Shown: piece by piece, positions 1 to 32,000 of the stretch
Layout: each line of letters opens with the position of its first letter
Position numbering within the stretch: the stretch's first letter is position 1
Assembly: GCF_000025505.1 (NCBI RefSeq)
Contig: NC_013849.1
Span: forward strand, 1,230,001-1,262,000
Length of the DNA: 32,000 nucleotides
Direction of reading: 5' to 3'
Origin: Ferroglobus placidus DSM 10642
GTDB lineage: Archaea; Halobacteriota; Archaeoglobi; Archaeoglobales; Archaeoglobaceae
The notes under the pieces: generated by a model
The model's database searches: none
The model's input: the letters and a program-made list of their open reading frames with translations, nothing else
Told to the model about the DNA's origin: nothing
Position numbers and translations under genes: made by a program

Positions 1-1135
1 CCAGAATTACGAACGGCAAAGCCATTATTGCTAGAGCTATGCTGAGACTTTCTGGACCAAAGACGGGCATTATGTAGTAGGAGTACCCCATGTAGGTCTT
101 TGAAAGGATCTGTCCCCCAATTACGACGTTCCACCTCATAGCGAATACTCCTATGAGTGTTAGAACTGTAGCGAAGATGTAGAGGTACTTTCTGACGTTG
201 AACTTGAATATTCCGGTCTTTGCTATTAGCAGGAGAATTATTGGCACGAGAGTTCCGAAGAATATCTGAATTATTACGAACGAAACGAATATTTTGTCGG
301 AGATTAATGTGACTATTGCGTCAAATCCCTCTTCTTGGGTGTAGAAGATGTGTATGAGCTCCATAGCCTCAAGACCGAGGTCGAGGATGTAGCTGTAGAG
401 CAGATATCCGGCTAAAGTGTCAGTACAAGCTTTATCAGGCTCTACTCCTCTTATATAACTGCTTGCAATGTAGATCAGAAGGACCAAGGCAATTCCGGAA
501 ACCATAGCCGAGAAGAGGAAAATTATCGGCATCAGTGGCGAACTCCACCATATGTTTGCTTTTACACTACCAAAGATAAATCCAACGTAACCGTGTAGAA
601 GCGCTGCCGATGGCAAACCGACTATAGTTACAATATTGACGACCCTTTGATCGGCTTTTAAAGCTTCTTCGCTGTCGTCCCACTCTCCGAGGGTGAGAAC
701 TCTGTATATGAACCCACGAATTCCCTTGTACTCTTTAGCCCACCTGATGATATCCCTCCTGTAATCGTAGTAGATTTCCGTGAGAAGAACGATTAGTAAA
801 TACCAGGCGTAAACGAAGCCGAAACCAGCCATCGCTGAAGTTAGGTGCGGTGTAGTCATGATCTCAAAAGCTCTCTCCGGTCGTCCAAGGTGGGCGACGA
901 GTGGGAGTGGTGCGCAAAGGAGGAATGCTAATGCTGTTAGCAAAGCAAGTCTGTAAGTTGGTTTCACAGCCTCAACTTTGAAAATTCTTTCGAGCGAGGC
1001 GACTATGAAAGCTCCTGCCACCAATCCCGTGATGTAGGGATAGACGGCTATGAGAACACTCCAGTTAATTTCCACCTCGTTGGGATAAATGAATCCTTCA
1101 ACGTGCTTTAACGCCTCCCAAAGAATCTCGCTCAT
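1..1135 (-). CDS. NrfD/PsrC-like polytopic membrane subunit of a quinone-linked oxidoreductase (C-terminus cut by window edge)
   Basis: Hand translation of the minus strand from ATG 1135 (MSEILWEALKHVEGFIYPNEVEINWSVLIAVYPYITGLVAGAF...) stays open to position 2 (378 codons). The product is strongly hydrophobic with many TM-like segments. The start codon abuts the stop (1136-1138) of the Fe-S gene. The family call comes from the NrfD-like N-terminus and operon context. Confidence 0.7.
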   Translation of the reverse strand, partial: MSEILWEALKHVEGFIYPNEVEINWSVLIAVYPYITGLVAGAFIVASLERIFKVEAVKPTYRLALLTALAFLLCAPLPLVAHLGRPERAFEIMTTPHLTSAMAGFGFVYAWYLLIVLLTEIYYDYRRDIIRWAKEYKGIRGFIYRVLTLGEWDDSEEALKADQRVVNIVTIVGLPSAALLHGYVGFIFGSVKANIWWSSPLMPIIFLFSAMVSGIALVLLIYIASSYIRGVEPDKACTDTLAGYLLYSYILDLGLEAMELIHIFYTQEEGFDAIVTLISDKIFVSFVIIQIFFGTLVPIILLLIAKTGIFKFNVRKYLYIFATVLTLIGVFAMRWNVVIGGQILSKTYMGYSYYIMPVFGPESLSIALAIMALPFVIL

Positions 1136-1891
1136 TTATCTCACCTCTGAGTCGAGACCGATGTAAAACACCTTAGGCTTCGTTCCCATTTCAGGCTTTA
1201 AAACCTGAATTCTGTTCTCTTCCAGAATCTTATGGATCTCATCATTGGGATCTTTAAGATCTCCGAACTTTCTTGCTTGAGTCGGACAAACTTCAACACA
1301 TGCTGGCTTATATCCTTTCGTTACTCTGTGGTAGCACCACGTGCATTTGTCAGCAGTTCCCCTTCTGCTCTCTCTCGGACCATCAAAAGGATACAGATAT
1401 CGAGCTCCGTAAGGGCAGGCTTGAATGCAGTATCTGCAGCCTATGCAGTATTTCTCATCAACCAGAATCACACCATCTTTTGTTTTGTACGTCGCTCCAA
1501 CTGGACACACCTGAACGCATGGCGGACGGTCGCAGTGGTTGCAGAGCTTTGGAACGAAGTAGGACTTTGCTATAGCCCTCTCGTCGTAAATTGTCGGAAA
1601 GCCCTCCATACCTCCGTTGGGAGAGTCAACTTTCGGCTCCTTCTCTTCCTTCAACCAAACCCATCTCTCAACCCATGTTCTGAAGTAAAAGGGAAGCATC
1701 GGAACCTCGTTTTCTATTTTACAAGCCCTTACGCACCTTCCACAGCCAATGCACTTCCTCGTATCCACAACGAACGCGTAGTAGTGTGCGTTCCAGTCGT
1801 AGTCTTCGGTTGGTTCCGCAAAAGCTCTCCTTTTTATTCCGAAAATCCCGAATAAAGCTGTGAGAGCGAGCAAGAACTTCCTCCTCTTCAT
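1136..1891 (-). CDS. Tat-exported 4x[4Fe-4S] ferredoxin-type subunit (NrfC/PsrB/DmsB-like)
   Basis: 251-aa ORF with a twin-arginine signal MKRRKFLLALTALFGIFGIKRRAFA. Four Cys clusters are present: CIGCGRCVRAC, CNHCDRPPCVQVCP, CIGCRYCIQACP and CTWC...CVEVCP. Confidence 0.9.
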   Translation of the reverse strand: MKRRKFLLALTALFGIFGIKRRAFAEPTEDYDWNAHYYAFVVDTRKCIGCGRCVRACKIENEVPMLPFYFRTWVERWVWLKEEKEPKVDSPNGGMEGFPTIYDERAIAKSYFVPKLCNHCDRPPCVQVCPVGATYKTKDGVILVDEKYCIGCRYCIQACPYGARYLYPFDGPRESRRGTADKCTWCYHRVTKGYKPACVEVCPTQARKFGDLKDPNDEIHKILEENRIQVLKPEMGTKPKVFYIGLDSEVR

Positions 1892-2367
1892 TCAGTCACA
1901 CCTCCCTTGAACACCCACGGCGAATGCGGATCGTGACACTCTACGCACATTCTACCGTATCCGTGCTCGTCGGTAAACTTCTGCGGAAAACCGGCTGGAC
2001 GAGTGGGATTGTATTCGTGGCAAAGCTTACAGAGCTCCCTCGTCGTGTCTACAGTTGGATGGTACTTTTTCGGGTCCTTTACGTGCTTCATACTCGGTCC
2101 GTGGCAAGTTTCGCAGCTAAGAGTTCTGTGTGCTCCGTTTTCAAGAAAATCGTACCTTTCTTTGTGGCAATCAGCGCACATTTCCTTCGTTGCAAACTTC
2201 ATATCGAGCTGCATGATCTCTCTGACCGAATCTCCTCTAAACCATCTATACGTGTAGTCGTCCGTGAATTCTCCAAATGTCGGAGGTACTATGAAACTCC
2301 TAACTATCAGGAAGATTAGTATCGCCGATAGATACAGCGTTAAAGCCTTTGCGTGTATTCTCCTCAC
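1888..2367 (-). CDS. membrane-anchored tetrahaem c-type cytochrome
   Basis: 159-aa ORF with a GTG start preceded by GGAGGTGA. It has an N-terminal TM helix (LTLYLSAILIFLIVRSFIV) and four CxxCH motifs (CADCH, CETCH, CKLCH, CVECH). It shares a 4-nt overlap with the Fe-S gene. Confidence 0.9.
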   Translation of the reverse strand: MRRIHAKALTLYLSAILIFLIVRSFIVPPTFGEFTDDYTYRWFRGDSVREIMQLDMKFATKEMCADCHKERYDFLENGAHRTLSCETCHGPSMKHVKDPKKYHPTVDTTRELCKLCHEYNPTRPAGFPQKFTDEHGYGRMCVECHDPHSPWVFKGGVTE

Positions 2368-2554
2368 GATTTCACCTCCAATTAAAAATAACCTACCTTA
2401 AACCCGATCTTATGTATATTAATCTTTTCATTTTCGAGTTTCATACTTTAGAAAGCCGGAAACTAAAAAATATTTTTATTTTAAGTTCTTATTTTAAAGT
2501 GTTTGAAAATTTGCAAAAAAGGGTTAAGCGAGATTTAAAAATTAAATTTGAAAA

Positions 2555-2893
2555 TCAGTCCGCTCTTATCTCCGCCCACTTGTCCTCGCTTTCGTAAACT
2601 CTAACTCTGACAACGCTCAGTCCGCGATCTTTCAACCTTCTGAAGATCTCAAGACAGATGTTTTCGGAGGTCGGAATTTCAATTATCTCGTTAATTATCC
2701 TGTGGTCGAACTCCTTAAGAACTTCTTTCAACTCCTTTTTTAAGTCGAGGAAGTCCATAACCATTCCGTTCTCCTTTACTTCCCCTTCAATTTCCACCTC
2801 AACTTTGAAGTTATGTCCGTGGATCTTGCCACACTTCCAGTGTTCGGGAATGTAGTGAGCGGCGCTAAACACCTCGCTTACTCCGATCCTCAT
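2555..2893 (-). CDS. queD: 6-carboxy-5,6,7,8-tetrahydropterin synthase
   Basis: Internal Met of the 154-aa track ORF: MRIGVSEVFSAAHYIPEHWKCGKIHGHNFKVEVEIEG. It carries the CxxxHGH motif typical of QueD/PTPS. ATG 2893 overlaps the queE stop by 1 nt. Confidence 0.85.
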   Translation of the reverse strand: MRIGVSEVFSAAHYIPEHWKCGKIHGHNFKVEVEIEGEVKENGMVMDFLDLKKELKEVLKEFDHRIINEIIEIPTSENICLEIFRRLKDRGLSVVRVRVYESEDKWAEIRAD

Positions 2894-3567
2894 TACCTCA
2901 CCCCCAGATACTTGTGGACTTGAGGAATTATTCTTGCGTCGCTGAATTCGAGAATCGCTTCCTGCAATTTTAAAATGTTTTCCCCGAACGTTCCGAAGAC
3001 CGGCTGGAGCACGAAACACCTGACGTAATCTTTAATTTCCATCGCTGAATTTAACACTTCCTCGAAATTGAACTTCGGTGGAAGAACTATCTTGCAGAAG
3101 GTTACTCTCTTTCTCGTGTCTCTCAGAATTTTGTAACACTTTACGGTCCTTTCGAAAACCTCATCGTAATTTTCCACAGCCTCTCTAACCTTTAAATCTC
3201 CAGCAACTACGTCGAAAAACCTGACCTTCTTCGCTTTCTCTGGGAGAGTCATGTTTGATTCGAGGTAAAACTTCTTGGTTTTTTTGAGACTGGCTATGAA
3301 ATCTGCGTAAAGCAAAGGCTCTCCTCCCGTGAACGAAACGGAGTGGATTCTCTCGCTTTCGTCTATTATTCTCTGCACATAATCCAATTCTACGGGATTT
3401 TTTCTCACCTCGTTGTAAGCGTAGTTAACGCAATCCTCGTTGTAAGTTGTGTCGCAGTAGTAGCAGTTTAGGTTGCACCCGTAGAATCTGATGAAGAGCT
3501 GCCTAACGCCGCAGAAAATTCCCTCTCCTTGAATTGAGTAAAAAATCTCACTGATTTTTGCCTTCAT
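2893..3567 (-). CDS. queE: 7-carboxy-7-deazaguanine synthase (radical SAM)
   Basis: 224-aa ORF with N-terminal SIQGEG and the radical-SAM cluster motif CNLNCYYCDT. It lies between queC and queD. Confidence 0.85.
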   Translation of the reverse strand: MKAKISEIFYSIQGEGIFCGVRQLFIRFYGCNLNCYYCDTTYNEDCVNYAYNEVRKNPVELDYVQRIIDESERIHSVSFTGGEPLLYADFIASLKKTKKFYLESNMTLPEKAKKVRFFDVVAGDLKVREAVENYDEVFERTVKCYKILRDTRKRVTFCKIVLPPKFNFEEVLNSAMEIKDYVRCFVLQPVFGTFGENILKLQEAILEFSDARIIPQVHKYLGVR

Positions 3568-4279
3568 ACTCTTTCTTCTTCTCCTCGTAAATCTTTACAG
3601 CCCTCTCCCATTCTTCATCGCTCAAAAGCGGATCTTTAGCGTCGTTTAGAAGAAACGCTTCGGTCCTTTCCAAGCAGGTTCCGCAGCTAAGGCAAGGTCT
3701 CTCTCCTCCTTCGTAGCAGCTCCAAGTGTGTTCGTAGGGAACTTTAAGCTCCAAGCCGAGCTTGACGATCTCAGCTTTAGTCATGTCGACGAAGGGAGCG
3801 CGAAGCTCCACTGGCGTCCAGAGGTTCCCGAGGTATAAAGCTGTGTCCAACGCTTTTACGAACTCTTTTCTGCAGTCCGGATATACGCTGTAATCGCTTT
3901 TGTGAGCGGCGTAAAAAACTTCTGCCGCTCCAATTTTGACCGCATATCCGGCAGCTATCGAAAGTAATATCATGTTCCTGTTCGGGACGATCGTTCTTCT
4001 CTGAACTTCTTCCGTGTAAAAAGCTTTAGGCACGTCCTCATCCGAAGTCAACGCTCCTTTGGCTATGAGCTCGTGGATGGAAGAGATGTCAACAACTTTA
4101 TGCTCGACTTTTCCAACTTTTTTGGCTTCTTCAACTATCCTCTTCGAATACTCTATCTCTTTAGAGTGCCTCTGCCCGTAGTAAAAAGTTAGAGCGTGAA
4201 CCTCGTATCCCTTCTTCAATAGGTAATAGAGCAGAGTTGAGCTGTCTATCCCTCCGCTTAGTATGAGCACCCCTCTCAT
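3548..4279 (-). CDS. queC: 7-cyano-7-deazaguanine (preQ0) synthase
   Basis: 243-aa ORF with the PP-loop LSGGIDSS at the N-terminus and a C-terminal Zn-binding cysteine cluster CYEGGERPCLSCGTCLER. Confidence 0.9.
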   Translation of the reverse strand: MRGVLILSGGIDSSTLLYYLLKKGYEVHALTFYYGQRHSKEIEYSKRIVEEAKKVGKVEHKVVDISSIHELIAKGALTSDEDVPKAFYTEEVQRRTIVPNRNMILLSIAAGYAVKIGAAEVFYAAHKSDYSVYPDCRKEFVKALDTALYLGNLWTPVELRAPFVDMTKAEIVKLGLELKVPYEHTWSCYEGGERPCLSCGTCLERTEAFLLNDAKDPLLSDEEWERAVKIYEEKKKEYEGKNQ

Positions 4280-4282
4280 GCT

Positions 4283-4579
4283 TCACCTCCTGATTCTGTA
4301 CTTTTTGAATCCGAGGGAAGTTAAAGCTTTGCACCAAAGCTCAACTTCTTCTTTCACTCTCTCGTCGATAAAGCACACTCCGCTTTCGTCGATAAAAGCA
4401 GCGAGCTCATCGTCGAGGTAAAAAGAAATTCTCTTGTTTTCAATTCTGATTTCGATCGGTTCGTCGTAGATGATTAGAGCGTCTCCTATTTTTACCGCTT
4501 TTTCTCCGAGTATTTTTTCGAGAACCTCTTTTCTTTCCGAGATTTTTTTATAAACCTCTCTCCAGTCCACAAGAAACAT
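4283..4579 (-). CDS. hypothetical 98-aa protein, first gene of the queC-E-D transcription unit
   Basis: The ORF ends 3 nt before the queC start on the same strand. I recognise no motif. Confidence 0.6.
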   Translation of the reverse strand: MFLVDWREVYKKISERKEVLEKILGEKAVKIGDALIIYDEPIEIRIENKRISFYLDDELAAFIDESGVCFIDERVKEEVELWCKALTSLGFKKYRIRR

Positions 4580-4591
4580 CTTTGCAAAGAT
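4578..4591. repeat. 14-bp perfect palindrome ATCTTTGCAAAGAT (candidate operator in a 40-bp divergent promoter)
   Basis: Read directly. It overlaps the start codon (4577-4579) of the 98-aa/queCED unit and abuts the TATA-like ATTTAAAAG of the GGR gene. Confidence 0.35.
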
Positions 4592-4619
4592 TTAAAAGTT
4601 GTTGTCGCTTCGAGCTGCT

Positions 4620-5747
4620 ATGGATGTGGTCGTTGCTGGAGTTGGTGTTGCCGGAAGCTTCGCTCTACATTACCTCCCGAAAAATTTTGAAGTTGTCGGA
4701 ATAGACAAAAGAACTAAACTCGGTTATCCGGTGGAGTGCGGAGAAATCGTTCCCGTTAAAAAGGAAATGAAAGCTCTTCTACCGAATCTGGACGATTACT
4801 CCATCTTCGAAATTCCGAAAAAGTTCGAGAGCAACAGGACGAGGTGGATGAAATTCGTCCTTCCAAATGGTAGAGAGATAGATGTCGAGTTCGAAATGCA
4901 CGTAATAAGGAGAGACGAGATGATCAGAACGTTGGCTGAAAACTCCGGGCATAGGCTAATTCTCGGAAAGACGTTCGATTTTGACGGTGATATCATTGTG
5001 GAGGGGAGAAGACTCGAAAGCAAAGTCATCATTGGCTCCGATGGAGCTAATTCGAGGATAAGGAGAAGACTCGGCTTAAAATTCGAAATCTCTCCGGCAA
5101 AGCAGTACGTAGTTAGGGGATTTGAGGGAGAGGAGGATACGATATACATGTACGTGGGAAAGAAAATTGCCGCCGGAGGCTACGCGTGGATAATCCCTAA
5201 AGGAGATAGTGTAGCTAACGTTGGGACTGGATTTAGAGCGGAATACGCTGAGAAAGGAGATAACATTCACAAAGCTCTCGATAGGTTTTTGAGAGAGTAT
5301 CCTTACAGCAGCAGGATGCTTAAAAAAGCTGAGATAATTCAGAAAATTGGAGCAGTCGTCCCTATCGACTTGCCGGTGAAAAGCGTTCACGGAAAAGTGA
5401 TTTTATCAGGAGATTCGGCGAGCATGATAATAAGTCACGTCGGAGCCGGCATCCCTCCTTCCATGGTCGCTGGAAAGATCGCTGCTGAGGTCGTTACGGA
5501 ATTCCTTAACGGAAGTGTAGAGCTTGAGGAATACGAGAGGAGGTGGAAGGATGCTATGTACGACGTCATGGTTAGAAGTAACTACTTAAAAAGGATGTGG
5601 GATAAAATAGCTGAGAGAGACGAGAGAGTGAACAAGCTCTTCAGAATCGTAAGCGAAAAAGATATGAGCGCAATTTTGCGAGCTAAAATTCCAATGAAAA
5701 TTAAATTTGCATCCATTTTACTTCCCGTAGTTACGACATTTTTGTAA
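4620..5747 (+). CDS. geranylgeranyl reductase-family FAD-dependent oxidoreductase
   Basis: Starts MDVVVAGVGVAGSF (GxGxxG dinucleotide fold), then GSDGANSRIR, GGYAWIIPKG and LSGDSAS, which match GGR family motifs. ATG 4620 is preferred over the track TTG 4599 because the TATA-like ATTTAAAAG lies about 25 nt upstream. Confidence 0.8.
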   Translation: MDVVVAGVGVAGSFALHYLPKNFEVVGIDKRTKLGYPVECGEIVPVKKEMKALLPNLDDYSIFEIPKKFESNRTRWMKFVLPNGREIDVEFEMHVIRRDEMIRTLAENSGHRLILGKTFDFDGDIIVEGRRLESKVIIGSDGANSRIRRRLGLKFEISPAKQYVVRGFEGEEDTIYMYVGKKIAAGGYAWIIPKGDSVANVGTGFRAEYAEKGDNIHKALDRFLREYPYSSRMLKKAEIIQKIGAVVPIDLPVKSVHGKVILSGDSASMIISHVGAGIPPSMVAGKIAAEVVTEFLNGSVELEEYERRWKDAMYDVMVRSNYLKRMWDKIAERDERVNKLFRIVSEKDMSAILRAKIPMKIKFASILLPVVTTFL

Positions 5748-5791
5748 GAAAAACTTTTAATGAAACTCTCGGATAGTAGAAAAATATTCGG

Positions 5792-6262
5792 GTGATAAAT
5801 ATGAGCCTTGAAAAAATGTTTCTCCACGAAAAAGTCGTGGACATCCTTCTGAAGATCCTTGAAGTTGAAAAGAGCGGGAAAGTGCCGTATCCGCTGAAAA
5901 TTTCGAAAGAGGTAGGTTCTCCGTACAGCTACATTTCCAAGGTCCTCAGCGAATTCGAAAAGCACGCGCTCATAGAGAGCGAGATGAAGGGGAGGAAGAG
6001 GACTGTAAAGCTCACGGAAGACGGCAGAAGAGTGGCTGAACTTCTGCAAAAGCTTAAAGAAGAATTAAAAAAGGACTTCGTCGCAAGGAAAAAGCTCGCG
6101 ATACTGAACTCATTCGTTCAGAGCTTGAACGGCTCGAACGTTAAAGAGGAGACGGTGTTGCCTCTCTTAGCTGAGGTGAGAAATTTAAAGAATACCGATG
6201 ACTTGGAAGTTAAGGAGAAAGCTGAAAGCCTCGAAAAATCGTTAATGGAGATGCTCAAATGA
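5792..6262 (+). CDS. winged-helix DNA-binding protein with C-terminal coiled coil
   Basis: 156-aa ORF (GTG 5792 or ATG 5801). The wHTH-like core is PLKISKEVGSPYSYISKVLSEFEKHALIESEMKGRKRTVKLTEDGRRV, followed by a K/E-rich helix. It shares an ATGA overlap with the next gene. Confidence 0.65.
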   Translation: MINMSLEKMFLHEKVVDILLKILEVEKSGKVPYPLKISKEVGSPYSYISKVLSEFEKHALIESEMKGRKRTVKLTEDGRRVAELLQKLKEELKKDFVARKKLAILNSFVQSLNGSNVKEETVLPLLAEVRNLKNTDDLEVKEKAESLEKSLMEMLK

Positions 6263-7458
6263 TGGAGAAAATTTTTGAAAGAGTTGAGAGTTACAGAGAC
6301 TTTTCCGTAGAAGTTCTTTCTAAGCTAATCGAAATAAAAGCTCTCTCTCCAGAAAACGGAGGGGATGGAGAGTACGAAAAAGCTGAATACGTCGAATCTC
6401 TCCTCGAAAACTTAAAGGTTAGGAGGTACGACGCTAAGGATGACAGAGTAAGCTCTGGAGTTCGACCCAACATAGTGGCTGAGCTTGAGGGGGAAGAGAA
6501 GAGAAGGCTCTGGATCGTCACGCACCTCGATGTCGTTCCGGAGGGAGACATTTCTCTGTGGGAGAGCGATCCGTTCAAAGCTGTTTACAAGGACGGCAAA
6601 GTCTATGGAAGGGGGAGCGAAGATAACGGGCAGAGCTTGGTCGGTTCGATAATAGCTGCTAAAGCTCTGATAGATCTTGAAATCACTCCAAAGTTAACAT
6701 TGTCCTTAGCCTTCGTTTCCGATGAAGAGACCGGAAGCAGGTACGGAATTCAGCATTTAATAAACTTGGGCGTTTTTCGCAAAGACGATCTAATTCTCGT
6801 CCCCGACGCCGGTTTTCCGAAGGGAGATAAAATAGAGATTGCGGAGAAAAACATCCTATGGTTGAAGATTACGGTTTTAGGAAAGCAAGGACATGCGAGC
6901 AGACCCGATTTGTGTAAAAATGCGAACAGAAAGGCAATGCAGCTGCTCGTCGAACTCGATAAAGAGTTGCATAAGAAGTTTTCTAAGAGAAACGACCTGT
7001 TTAACCCTCCTTATTCTACCTTCGAGCCTACGAAGAGGGAGAAAAATGTAGATAACATAAACACGATTCCGGGGAGAGACGTTAGCTACATAGACTGTCG
7101 AATTTTGCCGGAGTATAAGAACGAGGAAGTGATCGAATTCGTTAAAGAATTCGTTGAGAAAAGAAAGGAAGACTTTGAAGTTTTCGTCGACGTAGTTCAG
7201 GATGAGAGTTCCCCTCCAACGAAAGAAGACAGCGAGATCGTTCAGAGATTGATGAGGGCGATAAAAGTTGCGAGAAATATAGATGCCAAGCTTTGCGGAA
7301 TCGGAGGGAATACTTGTGCAGCTTTCTTCAGAAAAGCAGGGTTTGAAACAGCTGTCTGGAGCACGACGGACGGAAAAGCTCACGAGCCGAACGAATATGC
7401 GAAAATAGACAACCTGATAGAAGACGCCAAGGTTTTCGCTTTGCTGCCAGTTTTATGA
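6259..7458 (+). CDS. M20-family metallopeptidase/deacylase (ArgE/DapE-type)
   Basis: 399-aa ORF with THLDVVPEGD, GRGSEDNGQ and SDEETGS metal-ligand motifs typical of the ArgE/DapE/CPG2 family. Confidence 0.8.
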   Translation: MMEKIFERVESYRDFSVEVLSKLIEIKALSPENGGDGEYEKAEYVESLLENLKVRRYDAKDDRVSSGVRPNIVAELEGEEKRRLWIVTHLDVVPEGDISLWESDPFKAVYKDGKVYGRGSEDNGQSLVGSIIAAKALIDLEITPKLTLSLAFVSDEETGSRYGIQHLINLGVFRKDDLILVPDAGFPKGDKIEIAEKNILWLKITVLGKQGHASRPDLCKNANRKAMQLLVELDKELHKKFSKRNDLFNPPYSTFEPTKREKNVDNINTIPGRDVSYIDCRILPEYKNEEVIEFVKEFVEKRKEDFEVFVDVVQDESSPPTKEDSEIVQRLMRAIKVARNIDAKLCGIGGNTCAAFFRKAGFETAVWSTTDGKAHEPNEYAKIDNLIEDAKVFALLPVL

Positions 7459-7469
7459 GAAAAACTGTA

Positions 7470-7523
7470 GCTCCGCCAACCGACCCGTGCTCATGCTTGT
7501 CACACGGGCGTGAGAGGCGGAGC
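7470..7523. other. GC-rich two-helix hairpin (candidate small structured RNA or protein-binding element)
   Basis: GCTCCGCC (7470-7477) pairs with GGCGGAGC (7516-7523). The inner helix is CCCGTG/CACGGG with a 13-nt loop. By hand count 37 of 54 nt are G+C, in an otherwise AT-rich spacer. Confidence 0.3.
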
Positions 7524-7568
7524 CAATATAATTTCTGTTCTCCAACTATAAATGTTTTTCCTCGAATT

Positions 7569-7718
7569 TCAAGCTGAAAACTTCTTTAAAGTTCTTAGAA
7601 TTCTTTCTATCGCCCCTGCAAGCTCTACGTAAAATATAATCGCAAAAATAACGAGCTTGTATGCGTTGCCGAGCCTAACTTTTTGCGGTAGCAGAATAAT
7701 CAGCACGAGAAGCGGCAA
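7569..7718 (-). CDS. possible 49-aa small hydrophobic protein (very tentative)
   Basis: Hand translation from TTG 7718: LPLLVLIILLPQKVRLGNAYKLVIFAIIFYVELAGAIERILRTLKKFSA*. An ATG at 7746 lies in a different frame and stops after 23 codons. Confidence 0.15.
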   Translation of the reverse strand: MPLLVLIILLPQKVRLGNAYKLVIFAIIFYVELAGAIERILRTLKKFSA

Positions 7719-7910
7719 ATAAAGATACTTTCAGCGATGTTTTCATAGCACTAAATTCTTAAAACAGTTTAATAAACGTTGTCGAAAGGATTTTAGAGGA
7801 AGTTAAACTCGCTTAAAATTGCTGGGCAAACTCGTTACGATGAGCGAGTTTTTTATGGATCTACAAATCGCTTTAAACCCGTTAAATTCGACGAACGTCG
7901 ATACCAGAAA

Positions 7911-7921
7911 GTATTTAAAAA
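7911..7921 (+). promoter_or_regulatory. radA TATA box with purine-rich BRE-like AGAAAG
   Basis: CCAGAAAGTATTTAAAAAA is centred about 28 nt upstream of ATG 7944. No SD is present, which implies a leaderless or near-leaderless mRNA. Confidence 0.45.
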
Positions 7922-7943
7922 ACTCGATTGAAGCTTATGCAAT

Positions 7944-8966
7944 ATGGCTAAGAATAACAAGAAGGAAGAGAAGAACGAAAAAAACGAAGAATTGGTTGAG
8001 GAGTCGTTTAGGGAAATCGATCTTGAGGAATTGCCTAACGTAGGACCTTCAACAGCCGAAAAATTGAGAGAAGCCGGGTACTCTACGATAGAAGCAATTG
8101 CCGTTGCCTCTCCTCAGGAGTTAAGCTCAGCAGCTGACATTCCTGAAAGCACAGCTGCGAAAATAATTGCTGCAGCGAGAAAATTTGCGAACATCGGCGG
8201 ATTCGAAACGGGTTTGACGATCCTCGAAAGGAGGAAAAACATAGGTAAGATAACCACCGGGAGCAAAGCCCTCGACGATTTGCTTGGAGGAGGAGTGGAA
8301 ACTCAGGCTATCACCGAGCTTTTCGGCGAGTTTGGAAGCGGTAAAACTCAGATTTGCCATCAGCTTGCTGTGAACGTTCAGCTTCCAAAGGAAAAGGGTG
8401 GGCTTAACGGAGTTGTGGTGGTCATAGACACCGAAGGAACTTTCAGACCGGAGAGAATAGTTCAGATGGCTAAAGCAAAAGATCTCGATCCGGATGTGGC
8501 GCTGGAAAACATCTACGTTGCTCAGGCTTACAACTCCAATCACCAGATGCTTTTGGTAGACAACGCTAAGGAGTTGGCTAACAAGCTTAGAAAGGAAGGA
8601 AAACACGTGAGGCTGCTCGTTGTTGATTCGCTCACAGCCCACTTCAGAGCGGAGTACATAGGGAGAGGAACCTTGGCTGACAGGCAACAAAAGCTGAACA
8701 GACACCTCCACGATTTGCTTAGATTTGGAGAGTTGTTTAACGCTGCTATTGTCGTTACCAACCAAGTTATGGCTAAGCCGGACCAATTCTTCGGCGATCC
8801 GACGAAACCGGTTGGAGGACATATCGTGGCTCATACAGCGACATTCAGAGTCTATTTGAGGAAGAGTAAAGGCGAGCTGCGAGTTGCGAGGCTTATAGAT
8901 TCTCCACACTTGCCAGAGGCTGAGGCTGTGTTCAAAATAACGGAACGTGGAATAGAGGACAAGTAA
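7944..8966 (+). CDS. radA: DNA repair and recombination protein RadA
   Basis: 340-aa ORF with the N-terminal HhH region [17 protein letters not shown], Walker [10 protein letters not shown] and Walker B LLVVDS. The C-terminal part is typical of RadA. A K/E-rich extension of about 20 aa precedes the HhH. Confidence 0.95.
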
Positions 8967-8967
8967 A

Positions 8968-8977
8968 CTTAATATAC
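8968..8977 (+). promoter_or_regulatory. TATA-like element for the KaiC-like operon
   Basis: CTTAATATAC is centred about 29 nt upstream of ATG 9002. Confidence 0.35.
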
Positions 8978-9001
8978 TTTTGAAAATCATTGAAATTTGA
9001 C

Positions 9002-9814
9002 ATGAGAATTAGAAGCGGAATTTACGGTTTAGACGAGCTGCTCGGCGGAGGATTTCACAGTAACTCGGTCGTTGTGGTAGTCGGGACTTCCGGCACGGGA
9101 AAAACGATATTCTCCCTTCAAACGCTACTTGAAGGGTTGAGAAACGGAAGCAGGGGAATTTACATTTCTTTCGAATTCGGAGAGAAGGACGTTATAAGGC
9201 TCGCGAAATCTCTCGGCTGGGACGAATTGGAAGATTACATCAATGGCGGGGAGCTCGAAGTTAGAAATTTCTACGCCGAGAACGTTTCGCTTTTAAGCAC
9301 CGATCTCGTTTCCATCGTTAACGGAGCGTCAAAAGCGGATAGAATCGCTATAGATTCATTTACTCCTCTTATTTCTCCGATCGACATTAACGCAAGAAGA
9401 GACGTGAACTGGCTTTTTAGCAAGCTCAGAGAAAAGGAGCTCGCAGTAGTTACGGTTGAAGAACCTTTGAACGGAGATCTCGGAAGACCCGACGTCTCCA
9501 TTCCGGTGTTTTTAGCCGACACTGTGATAAACCTCAAAAATCTCGGCTACGGCGAGCCTTTCAACAGGACGATTCAGATAATAAAGCATCGCGCTTCTTG
9601 GCATGCGGAGGGAGTTTTCCCCTACAAAATTCTCCCGGGTCTCGGAATAGTCGTTGAGGGATACGAAACGGAGGAGGAAGAGGTAGAAGAGATCGTCGAA
9701 AAATTCAGAGGACTTCCGGAAAAAGTAAGAAAACTTGCTGAGGAAATAGCGAAAATAACGGGAAAGGATGCGGAAAAGTACGTAAAATTGCTGATGGAGA
9801 GGTATGAGGTCTAA
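9002..9814 (+). CDS. single-domain KaiC-like (RecA-superfamily) ATPase
   Basis: MRIRSGIYGLDELLGGGF, Walker A GTSGTGKT, IYISFEF and Walker-B-like RIAIDSF, with an acidic/helical tail of about 55 aa. ATG 9002 is preferred over the track TTG 8990. Confidence 0.8.
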   Translation: MRIRSGIYGLDELLGGGFHSNSVVVVVGTSGTGKTIFSLQTLLEGLRNGSRGIYISFEFGEKDVIRLAKSLGWDELEDYINGGELEVRNFYAENVSLLSTDLVSIVNGASKADRIAIDSFTPLISPIDINARRDVNWLFSKLREKELAVVTVEEPLNGDLGRPDVSIPVFLADTVINLKNLGYGEPFNRTIQIIKHRASWHAEGVFPYKILPGLGIVVEGYETEEEEVEEIVEKFRGLPEKVRKLAEEIAKITGKDAEKYVKLLMERYEV

Positions 9815-10151
9815 AATAGCTGGAATCCTTGAGCCGATAGCTGAAGACGAAGCCATTGCCGGAGTAGTTCTCTACAGAATAGACGGTACTCTGATCTACT
9901 CCAAGCTGAAAAGAGATCCCAAGCTCGTGTTGGCTTTGCACAACCTTGAAGAGCAGATAAAAAGCATGCTTTATTATATATTTACGAGAAACTTAAAGGA
10001 CTCGGTAATTGAAACGGCAGATTTTCGCTTCGATCTGAGACCGATCTCGAAGACCCTTGTTCTCGGAATAATTTATTACCCCTCCCACTATCACAAGCTC
10101 GATGTAGATATCAAAACAATAATAAATAACCTGAGAAGTTACTTGTTCTAA
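9804..10151 (+). CDS. Roadblock/LC7 (MglB-like) domain protein (tentative)
   Basis: 115-aa ORF. The pattern ILEPIAEDEAIAGVVLYRIDGTLIYS...VIETADFRFDLRPISKTLVLGIIY fits the Roadblock alpha-beta pattern. The start lies 11 nt inside the upstream ORF. Confidence 0.5.
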   Translation: MRSKIAGILEPIAEDEAIAGVVLYRIDGTLIYSKLKRDPKLVLALHNLEEQIKSMLYYIFTRNLKDSVIETADFRFDLRPISKTLVLGIIYYPSHYHKLDVDIKTIINNLRSYLF

Positions 10152-11488
10152 TGGAAGCAGAAATAGTAACTGTTCCAGGAACGAAAGCGTCTACCGTTAA
10201 CAGATTGCTTCGAAAAAAATTTGAAAGGATTAAATTCAAACCTGACTTCGCTTTGATATTTATTACTTCAAGATTGTATGATGAGCATAAGCATGTTCTC
10301 GATTTTATAAAAAATTCTCTTAAGTGTGATTCTGTGGCGTTTTTCATCGAAGCTTACGGGGGAGAGGAGGGTAGTTGGGCTCAGGGAGTGGCAGTAGCAT
10401 TGTTCAGCGGAGACGTCGGGGTTTTTCAGACAGGAAAGGGGCACATTTTGGAGGAGCTCGAAAGCATCGGAAGGAGACTCAGAAGCTACGATGCGGCGAT
10501 GGCGATATATCCTCTATTTTACTTCCCATCAAGAAGAGAGATTTTCGAAACTATTACGAGAGAGAAATTTTATGCAAGAAGGTACAATTCTTGCTCCGAC
10601 TTAGAATGTAAAAAAAGCGTCCTTGAAAATTTTTCCAATTACCTAATCAGAAATAGAATCGTAATGCCAGCAAACGAAGTTATGAGAGCTTTATCCACTT
10701 CGAAAATACCTGTTGCCGGAATAAATCTTTTCCCGATGGAGGCTCGTTTTAACACGCCAAAGATATTCAGGAATTACGAGGAGATAGGAAGAAACGCCCT
10801 CGTTCTCGGATTCAAGAATGCGAAAGTCCACTTTCACGAAATTTATCCAGAGAGGGGCAAAAGCTTCGAAGAAACCCTCGAAATTTTGGAGAGCGTTTTG
10901 CAAGTTAAGGAAGTTACAAAGGCTGTGAAGAAAGGCGTGGCGATAGGAGAAGTTGGAGGGATGAGGGTAGTGGACTATGCGAGAAAGTTCATGTACATGG
11001 AGGAAATGACCGAAGAAAAATTTGTTTCTGGTATTGAGCGAGGGGAATTTATAACGTATTCTCCTTATGCTCTGGCTTTCGTCAGCAGAGAAACTCACGG
11101 TGTGGCTGGATTGGGGTTAGCTAATGTGCCTATTTCGCTTTATCCTTCTGTTTTTATGCTTGACGGATTTTATGATGAGTGTATTATGGTTGGCGAAGTG
11201 TTTAGAGGAGGTATACAAAAATTTGCAGAAGTTAAAGATCTTAAAACTGATGCGAATATTAGATTTTACTTTATCGATGCAAATACCATTTTAGCTTTTA
11301 GGGGGGAAATATCAGAGATTACGAATGCGATTAAAGCTGAAGAGATAAAAGGAACGAAATGGTTAGCTTTATACGTAACTCCGCCATCAGCGTATTTGCC
11401 AGTGAAGCATAAAAAGTTTCTTTCAGAAATTAACAAAGATATTATGTATTTTGGCTCTGGAACGAATTTACTATTCGAAATAAAATAG
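10151..11488 (+). CDS. 445-aa hypothetical protein; N-terminal third FIST-like (tentative)
   Basis: TAATG junction with the upstream gene. KPDFALIFITSRLYDEHKHVLDFIKNSLKCDSVAFFIEAYGGE...GVAVALFSGDV resembles the FIST_N pattern. The rest is unassigned. Confidence 0.3.
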   Translation: MEAEIVTVPGTKASTVNRLLRKKFERIKFKPDFALIFITSRLYDEHKHVLDFIKNSLKCDSVAFFIEAYGGEEGSWAQGVAVALFSGDVGVFQTGKGHILEELESIGRRLRSYDAAMAIYPLFYFPSRREIFETITREKFYARRYNSCSDLECKKSVLENFSNYLIRNRIVMPANEVMRALSTSKIPVAGINLFPMEARFNTPKIFRNYEEIGRNALVLGFKNAKVHFHEIYPERGKSFEETLEILESVLQVKEVTKAVKKGVAIGEVGGMRVVDYARKFMYMEEMTEEKFVSGIERGEFITYSPYALAFVSRETHGVAGLGLANVPISLYPSVFMLDGFYDECIMVGEVFRGGIQKFAEVKDLKTDANIRFYFIDANTILAFRGEISEITNAIKAEEIKGTKWLALYVTPPSAYLPVKHKKFLSEINKDIMYFGSGTNLLFEIK

Positions 11489-12340
11489 TACTGCATATAT
11501 TATTGTGAAGAAGAAGCCAGCATATACAGTCATCTGAACTCTTCTGGCAAGTTCGAAGGATATTGCCCAATTTTCTTTAGAGCTCTTGACGAAATAGTAT
11601 GCTGGAATTAGAGAGAAAGCTATCGGGAAAATCGGAGATATTTTTATGAATTTTTGTGAAAATGCTGCAAAAGTTATGTAGAACAGTATGTTTAAGCAGA
11701 AGAAAGTTTTTATCAAATTTTCAGCTTCAAAAACAACTCCGAGCGTCTTCCATCCAGCTCTTCTATCTTCACTTATATCTTTTAAATCTTTTATAAATAC
11801 CGTCGAAATAACAAAGGGTGAGAAGGAAAGGGAAAGCAATACAGCCTTATCGTTTATCGGCTTCACGAGGTCGTGGAGAGAAAGAATGAAGGAGGGTACG
11901 CAGACGATATACGTGAGAAGCTCAGTTGCGTAATGCTTCTTCAATCTTAATTTTGTGATCATGTTGTCCGAGTAGAGGAAAGTTAGAAGTAAAACGATGG
12001 TGAAGAGTATTTTTCCGAGCGGAGTCGAGGAGAGGGTGAAGAAAATTACTAACGATAGAGCATATGCTAAGAAAACATATGCAGTTGTAGCCTTTCTAAC
12101 GTTATCGTAAATAAAGGGAGTGTTTTTCCCTGCCTCAAAATCCTCTTTGTAGTCGTTTACGTGATTCCAGAGGTTTAGTGCTGAGTAAAACAGAGACGTG
12201 AACAGAATTACGATAGCGATATCAAGCAAACTCCCATCGGCGAAACCGACGATCAAAATCGGAAGAAGGGGGATAGGATAAAAGATTGTGGGTGGCTTAG
12301 CCGAATATGCTATCACAGCTTTTATTAAATTCTTGTCCAT
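11471..12340 (-). CDS. UbiA-family aromatic/isoprenoid prenyltransferase (polytopic membrane protein)
   Basis: 289-aa hydrophobic ORF with the Asp-rich motifs NHVNDYKED (NxxxDxxxD) and DLKDISEDRRAG (DxxDxxxD). Confidence 0.8.
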   Translation of the reverse strand: MDKNLIKAVIAYSAKPPTIFYPIPLLPILIVGFADGSLLDIAIVILFTSLFYSALNLWNHVNDYKEDFEAGKNTPFIYDNVRKATTAYVFLAYALSLVIFFTLSSTPLGKILFTIVLLLTFLYSDNMITKLRLKKHYATELLTYIVCVPSFILSLHDLVKPINDKAVLLSLSFSPFVISTVFIKDLKDISEDRRAGWKTLGVVFEAENLIKTFFCLNILFYITFAAFSQKFIKISPIFPIAFSLIPAYYFVKSSKENWAISFELARRVQMTVYAGFFFTIIYAVLFYFE

Positions 12341-12382
12341 ATTTTAGCAATATAATACTAAAACTTTTAAATTTTTGATTCT

Positions 12383-12472
12383 CTAACTAACAAAGAACAA
12401 CTTCATTCCCTTAAAAGCCTCTTCCACCTTCTTCTCCTTCTTCCTCTCCATCTTCACCACCTCAAAAAACAT
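12383..12472 (-). CDS. possible 29-aa K/E-rich small ORF upstream of the UbiA gene (tentative)
   Basis: Hand translation MFFEVVKMERKKEKKVEEAFKGMKLFFVS*. A TATA-like ATTTAAATAA lies about 25-34 nt upstream on the same strand. It sits on a purine-rich tract. Confidence 0.2.
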   Translation of the reverse strand: MFFEVVKMERKKEKKVEEAFKGMKLFFVS

Positions 12473-12610
12473 GCTCCTAAATAAATTTTTAGGTTTATTT
12501 AAATTATAATAATTCTAAATATAATTCAAAATCTATGATTTCCCAAAATAGTTTGATTTCATCGGGCTATTTGGCTGTTGATAAGTTCAACGCCGTCATT
12601 GATTTTACCT

Positions 12611-12628
12611 AATTACAAATTTGTAATT
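12611..12628. repeat. 18-bp perfect palindrome AATTACAAATTTGTAATT (candidate protein-binding site)
   Basis: Read directly; the two halves are exact reverse complements. It lies in the 610-bp AT-rich spacer. Confidence 0.35.
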
Positions 12629-12926
12629 TCTAAAACTTAAATTTTTCCGTGCAGCTTAAATATTTCAGTTTTTTGAGCTAAAAACGGGAAAGTGCTGTAA
12701 TTTAAACCACCAGCTTAAAAAATGCGTGATGTCGTCTCTTTTCGAGCGTGGTGCATTAGTATTTCAGGTATTTCTGATCGACGGAACAATTTCGTAGTTG
12801 CGTGCTGAGAATTTGAGTTCTAAAAATTTCCCGAATTCTCAAGCACTTGGATACAAATTCAATTCTTCGGCTAATTGAAGGATCAAAAAAGCTGGGCTTG
12901 AATAGCAATTTTGGAGCGGATAAAAT

Positions 12927-12937
12927 TATTTAAAAAG
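12927..12937 (+). promoter_or_regulatory. tmcA TATA box
   Basis: TTATTTAAAAA is centred about 28 nt upstream of ATG 12960, and no SD is present. Confidence 0.4.
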
Positions 12938-12959
12938 CGCAAGCGTAAATCGATTGAGA

Positions 12960-15251
12960 ATGACGTTCACGGCTTTGATGGAAGAGGTGGAAAAAGCTCA
13001 CGAAATATCGAAGGCTAACAGGCACAGGTTTGCGGTTTTTCTCTGCGCAGATGAGCTGGAAGAGCGTATTTTGAAGCAGGCGAAAAAGATAGTCAGGAAG
13101 GTTAACGCCGAAAACGTCCTCGCTGTCGGAAGAAGCAAGTTCGTTGAAATGGCGAAAAAGCACTTTAAAGGCAAGATCATTCACTACAAAGACACTCCCT
13201 CAGTTTTGGGTGAAACTTACGACGCCTTAATCATCGACATGATGGACGGCTTTCATCCGAACGATTTAGGAATTGTTGTCGAAACGATAAGAGAGGGTGG
13301 AGTTATCGTCGCTCTTTCTCCAAAAATCGAAAAGTGGTTCCATCTGGTTGGGAAGTGGCACGAAGAGCTTGTTAGCGAGCCTTACACTGTTGACGATGTC
13401 GTGCCAAGATTTTACAGAAGATTCATAAAAAAAACGCTTGAAGCTGACGGAATAATTATCTTCGATTCCGACAAGAGGAAGATTCTGAAGAAGTTCACTT
13501 ACAAAAAGCACGAAGCCACGAGGGAAGAAATAGTAATTCCGAGCGAGGAGAGGGAGATAAAGAGGAAGCTCTACAAGTTGTGCGCAACTCAGGATCAGGT
13601 CAGGGTTTTAGAAGCTTTTGAAACGTTCTTCGATAGAAAGAGGGAGAAGAAAGCGGTGGTCATTACTGCAAACAGGGGAAGGGGAAAAACAGCCGTTTTG
13701 GGGATAGTCACTCCCTACTTAATCTCGAGGATGAACAGGGTTTTGAAGAGACCGGTGAGAATTCTTGTCGTAGCTCCAACTCCTTATGCTGTACAAACGT
13801 ACTTTAAATTCTTGAAGAAGGCTTTGGTCAGGCAGGGGATGAAGGAATTTAAGGAGAAGAGGTCGAACGATCTTGTTACAGTAATCAACAGCAAGTGGGC
13901 ACGAGTGGAATATGCCGTTCCGAGGAGGGCGATGGTGGAAAAGGATTACGCCGACATAATTATAGTGGACGAAGCCGCCGGAATCGACGTTCCGGTTTTG
14001 TGGAAAATAGTCGAGGGAGCGAAGTACATGGTCTTCTCAACAACAATTCACGGATACGAAGGAACTGGAAGAGGTTTTGCGATCAGATTTCTGAGAAGGC
14101 TTGAGAAGGACGAGAGCGTCGAAATCGTGAAAATTCACATGGAAGAGCCGATAAGGTACGGAAAAGGAGATCCAATAGAAGCTTGGCTTTACGAGGTGTT
14201 GATGCTCGACGCTCAGCCGGCTAAGATTGAGGAGGAAGACGTTGAAAAGATAAAGAGAGGGGAGCTTGAGTTTGAGGAAATAGATAAAGACGAGTTGATA
14301 AAGAACGATTCGCTGCTTAGGGAGTTCTTCGGAATCTACGTTCTCGCCCACTACAGAAACAGACCCTCCGATCTGGTCATCCTTCTCGACATGCCCAATC
14401 ATCTGCCCCTGAGGGTTAAGGTGAACAACAAGACCGTTTGCAGCTTGCACATCGCGATAGAAGGTAAGATGGACGAAGCTACAATTGAAAAGATAGCCAA
14501 GGGTTACAAGCCGAAGGGACAGATAATTCCCGATTTAATTTTGAAGCACTACTGGAATTACGAGTTTCCGAAGCTTACCGGGATAAGAATTGTTAGAATC
14601 GCAACTCATCCTGATGTGATGGACATGGGTATCGGCAGCTTCGCTTTGAAAAAGGCTGTTGAATGGGCGGAAAGCAAGGGAATGGACTGGGCTGGGAGCG
14701 GATTTGGAGTTTCTCCAGAACTTCTCAGATTCTGGATGAGAAACGGTTTTACTCCCGTTCACATAACTCCTCAGAGAAACGAGGTTTCGGGAGAGCATTC
14801 AGCTATAGTTTTGAAAGCTTTGAACGACAAAGTCTACGAGATGCTTGAGGAGATAAACTCGGAGTTCATAAGGAGGCTTATAGAGCTTCTCGGAGACGAA
14901 TTGAAGGATCTGGAGGTTGAGACGACGAAGCTCCTCCTTTCGAGCATACTAAAGCCGGCTAAAATTCCGAAGCCGGAGTTTGGCAGGGTCGAGAGGAGAA
15001 GAATTAAAAAGTATTTGCAGGGGCAGAGTCTTTACGAGTACACTTCCGATATCATAAAGCCGATGGTTCGCTACTACTACTCTCAGATGGAAAAAATCGA
15101 CCTTGATGAGGATGAGGAAAAGCTGCTAATAGCCAAATGTTTGCAGCTTAAAAGCTGGAGCGAGATTGACGTTGAAAAATCCTACAAGAAAATGGTTAAA
15201 GCAGTGCAAAAGCTGTGGAGGTGGTTCTACGAAGGAGGAGAAGAGGATTAA
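12960..15251 (+). CDS. tmcA: tRNA/RNA cytidine N4-acetyltransferase (TmcA/Nat10 homolog)
   Basis: An ORF of about 763 aa. It has a helicase-type P-loop ANRGRGKTA with IIIVDEAA, and a GNAT core RIVRIATHPDVMDMGIGSFALKKAVEWA. A C-terminal helical tRNA-binding-like region follows. The overall size and domain order match TmcA. Confidence 0.9.
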   Translation: MTFTALMEEVEKAHEISKANRHRFAVFLCADELEERILKQAKKIVRKVNAENVLAVGRSKFVEMAKKHFKGKIIHYKDTPSVLGETYDALIIDMMDGFHPNDLGIVVETIREGGVIVALSPKIEKWFHLVGKWHEELVSEPYTVDDVVPRFYRRFIKKTLEADGIIIFDSDKRKILKKFTYKKHEATREEIVIPSEEREIKRKLYKLCATQDQVRVLEAFETFFDRKREKKAVVITANRGRGKTAVLGIVTPYLISRMNRVLKRPVRILVVAPTPYAVQTYFKFLKKALVRQGMKEFKEKRSNDLVTVINSKWARVEYAVPRRAMVEKDYADIIIVDEAAGIDVPVLWKIVEGAKYMVFSTTIHGYEGTGRGFAIRFLRRLEKDESVEIVKIHMEEPIRYGKGDPIEAWLYEVLMLDAQPAKIEEEDVEKIKRGELEFEEIDKDELIKNDSLLREFFGIYVLAHYRNRPSDLVILLDMPNHLPLRVKVNNKTVCSLHIAIEGKMDEATIEKIAKGYKPKGQIIPDLILKHYWNYEFPKLTGIRIVRIATHPDVMDMGIGSFALKKAVEWAESKGMDWAGSGFGVSPELLRFWMRNGFTPVHITPQRNEVSGEHSAIVLKALNDKVYEMLEEINSEFIRRLIELLGDELKDLEVETTKLLLSSILKPAKIPKPEFGRVERRRIKKYLQGQSLYEYTSDIIKPMVRYYYSQMEKIDLDEDEEKLLIAKCLQLKSWSEIDVEKSYKKMVKAVQKLWRWFYEGGEED

Positions 15252-15549
15252 TTTCGATCCGGAATTTGTGGAGATGATTTTAAAAAAGGGAAAGACGACG
15301 ACTGTGAGGAGGGGAATTAAGAGATATCCGGTGGGAAAGATAGTTGAGCTCACAGTGAACTACGAACCCTTCGCCAAAGCCAAGATAGAGCGGGTTGTTG
15401 TGAAGAGAGTTTCGGAGCTTACTGACGAAGACGCAAGGAGAGACGGATTCGAAAGCAAAGAGGAGTTGATAAACGCTTTAAAGAAAATTTACGGGAACAT
15501 AAACGAAAACGAGTTCGTTACGATAGTTCACTTTTCGCTGGTGGGGTAA
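15166..15549 (+). CDS. ASCH (PUA-like) domain protein, YqfB-like; start codon uncertain
   Basis: The recognisable domain begins at INFDPEFVEMILKKGKTTTVRRG (ATT 15247, overlapping the tmcA stop). It ends ...LTDEDARRDGFESKEELINALKKIYGNINENEFVTIVHFSLVG. The only upstream ATG is 15166, which gives an 86-nt overlap with tmcA in the +1 frame. Confidence 0.7.
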   Translation: MTLKNPTRKWLKQCKSCGGGSTKEEKRINFDPEFVEMILKKGKTTTVRRGIKRYPVGKIVELTVNYEPFAKAKIERVVVKRVSELTDEDARRDGFESKEELINALKKIYGNINENEFVTIVHFSLVG

Positions 15550-15565
15550 ATCGTTTTTTGAAAAG

Positions 15566-16174
15566 CTATTCACCGTTTTTCGATTCCTTAGTTTCACCTT
15601 GGGAGAAACCTCCAGATATTATAATTTTCATAGCCTCCTCAACGCTGATGTCCAGATAAATCAGCTCCTCTTCGGGGACCAAAACAACGAGTCCGGAAGT
15701 CGGGTTCGGGGAGGTAGGGATAAAAACGTTGACAAGGTTTTTTCCAGTTTTTTCGCACGCCGCTTTTATCGACTTTCCGGAGGTGAAGCCTATCGCGTAT
15801 AGCCCTTTCCTCGGATACTCGACCAAAACAACCCCACGAATTTTTTCAGCCTCGCCCTCTATAAGCACTTTCACAGCCTCTTTTGTTGCGCTGTAGATCG
15901 TTCTGAGGAGGGGAACTTTTAGAAAGCTTCTCTCAAGTCTTTCGATGATTTTTCGCCCCAAGGCGAATCTACTCAGCAAGCCGAGGATTAGAATCGTCAG
16001 AAAGAGTAATAGCAGGCTAAATCCCGGAACGTAAAATCCCGAGATTTTGTGTACCGCCGGAGAAATTAGGTTTTCGATCCACCTAAAGGTGAAGTAGAGA
16101 ACGAAAATCGATGCAGCCAGAGGCAAGAATATCACCAGTCCGGCAAGCAACGTATCTCTCAGAGTCTTGAGCAT
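15566..16174 (-). CDS. DUF502-like membrane protein
   Basis: 202-aa ORF with two N-terminal TM helices (LLAGLVIFLPLAASIFVLYF and GFSLLLLFLTILILGLL) followed by a soluble domain. The pattern is reminiscent of the DUF502 family. Confidence 0.55.
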   Translation of the reverse strand: MLKTLRDTLLAGLVIFLPLAASIFVLYFTFRWIENLISPAVHKISGFYVPGFSLLLLFLTILILGLLSRFALGRKIIERLERSFLKVPLLRTIYSATKEAVKVLIEGEAEKIRGVVLVEYPRKGLYAIGFTSGKSIKAACEKTGKNLVNVFIPTSPNPTSGLVVLVPEEELIYLDISVEEAMKIIISGGFSQGETKESKNGE

Positions 16175-16276
16175 GCTTCAAGTTTCTTCGAATGCAAGAT
16201 AATAGTTTTGTTTAGCTTGCATTTTTGCAAGAGAAATTTTATCAAACATATCACTCAAAAATAATCACGATTGTTT

Positions 16277-16969
16277 ATGGCGAATGACGTAGTGCAGAGT
16301 AACCACGAATTCGACCTTGACGACGTTGTATCAAAATTAGAGGGATTGAGGACGCTGATCGTGTACGATTCGAAGTACGTTGTGAGGTCTCTCATTTTTG
16401 GAAAGATTATTCCCCGCTACGCCGATAAAAAGTTGTTCATTGCCGTCTATTCGGACAGCATGATGAGGAGGCTCGGAAAAACTTACGAATCTATTCCAGA
16501 TGCTAACGTGAAAAGGATCTTGGATAGGGCGGCAATAATTAAAGTTGGGTTGAACGAAAGGATACCTTTCGGGAAGCTACACGCTTACGTGGACATACAC
16601 TCCGAATGGTGGGAGGATTTGATTGACGAGCTTTACGAAGTTGGGGACGCGCTTTTAATTTTCCACGGCTTCTCCTTGCTCCCGCTCGTTTACGGGAAAG
16701 AGGCGTGGAAGTATTTAATGGACATCTTCGACGCTCTGCCGGATGAAGTGACTTTCGTGAACAAAATAGCTTCAAACCTTTACGGCGGGGAGGTTAAGCA
16801 GTTCATGGAGCGCTTTCACGATGTAATTCTAAAGATCAGATGGGAGGAGGAATTCTTTCCCGTAGGCAAAACTTATTGGATCGGAGTAGAGCAGAGCATA
16901 ATCTTCGACGTTAAGCCCGGGTACGCGAGATATAAGCTCGTTGGAGAGGACTTGCAGAAAGTCGATTAG
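16277..16969 (+). CDS. hypothetical protein with KaiC/RecA-like strand-helix pattern but no P-loop
   Basis: 230 aa from ATG 16277. TLIVYDSKYVVRS sits where ArlH/KaiC have GxxGxGKS/T, LLIFHGFS sits at the Walker B position, and the C-terminus ILKIRWEEE...YARYKLVGEDL resembles the KaiC-like terminal hairpin. Confidence 0.4.
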   Translation: MANDVVQSNHEFDLDDVVSKLEGLRTLIVYDSKYVVRSLIFGKIIPRYADKKLFIAVYSDSMMRRLGKTYESIPDANVKRILDRAAIIKVGLNERIPFGKLHAYVDIHSEWWEDLIDELYEVGDALLIFHGFSLLPLVYGKEAWKYLMDIFDALPDEVTFVNKIASNLYGGEVKQFMERFHDVILKIRWEEEFFPVGKTYWIGVEQSIIFDVKPGYARYKLVGEDLQKVD

Positions 16970-17032
16970 TCTTCGCCGTCTTGCTCAGTTTCGAGAAGCT
17001 GAAATTTTGGTTTCGCAAGCTTTCGCAGATGC

Positions 17033-17050
17033 TGCATATGCACCTACATA
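17033..17050. promoter_or_regulatory. 10-bp perfect palindrome TGCATATGCA overlapping/abutting a TACATA hexamer, upstream of the archaellin promoter
   Basis: Read directly: TGCATATGCA at 17033-17042 and TACATA at 17045-17050, about 90 nt upstream of the putative arlB TATA. Confidence 0.3.
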
Positions 17051-17130
17051 GACAAAAGCAAATTTTGAAGTAGTCACATTTAAGTGTGTATATAACCTGT
17101 TATTCGAAGAACTATATGCTAAAAATCGTT

Positions 17131-17145
17131 TTTTATTTTTAAAGT
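17131..17145 (+). promoter_or_regulatory. arlB TATA-like element
   Basis: TTTTATTTTTAAAGT lies about 35-45 nt upstream of GTG 17180, with SD GGAGGTG at 17166-17172. Confidence 0.35.
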
Positions 17146-17179
17146 AACCTAACTTTTGCCGTGAAGGAGGTGTTGTGGA

Positions 17180-17863
17180 GTGGGTAGGAGAGCTTTGAGG
17201 AAGGACGAGAGGGGAGCGATAGGCATTGAGATACTGATAGTGTTCATAGCGATTGTGCTTGTAGCGGCAGTGAGTGCTGCGGTGCTGATTCAGACCGTCG
17301 GTTATCTACAGCAGAAGGCTACTGCTACCGGAAGAGAAACTACACAAGAAGTTGCAAGTGGTATTAAAGTAGTGAGAGTGTTAGGATATGTTCCGGACCC
17401 TAAGCAGAGTTACAGCAACATAACTAAGCTGGCAATAATCGTTGAAGTGAATACTGGTGGACAGGAGATTGATTTAACGACTACGAGAATAATTCTGTCC
17501 AATGAAACGAAAACGTTAACACTCTACTACGATGATGCAGCGACGAATAAATCATTTACCGATGCATCTACCGGTGTAAGCGATCTATTCGACGATACGC
17601 TGGATGCTTGGGCTTTCTTGGGAAGTACGGAGTTTGGTATAATCGTTCTCCAAGACGAGGACGACTCTCTCTCTGACTCGTATCCTGTATTGAATAAAGG
17701 AGACAAGGTTGCGCTAACGATAAATGTACAATCAGCGTTTGGAACAGGATTCTATCCGAGAGAAGACGTTAGCGGTGAGGTTAGACCTGAACTTGGAGCA
17801 CCAGGAATAATAGAGTTCGTAACTCCACCGGCATACACAACTAAAGTAATAGAACTGCAGTAA
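17180..17863 (+). CDS. arlB: archaellin (FlaB/ArlB)
   Basis: Class III signal peptide plus hydrophobic core: [53 protein letters not shown]. Three N-x-S/T sequons (NIT, NET, NKS). The GTG start has an SD. Confidence 0.9.
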
Positions 17864-17870
17864 ACCTAAA

Positions 17871-17893
17871 TTTTTTCAAAATTTTTTATTTTT
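17871..17893 (+). terminator. oligo-T tracts after arlB (archaeal intrinsic termination/attenuation signal)
   Basis: T6 at 17871-17876, T6 at 17882-17887 and T5 at 17889-17893, with a further T5 at 17907-17911 before the arlC SD GAGGTGG. Confidence 0.45.
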
Positions 17894-17922
17894 ATCATCT
17901 TCAAAATTTTTGAGGTGGTATC

Positions 17923-18408
17923 ATGCTCAAACTCTTTAGAAGAAAGAAGAAGGAAGAAGAGGAGGTGGTGGAGGAAGAAACGGAGGAGGAAGTTGGAGAG
18001 GTTGAGTCGGTTGAAGAGAAAAAGGAGGAGGAAGAAGACCTGATAATGAAGATTAACGAGAGACTCAACGAAATCGAAAACAGGTTGCCGAGGATCGATG
18101 TGTCGATCTCCAACTTGAAGAGGGAGATAGACGGGTTGAAGGAGAACATTCAGAAGCTTGAAGACTCGATAAAGGACATGATGGCTCTTTACGAAGTAGT
18201 CTCGGCTCAGATAAACCCCTTCGTCGGACAGTCGAAGGTCACTGCAATAAGCGTTGAAAGGCTGAACGAGATGGAGAGGAAAATAAACTCGATCGAGGAC
18301 GTCATAAGAGACTTGCGCCTCGATCTGAGGTATTTGTTTAGGAGTTTTGTAAACGTGAGGGAGATCGTTAACGAGGTAATTTACGAAGAGGTGATAAGTC
18401 TTGAATGA
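17923..18408 (+). CDS. arlC: archaellum accessory protein, FlaC-type coiled-coil domain (ArlC-like)
   Basis: 161-aa ORF with an acidic N-terminus. The coiled coil ends in DMMALYEVVSAQINPFV, typical of the FlaC/D/E N-domain. Confidence 0.75.
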   Translation: MLKLFRRKKKEEEEVVEEETEEEVGEVESVEEKKEEEEDLIMKINERLNEIENRLPRIDVSISNLKREIDGLKENIQKLEDSIKDMMALYEVVSAQINPFVGQSKVTAISVERLNEMERKINSIEDVIRDLRLDLRYLFRSFVNVREIVNEVIYEEVISLE

Positions 18409-19234
18409 AGATAATCGAAACATAATAAGGCTTGAAGAGCTCGAAGAGGGGCATAAAAAGTATTTAAGCAATAGCGAGCTTAAAAGCAAGCTTGAAAGTT
18501 ACAAAGGCAGAGTTCCTGCCGTTATTCTCAACGACATATACGAGTTGCTCAAGGGGAAAAAAGTTACTGAGGAGCAGTTGGAGAAAATCGTTTCGAGGAT
18601 AGAGAACAAGTTAAAGCAAACGGGCGGAGAAAACGTTGGAGAGCTCGTAGAAAAAATAGACAGATTGGAAAAGACCCTCTCGACGTTTTTAAAGAAATTC
18701 GAAGAGGAAATTGGGGAAAGAGCGAGAAAAAGGCTTGAAGAGGCTTACGAAGAGTTTTACGAATCTCCTGAGGTGACGGAAGAGAAGAAGGAGGAAGTAG
18801 AAAAAAAGGTGGAAGAAAGCAAAGAGCAGCCGAAGGTCGTGGAAGTGGACGAAGTGATTCCCAAGAGGGCTGTGAAGCTGGCTTCTATTCCGAACACAAC
18901 TAAAGCTATGATGTTCCTTCTCAAGTGGATAGAGTTCATGATAGAGAGGGTTGGCTACGATGGGTTAAACGATCTCCTTGATTACTACGTGGACATCGGC
19001 TGGATTTCGGAGGACGTCATGTTTGACGTGATGAGGTACGCTAAGGGAATAAAGCTCTACCACGAAAAGGCAGACTGGAGACCCATTGGCTATATGAACG
19101 TTCAGGATCACCTTATGTCTTTGCTTTTCATCGAAGCTTTGAGGACGGGAAGGATGAACAGAGACCTTTTGCTCGAAGTGGAGAGGCAGATATACAGGAT
19201 AAAGAAGGAGGTCAGCGAGATCAATGGGATTTAG
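18401..19234 (+). CDS. arlD: archaellum accessory protein FlaD/E (ArlD/E)
   Basis: 277-aa ORF with TTG start 18401 after GAGGTGA. The C-terminal domain is AMMFLLKWIEFMIERVGYDGLNDLLDYYVDIGWISEDVMFDVMRYAKGI, the FlaD/E signature. Confidence 0.8.
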   Translation: MNEDNRNIIRLEELEEGHKKYLSNSELKSKLESYKGRVPAVILNDIYELLKGKKVTEEQLEKIVSRIENKLKQTGGENVGELVEKIDRLEKTLSTFLKKFEEEIGERARKRLEEAYEEFYESPEVTEEKKEEVEKKVEESKEQPKVVEVDEVIPKRAVKLASIPNTTKAMMFLLKWIEFMIERVGYDGLNDLLDYYVDIGWISEDVMFDVMRYAKGIKLYHEKADWRPIGYMNVQDHLMSLLFIEALRTGRMNRDLLLEVERQIYRIKKEVSEINGI

Positions 19235-19658
19235 CACCACTGCAGCTTTCGTCATACTGTTCATTCTCTCTTTAGCGATAGTGGGAGTTGCTTACTCAAC
19301 TTTTTACTCTCAAATCAAGGATTACGTTTACCAACTGAAGGAGGAGAGGGAAAAAGCCGTAGAAAAAGCCAACACTAAGCTGAGCATAGTGTCCATCTCT
19401 GCGGTAGGGTCAGCAACGACCCACAACTTGACGATGGTCGTCGAAAACACCGGCACAACTACGCTTAACGTTAGCAAGTTCGACCTCCTCGTTGACGGTT
19501 CTCTTGTGGACTTCGCTTACAACAGAACGGTACTTTATCCGGAAACCACGGTGGAAATAACGTCTTCAAATCTCGCTGGAGGTACGAACACAACTCATAG
19601 GCTGAAACTCGTAGCAGATAACGGTTATGCGATCTATGCAACATACACGGTGAGCTGA
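19224..19658 (+). CDS. arlF: archaellum protein FlaF (ArlF); the F/G assignment could be swapped
   Basis: 144-aa ORF with an MGFSTTAAFVILFILSLAIVGVAY N-terminal anchor followed by a beta-rich domain, at the expected operon position. Confidence 0.65.
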   Translation: MGFSTTAAFVILFILSLAIVGVAYSTFYSQIKDYVYQLKEEREKAVEKANTKLSIVSISAVGSATTHNLTMVVENTGTTTLNVSKFDLLVDGSLVDFAYNRTVLYPETTVEITSSNLAGGTNTTHRLKLVADNGYAIYATYTVS

Positions 19659-19659
19659 A

Positions 19660-20097
19660 ATGGGATTCGGGGAGGTAGCGTCGCATTTAATTCTGTTCAT
19701 TGCGGCGGTAATAATAGCCTCCTCAGCTTCAGCGATAATGTTCGTTACCGTGCAAAAAATAAGTATAGAAGCTGGTGAGCAGGGGGAAATTTTGAAAAAG
19801 GTAATAGGTACCGATTTTTCCATAATAAACGATCCAGCAAATGTAATTTACAATTCGACCCTCGGTGCTTACGTCATCTACATCAAGAACACGGGGACTG
19901 AGGAAATTCTTCTGACGAATAACACTTTGACCGTTATTCTCAACGGTCAGGTCGTTAATTTTCAATCTGACAGAGTTTTAATAAAGCCCGGGGAAACTGC
20001 TACGATTTACGTTTACTCTCCGCAAATAAACGGTGATGCTAAGCTGATAGTCGTCACGGATGTTGGCGTAAAGAAAACTTTCGAGTTCTCGGGGTGA
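19660..20097 (+). CDS. arlG: archaellum protein FlaG (ArlG); the F/G assignment could be swapped
   Basis: 145-aa ORF with an archaellin-like N-terminal helix ASHLILFIAAVIIASSASAIMF followed by a beta-rich domain. Confidence 0.65.
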   Translation: MGFGEVASHLILFIAAVIIASSASAIMFVTVQKISIEAGEQGEILKKVIGTDFSIINDPANVIYNSTLGAYVIYIKNTGTEEILLTNNTLTVILNGQVVNFQSDRVLIKPGETATIYVYSPQINGDAKLIVVTDVGVKKTFEFSG

Positions 20098-20101
20098 GAG
20101 C

Positions 20102-20797
20102 ATGGTAAATCTTTTCTCGGTTCAAATAGAAAACGACGAGTTCCACAAAAAAATTGGTGGCGGTTTGCCCAAGGGTACTTTCGGCTTAATCATCGGGGAG
20201 AGCGGCAGTGGAAAGAGCGTGGTCTGTCAGAGAATGACGTACGGGTTGCTGAAAAATGACGTCTCCGTTAGCTACGTGTCTTCTCAGCTTACAACTGTAG
20301 ATTTCATAAAGCAAATGGCGAGTTTGGGTTATGGCGTTGAAAAATTCATAATTTCCGGAAAGTTGAAGTTTTTTCCCGTTTACCCCCTCATAAGCGAGGT
20401 AAAGAAGAGGGAGAGGTATATAGAGAAACTAATTTCCGGCAGACACATTTTTGAAAGCAACGTGATAGTTATCGACTCTCTCTCAGCCCTCGTAAAATTC
20501 GATATAAACCCCGATTCAGCCATAGACCTCGTAAGCTTCATCAAGAGAGTCGTTGCGACGGGAAAAGCGGTTGTAGCAACACTCGTTCCCGGGGAGATAG
20601 ACGAATCATCTTTCCTCGAATTAGAGAGTGCAGCCACTTTTGTGGCTGAATGCAGCTTGAGGAAGTTTGGAGCTGATATAAAGAACACCATGACGATCAA
20701 GAAATACAACTTGGCTCAAATGCAGTACCAGAAGCAGATCGCATTCAGAGTCGAGCCGAAGATCGGCTTGGTCGTTGAAATAGCGGCGGTGGCGTAA
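20102..20797 (+). CDS. arlH: archaellum KaiC-like ATPase FlaH (ArlH)
   Basis: 231-aa ORF with Walker A GESGSGKS and Walker B VIVIDSLS, immediately upstream of arlI. Confidence 0.85.
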   Translation: MVNLFSVQIENDEFHKKIGGGLPKGTFGLIIGESGSGKSVVCQRMTYGLLKNDVSVSYVSSQLTTVDFIKQMASLGYGVEKFIISGKLKFFPVYPLISEVKKRERYIEKLISGRHIFESNVIVIDSLSALVKFDINPDSAIDLVSFIKRVVATGKAVVATLVPGEIDESSFLELESAATFVAECSLRKFGADIKNTMTIKKYNLAQMQYQKQIAFRVEPKIGLVVEIAAVA

Positions 20798-22444
20798 ATG
20801 AAGGCGGTAAAATCCGACAGACTCGACGTCGCTTTGAAGAGGAACCCTCACCTAAAAAGATACCTCGACAACTTCAGAAAGAGGGAGGGGACGATTCCGA
20901 ACTTCGTCGTTCAGCTTTCGAGAGATATGAAAGCTTTGCCGAGACCGAACTTGATTTATCCAGTTGGAGATCCCATTTTCATACACATTTGGACGGACAG
21001 GGAGGGAAAGAAGCACTACATCGCCATAGAACCGAGGTTGAAATCCGAGGAGGACGAAGAGAAGTTTAGGGCTGTTATGGACATGATGCTGGAGCTTGCT
21101 CCCTACGAGAAGGAGCCTCAGAGTGAGGAGGAAATGGAGAAGCTGATAGATACTCTCTTCGACAGGGTTACTGAAGTTACTGAAAGTAAGAGACCCTACA
21201 AGAAGAGGAGTCGATTCTCTCTCGGGATAGAAAAGATTCCGTTGACTTACGAGGAAGCGTACACATTTCGTTACTTAATAAAGAGGGAGGTTCTTGGAGT
21301 TGGTCCGTTGGAGCCGCTCGTTAGAGATCCGTACATCGAAGACATCCATGTTATAGGACCGAAGAACACTCACATAGTCCACAAGATCTTCGACATGATG
21401 CCGACGAACATAGAATTCGGCGATGAGCTGAAGATGGCTGAATTCTTGAAGGGACTCGGAGAGAGAATGGGTCGTCCGGTGAGTGAAAAGGAACCGATCG
21501 TCGACGGATCTTTACCGGATGGAAGCAGAATTAATATAATCTATTCTACGGACGTTAGCTTAAAGGGACCCTCCTTCACGATAAGAAAGTTTACGGCAGT
21601 GCCGATCAGCATAACTCAGCTCATAGCTTGGGGGACACTTTCGGCTGAGATAGCCGCTTATCTCTGGCTCTGCTTGGAATACGGGATGAGCATATGGGTG
21701 AGCGGTGAAACGGCAAGTGGAAAAACCACGACGCTTAACGCAATGATTCCGTTTATTAAGCCCGACTCGAAGATCTACACTGCTGAAGACACTCCGGAAG
21801 TCCAAGTCCCTCATCCGGTCTGGCAGCAGCTTAACACGAGAGAAAGGGGCGAAGTGGGTAGAGTTGATCTGTTCGATTTGCTCAGAGCAGCTTTGAGGAG
21901 CAGACCCAACTACATCATAGTCGGAGAGATTAGAGGAAAGGAGGGAGCGATCGCTTTTCAGGCTATGCAGACTGGTCACCCGGTTTTAGCTACCTTTCAC
22001 GCTGGTAGCGTTAAGAAGTTAATTCAACGTTTAACGGGAGATCCGATCAACGTCCCCATAACTTTCATAGACAACCTGAACGTCGTTTTGATTCAGCAGG
22101 CGGTCTACAGAAAGGGACAGTTCCTCAGACGATGTTTGGTCGTTGAGGAGATAGAGGGATATTACGAAGAGATAGGTGGTGTGGTAACGAGATCCGTTTT
22201 CGAGTGGGACAGCGTTACGGACACTCACGTCTTCAGAGGACTTTACAACAGCTACGTTCTGGAAAACAAAATCGCTCAAACGGCTGGATTCGACGATCCG
22301 AGAAAAATCTACGAGGAGATGGAGCTGAGAGCGAGAATTCTCAGGAGGATGGTCGAGGAGAAGATATTCGACTACTACGAGGTTGTGAAGATCATTTGGA
22401 ACTTTTACAAAAAAGGAATGGAAGGTTTGCCCTTCAGGTTGTGA
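20798..22444 (+). CDS. arlI: archaellum motor ATPase FlaI (ArlI), type II/IV secretion ATPase family
   Basis: 548-aa ORF with Walker A SGETASGKTT, Walker B YIIVGEIRG and the His-box region TGHPVLATFHA. Confidence 0.95.
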   Translation: MKAVKSDRLDVALKRNPHLKRYLDNFRKREGTIPNFVVQLSRDMKALPRPNLIYPVGDPIFIHIWTDREGKKHYIAIEPRLKSEEDEEKFRAVMDMMLELAPYEKEPQSEEEMEKLIDTLFDRVTEVTESKRPYKKRSRFSLGIEKIPLTYEEAYTFRYLIKREVLGVGPLEPLVRDPYIEDIHVIGPKNTHIVHKIFDMMPTNIEFGDELKMAEFLKGLGERMGRPVSEKEPIVDGSLPDGSRINIIYSTDVSLKGPSFTIRKFTAVPISITQLIAWGTLSAEIAAYLWLCLEYGMSIWVSGETASGKTTTLNAMIPFIKPDSKIYTAEDTPEVQVPHPVWQQLNTRERGEVGRVDLFDLLRAALRSRPNYIIVGEIRGKEGAIAFQAMQTGHPVLATFHAGSVKKLIQRLTGDPINVPITFIDNLNVVLIQQAVYRKGQFLRRCLVVEEIEGYYEEIGGVVTRSVFEWDSVTDTHVFRGLYNSYVLENKIAQTAGFDDPRKIYEEMELRARILRRMVEEKIFDYYEVVKIIWNFYKKGMEGLPFRL

Positions 22445-22448
22445 GAGC

Positions 22449-24116
22449 ATGAATCTCAGACATCTCGGAATCGATTCGAAGAAGTACGTGAGGTTCATTC
22501 TACTGCCGAGTGTAGTAGCCGCTCTGGTAACGTATTTGTTCGTTCTCGTATACGTTCCGAAGCTCAACCTCGGTTTATTTAGCATTCTCTTTTACACGAT
22601 TCCGATATTCATACTTCTCCCCGGAGTGCTTTATCCGAAAATAATTGAGGTTCGCTTCAAAAACGACATAGAGAACAACATCCACTTTTACATAACCCAT
22701 CTCGGAGTCCTCTCCATCTCCGAAATTGATAGGAAAGAAATGATGAAGATTCTTTCGGAGAGGAAGGAGTACAAATCCTTAGCTGAGGAGACGAGGAAAA
22801 TTTACCTTCTCATGGCTAAGTGGAAGACAAGCTTAGCTCAAGCCTGCAGGTTTATAGCGAAAAGAACTCCAAGTAAGATTTTTGCAGACTTCCTCGACAG
22901 AATGGCTCACGAGATAGATAGCGGAGAGGACTTCAAAGTGTTTATAAAAAGGGAGCAGAAAGTCGTGATGGACGACTTCGCAACGCTTTACACGGGAAAA
23001 CTCTACAGCGTGGACATGTTCAAGGAAATTTACGTCTCCATAATCCTATCCCTAAGTTTCTTCGCGGCTTTCGGAATAATAATGCCCTTCCTGACCGGTT
23101 TGAACGTTATGCTCATAATGTATTTGATCATAATCTTTTTCTTCATAACGGAGATCGGTGTGATAACGTACTTGAAAGCTGTAGCACCTCAGGATCCTCT
23201 CTGGCAGACCTCTGGGGAATACACCGACGTTGACAGAAAGCTGTATAGACTTTTCGCGCTGTCGATGGTAATCTTTCTTGCAGTTTTCACGGCTTTACTC
23301 TTTGCGAACTACGTTTACCACTTGATTGATTTGCCCTTCTCGTTCTTAATGGCTATCTCGCTAACGCCCCTCCTAATTCCCGGGTTTGTTGCTAAGAAGG
23401 AGGAGGGGATGATCAAGGACAAGGACAAGAATGCACCCTCCTTTATAATGAGTCTCGGAGCTTCTGCTTCGGCGAGGGGTGGAAACATCCTTGAGAGTTT
23501 GAAATACCTGACTGCCCATGATTTTGGGGCTTTGACTGAAGACATAAGGGCGCTGTACAAGAGGTTGAAAACGAGGATAAACAAAAGGAGGGCTTGGGAG
23601 AAATTCGCCATCTCAACCAACAGCAACCTGATTTACCGATTTACAGACATGTTCGTCGAAGCGTTAAATCTCGGAACAGATCCGATAGATGCGGCGGAAA
23701 TAATTTCGGAGAACTTTATAGCGATAAACAACCTGAGGGCGAGGAGAGCTCAGTCGGCGAGCTCCTTTGTGGGGATAGCTTATGGAGTGATAATTGGAAT
23801 CGCTTTTGCTCTCTACATATCTTTCGGCGTCGTCGAAGCTATGAACAACCTCTATTCCTCCCTTCAAATAGCGGGAGAAGTTGTGGGAAGTATACTTCAC
23901 ACGGTCCCGGCGGAAGACCTATCCGTACTTTCGAACCTGATAACCCTCCTGCTTATCGCGCATGCGGTAATGGCTACCTTTGCCATAAAAATAATGGACG
24001 GCGGTAGGTTTATGGCTGGATTAATTCATACGGTCGGAATGAGCTGGGTGGCAGCTTTGAGCGGTTACGTAAGTCAAATGGCGATAAAATCTCTGCTCGG
24101 AATGGGCGGAATTTAG
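22449..24116 (+). CDS. arlJ: archaellum platform membrane protein FlaJ (ArlJ)
   Basis: 555-aa polytopic membrane ORF directly after arlI, with two TadC/PilC-like cytoplasmic repeats separated by TM clusters. Confidence 0.9.
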   Translation: MNLRHLGIDSKKYVRFILLPSVVAALVTYLFVLVYVPKLNLGLFSILFYTIPIFILLPGVLYPKIIEVRFKNDIENNIHFYITHLGVLSISEIDRKEMMKILSERKEYKSLAEETRKIYLLMAKWKTSLAQACRFIAKRTPSKIFADFLDRMAHEIDSGEDFKVFIKREQKVVMDDFATLYTGKLYSVDMFKEIYVSIILSLSFFAAFGIIMPFLTGLNVMLIMYLIIIFFFITEIGVITYLKAVAPQDPLWQTSGEYTDVDRKLYRLFALSMVIFLAVFTALLFANYVYHLIDLPFSFLMAISLTPLLIPGFVAKKEEGMIKDKDKNAPSFIMSLGASASARGGNILESLKYLTAHDFGALTEDIRALYKRLKTRINKRRAWEKFAISTNSNLIYRFTDMFVEALNLGTDPIDAAEIISENFIAINNLRARRAQSASSFVGIAYGVIIGIAFALYISFGVVEAMNNLYSSLQIAGEVVGSILHTVPAEDLSVLSNLITLLLIAHAVMATFAIKIMDGGRFMAGLIHTVGMSWVAALSGYVSQMAIKSLLGMGGI

Positions 24117-24214
24117 CGGTAGATAAATTTAATAATATATTCTAAATGATCTTCATCAATTTGTCGAAAATGCTTATATATCATTGTCATGATAATAGTT
24201 ATAGGTGTTCTTCC

Positions 24215-24547
24215 ATGTTCGAGACGCCCCACTTCATCACTATCGACCCCCACATCCTCAGGAGTATAAATAAAAGTGTTTTGAGAAAAAAAGTGCTTTT
24301 TTACCTTTACAGCATTTACCCCAACTATGACTACCTCGCCAACATCTCGAGAAGGGTGAGGAGCGATCCCACAAACGTTCTTGGCTGTTTGAAGGGAATG
24401 GGTAACAGGTACAACGGTTCGAGTTCTTTAATAGAGCTCGGACTCGTTGAAGTTGTAGAGAAGGACGGCTACAAGTACTATCGTATAACGGATCTTGGAA
24501 GGAAAGTAGTGGAATACGTCAGGGAAGTTTATGGTGATTACATATGA
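24215..24547 (+). CDS. small winged-helix DNA-binding protein
   Basis: 110 aa from ATG 24215 (the track ORF starts at 24146). TATA-like CTTATATAT lies about 35 nt upstream. wHTH pattern: YLANISRRVRSDPTNVLGCLKG...LVEVVEKDGYKYYRITDLGRKV. Confidence 0.6.
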   Translation: MFETPHFITIDPHILRSINKSVLRKKVLFYLYSIYPNYDYLANISRRVRSDPTNVLGCLKGMGNRYNGSSSLIELGLVEVVEKDGYKYYRITDLGRKVVEYVREVYGDYI

Positions 24548-25419
24548 TGAAGCTTCTGTACGAGCTTGATTCGATGCTTGACGCTATTTACGGCTACATG
24601 GTTCTGAAGGCATACGTATTCTCGTTGAGATTTAACGGCAACTACGCTAACGGTGATTACGCAGAAAGGTGGAAAAAATATATAGAAAAATTTGATAAAA
24701 AGGAGCTTAACAAAGCTTGCGAGTCGTTAAAGAATTGCAAAGACGGGAAAGTTCTCGATTTGGTTGATGCGATGGATCGCTCTTCGTACTACGCTTTAAT
24801 TCATCCTGAACACCCGAACATAACCCTCGGATTTATAAAGGACGCAGATCTCTGGAATCTCTGGCTTGAATCGGGGATTTACAGATACGCGAGGAGTGCT
24901 ATCGCAGACGTCGTTGGAATTGGCATTGGGGACAAGATCGTTGATTTCGGTTGTGGAAGCGCCTCTCCAAGGTTTTACGCGTCTCTCGTGGGCAGTTCTG
25001 GAGCGTATGTAGGGGTGGATTACTCCAAGCCCCTCCTAAACATAGCGGAAAAGAAGTGCAAGAATGAGAATATAATCGATAGAGTTAAGCTAATTCACGC
25101 GAAAGCGGAATCGAGGATACACTTCAACAAAAGGTACGACATTGCGGTGATCTCCGCTGTAGCTGAGTATTCGTCTCTTAACGGAATTTTAAGGAATGCT
25201 TTAGAGGCTTTGGGGTACGAGGGCAACATCGCTATATTTTCGGAGCTTTTCGTCGATTTGCAGCCGGAAAGGGAAGAGCTTTTTAACCTCTACTATTCTT
25301 TGATCCCCGGCTTCACGTCTTTCCCATCTTTAGGAGAAATAAGAGAATTTTTTGAAAAAACCGGGGTGGACTACTCTATAGAAACCTACGGAAACCACCT
25401 CGTGGTAATTCAGCTTTGA
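24544..25419 (+). CDS. class I SAM-dependent methyltransferase (O-methyltransferase-like, with N-terminal helical domain)
   Basis: 291-aa ORF with SAM motif I KIVDFGCGSASP and an acidic post-I VGVDYS. It shares an ATGA overlap with the wHTH gene. Confidence 0.75.
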   Translation: MMKLLYELDSMLDAIYGYMVLKAYVFSLRFNGNYANGDYAERWKKYIEKFDKKELNKACESLKNCKDGKVLDLVDAMDRSSYYALIHPEHPNITLGFIKDADLWNLWLESGIYRYARSAIADVVGIGIGDKIVDFGCGSASPRFYASLVGSSGAYVGVDYSKPLLNIAEKKCKNENIIDRVKLIHAKAESRIHFNKRYDIAVISAVAEYSSLNGILRNALEALGYEGNIAIFSELFVDLQPEREELFNLYYSLIPGFTSFPSLGEIREFFEKTGVDYSIETYGNHLVVIQL

Positions 25420-25793
25420 AGAACTCTCCTAATCTCTTCAGGTATTTTCCTCCTTTTCCAGCTCTTATCTACGCAGACGCAGGAGATTTTTCCCCTTGCG
25501 ACGACCTCGCTTTTTCTTTTCGCTTCGAATCGAAACGTCACGCTACTCTCTTTCAGCTCCTCGACGAAAACGTCCACGTTTATTTCGTCATCGTACCTCG
25601 TTGGAGCGTCAAACTTGCCCTCAGCGTAAACTATGGGAAACGCGTAATCCTCTTGGACGTTCCTGTAGAAGAGCTCAGGCTTTATTCCCCTTTCTCTCAA
25701 GAACTCGTCCAGTGCCTCTTTAAAGTAGTTGAAGTAAGAAGCAAAATACGTCACGCCGAAGGGATCCGTTTCTCCGAACCTAACCCTCCTCAA
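25410..25793 (-). CDS. hotdog-fold acyl-CoA thioesterase (4HBT/YbgC-like)
   Basis: 127-aa ORF. The N-terminus RVRFGETDPFGVTYFASYFNYFKEA matches the 4HBT thioesterase pattern. Confidence 0.75.
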   Translation of the reverse strand: MRRVRFGETDPFGVTYFASYFNYFKEALDEFLRERGIKPELFYRNVQEDYAFPIVYAEGKFDAPTRYDDEINVDVFVEELKESSVTFRFEAKRKSEVVARGKISCVCVDKSWKRRKIPEEIRRVLQS

Positions 25794-26113
25794 ATCAGAC
25801 CCCTCTTTTTTAGGAAGTCTTCAACGACCGGCAAAACCTTGTCGAGAACTTCTCTCTCTTCTCCGCTGACTCTCAGCATTATCAAAGCGTTTGTATCAGC
25901 TGGAGGTGCGACAGCCATTTCTACGCCATCTATTTTCGCATCCCTAACGGCTTTTGCTATTTCCCCCTTTGCAACTATTTTATCTCCAACTTTGAGGAGG
26001 TAGCCATGATGCTCCGAATTGGGCAGCTCGAAGTGAAGGACTATCGTCGAGTAATTCTTTCCCTTTTCGAGGGTTTGAACCTTTACTTTTCTTCCTTTGT
26101 ACTCGAACTCCAT
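25790..26113 (-). CDS. hypothetical 107-aa protein
   Basis: The ORF shares a 4-nt overlap with the thioesterase gene. I recognise no motif. Confidence 0.6.
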   Translation of the reverse strand: MEFEYKGRKVKVQTLEKGKNYSTIVLHFELPNSEHHGYLLKVGDKIVAKGEIAKAVRDAKIDGVEMAVAPPADTNALIMLRVSGEEREVLDKVLPVVEDFLKKRGLI

Positions 26114-26118
26114 GTTTC

Positions 26119-26132
26119 GAAAGTTAACTTTC
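26119..26132. repeat. 14-bp perfect palindrome GAAAGTTAACTTTC (candidate operator)
   Basis: Read directly. It lies 6 nt upstream of the start (26113) of the minus-strand 107-aa gene, in a divergent promoter region. Confidence 0.35.
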
Positions 26133-26193
26133 CTGGTGAAAAGAGTAATGTTTTTATTCTTCCCTTAAACCATGATTAATAGTGGTGATAAAA

Positions 26194-26628
26194 ATGCCGG
26201 AGAAAATGAGAGTAGTCTTATGTGGCTACGATCCGATGCTCGTGAGGGGATACGTGAAAGCGAAGAATGAAGAAGCGCTGTGGTTCTACCTGCCAAAAGA
26301 GCTTTACGAAGATTACAAGCTGAAACCGGGAGATAAGGTGAAGGGCGTTGTGGAGAAAATATACGCCGGAAAAACTGGAGAAATTGTAGCTGAGCCTAAC
26401 GAAGAGTTCGTCTGGGAAACATCGAGGTTCACGGGAATGGCTGTTGTTGTTGACCATGACTTCATAGCCAAATACAAGCTCACGGCTTGGCACTTCTTAG
26501 AGCTGACGGTAAATGCGATAATTCAGGACGGAGAAGAGAAGGAAGTTTATCCCGGAGAAACCAAGCAGAGGAAGTTCTGGCCGGATGAAAGACTAAAGCT
26601 CCACTACACCCTCGACTACGTTGAGTAA
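26194..26628 (+). CDS. hypothetical 144-aa protein; possible tandem AbrB/SpoVT-like beta-hairpin repeats (weak)
   Basis: ATG 26194 (the track GTG is at 26182). LPKELYEDYKLKPGDKVKGVV and DHDFIAKYKLTAWHFLELTV resemble swapped-hairpin barrel segments. Confidence 0.55.
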   Translation: MPEKMRVVLCGYDPMLVRGYVKAKNEEALWFYLPKELYEDYKLKPGDKVKGVVEKIYAGKTGEIVAEPNEEFVWETSRFTGMAVVVDHDFIAKYKLTAWHFLELTVNAIIQDGEEKEVYPGETKQRKFWPDERLKLHYTLDYVE

Positions 26629-26629
26629 A

Positions 26630-27667
26630 ATGTGGGAAGAAGTTGAAGGTTTCAAACACCTTTTATTTTTGGAAGGTTACGGTTTCTCTTCCAACATTTA
26701 CGCACTCAGACGCTCTTCCATAGCTTTAATAGATGTTGGAAACGATTACACGGCTTTTTTCGAATTTAAAGAGGAGGTTGGAGAGATCTCTGAAATCGAT
26801 CAGATTTTCTTAACTCACTCCCACAACGATCACACTCTCGGCTTGCTTGAGCTCTTTAGAGCTTACAAAGACTTCGATAACGTCGAGATTTTCGTTCACG
26901 AGCTCATGAAGGATGCGATAGAAAAGAGAGCGAAAACGTTTGGGAAGAAAGTGAAGGTTGTAGGGGTTAGAGGTGGGGAGAACATTAATTTTGGCGGAGA
27001 AGAAGCGATAATTCTGAAAACTCCAGGACACACGATAGATTCGCTAAGCCTTTATCTTAAAGAAAAGCAAGCCCTCTTTTCCGGAGATGCGGTCGTTATG
27101 AACCCCGTAATTGACGAAAGTCTCGGAGGGAGACTGATCGACTACGTAATTTCGCTGAGGCATTTAAGGAAGGTGGAAATCTCGGCGATTTTTCCAGGGC
27201 ATGGCTACTACGCTTTGAAAGGTGCGAAGGACATTCTCGATAAGGCTTATTTAAAAGCTATAAGTTTTCTTGATCCGGACAAACCTCTGAAGGATGTCGC
27301 TAAAAAAGCATTAGCCCTTGGAATGGTGGAAGAGGCTGAATACGCTTTGGAAAAGCAGTTGGAGTTCGAGTTCGACGAAGAGGCTCTTTTTGGATTGGCG
27401 TCGATAAAAGCAGATAAGGGGGAGCTTGAAGTAGTTAAGGGGCTGCTTAAAAACTACGACACGTTCGAGACATACCACATTATCGGAGTAGCAGCTATGA
27501 AAGCGGGGAAGTTTGATGAAGCCGCAAATTACCTCAAAAAAGCCCTCGAAATTAAGGAAGATAAGAGTATCAAGCTGCTTCTTGCCACGGCTCTTTATGA
27601 AGATGGGAAAGTCGAAGAAGCGATGAAAATCGAGGAGTTTAAATCCATTTTATCGAAAATCAAATAA
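26630..27667 (+). CDS. metallo-beta-lactamase-fold hydrolase with C-terminal helical-repeat (TPR-like) extension
   Basis: HxHxDH motif THSHNDHTLG, later TPGHT and FPGHG. The C-terminal part of about 110 aa is alanine/leucine-rich helical repeats. Confidence 0.8.
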   Translation: MWEEVEGFKHLLFLEGYGFSSNIYALRRSSIALIDVGNDYTAFFEFKEEVGEISEIDQIFLTHSHNDHTLGLLELFRAYKDFDNVEIFVHELMKDAIEKRAKTFGKKVKVVGVRGGENINFGGEEAIILKTPGHTIDSLSLYLKEKQALFSGDAVVMNPVIDESLGGRLIDYVISLRHLRKVEISAIFPGHGYYALKGAKDILDKAYLKAISFLDPDKPLKDVAKKALALGMVEEAEYALEKQLEFEFDEEALFGLASIKADKGELEVVKGLLKNYDTFETYHIIGVAAMKAGKFDEAANYLKKALEIKEDKSIKLLLATALYEDGKVEEAMKIEEFKSILSKIK

Positions 27668-27738
27668 TAAATATTCAAAATAATTATCCAGTCAACTTAT
27701 CGCCTCGCTTCAACACTCATTAAAAACCATTAAACTTA

Positions 27739-27752
27739 TATTGTTGACAATA
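27739..27752. promoter_or_regulatory. inverted repeat TATTGT-TG-ACAATA in the CoA-transferase operon promoter
   Basis: Read directly. It has 6-bp arms and a 2-bp spacer, and lies 8 nt before ATG 27760 and 32 nt before the SD-led ATG 27784. Confidence 0.3.
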
Positions 27753-27783
27753 ATATATCATGTCAAATCGTGGAGGTGAAGAG

Positions 27784-29298
27784 ATGGGAGAGGAAAAGTA
27801 TGAGGAGAAGTACATCGAACTTGAGATTAACGACATAAAAGACACGCTGTTGCCGAGACCTTGGCCAGTAACCCCTCCGAGGAAGAAAGAAGAAATCTAC
27901 GCTCCCTGGGTAAAGGATCCGAGAGATCCGGATGGAAGCTACGGGAAATTTATCGAGGAAAACATAAGCTGGGAAAAAGCTGAAGGAAAGCCTTGGGCGT
28001 TGGACGGAATAACAGTTTTGGACTGCACGATATGGGGGCTGGCTGGAGCTACAGCCGGAAGCTACTTAGCCGAACTCGGAGCTGAAGTTATTAAAGTTGA
28101 ACCCATTACCGGCGATCCGCAGAGGTATCTGTATCCCTTCGGTAGAGAAGAGTACGCTTTCGAAGACATCTACACCGGCGAAAAAGTCAGCCCGACATTT
28201 ATCCACGAGCAGAGGAACAAATATTCGATAACGCTAAATCTGGAACACCCGAAAGGAAGAGAGCTTTTCAAGAGACTTGCGGCTAAAGCTGATATAGTTC
28301 TTGAGAACTATCCTCCCGGAACTTTCGATGAGTGGGGAATCGGCTACAGACAGCTCAGCAAGATAAACCCGAGGCTGATCTACGTGTGGTTCGGGCAGCT
28401 CGGACAGTGGGGCAGCATGAAGGACAGAACTTCAAAGTACGGACAGTGGATGCTCGATCCCGTTGGAATGGCGGCCAGCGAATACATACACTCTACAGGT
28501 TTTCCGGCTGACTTGCTGCCGAGAGAGAAAGGAGGAAATCCGACGAGATCGGGAGAGTGGATAGCTGATATCGTCGCTGGAGTTTGGGGGACTGTGGCGA
28601 TTCTTGCTGCGTTGTATTACAGAGAAAACGTGAGCAACAGAGGACAGTTCATAGAGGTGGCGGCAGCCGAAGCTCTCATGGAGATTCTCGACTTCAACAT
28701 AAGCTGGTACGCTTTCGACGGAAGCATTAAAGCGAGAATCGGTGGATGGGATCCAAATCTAAACCAGTACGCTTGGAACCCTTGCAGGGACGGTTACATG
28801 ATGATAGGCGGGCAGTCTGACAGACTCTGGTACAGAATACTGCAAGTTATAGCTCAGGAAGATCCGGAGGGAGCGAGGTTGATAGCTGAAGACCCCTTCC
28901 TCAAAGAAATGGCAGCGAGAAACGCTCTTGAAGGGCTTATAAAGACGTACACAGTTACAGCTCACTGGCTTACGAAGAACACGAGAGCAGAAGCAGAGGT
29001 AAAGATGAACGCGAGAGAGGTTGCGGCAGCTCCAGTTTTGATGATAGACGAGGTGGCTGAGTACGAGCACTTCATCTACAGGAGGCACGTCACAGAAGTT
29101 TACGACGAGCACTACGGAAGAGTCCTCATAGCTAATTCGCCTTTGGCTCATCAGCACAAGACTCCCGCGAGAGTTAAATGGGTTGGCAGACCTCTCGGTC
29201 TCGACAACGGAGAAATCTTCGCCAAGTATCTCGGCTTAGGTCCTGAGGAGATTAAGAAGCTCGCGAAGGAAGGAGTTACGACTTGGTATCACGAGTGA
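27784..29298 (+). CDS. family III CoA-transferase (CaiB/BaiF/Frc type), paralog 1
   Basis: [33 protein letters not shown] is the nucleotide-fold signature. The catalytic-Asp region is [24 protein letters not shown]...GQFIEV. ATG 27784 follows GGAGGTGA; the alternative start is 27760. An N-terminal extension of about 70 aa is present. Confidence 0.85.
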
Positions 29299-29309
29299 GG
29301 TGGTTTCGA

Positions 29310-30740
29310 ATGAATGAGGAGATGAAGTGGTATAAACAGGAAGGTAGCTGGAGTTTCGATCCGCCGGTTGATAAAGACCCAGAAACTGGGGAGGATCTTG
29401 AGAAGATCCCCTTCGAAGAGTACTGTAAAAAGATCTTCGATCCTAACAAGGTTTGGGACAAGCCAGAGGCTTTGAAAGGCTGGAGACACATCTCAGCGAC
29501 GATGTACATCCTCTCTCCTCACGTCGGAGCAACTCTCGGTGAATTTGGAGCTGAAGTGATAAAGATCGAATTGCCGAAGCTCGGAGACCCGATGAGGCAC
29601 ACGTCTCCTTTCAACGAGGTTTACCTCTGGCCGGAAACAGATCATAGACCGATGACCGGAACCGGAATGGGTTACCTTCACGCTAACGACAACAAGTACT
29701 TCGTCACACTCGATTATCACGCTCCGGAAGCTAAGGAGATAGTCTACGATCTCGTCAGAATTTCCGACAGCTTAGCGGAATGTTACAGACCGGGAACTTT
29801 CTACAGGTGGGGCATAGGATATCCGCAGCTCAAAGAAGTTAATCCGAGGCTGATCTACATCTGGCTCGGAGGTTTCGGAAACTACGGACCGAGAAGGTAC
29901 GGAGGAAGCTACGACATTCTCGGGCAAGCTGTAGGTGGTTTAGCAGCCATAACTGGCTGGCACGAAGATTTCGGAGGTCATCCAGCGAAGCAGACGAACT
30001 GGCTGATCGACTGGTATTCCGGACTGATCGGTGTCATTGGCGTTTTAGCTGCAGCTCACTACAGGAGAAAGACCGGCGAAGGAACTTTCATCGACCTCAG
30101 CCAGATAAGTTGCTCCACAAGAGCTACCGGCTACGCTTTCCCGCTTTACGGAAGATTTGGTGTCGTGAGGCAAAGGTGGGGTAACTGGGACACTCTACTT
30201 TGCGTCCACGGAGTCATAATGGTTGGAAAGACCGACGATCCGGAGCATCCCAACCCGCAGATAAGTGAAGAAAGCAGATATGTCTTCGTTTCAGCCTTCC
30301 AAGACGAGGACTTCAGAGAACTCTGCTACGTCATCGGCAGACCGGATCTCTGGGAGAAGTACTGCAGCTTAAAGGAGAGGTTGAAGCCTGAAGCCCAGAT
30401 AGAAATTTACAGGGCTCTCGAGGAGTGGGCGGCTGACAAGTCGAGGAGCGAAGTTGTGGAGATTCTCAACAACGCTGGCTTGATAGCTGTGCCGGTCTTC
30501 TCGGCTAAAGACGTTTACGAGTGCGACCACTACTGGGAGAGAGGAACGCTCAGATGGGTAGAAGATCCGATATTCGGTCACGTGCTCGTTCACGGAGCTA
30601 CAGTAAAGATGAGCGAAACTCCGCCGAGGATAAAGTGGATCTGGAGACCGATTGGAGCGGACAACATCAGAATCTACCACGAACTGCTCGGCTATCCGCT
30701 GAGCAAGCTGAAGGAGTTGTGGGAGAAGGGAGTAATCTGA
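29310..30740 (+). CDS. family III CoA-transferase, paralog 2
   Basis: [67 protein letters not shown] 29310 follows GAGGTGG; the track start is 29283. Confidence 0.85.
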
Positions 30741-30753
30741 GGGGGTGGTTTAG

Positions 30754-31254
30754 TTGGTTTATTACTGGGAGCACGAATGCGGATGGGTGAACTACCTCGA
30801 CCCCTACTACTTCTGGAACTGGGAAGGGAAGGTAAAGTGTGCCGGCTGCGACAAGGTGGCTTACTTCAAATTCGTCAACGGAGAACTGCTCGAATACAGA
30901 GAGGTTGACGAAGAACCAGACATCCTCCCGCTTTACGCTGACAATCCGAATGAGGGATACATTTCGATAAAAGTCGGAACTGAAGGAAAAACGAGACCTT
31001 TCAGAGGGCTGATGAGAGATCCGAAGACTTACACCGGAGAAGCGAGAACGAGAACTGAGAACTTTGCCGGAAAGTTCATAAGAGCAATGCCCAACCAGCC
31101 GAAGAAGGCTGGATTTGCGGAAAGCAGAAGGTTCGCGTGGATCGACAGAACGAAAAGCATCGAAGTCTGGGGCAAGGATAAGTATCCCGGCAAACCGGTT
31201 TACGGCAAGTTTAAGGTCGGTGAAGTTGCTGAAGAAGAGCATGTGGAGGAGTGA
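30754..31254 (+). CDS. hypothetical 166-aa protein with N-terminal H-x-C...C-x-x-C zinc-ribbon-like motif
   Basis: TTG start 5 nt after GGGGGTGG. The motif is WEHECGWVNYLDPYYFWNWEGKVKCAGCDK. The C-terminal half is basic and the tail acidic. Confidence 0.65.
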   Translation: MVYYWEHECGWVNYLDPYYFWNWEGKVKCAGCDKVAYFKFVNGELLEYREVDEEPDILPLYADNPNEGYISIKVGTEGKTRPFRGLMRDPKTYTGEARTRTENFAGKFIRAMPNQPKKAGFAESRRFAWIDRTKSIEVWGKDKYPGKPVYGKFKVGEVAEEEHVEE

Positions 31255-31259
31255 TAACC

Positions 31260-31520
31260 ATGAGCTCTCACGTCGAATTTAGCTTTCCGAAAGATGCTGG
31301 TCCAAAGCCAGCTGTTTGGACGAAAGAGCAGGAGGAGTTCGTCAAGCAGTTCCCGCACATATGCAAGGAATGCAAATGGCTCAAACCGATAATTCCCAAC
31401 ACCAAGTACCCTCCCGCCGATCTGGTAGGCTACTGCAAGATTATACACTGGCCCTTCTACTGGTGCGTAAGCAAGTACACTATAGTTAAGAAGTGCAAGT
31501 GGTTTGAAAAGAGGGAATAG
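31260..31520 (+). CDS. hypothetical 86-aa Cys-rich protein
   Basis: ATG 31260 follows GGAGGAGTGA. Five Cys are present: CKEC, then GYCK, WCV and KCKW. Confidence 0.6.
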   Translation: MSSHVEFSFPKDAGPKPAVWTKEQEEFVKQFPHICKECKWLKPIIPNTKYPPADLVGYCKIIHWPFYWCVSKYTIVKKCKWFEKRE

Positions 31521-31554
31521 CTTTAAATCTACCAAAATTTTTAACATTTTTTAA

Positions 31555-31683
31555 TGAAGTGCATTTACGATCCAGCGGTCGATTGCATCTACGAAGATTT
31601 CAGCGAGGAAAGGTGTAGGAGCTGTCCGATTTACGAGGCGATTGTTGAGGGAGCTAAGGGGTGTGGTAGCGTTGAGTTCTGAA
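31555..31683 (+). CDS. possible 42-aa Cys-rich micro-protein (not in the ORF track)
   Basis: Hand translation MKCIYDPAVDCIYEDFSEERCRSCPIYEAIVEGAKGCGSVEF*. It has 5 Cys including CxxC but no obvious SD. Confidence 0.3.
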
Positions 31684-31926
31684 ATTAATAGGGCTAAGGA
31701 GCTCGTTGAGAGGTGGTTTAAAAGCTACGCGGAGAAAGCTGACGAAACTGCGGTGGAGCTTTTCTCAGACGACATCGAAGTTATCGATAGCTGGGCGAAT
31801 TCTATGCTGATGGCCGGTAGAATAAGTAACGAAGAGTACTGGGATCTTATCACCTTTTGCGAAGAAAAGCTCGAAGAACTTAAAAGGTTAGCCGGAGTTG
31901 AAAGCTTGGACATGCGTTTCAAGTAG
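31663..31926 (+). CDS. hypothetical helical protein of about 87 aa
   Basis: GTG 31663 lies 7 nt after GAGGGAG (the track TTG is at 31642). The sequence is predicted helical and I recognise no motif. Confidence 0.5.
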   Translation: MVALSSEINRAKELVERWFKSYAEKADETAVELFSDDIEVIDSWANSMLMAGRISNEEYWDLITFCEEKLEELKRLAGVESLDMRFK

Positions 31927-32000
31927 CGTCGTAGATCCACACGACATCGAGTTTATCGACGTAGCAGTTAACTCCGATCAATTCCGCAAGGCTCGGTTTC
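31919..32000 (-). CDS. C-terminal 26 codons of an unidentified gene entering from the right edge
   Basis: Hand translation of the minus strand: KPSLAELIGVNCYVDKLDVVWIYDAT*. It is open to the window edge and convergent with the previous gene, overlapping it by 8 nt. Confidence 0.35.
   Translation of the reverse strand, partial: KPSLAELIGVNCYVDKLDVVWIYDAT

Follow-up and report, generated by a model that had tools for sequence, protein, structure and literature searches.

The 32,000-nt stretch of Ferroglobus placidus DSM 10642 DNA analyzed here (NC_013849.1, positions 1,230,001 to 1,262,000; hereafter the window, numbered from its first letter) carries three overlapping genes directly downstream of radA, which raises the question of what their products do and which of the neighboring genes, if any, they serve. 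The original prediction was that they form an uncharacterized ATPase-adaptor-sensor module, and it left open a role in either DNA damage or motility/polarity. We asked what each protein is, how the gene cluster is conserved, and which of several explanations best accounts for its surroundings.

Gene organization and conservation of the triad

The radA gene occupies 7944-8966 on the forward strand (340 aa; TAA stop at 8964-8966) and is followed on the same strand by ORF1 (9002-9814), encoding a 270-aa KaiC-type ATPase, ORF2 (9804-10151), encoding a 115-aa protein of the Roadblock/LC7/MglB fold, and ORF3 (10151-11488), encoding a divergent FIST protein of 445 aa. On the reverse strand, a gene for a 289-aa UbiA-family membrane prenyltransferase (11471-12340) is convergent with ORF3, and the 3′ ends of these two genes overlap by 18 nt.

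The 35-nt gap between radA and ORF1 houses a TATA-like element, TTAATATA, read from the sequence at 8969-8976 of the forward strand and ending 25 nt 5′ of ATG 9002. Because relatives have a canonical BRE/TATA, aaaaNNTTTATA, at the equivalent spacing of 25-35 nt 5′ of the KaiC ATG, TTAATATA is probably real rather than chance AT-richness, in agreement with the proposal that the triad has a TATA-like element of its own. As the predicted triad promoter, TTAATATA would yield an mRNA that starts at or near ATG 9002 and thus has little or no leader. Translation of ORF1 might also begin at the in-frame TTG at 8990; this start is disfavored because ATG 9002 suits the TATA spacing, although the N-termini of ORF1 homologs, which are 4-7 residues longer, leave some room for it.

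The junctions within the triad are those originally described: the ATG of ORF2 at 9804, which has GGAGAGGT directly 5′ of it, lies 11 nt within ORF1, and ORF2 and ORF3 meet in a TAATG at 10149-10153 with a 1-nt overlap. Together with overlaps of 0-32 nt in relatives, these arrangements imply coupled translation and matched stoichiometry of the three proteins.

To determine how widely the arrangement occurs, loci were collected by a pattern-based scan, and neighbor counts given below as fractions refer to judgeable loci only. The triad is no chance arrangement: in about 42 distinct lineages its members occur together with junctions that overlap or abut, which bears out the expectation of synteny in relatives. 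Among judgeable loci, 23/23 contained the KaiC gene and 28/30 the small, ORF2-type gene. Across these loci the triad proteins diverge to 23-56% identity, compared with 78-86% for RadA, and the linkage has therefore been maintained through extensive sequence change. Nearly all of the loci come from one class, Archaeoglobi, with at least one further member from Methanonatronarchaeia. This phyletic range is narrow, and the hosts are hard to manipulate genetically. We found no account of the triad in the literature; the arrangement may already be included in the survey of archaeal KaiC neighborhoods by Makarova, Galperin and Koonin (mBio 2017, 8:e01959-17; cited in PMC5847659 and PMC4858521), which reportedly covers KaiC-like signaling modules and lay outside our comparison.

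Identity of the three proteins

ORF1 matched the Pfam KaiC model PF06745 over residues 4-218 with 130.2 bits (cutoff 26.6; E 1e-37), and its closest sequence in the PDB was KaiC (8zn5, E 6e-51), of which the CI half scored better. Similarity to Sso2452 (E 4e-15) and RadB (E 4e-4) in the same search was weak. Judged by these sequence comparisons, ORF1 is a single-domain, CI-like RecA-superfamily ATPase. The motifs and the tail first read from its translation are all present, namely GTSGTGKT, SFEF, RIAIDSF and a helical, charged and acidic C-terminal segment (approximately residues 221-270), and ORF1 also bears a KxRxxxH...PF motif. Walker A, Walker B and KHR are kept in all family members. The original prediction had pointed to SFEF in place of the usual two glutamates, and the EE pair is indeed absent; however, SFEF itself is atypical of the family, since 31/32 relatives have SFD[M/L/I]. 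Thus, a single acidic residue, usually Asp, replaces the Glu-Glu pair of KaiC, and the catalytic site appears to be weakened. The positions aligned to KaiC S431/T432 are V-F in ORF1 and hydrophobic in all relatives.

ORF1 fell below the cut-offs of the NCBIfam models for more specific identities: 81 bits for circ_KaiC (cutoff 546), 53.6 bits for the ArlH equivalog NF052589 (cutoff 215), 24.6-25.4 bits, confined to the P-loop region, for the RadB models (cut-offs 172 and 278), and likewise too little for KaiC_arch_3/4. A clock KaiC was ruled out. ORF1 shares Walker A, Walker B and the KxRxxxH...PF motif with cyanobacterial KaiC, but the circadian protein has two tandem domains, CI and CII, in about 500 aa and works with KaiA and KaiB, whereas ORF1 has one domain in 270 aa, no such partners, no EE pair and no acceptors equivalent to S431/T432, and so lacks every defining feature of the clock protein. 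ArlH was ruled out by the NF052589 score and by the true ArlH encoded at 20102-20797 in the arl operon, and RadB by the NCBIfam cut-offs. ArlH (FlaH) and RadB/aRadC resemble ORF1 in being single-domain RecA/KaiC-like archaeal ATPases, although ORF1 scores far below the models for both. These proteins act as regulators or mediators rather than as motors.

ORF2 on its own matched nothing in NCBIfam or in a Pfam copy without PF27410, with no PF03259 match at E ≤ 1, and a PDB sequence search with it gave no match. A protein that is 100% identical to ORF2 (P0010) has a precomputed match to Pfam PF27410, named 'AF0774'. The AF2 model of ORF2 (pLDDT 84, pTM 0.79) gave 89 Foldseek matches in the PDB at E ≤ 1e-3, and the top 50 were all Roadblock/LC7/MglB/LAMTOR structures at probability 1.00 and TM 0.5-0.76, the best being Myxococcus xanthus MglB (TM up to 0.76). 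A profile built from 26 family sequences recovered MglB (E 1.8e-5), the Asgard Robl_LC7 protein 7f8f (E 2.5e-4) and DYNLRB2 (E 3.7e-4); PF03259 itself weakly matched only 4/26 relatives (best E 0.033). The Roadblock/LC7 assignment made at first sight is thus upheld: on the evidence of the predicted fold, the alpha-beta-beta-alpha-beta-beta-beta arrangement of Roadblock proteins, and of the family profile, ORF2 is a member of the Roadblock/LC7/MglB superfamily.

Elsewhere, the Roadblock fold regulates small GTPases, as in MglA-MglB and in the Rag GTPases with Ragulator/LAMTOR. ORF2 resembles these systems in its MglB-type fold, which includes the C-terminal helix, and in being encoded beside a P-loop NTPase, in this case one with a weak-looking hydrolytic site. 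The partner in MglB-type systems is a Ras-like small GTPase, whereas the NTPase next to ORF2 is a RecA-superfamily ATPase of the KaiC type. As noted originally for the window, no small GTPase was present among its ORFs of at least 100 aa scanned with Pfam, nor did the genes called at related loci include one.

ORF3 on its own likewise had no match in NCBIfam or in a Pfam copy that lacks PF27411 and includes both FIST models, nor in a PDB sequence search. P0002, which is 100% identical to ORF3 residues 62-445, has a precomputed match to PF27411, 'AF0772_C'. The family tells more than the single sequence: 14/24 members match PF08495 (FIST_N), some of them weakly (best E 7e-9), the family profile recovers 15/15 canonical FIST_N proteins, and a Methanonatronarchaeum relative carries the NCBI name 'FIST N-terminal domain-containing protein'. 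FIST likeness had been suspected in the N-terminal third only. This limit appears too narrow: hhalign aligned the family with canonical FIST proteins at 99.6% (E 1e-23) over 377 columns, from residue 2 to residue 430. PF10442 (FIST_C) itself was matched by 0/24 members. The only significant fold matches of the AF2 model of ORF3 (pTM 0.84) in the PDB were to FBXO22 (E 9e-5 to 3e-4; about 415 columns, with a poor global TM of about 0.2), and human FBXO22 is the solved example of the FIST proteins.

Based on these profile and model comparisons, we conclude that ORF3 is a divergent FIST protein, most probably homologous along its whole length to stand-alone members of the FIST sensory-domain proteins (PF08495/PF10442). 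Its N-terminal region is FIST_N-like, a helical insert spans approximately residues 128-184, and the PF27411 region probably corresponds to the FIST C half. ORF3 differs from other FIST proteins in its strong divergence, in the insert and in a conserved acidic motif specific to its family, YPERGxSxEETxEIL, and it stands alone with neither a fused output domain nor an F-box. D376 and E426 are invariant in the family. Pfam, PDB sequence and fold searches showed no similarity of ORF3 to a catalytic domain.

Genomic neighbors and competing explanations

The product of the convergent gene at 11471-12340 matched Pfam UbiA (PF01040) with E 5e-17, fell under every NCBIfam equivalog cut-off and had no match in a PDB sequence search. 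This gene went unmentioned in the first reading of the sequence. A convergent UbiA gene was found in 32/32 judgeable loci, no more than 50 nt away in 31 of them, and the most constant neighbor of the triad is therefore UbiA rather than radA (14/21). UbiA diverges at the rate of ORF3 (27-38% identity), and in 7 further loci a GGR gene lies just past it on the same strand. We also found a second, paralogous pair of Roadblock-like and FIST genes amid UbiA, UbiD, GGR-type and FAD oxidoreductase genes, and near terpene-synthase-like and amine-oxidase/phytoene-desaturase-like genes and a canonical KaiC. The association of UbiA with the triad could nevertheless be inherited gene order, because nearly all of the loci belong to one class and overlapping 3′ ends are hard to separate, and convergent genes are not co-transcribed, which counts against a coupling of the two.

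The gene immediately upstream could point to a function in recombination, with ORF1 as a mediator or DNA-damage signaling ATPase similar to RadB or aRadC/Sso2452, regulated by the Roadblock and FIST proteins and expressed alongside radA. The product of 7944-8966 is RadA (NCBIfam recomb_radA, E 1e-163, above cut-off), its gene is co-directional with the triad and only 35 nt away, the adjacency persists even where radA has an intein, and ORF1 belongs to the RecA superfamily with its weak similarity to RadB and Sso2452. We consider this explanation unlikely, however, since ORF1 is much nearer to KaiC than to either protein, the triad has its own predicted promoter element, and 7/21 judgeable loci have no adjoining radA; from the gene numbering, we presume that radA may also not adjoin the triad in A. 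fulgidus, the source of the AF0772/AF0774 family names. The wHTH and M20 peptidase genes upstream of radA are conserved in the same loci, so that the adjacency may be plain gene-order inheritance in one subclade. The two functional options are the weak side of the original prediction, and the archaellum fared worse than radA. A motility or polarity module, by analogy with Myxococcus MglB and with ArlH of the archaellum motor, would fit the best structural match of ORF2 and the arlB-arlJ operon with earA, which indeed begins at 17180, 5.7 kb past the end of ORF3, and certain type IV pilus loci of archaea are reported to include Roadblock proteins (PMC4858521). Yet five unrelated genes (UbiA, TmcA, ASCH, DUF502 and an unknown ORF) separate ORF3 from arlB, the operon encodes its own KaiC-like ArlH, for which ORF1 is far under the cut-off (54 vs 215 bits), and at other loci the 6-8 kb around the triad contain no archaellum genes. 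Lacking any conserved archaellum neighbor, this link was rejected as highly improbable.

Two further explanations were considered. The triad may not signal at all; instead, the FIST-like ORF3 could be an enzyme or substrate-binding subunit, with KaiC and Roadblock as an assembly or chaperone machine for a prenylated product or for UbiA itself. The invariant UbiA neighbor and the biosynthetic surroundings of the paralogous pair are consistent with this, and YPERGxSxEETxEIL together with D376 and E426 are candidates for a catalytic or metal-binding site. We regard it as rather doubtful, given that proteins of the Roadblock and KaiC types usually have regulatory roles, that ORF3 resembled no catalytic domain in our searches, and that we know of no FIST protein that is an enzyme. 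Alternatively, the output of the triad could have nothing to do with its neighbors, the three genes being a generic KaiC-based module for stress or timing, in which case the adjacency of both radA and UbiA would be inherited gene order. The origin of almost all loci in a single class with extended synteny favors such a module, as does the view of archaeal KaiC-like ATPases as general signaling hubs with variable partners (PMC5847659; PMC4858521). On the other hand, the KaiC-Roadblock-FIST-UbiA block stays intact between loci while the flanking genes vary, and the independent paralogous pair again lies near a UbiA gene; we judge a generic module to be as improbable as the recombination function.

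A candidate sensor-adaptor-ATPase switch

The reading that we prefer is that the three proteins form one cytoplasmic regulatory complex acting as a sensor-adaptor-ATPase switch, a function that we infer from gene order and to which we assign a probability of roughly 45%. The Roadblock similarity of ORF2, the FIST similarity of ORF3 and the synteny in relatives support the ATPase-adaptor-sensor module as it was originally conceived. ORF3 would be a FIST-type ligand-binding sensor and ORF2 a dimeric adaptor of the Roadblock/MglB type, while ORF1 would bind ATP and, with its weakened catalytic site and without KaiC-type phospho-acceptors, behave as a slow switch. Occupancy of the FIST ligand site would be relayed to the ORF1 ATPase by way of the Roadblock adaptor and would alter the nucleotide or oligomeric state of ORF1, and that state would be the output. 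The switch would act on the neighboring UbiA, and so in prenyl-lipid or quinone metabolism or on the status of the membrane. We infer four elements of this scheme: that the proteins form a complex, that signaling runs in this direction, that the ATPase behaves as a slow switch and that the triad is linked to UbiA. Two points call for caution, in that ligand binding by FIST domains is itself only predicted for most family members and that, to our knowledge, no Roadblock protein regulates a RecA-superfamily ATPase, which counts against an adaptor-ATPase switch.

As to where such a switch would act, UbiA-related metabolism is the most probable field, rather than RadA or the archaellum, and the triad may have a connection with the metabolism of prenyl lipids or quinones. 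The full chain, in which a Roadblock/MglB-type protein regulates a KaiC-type ATPase under the drive of a FIST protein and so controls a membrane prenyltransferase, is a tentative proposal that we consider a good deal less likely than not.

We know of almost no archaeal KaiC-like ATPase for which input, partner or output has been established. The triad resembles the archaeal KaiC-like signaling modules in combining a single-domain KaiC-family ATPase with small partners that are predicted to sense or determine the state of the ATPase, in an archaea-specific and uncharacterized arrangement. It differs from them in its partners, of which one has the Roadblock/MglB fold and the other is a FIST protein, in place of KaiB/thioredoxin-like, Death-like, MEDS or HTH proteins, and in an ATPase that is missing the second catalytic Glu. 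Among such ATPases, the triad offers a compact and conserved case with a recognizable sensor (FIST), an adaptor (Roadblock/MglB) and a concrete candidate target (UbiA). FIST domains are widespread and poorly understood, and if the complex forms, it would provide a tractable prokaryotic system for them as well as the first partnership of a Roadblock protein with a RecA-type ATPase. Should the proposed switch prove true, the ancient Roadblock platform of NTPase regulation would have been re-paired with another class of P-loop switch, and archaea would have a previously unrecognized means of coupling the prenylation of lipids or quinones to a metabolite signal.

A coupled gene triad and the identity of its products

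The three genes downstream of radA (7944-8966) and their overlaps were found at the coordinates of the original prediction: ORF1, encoding a KaiC-domain ATPase, runs from ATG 9002 to 9814, ORF2 (9804-10151) overlaps it by 11 nt, and ORF3 (10151-11488) is joined to ORF2 by a TAATG at 10149-10153. GGAGAGGT precedes ORF2. The proposed TATA-like element, TTAATATA, is likewise present at 8969-8976, with 25 nt between its end and ATG 9002. In most related loci a BRE/TATA (aaaaNNTTTATA) lies 25-35 nt upstream of the KaiC ATG, in several at a spacing equal to that in the window, and this recurrence supports a separate triad promoter and an mRNA with a short leader or none. Public annotation begins ORF3 at GTG 10334 (P0002, 384 aa) and so lacks the first 61 residues (window 10151-10336), losing part of the FIST_N-like region. 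We favor the 445-aa form because of its TAATG coupling to ORF2 and because alignments with homologs 441-451 aa long begin at residue 1.

ORF1 matched Pfam PF06745 (E 1e-37), as expected of a KaiC-like protein, and among solved structures KaiC proteins are its closest relatives (E 6e-51), with the CI half aligning better. ArlH, RadB and the NCBIfam archaeal KaiC equivalogs were rejected as assignments, with scores far under each cut-off. The anticipated motifs GTSGTGKT, SFEF and RIAIDSF all occur in the sequence, and Walker A (GxxGxGKT), Walker B (hhhDSF) and KHRxSxH are retained across 32 family members. The Glu-Glu pair of KaiC is replaced by SFD[M/L/I] in 31 of these; SFEF (9167-9178, residues 56-59) occurs in the window protein only, and no other member has Glu in first position. 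RecA, RadA and DnaB likewise have one acidic residue at that catalytic position, and thus ATP binding by ORF1 is expected and hydrolysis, possibly slow, is plausible. Hydrophobic residues occupy the family positions aligned with the KaiC phospho-acceptors S431/T432, and we do not expect KaiC-type autophosphorylation at this canonical site.

As a single sequence, ORF2 had no match in Pfam or NCBIfam, and a database protein identical to it is assigned to the recent Pfam family PF27410 'AF0774'. An AlphaFold2 model built from only three sequences (pLDDT 84, pTM 0.79) matched Roadblock/LC7/MglB/LAMTOR structures only (89 at E<=1e-3, of which the best 50 have probability 1.00), with a best TM of 0.76 to Myxococcus MglB. 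By sequence, a 26-member family profile matched MglB at E 1.8e-5, followed by a Robl_LC7 protein from Asgard archaea (2.5e-4) and by dynein roadblock-2 (3.7e-4). On the basis of these fold and profile matches we assign ORF2 to the Roadblock superfamily as a divergent but genuine member, in agreement with the predicted Roadblock/LC7 pattern.

ORF3 gave no direct match in single-sequence searches of Pfam, NCBIfam or PDB. Its family is tiny, with 9 clusters in a word-indexed search of 5.8 billion proteins and 33 representatives at E<1e-30 in an exhaustive search of 1.84 billion. All members carry PF27411 'AF0772_C', several have a weak PF08495 FIST match, and 14 of 24 matched FIST_N in our own scan (best E 7e-9); NCBI names a Methanonatronarchaeum member 'FIST N-terminal domain-containing protein'. 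The family profile also recovered a second tier of ~420-aa proteins, of which 15/15 tested were canonical FIST_N proteins, and hhalign aligned the family with this tier over residues 2-430 (99.6 % probability, E 1e-23, 377 columns). The AlphaFold2 model (pTM 0.84, pLDDT 80) had only three significant PDB matches, all to FBXO22, the human FIST_N/FIST_C protein (E 9e-5 to 3e-4, ~415 columns, with a poor global TM of ~0.2). Additional features are a helical insert (~128-184) and the family-specific motif YPERGxSxEETxEIL. Based on profile and model, we assign ORF3 as FIST-like along its entire length, the FIST_C assignment being indirect; the predicted FIST resemblance stands, and its restriction to the N-terminal third does not.

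A full-length member from Methanonatronarchaeum sp. AMET6-2 (P0053/P0091, E 9e-46 to the family profile) extends the family beyond Archaeoglobi, to Methanonatronarchaeia. A distant full-length member, P0054 (FIST + AF0772_C), lies at a contig end (L011:66-7451) and is followed by a co-directional gene run, mostly without Pfam match, and by an HNH_repeat protein and an RNase_H_2 protein; these surroundings resemble a viral or mobile element more than the UbiA neighbourhood typical of the family.

Conservation of the block and its neighbours

Loci were gathered by exact-protein look-ups and one metagenome scan (41 loci) and annotated with partner-protein HMMs. Upstream of the FIST-like gene, the KaiC gene was found in 23/23 judgeable loci and the small Roadblock-like gene in 28/30, so that the triad is syntenic in relatives. 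The convergent UbiA prenyltransferase gene (window 11471-12340, minus strand) followed in 32/32, within 50 nt in 31. In every locus examined the triad genes overlap or directly adjoin one another (overlap 0-32 nt). At 90 % identity the loci fall into about 42 lineages. Identity to the window proteins is 78-86 % for RadA, 44-56 % for the KaiC partner, 23-43 % for the small protein, 29-40 % for the FIST-like protein and 27-38 % for UbiA. The low identities of the triad and UbiA proteins, with gene order intact, indicate linkage maintained through deep protein divergence.

Unbiased clustering of all neighbouring ORFs over 45 loci recovered UbiA in 37 (convergent, after the FIST-like gene), the small protein in 33 and KaiC in 31 (both upstream), radA in 16 (upstream of KaiC), DUF502 in 11 (just beyond UbiA in 10; elsewhere in the window), TFS in 8 (beyond UbiA), and M20 peptidase and wHTH in 8 and 7, respectively (upstream of radA). 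A geranylgeranyl-reductase-type (GGR) gene recurred in 8 loci. It lies just beyond UbiA on the UbiA strand in 7 (L009:3923-4984; L016:3978-5180) and, in the window, on the opposite flank, three genes upstream of radA (4599-5747). The arrangement fits a functional UbiA-GGR pair.

The canonical FIST second tier has a triad-like local layout, with a gene for a 120-123-aa Roadblock-like protein directly upstream (gene pairs at L055:4037-7254; L057:711-3988; L013:36-1737; L012:1-1682); this protein is related to ORF2 (E 1e-8 in L013, about 1e-3 in L055 and L057). Neighbours of this paralogous pair include UbiA, UbiD, AcnX, two GGR-type reductases, FAD_binding_3, an amine-oxidase/phytoene-desaturase-like protein, a 290-aa protein that has a DDLAD motif and matches terpene synthase below threshold (E 7.5e-5), and a canonical KaiC with the EE pair. 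Because L057 and L058 share samples with triad loci L009 and L010, and L055 lies on a 242.6-kb contig nearly equal in size to that of triad locus L005 (242.7 kb), pair and triad probably occur together in a single genome.

In some relatives the radA beside the triad is ~2.4-2.5 kb long (L008:4603-7038, L031:2106-4643, L051:2231-4666); that of L008 holds an intein with a LAGLIDADG homing endonuclease, and the window radA has none. At 1136-4279, genes for a 4Fe-4S dicluster protein and a multihaem c-type cytochrome adjoin a queC-queE-queD (preQ0/archaeosine precursor) cluster and are ordinary genes unrelated to the triad. The window also contains a complete archaellum locus (17180-25419; arlB, arlD/E, arlF/G-like, arlH, arlI, arlJ), followed by genes for an EarA-like regulator and a SAM methyltransferase; no che genes were seen among the scanned ORFs.

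A candidate sensor-adaptor-ATPase complex

The analysis shows the three domain identities, the coupled genes, their own promoter element, the conserved block and the invariant UbiA neighbour. We suggest that the three proteins would form one complex: the FIST protein would sense a small molecule, and the Roadblock dimer would relay the signal to the KaiC-type ATPase, much as MglB acts on MglA. As output we envisage the ATPase's nucleotide state or its oligomeric state, and as candidate target the UbiA prenyltransferase or, more broadly, prenyl-lipid/quinone metabolism. We give this composite reading a probability of about 0.45, its function being read from gene order within essentially one archaeal class.

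A biosynthetic or assembly role for the same proteins, instead of signalling, seems unlikely to us. Somewhat more doubtful is a RadA accessory function. The noted adjacency to radA holds in the window and in 14/21 judgeable loci, but the order wHTH (ArnR1-like), M20 peptidase, radA precedes the triad in the window (5792-8966) and in 7-8 other loci (L029, L043 and others). Since these genes recur upstream of radA, the adjacency is part of a wider conserved gene-order block in one subclade, which weakens its functional meaning. We hold a KaiC module without relation to its neighbours to be just as doubtful. Control of the archaellum or of polarity is very improbable: proximity to the archaellum locus had been offered as a lead to function, and no archaellum genes recur near the triad in the 45-locus clustering.

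In 2017, Makarova, Galperin and Koonin put forward KaiC-centred modules for archaea (cited in PMC5847659, PMC4858521). The triad may resemble such modules in its working and differs in its partners. The literature searched, whose scope did not extend to the 2017 survey of KaiC neighbourhoods, yielded no description of a KaiC-Roadblock-FIST association. The proteins of both partner families, though uncharacterised, are already catalogued, in Pfam entries (PF27410, PF27411) that take their names from A. fulgidus genes.

Follow-up and report, generated by a model that had tools for sequence, protein, structure and literature searches.

A tmcA-ASCH gene pair in Ferroglobus placidus: a candidate N4-acetylcytidine writer and amidohydrolase at an overlapping junction that lacks an ATG start codon

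N4-acetylcytidine (ac4C) is abundant and temperature-responsive in the RNA of hyperthermophilic archaea, so its removal and recycling is a live question in these organisms. The available text of PMC6972931 describes a Thr-Lys-Glu triad mechanism for E. coli YqfB, places Tyr89 in contact with the substrate ribose or base, states that Asp27, His70 and Tyr89 are 100% conserved in close YqfB relatives and that H70A lowers activity about tenfold, and gives no activity for D27A. An archaeal enzyme, Afu2ASCH of A. fulgidus, was described in a February 2026 preprint (bioRxiv 10.64898/2026.02.27.708502). It is reported to hydrolyse the ac4C nucleoside fully within 4 h, to deacetylate tRNA of E. coli and of wheat germ, to remove both ac4C34 and the D-stem ac4C12 in vitro, and in E. 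coli to lower tRNA ac4C despite the endogenous TmcA. The main text of that preprint contains no adjacency, neighbourhood or gene-cluster terms and uses 'operon' once, for another gene. A further preprint, on EOLA1 (bioRxiv 10.64898/2026.08.01.741249, August 2026), reports that EOLA1 acts on free ac4C only, shows that cytidine deaminase cannot use ac4C, argues for a role in free-ac4C salvage, and already states that TmcA and the YqfB clade form a conserved operon. This supporting ac4C biochemistry is from preprints; the assays were run at mesophilic temperatures and relied on heterologous tRNA and on overexpression.

Here I examine a tmcA-ASCH pair in a window of 32,000 nucleotides (the whole stretch analysed) from Ferroglobus placidus DSM 10642. 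An initial sequence-only reading had proposed an ac4C writer paired with an amidohydrolase, and had known of no archaeal ac4C-removing enzyme. The latter statement is superseded by Afu2ASCH. Because activity and operon both appear in the two 2026 preprints, the gain here is incremental: a survey of the linkage in archaea, an overlap and Shine-Dalgarno (SD) architecture that predicts translational coupling, and a start annotation problem in Ferroglobus. Apart from the lost ATG start codon, the locus is largely ordinary.

The writer and the ASCH protein

The two genes and the motifs of their products are as follows.

12929-12936, + strand: TATA-like TTTAAAAA, putative promoter element
12954..15251, + strand: tmcA, RNA cytidine N4-acetyltransferase (TmcA/Nat10 family), from the ORF and Pfam domains
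13668-13694, + strand: ANRGRGKTA, the Walker A motif (P-loop) in the helicase-like ATPase domain of TmcA
15249-15251, + strand: tmcA stop codon TAA, from the ORF list
15247..15549, + strand: ASCH-domain CDS as annotated by NCBI (P0001, MNFDPEF...), 100 aa, start ATT, stop TAA 15547-15549
15286..15309, + strand: ASCH octapeptide KGKTTTVR, whose Lys, Thr and Arg align with YqfB Lys21, Thr24 and Arg26
15424..15450, + strand: DEDARRDGF, whose DGF has an invariant Asp opposite YqfB Glu74
15481..15495, + strand: KKIYG, with an invariant Tyr opposite YqfB Tyr89

The tmcA reading frame is intact (765 codons, first codon TTG 12954), and the helicase P-loop and GNAT core first read from the letters are borne out by the full architecture of its product: TmcA_N (1e-33), NAT10_TcmA_helicase, a DUF1726-type helicase/ATPase with Walker A (8e-57), and GNAT_acetyltr_2 (6e-41), all above their Pfam cut-offs. 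Against NCBIfam NF041296, a haloarchaeal equivalog model, it scores 501 bits with a cut-off of 700, and is therefore a family member and not a haloarchaeal equivalog. Since the TATA-like element lies ~25-30 nt upstream, ATG 12960 is more likely to be the tmcA start than TTG 12954.

The ASCH ORF runs in the +1 frame relative to tmcA, as first noted, and ends at 15549. Its product scores 56.2 bits with Pfam ASCH (PF04266), for which the gathering cut-off is 21.2, and the match covers 2-102 of the 103 model positions (E = 6.4e-15), which agrees with the ASCH/PUA-like signature claimed earlier; the match begins at residue 29 of the ORF counted from 15166, one residue past the I of INFD. GKTTTVR at 15289-15309 fits G-x-K-x-x-[T/S]-x-R, the Thr/Ser and not the Glu type, and the octapeptide motif G-x-K-x-x-T-x-R of KGKTTTVR extends into the next R. 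All 33 homologues keep K, T, R, D, G, F and Y unchanged, and so retain both the Lys and the Thr in the K-T-x-T segment, thought conserved at the outset, as well as the Arg and Tyr. The first invariant Asp of the D-A in DEDARRDGF aligns with YqfB His70.

A phmmer search of the PDB with the single ASCH sequence gave no ASCH match, just weak chance-level matches, so a family profile was needed. With that profile the best PDB match was YqfB (9kyf, E = 5.3e-4), the family GkKvtTvR standing opposite YqfB GRKTITIR, D(GF) opposite E74 and Y opposite Y89; in this family His70 becomes Asp and Asp27 becomes Arg/Lys, and Tyr89 is kept. An AF2 model of the window protein (pLDDT 94.4) superposes best on YqfB (Foldseek, 9kyf/9kyh, E = 1e-7, TM 0.83-0.87, rmsd 1.4 Å, 101 columns), the next-best match being 3s9x at TM 0.74 query-normalised and 0.51 target-normalised, and ZmASCH, TTHA0113 and EOLA1 come lower in the fold search (TM 0.46-0.74, query-normalised). 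Sequence identity to E. coli YqfB is ~19%, and the YqfB equivalog model NF003443 gives 21.7 bits (E = 1.8e-4), below the curated cut-off of 93, so the NCBI criterion does not make the window protein an equivalog of the enterobacterial YqfB. The kinship with YqfB proposed at the outset is therefore upheld by the best profile and structure matches, but not the claim that the two align closely. The window protein falls within the YqfB-type (G-K-T-R) clade, and Asp in place of Glu74 is a conservative replacement in the predicted triad.

Afu2ASCH is the orthologue of the window protein. It corresponds to protein P0086, for the reverse primer is exact on A. fulgidus DNA and the forward primer matches at 17/18 bases. 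P0086 was missed by the first homologue search and recovered by the profile search; its identity with the window protein reaches 71% over 99 residues without gaps, and its gene overlaps tmcA by 14 nt.

Conservation of the pair and the start codon in Ferroglobus

The survey of the linkage found the adjacency of tmcA and the ASCH gene to be conserved. In the window tmcA is followed immediately, and on its own strand, by the ASCH gene. The same holds for 28 of 41 close loci, for loci L056 and L075 and for A. fulgidus, and the pair is also found in Hydrothermarchaeota, Ca. Pyrohabitans, Bathyarchaeota and Geothermarchaeota. Because the same order recurs in the close loci, A. fulgidus and other phyla, this arrangement, usually overlapping, is not chance. 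Adjacency is lost in the remaining 13 of the 41, so coupling is not obligatory. Junctions in relatives overlap by 4-32 nt, an SD-like GGAG[GA] lies inside tmcA 4-5 nt ahead of the ASCH ATG or GTG, and the position of the tmcA stop varies between -17 and +71 nt. In A. fulgidus a Macro-domain gene stands upstream of tmcA, but it is absent from the window and from every other locus. Scans of the window for tRNA genes and Rfam families found none, and its tandem repeats are trivial.

At the 3' end of tmcA, and beyond the ASCH gene, the window contains these features.

15217..15224, + strand: SD-like GGAGGTGG in tmcA W-R-W codons, 4 nt upstream of codon 15229, putative SD
15229..15231, + strand: ACG in place of the ancestral ASCH start codon, candidate non-canonical start, 23-nt overlap with tmcA
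15234..15240, + strand: GGAGGAG, second SD-like motif, ending 6 nt upstream of ATT 15247
15554..15559, + strand: T6 run 5 nt past the ASCH stop, putative terminator
15566..16174, convergent: next gene, DUF502, from the ORF list and Pfam

Two features of the sequence-only reading recur here: ATT 15247-15249, the first codon of the ASCH domain, shares a nucleotide with the tmcA stop TAA 15249-15251, and an SD-like stretch, GAAGGAGGAGAAGAGG at 15231-15246 with GGAGGAG as its core, precedes the domain. A search of the window found no 16S rRNA, and both SD-like motifs are putative. The T6 run is likely the end of the two-gene transcript.

Where Ferroglobus has ACG 15229, three relatives (L001, L002 and L004) have ATG; the TAT-to-TAC change behind the ACG is synonymous in tmcA (Tyr). 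Codon 15166, taken at first for an in-frame upstream ATG, reads TTG, a second in-frame TTG stands at 15172, and neither ATG nor GTG occurs in frame from these up to GTG 15268. I rejected the two TTG codons as starts: in the 25-residue extension that they add, the two Ferroglobus genomes disagree at 6 positions through 6 changes that each leave the TmcA residue as it was, and in the close relative L001 the extension contains a stop codon. GTG 15268 and ATG 15274 are indeed in frame and, as had been noticed, would cost the invariant I-N-F strand, so neither is acceptable as the sole start. A 93-aa call for a related protein (P0002) is judged to be a gene-caller truncation because L001 has an ATG at -18. 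The suspicion of an indel at 15230-15260, or of sequencing error, is rejected since an independent Ferroglobus metagenome-assembled genome (MAG, L003) has an identical 45-nt junction.

Thus Ferroglobus has no canonical ASCH start, and NCBI uses ATT; reviews of archaeal starts give just AUG, GUG and UUG. I infer that the start is ACG 15229 or ATT 15247, 18 nt apart. The ORF itself is under strong purifying selection (dN/dS ~0.03): between the window and MAG L003, both of which carry ACG, the ASCH gene has dS 0.71, dN 0.017 and dN/dS 0.02-0.035, with 29 synonymous and 4 non-synonymous differences, and the invariant I-N-F residues of strand 1 are retained.

Function of the pair

Probably tmcA and the ASCH gene are co-transcribed as a two-gene unit with coupled translation, encoding an ac4C writer and an amidohydrolase that serves mainly in salvage; of this, co-transcription, coupling and the primacy of salvage are what I infer. 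TmcA would write ac4C into RNA from acetyl-CoA and ATP, and the ASCH protein of ~100-106 aa would, by analogy with YqfB, be a metal-independent amidohydrolase that converts ac4C to cytidine and acetate, with Thr as nucleophile, Lys as base, Asp (for Glu) as acid and Arg as oxyanion hole. The favoured role would be housekeeping recycling of free ac4C nucleoside or nucleotide from the turnover of heavily acetylated RNA, and a fixed link to the writer would match salvage capacity to ac4C output; the enzyme may also act to some extent on ac4C that is accessible in RNA. Archaeal overlapping gene pairs have been shown to undergo termination-reinitiation (PMC6728339). Because the SD and start codon of the relatives lie within the last tmcA codons, ribosomes that finish tmcA could reinitiate there. 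Since ATG has become ACG in Ferroglobus, initiation would have to use ACG 15229 or ATT 15247, and is probably less efficient and dependent on tmcA translation. The early suggestion that ac4C removal or salvage is tied to its synthesis is supported by the ASCH match, the YqfB fold and residues, the adjacency and the activity of Afu2ASCH; the writer-amidohydrolase pair likewise holds as an interpretation but is not new, the operon being already in bioRxiv 10.64898/2026.08.01.741249.

The same enzyme might instead have RNA as its main substrate in vivo, erasing or proofreading ac4C in tRNA, rRNA or mRNA, whether by trimming off-target acetylation by a promiscuous archaeal TmcA or by resetting acetylation on cooling. 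I regard this as a possibility of some substance, though a minority one. The deacetylation of tRNA by Afu2ASCH, both in E. coli and in vitro at positions 34 and 12, fits an eraser as well as it fits salvage; the pI of ~9 of both Afu2ASCH and the window protein and the temperature-dependent ac4C levels of hyperthermophiles cited in bioRxiv 10.64898/2026.02.27.708502 point the same way. However, a co-translated writer and antagonistic eraser would make a futile cycle with little regulatory room, Afu2ASCH is not among the proteins that shift tRNA in EMSA, deletion of yqfB in E. coli leaves tRNA ac4C unchanged, EOLA1 is confined to free ac4C, and archaea have separate ASCH-HTH paralogues that bind tRNA strongly. 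A more elaborate proposal starts from the ASCH SD and start lying in the W-R-W-Y-Y codons of tmcA: ASCH synthesis would be strictly dependent on and proportional to that of TmcA, the products would act together, for example as a writer-plus-proofreader complex, and a near-cognate start, ACG (or AUU), would have turned the ratio down in Ferroglobus and, independently, in an Archaeoglobales MAG (L008). I think this unlikely. If true, such a complex would confine ac4C to correct sites, and near-cognate initiation in Ferroglobus would be a rare documented archaeal case.

That the ASCH protein is a non-catalytic ac4C reader or RNA-binding adaptor for TmcA seems very improbable. THUMPD1/Tan1 assist the eukaryotic Nat10 on tRNA in such a manner. 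The ASCH fold is PUA-like and a predicted binder of modified bases (bioRxiv 10.64898/2026.08.01.741249), and subunits of complexes are often encoded by overlapping, coupled gene pairs according to the title of PMC10666635, yet the catalytic positions of the YqfB mechanism are all invariant, the Afu2ASCH orthologue is catalytically active without a tRNA shift in EMSA, and the ASCH gene is away from tmcA in one third of close relatives. The change of ATG to ACG at 15229, and the lack of a canonical start between TTG 15172 and GTG 15268, would suit a gene that is silent or decaying in Ferroglobus, but the intact ORF, the retained strand 1 and the low dN/dS between two genomes that both carry ACG make this scarcely credible. 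Least probable of all is a single TmcA-ASCH fusion protein, whether because ribosomes shift by +1 at the tmcA stop or because the assembly carries an indel error. The ASCH domain does begin exactly at that stop, preceded by an SD-like element and lacking a canonical start codon, and fusions of ASCH to NAT10-like acetyltransferases are known in another ASCH clade (bioRxiv 10.64898/2026.08.01.741249); against it, the junction is identical in the independent MAG, relatives have their own SD and ATG or GTG with variably placed tmcA stops, homologue and profile searches found no homologue > 210 aa, and GAU-UAA would give no re-pairing for a +1 slip.

The locus adds comparative support to the idea that YqfB-type ASCH enzymes handle the ac4C made by TmcA, with the overlap and a joint sequence constraint seen across Archaeoglobi and several other archaeal phyla. 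The Ferroglobus start codon could also be used as a modest test of non-AUG initiation, or of reinitiation, in Archaea.

Comparison with known systems

The upstream gene has the TmcA_N, helicase and GNAT domains and the P-loop common to TmcA, Nat10 and Kre33. Among ASCH proteins, Afu2ASCH is like the window protein in having a single ASCH domain of ~103 aa, the G-K-T-R octapeptide, a pI of ~9 and a gene that overlaps the 3' end of tmcA; it differs in its normal ATG start, where Ferroglobus has ACG at the ancestral position. E. coli YqfB (PDB 9KYF/9KYH, 1TE7; NCBIfam NF003443) is an ASCH domain that stands alone and has the same size. Its Lys21, Thr24, Arg26 and Tyr89 are kept in the window protein, whereas Glu74, His70 and Asp27 are Asp, Asp and Arg/Lys in the window family, and the basic window protein is unlike the YqfB-type enzymes that the Afu2ASCH preprint sets against net-positive ASCH proteins. 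E. coli yqfB is not known to lie next to tmcA.

The archaeal ASCH-HTH proteins (Afu3ASCH, Pku4ASCH; AAAD_HTH domain) have the same G-K-T-R ASCH catalytic domain, but carry a C-terminal extension, a tRNA-binding HTH according to the Afu2ASCH preprint, that the window protein lacks. Relatives of 194-210 aa from Desulfurococcales/Pyrodictiaceae, 41-49% identical, are among the homologue matches, and in the survey of loci tmcA is near none of the ASCH-HTH genes. The TRIP4-like or G-K-E-R clade (EOLA1, TRIP4, TthASCH, ZmASCH) has the ASCH fold in common with the window protein; several members are ac4C deacetylases, and NAT10-like acetyltransferases are linked or fused to some of them. These are larger proteins with weaker structural matches, in which Glu replaces the octapeptide Thr and the catalytic requirement is another one.

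The tmcA-ASCH gene pair in the window

The sequence-only reading placed here a tmcA gene with a P-loop, followed by an ASCH ORF in the +1 frame, and ORF and Pfam analysis confirmed both. As a whole, its observation holds and its interpretation is supported, but one codon was miscalled: the upstream in-frame codon at 15166 is not ATG but TTG, a codon that recurs in frame at 15172. The features of the locus are as follows.

11471-12340, minus strand: UbiA-family gene, divergent from tmcA
12929-12936: TATA-like TTTAAAAA, upstream of tmcA
12954-15251, plus strand: tmcA, an uninterrupted ORF of 765 codons
13668-13694, plus strand: TmcA P-loop, ANRGRGKTA
15217-15224, plus strand: Shine-Dalgarno-like (SD) motif GGAGGTGG, with ACG as the codon after it, at 15229
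15231-15246: purine-rich GAAGGAGGAGAAGAGG
ending at 15549, +1 frame relative to tmcA: ASCH ORF
15566-16174, minus strand: DUF502 membrane protein gene, convergent
16271-16969, plus strand: 232-aa ORF with no Pfam match
17180-17863, plus strand: archaellin-like ORF

TmcA contains the Pfam domains TmcA_N, NAT10_TcmA_helicase and GNAT_acetyltr_2. The proposed ASCH identity was borne out on the ORF taken from 15166, where Pfam places the ASCH domain (E = 6.4e-15; positions 2-102 of the 103 in the model) from residue 29 onwards, one past the I of INFD. The window ORF is 99% identical to its NCBI counterpart P0001, 'ASCH domain-containing protein [Ferroglobus placidus]'. As had also been read, the Ile codon ATT 15247-15249 shares one base with the tmcA stop TAA 15249-15251, and the SD-like GAAGGAGGAGAAGAGG precedes the ASCH domain.

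The tmcA transcript would begin near ATG 12960, as placed by the TATA-like TTTAAAAA, which suggests that the tmcA mRNA is leaderless from this codon and not from TTG 12954. At the other end, where the next gene is convergent, the transcript would stop at the T6 run just past the ASCH stop codon (15554-15559), and a single bicistronic unit is the best-supported reading. The intergenic region upstream (12341-12953), between the UbiA-family gene and tmcA, is unusually long (613 nt) and AT-rich, and contains no tRNA and no Rfam match. In L001, the locus of a close relative, a DUF502 gene likewise lies downstream of ASCH but the archaellin gene (PF01917) is on the other side, upstream of tmcA, and local synteny is therefore kept only in part.

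Conservation of the linkage and of the junction

Linkage was surveyed with the Ferroglobus TmcA as query in 80 loci, one genome per species, and in two metagenome loci.

Position of tmcA relative to ASCH genes (loci; identity to the window ASCH; tmcA)
41 single-domain loci; 55-98%; directly upstream on the same strand in 28, no tmcA at the locus in 13
L056 (Bathyarchaeota); 40%; directly upstream, overlapping
L075 (Geothermarchaeota); 41%; upstream, gap of about 120 nt
L071; 44%; 1.6 kb away, same strand
L042; 48%; about 2 kb away, opposite strand
Two-domain relatives of 194-210 aa (Desulfurococcales, Pyrodictiaceae); 41-49%; linked in none

The tmcA-ASCH linkage is real and old. The adjacency expected in related genomes is conserved in L056, L075 and A. 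fulgidus and in 28 of the 41 close loci; among these 28 are Ferroglobus, Geoglobus-like and Archaeoglobus lineages, Ca. Mnemosynella, Ca. Pyrohabitans and Hydrothermarchaeota. Linked ASCH proteins of other phyla retain the residues K-T-R, D-G-F and Y. A single Archaeoglobaceae subclade accounts for eight of the 13 unlinked loci (L005, L007, L015, L016, L017, L019, L021, L024); its ASCH gene, about 70% identical and with the motif intact, stands divergent beside hisS (Pfam tRNA-synt_His, 1e-68). Whereas the window ASCH is single-domain and tmcA-linked, the unlinked Desulfurococcales and Pyrodictiaceae relatives (P0074-P0078; L045-L082) carry a C-terminal extension of about 90 aa without a Pfam match, probably the 'AAAD_HTH' tRNA-binding domain of bioRxiv 10.64898/2026.02.27.708502. 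In the main text of that preprint, terms for adjacency, neighbourhood or gene clusters do not occur. The linkage is, however, already published in the EOLA1 preprint (bioRxiv 10.64898/2026.08.01.741249), which argues from it that YqfB-clade proteins act on the N4-acetylcytidine (ac4C) made by TmcA.

With few exceptions, linked loci have the ASCH ATG or GTG 6-18 nt ahead of the INFD Ile codon, and the tmcA stop falls between 17 nt before and 14 nt after that codon. Most junctions overlap by 4 to 32 nt, and L034 has a gap of 4 nt. In L001 and L004, 88% relatives, ATAAAC occupies the position of ATTAA and tmcA has no TAA stop there (near L001:3231-3322), leaving tmcA 71 nt longer and the overlap at 89 nt. 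At window 15217-15231 and at the junctions of L001-L040, the conserved motif W-[R/E]-W-[Y/F]-Y at the TmcA C-terminus does double duty: its codons TGG AGR TGG TWC TAY G supply an SD-like GGAGG/GGAGA, encoded by the conserved W-R-W, and in most relatives also the ASCH ATG or GTG, the SD lying 4-5 nt before the start codon. For the ASCH protein of L001 and L004 the public gene call (P0002, 93 aa) takes an internal ATG as start and so lacks the conserved N-terminal strand, despite an ATG at -18. Reading the junction as a TmcA-ASCH frameshift fusion is unlikely. In overlapping gene pairs of Haloferax, termination-reinitiation has been demonstrated, often aided by an intragenic SD (PMC6728339).

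Ferroglobus departs from its relatives at position 15229, which is ATG in L001, L004 and L002, the closest relatives with a canonical start, and ACG in Ferroglobus; the corresponding TAT to TAC difference is synonymous in tmcA (Tyr). An assembly error is excluded because L003, an independent Ferroglobus MAG, has the same ACG in an identical 45-nt junction, and an indel is rejected on the same ground.

Candidate starts of the Ferroglobus ASCH gene (codon; overlap with tmcA; assessment)
TTG 15166 / 15172; 86 / 80 nt; rejected
ACG 15229; 23 nt; possible, ancestral position with proper SD spacing
ATT 15247; 5 nt; possible, the NCBI choice (P0001, MNFDPEF...), 6 nt after GGAGGAG
GTG 15268 / ATG 15274; none; rejected as sole start

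The TTG starts were rejected because each of the six nucleotide differences between the two Ferroglobus genomes in the 75-nt stretch is silent in tmcA but would change the residue in the ASCH frame, and because the corresponding stretch of L001 contains a stop codon. GTG 15268 or ATG 15274 as sole start would delete the invariant I-N-F strand. On sequence grounds, ACG 15229 and ATT 15247 are the possible starts. The archaeal start codons named in a review are AUG, GUG and UUG only. L008 (Archaeoglobales archaeon B10_G2, about 3059-3073) independently has ACG at its SD-defined ASCH start (GGAGGTGGtacgACGtcgATA), its nearest canonical in-frame start being an ATG 63 nt upstream.

Decay of the Ferroglobus gene might be suspected from such a start, but it is unlikely: a comparison of the two Ferroglobus ASCH genes gives 29 synonymous changes against only 4 non-synonymous ones (dS 0.71, dN 0.017, dN/dS 0.02-0.035), a pattern of a gene that is expressed and functional. 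The last ~31 nt before 15247 show zero substitutions between the two genomes, against a dS of 0.7 elsewhere.

Relationship of the ASCH protein to YqfB

Homologues of the window ASCH are nearly all 102-108 aa long, come mainly from Archaeoglobi and begin M-[E/D/K/R]-[R/K]-I-N-F-D. Across 33 diverse members, the Lys, Thr and Arg of G-x-K-x-x-T-x-R, the D-A-x-x-D-G-F segment and the Tyr of I-Y-G are invariant. The best solved relative in a family profile search was E. coli YqfB (PDB 9KYF/9KYG/9KYH, 'N(4)-acetylcytidine amidohydrolase', E = 5.3e-4), whose Lys21, Thr24, Arg26 and Tyr89 align with the invariant Lys, Thr, Arg and Tyr. The Asp of DGF stands where YqfB has Glu74, and YqfB His70 and Asp27 are not conserved in the family. 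The published account of YqfB (PMC6972931) proposes that Thr24 is the nucleophile, that Lys21 serves as base and Glu74 as acid, and that Arg26 forms the oxyanion hole, with K21A, T24A and R26A inactive and the turnover number of E74A 100- to 1000-fold lower.

An AlphaFold2 model of the window ASCH is confident (pLDDT 94.4), and three crystal structures of YqfB head its PDB matches (E = 1e-7, TM 0.83-0.87, rmsd 1.4 Å, 101 columns), ahead of other ASCH structures such as 3S9X, ZmASCH and PH0355; the suggested structural comparison thus found YqfB as the best match. The sequence-only reading was right that the Lys and Thr are conserved, but the alignment is not close: no more than about 19% of residues are identical, and with the NCBIfam YqfB equivalog model the protein reaches 21.7 bits where the cut-off is 93. 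The window ASCH is therefore a member of the YqfB-type clade and not an equivalog of enterobacterial YqfB.

The 107-aa homologue P0079 (38% identity, E = 2.6e-6) bears the JGI name 'cytidine deaminase', likely a mis-annotation; the name touches a related area of pyrimidine metabolism.

Role of the ASCH protein and the A. fulgidus orthologue

By analogy, the ASCH product would convert ac4C to cytidine and acetate by a YqfB-type mechanism with Asp replacing Glu. The 19 ASCH proteins assayed by the Meskys laboratory include three of Archaeoglobus fulgidus (bioRxiv 10.64898/2026.02.27.708502, February 2026). The cloning primers for one, Afu2ASCH, match the gene for P0086 (reverse exact, forward 17/18 bases), a 103-aa protein (MERINFDSEF...HFEVVK) 71% identical to the window protein without gaps; in A. 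fulgidus DSM 4304 its gene directly follows tmcA with a 14-nt overlap. The forward primer as printed (…ATTAACCTT; Supplementary Table S1, same preprint) differs in one base from the genome (…ATTAACTTT), perhaps through a misprint or an error of text extraction; otherwise it would introduce F6L into the cloned protein. A Macro-domain gene (Pfam PF01661, E = 2e-31; L083-L085:2047-2646) lies 70 nt upstream of A. fulgidus tmcA on the same strand; I rejected it as part of the conserved unit because neither the window nor any other fetched locus has a homologue.

Afu2ASCH, a G-K-T-R member, hydrolysed the ac4C nucleoside completely in four hours (bioRxiv 10.64898/2026.02.27.708502), and the note's remark that it knew of no ac4C-removing enzyme in archaea is therefore out of date. 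A non-catalytic adaptor is unlikely. Salvage of free ac4C is the favoured main role, because N4-acetylation blocks cytidine deaminase (bioRxiv 10.64898/2026.08.01.741249), because deletion of E. coli yqfB leaves tRNA ac4C unaltered and Afu2ASCH was not among the tRNA-binding proteins in EMSA (both bioRxiv 10.64898/2026.02.27.708502), and because a gene always co-expressed with the writer is more readily understood as meeting a housekeeping demand than as an antagonistic regulator. Action as an RNA ac4C eraser or proofreader stays a serious rival, since Afu2ASCH readily deacetylates tRNA in vitro, at ac4C34 of E. coli tRNA and at D-stem ac4C12 of wheat-germ tRNA; its overexpression in E. coli also lowers tRNA ac4C (bioRxiv 10.64898/2026.02.27.708502).

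What is left of interest is how the linkage is distributed among archaea, the conserved overlap that places the SD and start codon of ASCH within tmcA codons, and a Ferroglobus ASCH gene without a canonical start codon. The tmcA-ASCH pair of Ferroglobus is itself a further member of the kind described in the two 2026 preprints.

Follow-up and report, generated by a model that had tools for sequence, protein, structure and literature searches.

A candidate multi-subunit family-III CoA-transferase module of anaerobic archaea and bacteria, as found in Ferroglobus placidus

In the archaeon Ferroglobus placidus, two tandem family-III CoA-transferase genes are followed by a train of small, mostly Cys-rich proteins. 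What might such an arrangement be for? That is, are these small proteins parts of an enzyme, aids to its assembly, or instead pieces of an already known system? The stretch of DNA analysed, here ‘the window’, is 32,000 nucleotides long. The reading which we consider modestly probable is that of an uncharacterised family-III CoA-transferase complex, built of several subunits and probably containing metal, which is horizontally mobile among anaerobes. The module as such is real, being conserved in more than 100 species of anaerobic archaea and bacteria, with small proteins that lie outside of known families. The original prediction, of a heteromeric family-III CoA-transferase possessing novel metal-binding accessory subunits, agrees with all of the comparative evidence and may be viewed, as judged from sequences, as partly supported; nothing that had been named beforehand as counting against it was seen.

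The features of the locus are collected in Table 1. Both transferases (subunits A and B) are members of PF02515 (E 6e-79 and 1e-77, respectively), with intact catalytic-Asp regions, ADIVAG in A and LIDWYSG in B, which align with the Asp of solved family-III enzymes. Given corrected starts, the Pfam domain begins at residue 73 in A and 55 in B, i.e., the N-terminal extensions noted earlier exist and are of about 72 and 55 residues. The two near-identical ribosome-binding contexts said to occupy successive junctions, TGAGGTGGTTTCGAATG and TGAGGGGGTGGTTTAGTTG, were both found as well. Lengths given earlier for the four small proteins stand for S1, S2, and S3, while S4 is of 84 rather than about 87 residues. 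Their described motifs are present (HEC...CAGC in S1, five Cys with CKEC in S2, five Cys with CRSC in S3, and a helical S4), as is their tight or overlapping spacing, with the reading frames of S3 and S4 sharing 11 nt. Contrary to what had been supposed, the cluster ends short of the window edge, at 31926, where the final 8 nt of S4 are shared with a convergent Pus10 gene. At its other end the module reaches farther than had been noted, since two conserved upstream members, u148 and the metallo-beta-lactamase MBL-TPR, had been overlooked. Divergent from the module is a thioesterase gene, an accessory which recurs elsewhere, accompanied by u107 (14 loci, 13 of them Archaeoglobales, with the window and its copies counted).

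Table 1. Features of the CoA-transferase locus, in window positions
Feature	Position	Strand	Basis
Hotdog acyl-CoA thioesterase, 4HBT/YbgC-type, 127 aa	25410..25793	-	PF13279, TIGR00051/TIGR02799
u107, orphan of 107 aa, same orientation as thioesterase	25790..26113	-	no Pfam/NCBIfam match
Promoter-like element (A-rich BRE + TATA box) 5' of u148	26139..26158	+	nine-locus Archaeoglobales alignment
u148, 144 aa, orphan, predicted barrel protein	26194..26628	+	conservation, AF2 model
MBL-TPR, metallo-beta-lactamase + C-terminal TPR, 345 aa	26630..27667	+	PF00753, TPR families
BRE/TATA promoter of transferase operon	27724..27741	+	nine-locus Archaeoglobales alignment
TATTGT-TG-ACAATA inverted repeat (TATTGTTGACAATA), overlaps TATA box	27739..27752	.	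read in window
CoA-transferase subunit A, family III, 504 aa	27784..29298	+	PF02515
CoA-transferase subunit B, family III, 476 aa	29310..30740	+	PF02515
S1, 166 aa	30754..31254	+	invariant Cys, AF2 model
S2, Cys/His-rich, 86 aa	31260..31520	+	invariant Cys/His
S2-S3 spacer, T-rich, TTTAAAT element, T5-T6 runs	31521..31553	+	Archaeoglobales alignment
S3, 42 aa, five Cys	31554..31682	+	profile, invariant Cys
S4, 84 aa, TTG start, helical	31672..31926	+	same family as bacterial homologs

Genes, conservation, synteny, fusions, and catalytic as well as ligand residues are matters of direct observation here. Synteny was followed across 88 loci, consisting of 80 from a species-genome scan, 7 from contig look-ups, and the window, and the order A-B-S1-S2 is kept across these, i.e., at essentially every locus found. 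S1 occurs in 141 species genomes, and the module ranges over Archaeoglobales, Desulfobacterota, Aquificota, Bacillota, Actinomycetota, and Methanocellales. A and B are 58% and 60% identical, respectively, to their Desulfacinum infernum orthologs. The same A-B-S1-S2 order is seen in a second, divergent clade (clade II, the first being clade I), as represented by 339 metagenome matches. S4, u148, and MBL-TPR are usual but dispensable members: the two Methanocellales loci lack both u148 and MBL-TPR, and in clade II, where S4 and u148 have been exchanged for unrelated small proteins, u148 and MBL-TPR are missing with one exception in 84 loci. Such variation between lineages counts against the reading as a multi-subunit complex. 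The small proteins are all conserved, with strong purifying selection on all six of A, B, and S1 through S4 (dN/dS 0.02-0.3).

The Asp of LIDWYSG in B is found in 113 of 113 orthologs, whereas that of ADIVAG in A is kept in 91 of 103, with Ser instead in 9. As the residue is invariant in B but replaced by Ser in some A orthologs, B likely is the constant, catalytic subunit of the pair. B also possesses further Cys and His residues that are invariant, one such Cys lying inside of its N-terminal extension.

S1, which in both clades always lies behind the transferase pair, has invariant C9, C29, and C32 along with a Cys or His upstream of these, and a dN/dS of 0.04. Its AF2 model is confident over residues 1-80, predicted to be a zinc-ribbon-like beta domain, while residues 84-166 have a pLDDT below 50. 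That C-terminal half is conserved yet by prediction disordered when alone, which matches what would be expected were this stretch to fold on a partner protein. S1 is rare (56 clusters only, at 50% identity, among 1.84 billion representatives), and neither fold nor sequence relatives nor a significant structural neighbour was found for it. S2, present in 86 of the 88 loci and with a dN/dS of 0.02, displays the pattern H-x-C-x2-C...C-x3-H...C...C, with H33, C35, C38, C59, and H63 invariant and C69 and C79 nearly so; an S2-like ORF follows S1 in clade II. Database matches of S2 are faint and rubredoxin-like only. Small zinc-ribbon proteins join CoA-ester-converting enzymes in other systems, examples being BbsA and, in the archaeal thiolase/HMG-CoA synthase complex, the DUF35 zinc-ribbon/OB-fold scaffold. 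The likeness is of concept only, however, with S1 and S2 matching neither DUF35 Pfam families nor any other.

Although they had been counted alike, the small proteins are not equals. S3, with C3, C11, C21, C24, and C37 invariant among 12 sequences and a dN/dS of 0.09-0.14, is an Archaeoglobales-specific addition to the module, its profile recovering 15 loci, all from that order, and 0 bacterial loci. S4, by contrast with lineage-specific S3, groups with a bacterial protein of about 90-100 residues lying between S2 and u148. In the S4 family a Trp is invariant and a Cys nearly so (dN/dS 0.19-0.29), and in Methanocellales S4 forms a single protein with another small one, p123; a fusion of S2-like protein with p123 is also seen. 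No Pfam, NCBIfam, or PDB relatives of S1, S2, S4, or u148 were found, nor was literature on them. u148 (82 of 88 loci; 48-84% identity between archaea and bacteria; dN/dS 0.02) carries Cys, Asp, and His residues that are invariant and is predicted, from an AF2 model of pLDDT 92, to be a swapped-hairpin, AbrB/PhS018-like beta-barrel, with two half-barrels plus extra elements within one chain, i.e., pseudo-dimeric. Its best fold match is PhS018 (2glw; probability 0.97, TM 0.63 on target), at an E of only 0.11. As compared with AbrB-type regulators, including MazE, u148 differs in residing in a metabolic operon and in its invariant residues, which are not known there. MBL-TPR, found in 65 of 88 loci, matches PF00753 (E 1.5e-20) plus TPR families, retains an intact HxHxDH motif, and has as nearest relatives LACTB2 and glyoxalase II/GloB. 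It is found 3' of u148 in bacteria but 5' of the transferases in Archaeoglobales.

Recurrent neighbours are an AMP-forming CoA ligase, a hotdog thioesterase, a U32 protein, sigma-54 activators, and carboxylate transporters. The ligase, with anthranilate- and benzoate-CoA ligases as nearest relatives, is orthologous between clades (56% identity), is found in 62 of 84 clade-II and 9 clade-I loci, and in two loci is fused to GNAT. Thioesterase homologs (E about 1e-33) occur about 4 kb from the transferase pair in 26 clade-II metagenome and 12 clade-I loci, and a sigma-54/PAS activator is upstream in 30 bacterial loci. Adjoining transporters include an ABC system with a Peripla_BP_5/6-type periplasmic-binding protein, the AceTr acetate-uptake family, and an SfMCT-type lactate transporter whose score exceeds the curated cut-off. 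Clues to the substrate from gene context diverge, pointing to an aromatic acid, lactate/2-hydroxy acid, acetate, or alcohol/aldehyde, and this counts against the reading favoured here.

From the above we infer that the proteins associate physically and bind metal, and also which way the reaction runs and what kind of acid it acts on. The catalytic core would be an A/B heterodimer, with B supplying the indispensable catalytic aspartate. S1 and S2 would be obligate partners of A/B, S1 as a zinc ribbon whose long tail probably winds around the large subunits and S2 as a probable binder of Zn or Fe, while helical S4, the AbrB-like barrel of u148, and the MBL-TPR hydrolase would be usual but dispensable members. 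Such a complex may transfer CoA from a donor thioester to a monocarboxylic acid, possibly aryl- or 2-hydroxy-substituted. The pathway presumably would be inducible, with a benzoate-type AMP-forming ligase priming the CoA-ester pool, and CoA could be released by the hotdog thioesterase, the MBL hydrolase, or both. To our knowledge, characterised family-III enzymes require neither metal nor extra subunits, which counts against this reading, as too does separate promotion of u148 plus MBL-TPR in Archaeoglobales, where S3-S4 also may have a promoter of their own.

Could A and B instead belong to a characterised family-III system, heteromeric or homomeric, i.e., BbsEF (benzylsuccinate), SmtAB or Mct (malate/mesaconate), Frc or YfdW/YfdE (formyl-CoA/oxalate), SUGCT (succinate-hydroxymethylglutarate), or CaiB (carnitine)? 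The Pfam family is held in common, and it is among those enzymes that the best NCBIfam matches (succinyl-CoA:mesaconate and formyl-CoA transferases) and best PDB matches (SUGCT, Frc-like enzymes, BbsF, and YfdE) lie. Membership is very improbable, however, as NCBIfam scores are 24-165 bits versus curated cut-offs of 413-750, far below, PDB relatives reach an E no better than 1e-28 to 1e-32, and A and B are closer to each other (31% identity, E 2e-58) than to any characterised enzyme. Marker genes of those pathways, i.e., bss/bbs, oxalyl-CoA decarboxylase, 3-hydroxypropionate, and methylaspartate cycle genes, were absent from the neighbourhoods examined. BbsEF and SmtAB do resemble A/B as tandem paralogous PF02515 genes, presumably forming an interlocked heterodimer with an aspartate nucleophile, and BbsE/BbsF (9fn0) is among the nearest solved structures, though remote (E 1e-20 to 5e-28). 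They differ in that A/B have N-terminal extensions and are not near fumarate-addition or 3-hydroxypropionate bi-cycle genes. We know of no counterpart of S1 or S2 in the Bbs and Smt operons. Frc/YfdW and SUGCT, top-scoring in profile and structure matches and sharing the Asp-containing motif, are instead homodimers of about 400-430 residues without accessory subunits, and A/B scores are about 1/4 to 1/3 of the cut-off for such families.

A possible, though rather doubtful, alternative is that the transferase is coupled to a transforming enzyme, with S1, S2, S4, and u148, with or without MBL and U32, making up a new module, for catalysis or electron transfer and dependent on metal, which acts on the bound CoA ester. 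Phenyllactate dehydratase FldABC and DddD both couple CoA transfer to another reaction, and the transferase of FldABC is one physical component of a larger complex. The module core lacks a classical acyl-CoA-modifying enzyme yet has 4-5 dedicated orphans with invariant Cys/His, and a ligase, transferase, and thioesterase triad is typical of pathways (Cai, Fld, Car, 4-chlorobenzoate) in which an acid is modified as its CoA ester and then freed. CaiB/CaiC (carnitine), FldA/FldL (phenyllactate), and CarA/CarB (caffeate) are transferase/ligase energy-saving loops, and like these the module has a ligase, as possible CoA-ester primer, beside the transferase. The partners found in those loops (crotonase, acyl-CoA dehydrogenase/Etf, or radical dehydratase plus activator) are outside of the module core, where instead there are four orphan small proteins and the MBL-TPR hydrolase. 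Nor does an earlier comparison to small subunits of radical enzymes hold, as the module is without glycyl-radical enzyme or activase. Relatives of U32 include UbiU and TrhP, anaerobic hydroxylases that depend on prephenate, and glyoxalase II, nearest to the MBL domain, is a 2-hydroxyacyl-thioester hydrolase; both fit with transformation, but U32 is near the module only in a minority of clade-I loci, the small proteins are tiny with no recognisable catalytic fold, and u148 and MBL-TPR are missing from the Methanocellales and clade-II loci described above. It is unlikely, in turn, that the small proteins and MBL-TPR serve in assembly, maturation, or regulation (for example as chaperones, as an AbrB-like DNA binder, or in metal delivery), being merely co-regulated with an ordinary heterodimeric transferase rather than stoichiometric subunits of it. 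TPR domains do provide protein-protein contacts in many assembly factors, the AbrB/MazE-like fold is known from DNA-binding regulators, and both the separate u148 promoter and the lineage-dependent accessory set would fit. S1 and S2, though, are invariably present and translationally coupled immediately behind B, a dedicated sigma-54 activator already serves the operon in bacteria, and conservation of u148 across domains as a single-chain barrel would be unusual for a regulator travelling with different promoters.

Control regions were compared in nine aligned Archaeoglobales loci. The u148 promoter has the consensus AAAA.AGAAAA..TTAAATA, followed by a GGTGA Shine-Dalgarno and ATG, and that of the transferase operon the consensus AAACCrTTAAG-TTTTATA. 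A starts from the ATG at 27784, behind a Shine-Dalgarno, GGAGGTGA, that is kept order-wide, and B from the ATG at 29310. The inverted repeat noted originally in the promoter is present, but is retained only within Ferroglobus (MAG L008) and is missing from aligned Geoglobus, Archaeoglobus, and unclassified archaeal MAG loci, with BRE/TATA rather than the palindrome being the order-wide conserved feature. T-runs of the S2-S3 spacer are kept in eight Archaeoglobales loci, and this spacer may serve as an internal terminator, an attenuator, or the promoter of a leaderless S3-S4 transcript.

Going by comparative sequence evidence, the tandem CoA-transferase paralogs (A and B), along with the small proteins encoded after them (S1 to S4), are best explained as a dedicated multi-subunit, probably metal-binding CoA-transferase complex, a reading which would seem somewhat probable. 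The original prediction, i.e., of a heteromeric family-III CoA-transferase with novel metal-binding accessory subunits, is essentially right as an observation, requires correction of its boundaries, and as an interpretation is supported in part.

In fold and chemistry A and B are family III. A matches PF02515 (CaiB/BaiF) at E 6.2e-79 over profile positions 1-363 of 366, and B does so at E of about 1e-77 to 1.2e-76 over positions 1-365 of 366. As the first residue covered by the Pfam domain is 73 in A and 55 in B, the N-terminal extensions of these proteins are real. Both retain the catalytic Asp region, as had been proposed, with the Asp of ADIVAG (A) and of LIDWYSG (B) aligning to that of 4ed9 and of SUGCT. 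An interlocked dimer with CoA-transfer activity, in which this Asp would serve as the acyl-anhydride-forming nucleophile, is predicted. The Asp of B is invariant (113 of 113 orthologs), while that of A is present in 91 of 103 orthologs and is Ser in nine sequences of clade I, that is, of loci of the window's type (column of window D270, ORF numbering). With the former never varying and the latter sometimes Ser, B may be viewed as the constant catalytic subunit; from this pattern, the active site of A may in some lineages have been repurposed or be dispensable. Other invariant residues, in longest-ORF numbering, are C48 (within the extension), H106, H146, H309, C348 and H416 of B, along with C342 of A.

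Neither protein resembles closely any characterized transferase. All seven NCBIfam equivalog models (succinyl-CoA:mesaconate, formyl-CoA, succinate-glutarate, oxalate and carnitine transferases, as well as mesaconyl-CoA isomerase) score far below cut-off, at 24-165 bits versus 413-750, with the best score, 165 bits, set against a cut-off of 700. Matches to the solved relatives SUGCT, Frc, YfdE and BbsEF are no better than E 1e-28 to 1e-32, the BbsEF chains of 9fn0 particularly matching A/B only at E 1e-10 to 5e-28. Public records label both transferases merely as generic CaiB/BaiF family proteins.

Every ORF which the original prediction had placed within 27739-31926 was found, as too were its quoted junction sequences, its Cys patterns and its palindrome. 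The cluster does not run on to the window edge, as it had appeared to do. It instead ends with S4, the last 8 nt of which are overlapped by the convergent Pus10 gene, with unrelated genes beyond.

Features of the window, with matches of window proteins among 88 loci (window included) and dN/dS versus the nearest usable relative (synonymous sites saturated); A to S4 are from independent gene calls on identical public contigs
Feature	Position	Length	Loci matched	dN/dS
Region of low G+C	11001-13000			
Archaellum/type-IV-pilus-like operon	16271-24547			
EarA-family regulator	24146-24547			
UbiE/class-I methyltransferase	24544-25419	290 aa		
Hotdog thioesterase	25410-25793			
u148, orphan barrel protein	26194-26628	144 aa	82/88	0.02
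MBL-TPR, metallo-beta-lactamase + TPR protein	26630-27667	345 aa	65/88	
Palindrome	27739-27752			
CoA-transferase A	27784-29298	504 aa	76/88 (remainder cut by contig ends)	
CoA-transferase B	29310-30740	476 aa	86/88	
S1	30754-31254	166 aa	88/88	0.04
S2	31260-31520	86 aa	86/88	0.02
S2-S3 spacer	31521-31553			
S3	31554-31682	42 aa		0.09-0.14
S4	31672-31926	84 aa		0.19-0.29

The start of A is the ATG at 27784, not 27760, and is preceded by GGAGGTGA, a Shine-Dalgarno sequence which is conserved across Archaeoglobales. The element upstream of A that is conserved order-wide in the Archaeoglobales alignment is a BRE/TATA promoter, AAACCrTTAAG-TTTTATA; the palindrome, which in alignment is common only to the window and a Ferroglobus MAG, was rejected as a conserved operator. 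The S2-S3 spacer is T-rich in eight of eight aligned Archaeoglobales loci (the window plus its equivalents in L009-L023, loci of other genomes), displaying T5-T7 runs along with a TTTAAAT or TTTAA[AT] element that lies some 30 nt upstream of the ATG of S3. This spacer may serve as an internal terminator or instead as the promoter of a leaderless S3-S4 transcript. As transcription thus possibly terminates or starts there, the six genes are not necessarily all co-transcribed.

Turning to the small proteins, S1 carries invariant C9, C29 and C32 plus an upstream Cys or His, i.e., a zinc-ribbon-like pattern. Its AF2 model is confident and beta-rich over residues 1-80 but has pLDDT <50 over residues 84-166, despite many invariant residues there, and it may be, judging from the model, that this tail becomes ordered only on a partner. 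With the S1 model as query, a fold search returned nothing at E <1, and a scatter of matches to SCP2 domains, at E 2-3, was judged to be noise. S2 displays the pattern H-x-C-x2-C-x20-C-x3-H-x5-C-x9-C, of which the first five ligands are invariant, and its family has only faint PknG-rubredoxin matches in Pfam. Profile searches of the small proteins, which the original prediction had proposed as a check, yielded nothing usable from Pfam or NCBIfam, whether run on single proteins or on families. Family profiles of S1, S2, S4 and u148, when set against all PDB sequences, matched only at chance level, so that these four have no sequence relatives in Pfam, NCBIfam or PDB. The DUF35 Pfam profiles likewise matched neither S1 (no Pfam match at E up to 0.1) nor the S2 family.

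The u148 model (pLDDT 92) has as its best structural match 2glw (PhS018), a swapped-hairpin (AbrB-like) barrel, with a probability of 0.97 but E 0.11, and TM of 0.43 on query and 0.63 on target. A weak MazE Pfam match (E 0.13) is seen in one of 24 u148 members. The MBL-TPR protein matches PF00753 at E 1.5e-20, with the HxHxDH motif intact as HSHNDH in translation; it is most closely related to LACTB2 and to glyoxalase II (GloB 50 bits versus a cut-off of 201). A CxxCxxCC protein of PF03692 (putative Zn/Fe-chelating), a candidate metal-handling accessory, adjoins the module in a Methanocellales MAG (L047, 3825-4403) and in Desulfobacteraceae Eth-SRB2 (L178, 14883-15521).

A pattern scan that took a single genome for each species detected S1 in 141 species. 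The nearest genome match outside of F. placidus is the Ferroglobus MAG, at 94% identity, and close S1 clusters number only 14 in 5.8 billion proteins. Archaeal hosts include Ferroglobus, Geoglobus and Archaeoglobus MAGs, along with Methanocellales. Bacterial hosts include Aquificota, Thermosulfidibacter, Desulfacinum infernum, D. hydrothermale and Desulfosoma, with further hosts among Syntrophobacterales, Desulfobacterales, Desulfobaccales, Desulfovirgula, Ammonifex, Actinomycetota and Anaerolineales. The bacterial gene order is A-B-S1-S2-X-u148-MBLTPR, where X is of the S4 family; in Archaeoglobales, u148 and MBL-TPR have been relocated to upstream of the transferases, under their own conserved promoter. 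S3, with five invariant Cys, is found in 15 loci, all of them Archaeoglobales, and a profile search of all frames ruled out a bacterial counterpart. Between F. placidus and D. infernum the A and B orthologs are 58-60% identical, versus only 31% identity of A to B. Given this conservation along with the tabulated dN/dS ratios, nothing was found of what the original prediction had named as counting against it, e.g., small ORFs lacking conservation or purifying selection.

An exhaustive profile search of 1.84 billion representatives turned up no more than 56 S1-like clusters, of which some are shorter and divergent, and contigs bearing the divergent forms have two PF02515 genes immediately upstream. 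This second clade (clade II; 339 matches in a metagenome scan) has the order A-B-S1-like-S2-like, after which come p110/127 and p123, two small proteins that are unrelated, and then an AMP-forming ligase, with gene content of high-GC clade-II loci as established by targeted searches. As gene order is kept in clade II, the core of the module is A, B, S1 and S2; no support was found for viewing the small proteins in third and fourth place in clade II as divergent forms of S4 and u148. Fusions tie the small proteins of the module together: S4 and p123 are joined in Methanocellales as one 237-aa protein, and S2-like and p123 are a single protein on one clade-II contig. An Archaeoglobaceae MAG, in the same assembly as locus L021, carries a second, paralogous set (L088, 6528-12706), consisting of two transferases, S1-like, S2-like and two MBL-TPR genes. 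That set is surrounded by acyl-CoA dehydrogenases, crotonase, 3-hydroxyacyl-CoA dehydrogenase, thiolase, an AbfD/HpaB-like protein and an AcetylCoA_hyd_C transferase.

The AMP-forming ligase is orthologous between clades (56% identity) and by targeted search is present in 62 of 84 clade-II loci plus nine clade-I loci, Archaeoglobales included. It is fused to GNAT in two loci, while a free GNAT flanks other loci (16 by targeted search), and is nearest to anthranilate-/benzoate-CoA ligases (benz_CoA_lig 326-337 bits, under the cut-off of 375). A homolog of the window's hotdog thioesterase is found in both clades, and a U32 protein, a UbiU/TrhP relative, is a recurrent accessory. In 30 bacterial loci a sigma-54/PAS activator lies upstream, and a CheY-like protein is found downstream. 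Transporters found by the module include an ABC system with a Peripla_BP_5/6-type periplasmic-binding protein, and the acetate-uptake transporter family (AceTr). On a Thermodesulfobacterium-like contig (L177), an MFS transporter scores above the curated cut-off for the SfMCT L-lactate transporter. The longest tightly spaced same-strand run seen is on that contig (8519-21407), comprising A, B, S1, S2, S4, u148, MBL-TPR, AMP ligase, a second MBL, U32, aldehyde dehydrogenase, the SfMCT-type MFS and Fe-ADH. AMP-forming and ADP-forming acyl-CoA synthetases are directly upstream of the run.

The module has the look of a pathway that is inducible and that processes an imported monocarboxylic acid as its CoA ester, one in which the ligase would prime the CoA-ester pool and the transferase would recycle CoA. 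Clues to the identity of the acid diverge, with aromatic, 2-hydroxy-acid and short-chain-acid indications all present. Several host lineages are chemolithoautotrophs, so the module is not simply an aromatic-degradation trait. At a single locus, in a Hydrothermarchaeota MAG (L176, 15088-21395), the module is flanked by an HGD-D family protein and by a set of corrinoid methyltransferase genes, encoding two URO-D proteins along with a B12-binding protein and a RACo activator. This arrangement is reminiscent of the O-demethylase systems which act on methoxylated aromatics.

The usual view of family-III CoA-transferases is of self-sufficient dimers that contain no metal; this subfamily is tied to at least two, and usually four or five, orphan families, a tie which spans two domains of life, and hundreds of genomes plus metagenome contigs. 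The main rival to a dedicated CoA-transferase complex is that these orphan subunits contribute a second catalytic function, which is rather unlikely. A/B together with S1, S2, S4 and u148 might, for example, form a new kind of metalloenzyme complex in which the acyl group, while bound, would undergo a second reaction in mechanical coupling with CoA transfer, e.g., one that modifies or cleaves an aromatic or 2-hydroxy monocarboxylate without O2, with the orphans supplying the metal center. That version must be viewed as unlikely, though if true it would represent a step of anaerobic carbon metabolism that has been overlooked despite being widespread, with hosts ranging from hyperthermophilic archaea to bacteria of sediments.

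Known systems may be compared with the dedicated CoA-transferase complex as well. The original likening of the small proteins to radical-enzyme small subunits fails, as the module lacks a glycyl-radical enzyme. More generally, neither a glycyl-radical enzyme nor bss/bbs genes, including those of beta-oxidation (bbs), were present in the neighborhoods examined, nor does oxalyl-CoA decarboxylase or any cycle-specific gene accompany the module. The context of BssB/C- or HpdC-type subunits, i.e., a glycyl-radical enzyme plus radical-SAM activase, is likewise missing. One Aquificales MAG (L079, 9544-10368) has a 274-aa radical-SAM gene between u148 and MBL-TPR; being in no other locus, it was rejected as a general module member. 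In its logic the module comes closest to transferase/ligase loops (Cai, Fld, Car) and to zinc-ribbon scaffolds, e.g., DUF35 of the thiolase/HMG-CoA synthase complex, neither of which is homologous to the module's small proteins. A full-text literature search found no description of the module, and the genome papers of F. placidus and Geoglobus ahangari leave the locus unmentioned. In strain ORM2, the 'Magic' cluster for benzene activation likewise contains a pair of class-III transferases with proteins of poor annotation after them, but was set aside as its partners differ (PaaZ/MaoC-like).

With its orphan families absent from family and structure databases, the module represents several new protein families, each with a genomic handle, and points to a possible new enzyme architecture. 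It also appears to mark a pathway, inducible and evidently of importance, in reducers of sulfate and of iron, in Methanocellales and in syntrophs; these groups govern how carbon is turned over in anoxic sediments, in aquifers and in hydrothermal systems. Cultured hosts are available (F. placidus, Desulfacinum infernum, D. hydrothermale and Desulfovirgula thermocuniculi), and the operon is compact and suited to co-expression.

Elsewhere in the window, upstream of the transferase module, the archaellum/type-IV-pilus-like operon encodes a T2SSE ATPase (548 aa) as well as a T2SSF/FlaJ-like membrane protein (555 aa), with the EarA-family regulator following its archaellum-like genes. This operon seems unremarkable, and seems to have no connection with the module. 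The UbiE/class-I methyltransferase is immediately upstream of the thioesterase/u107 pair. The region of low G+C is at 0.36, versus about 0.45 in the rest of the window.
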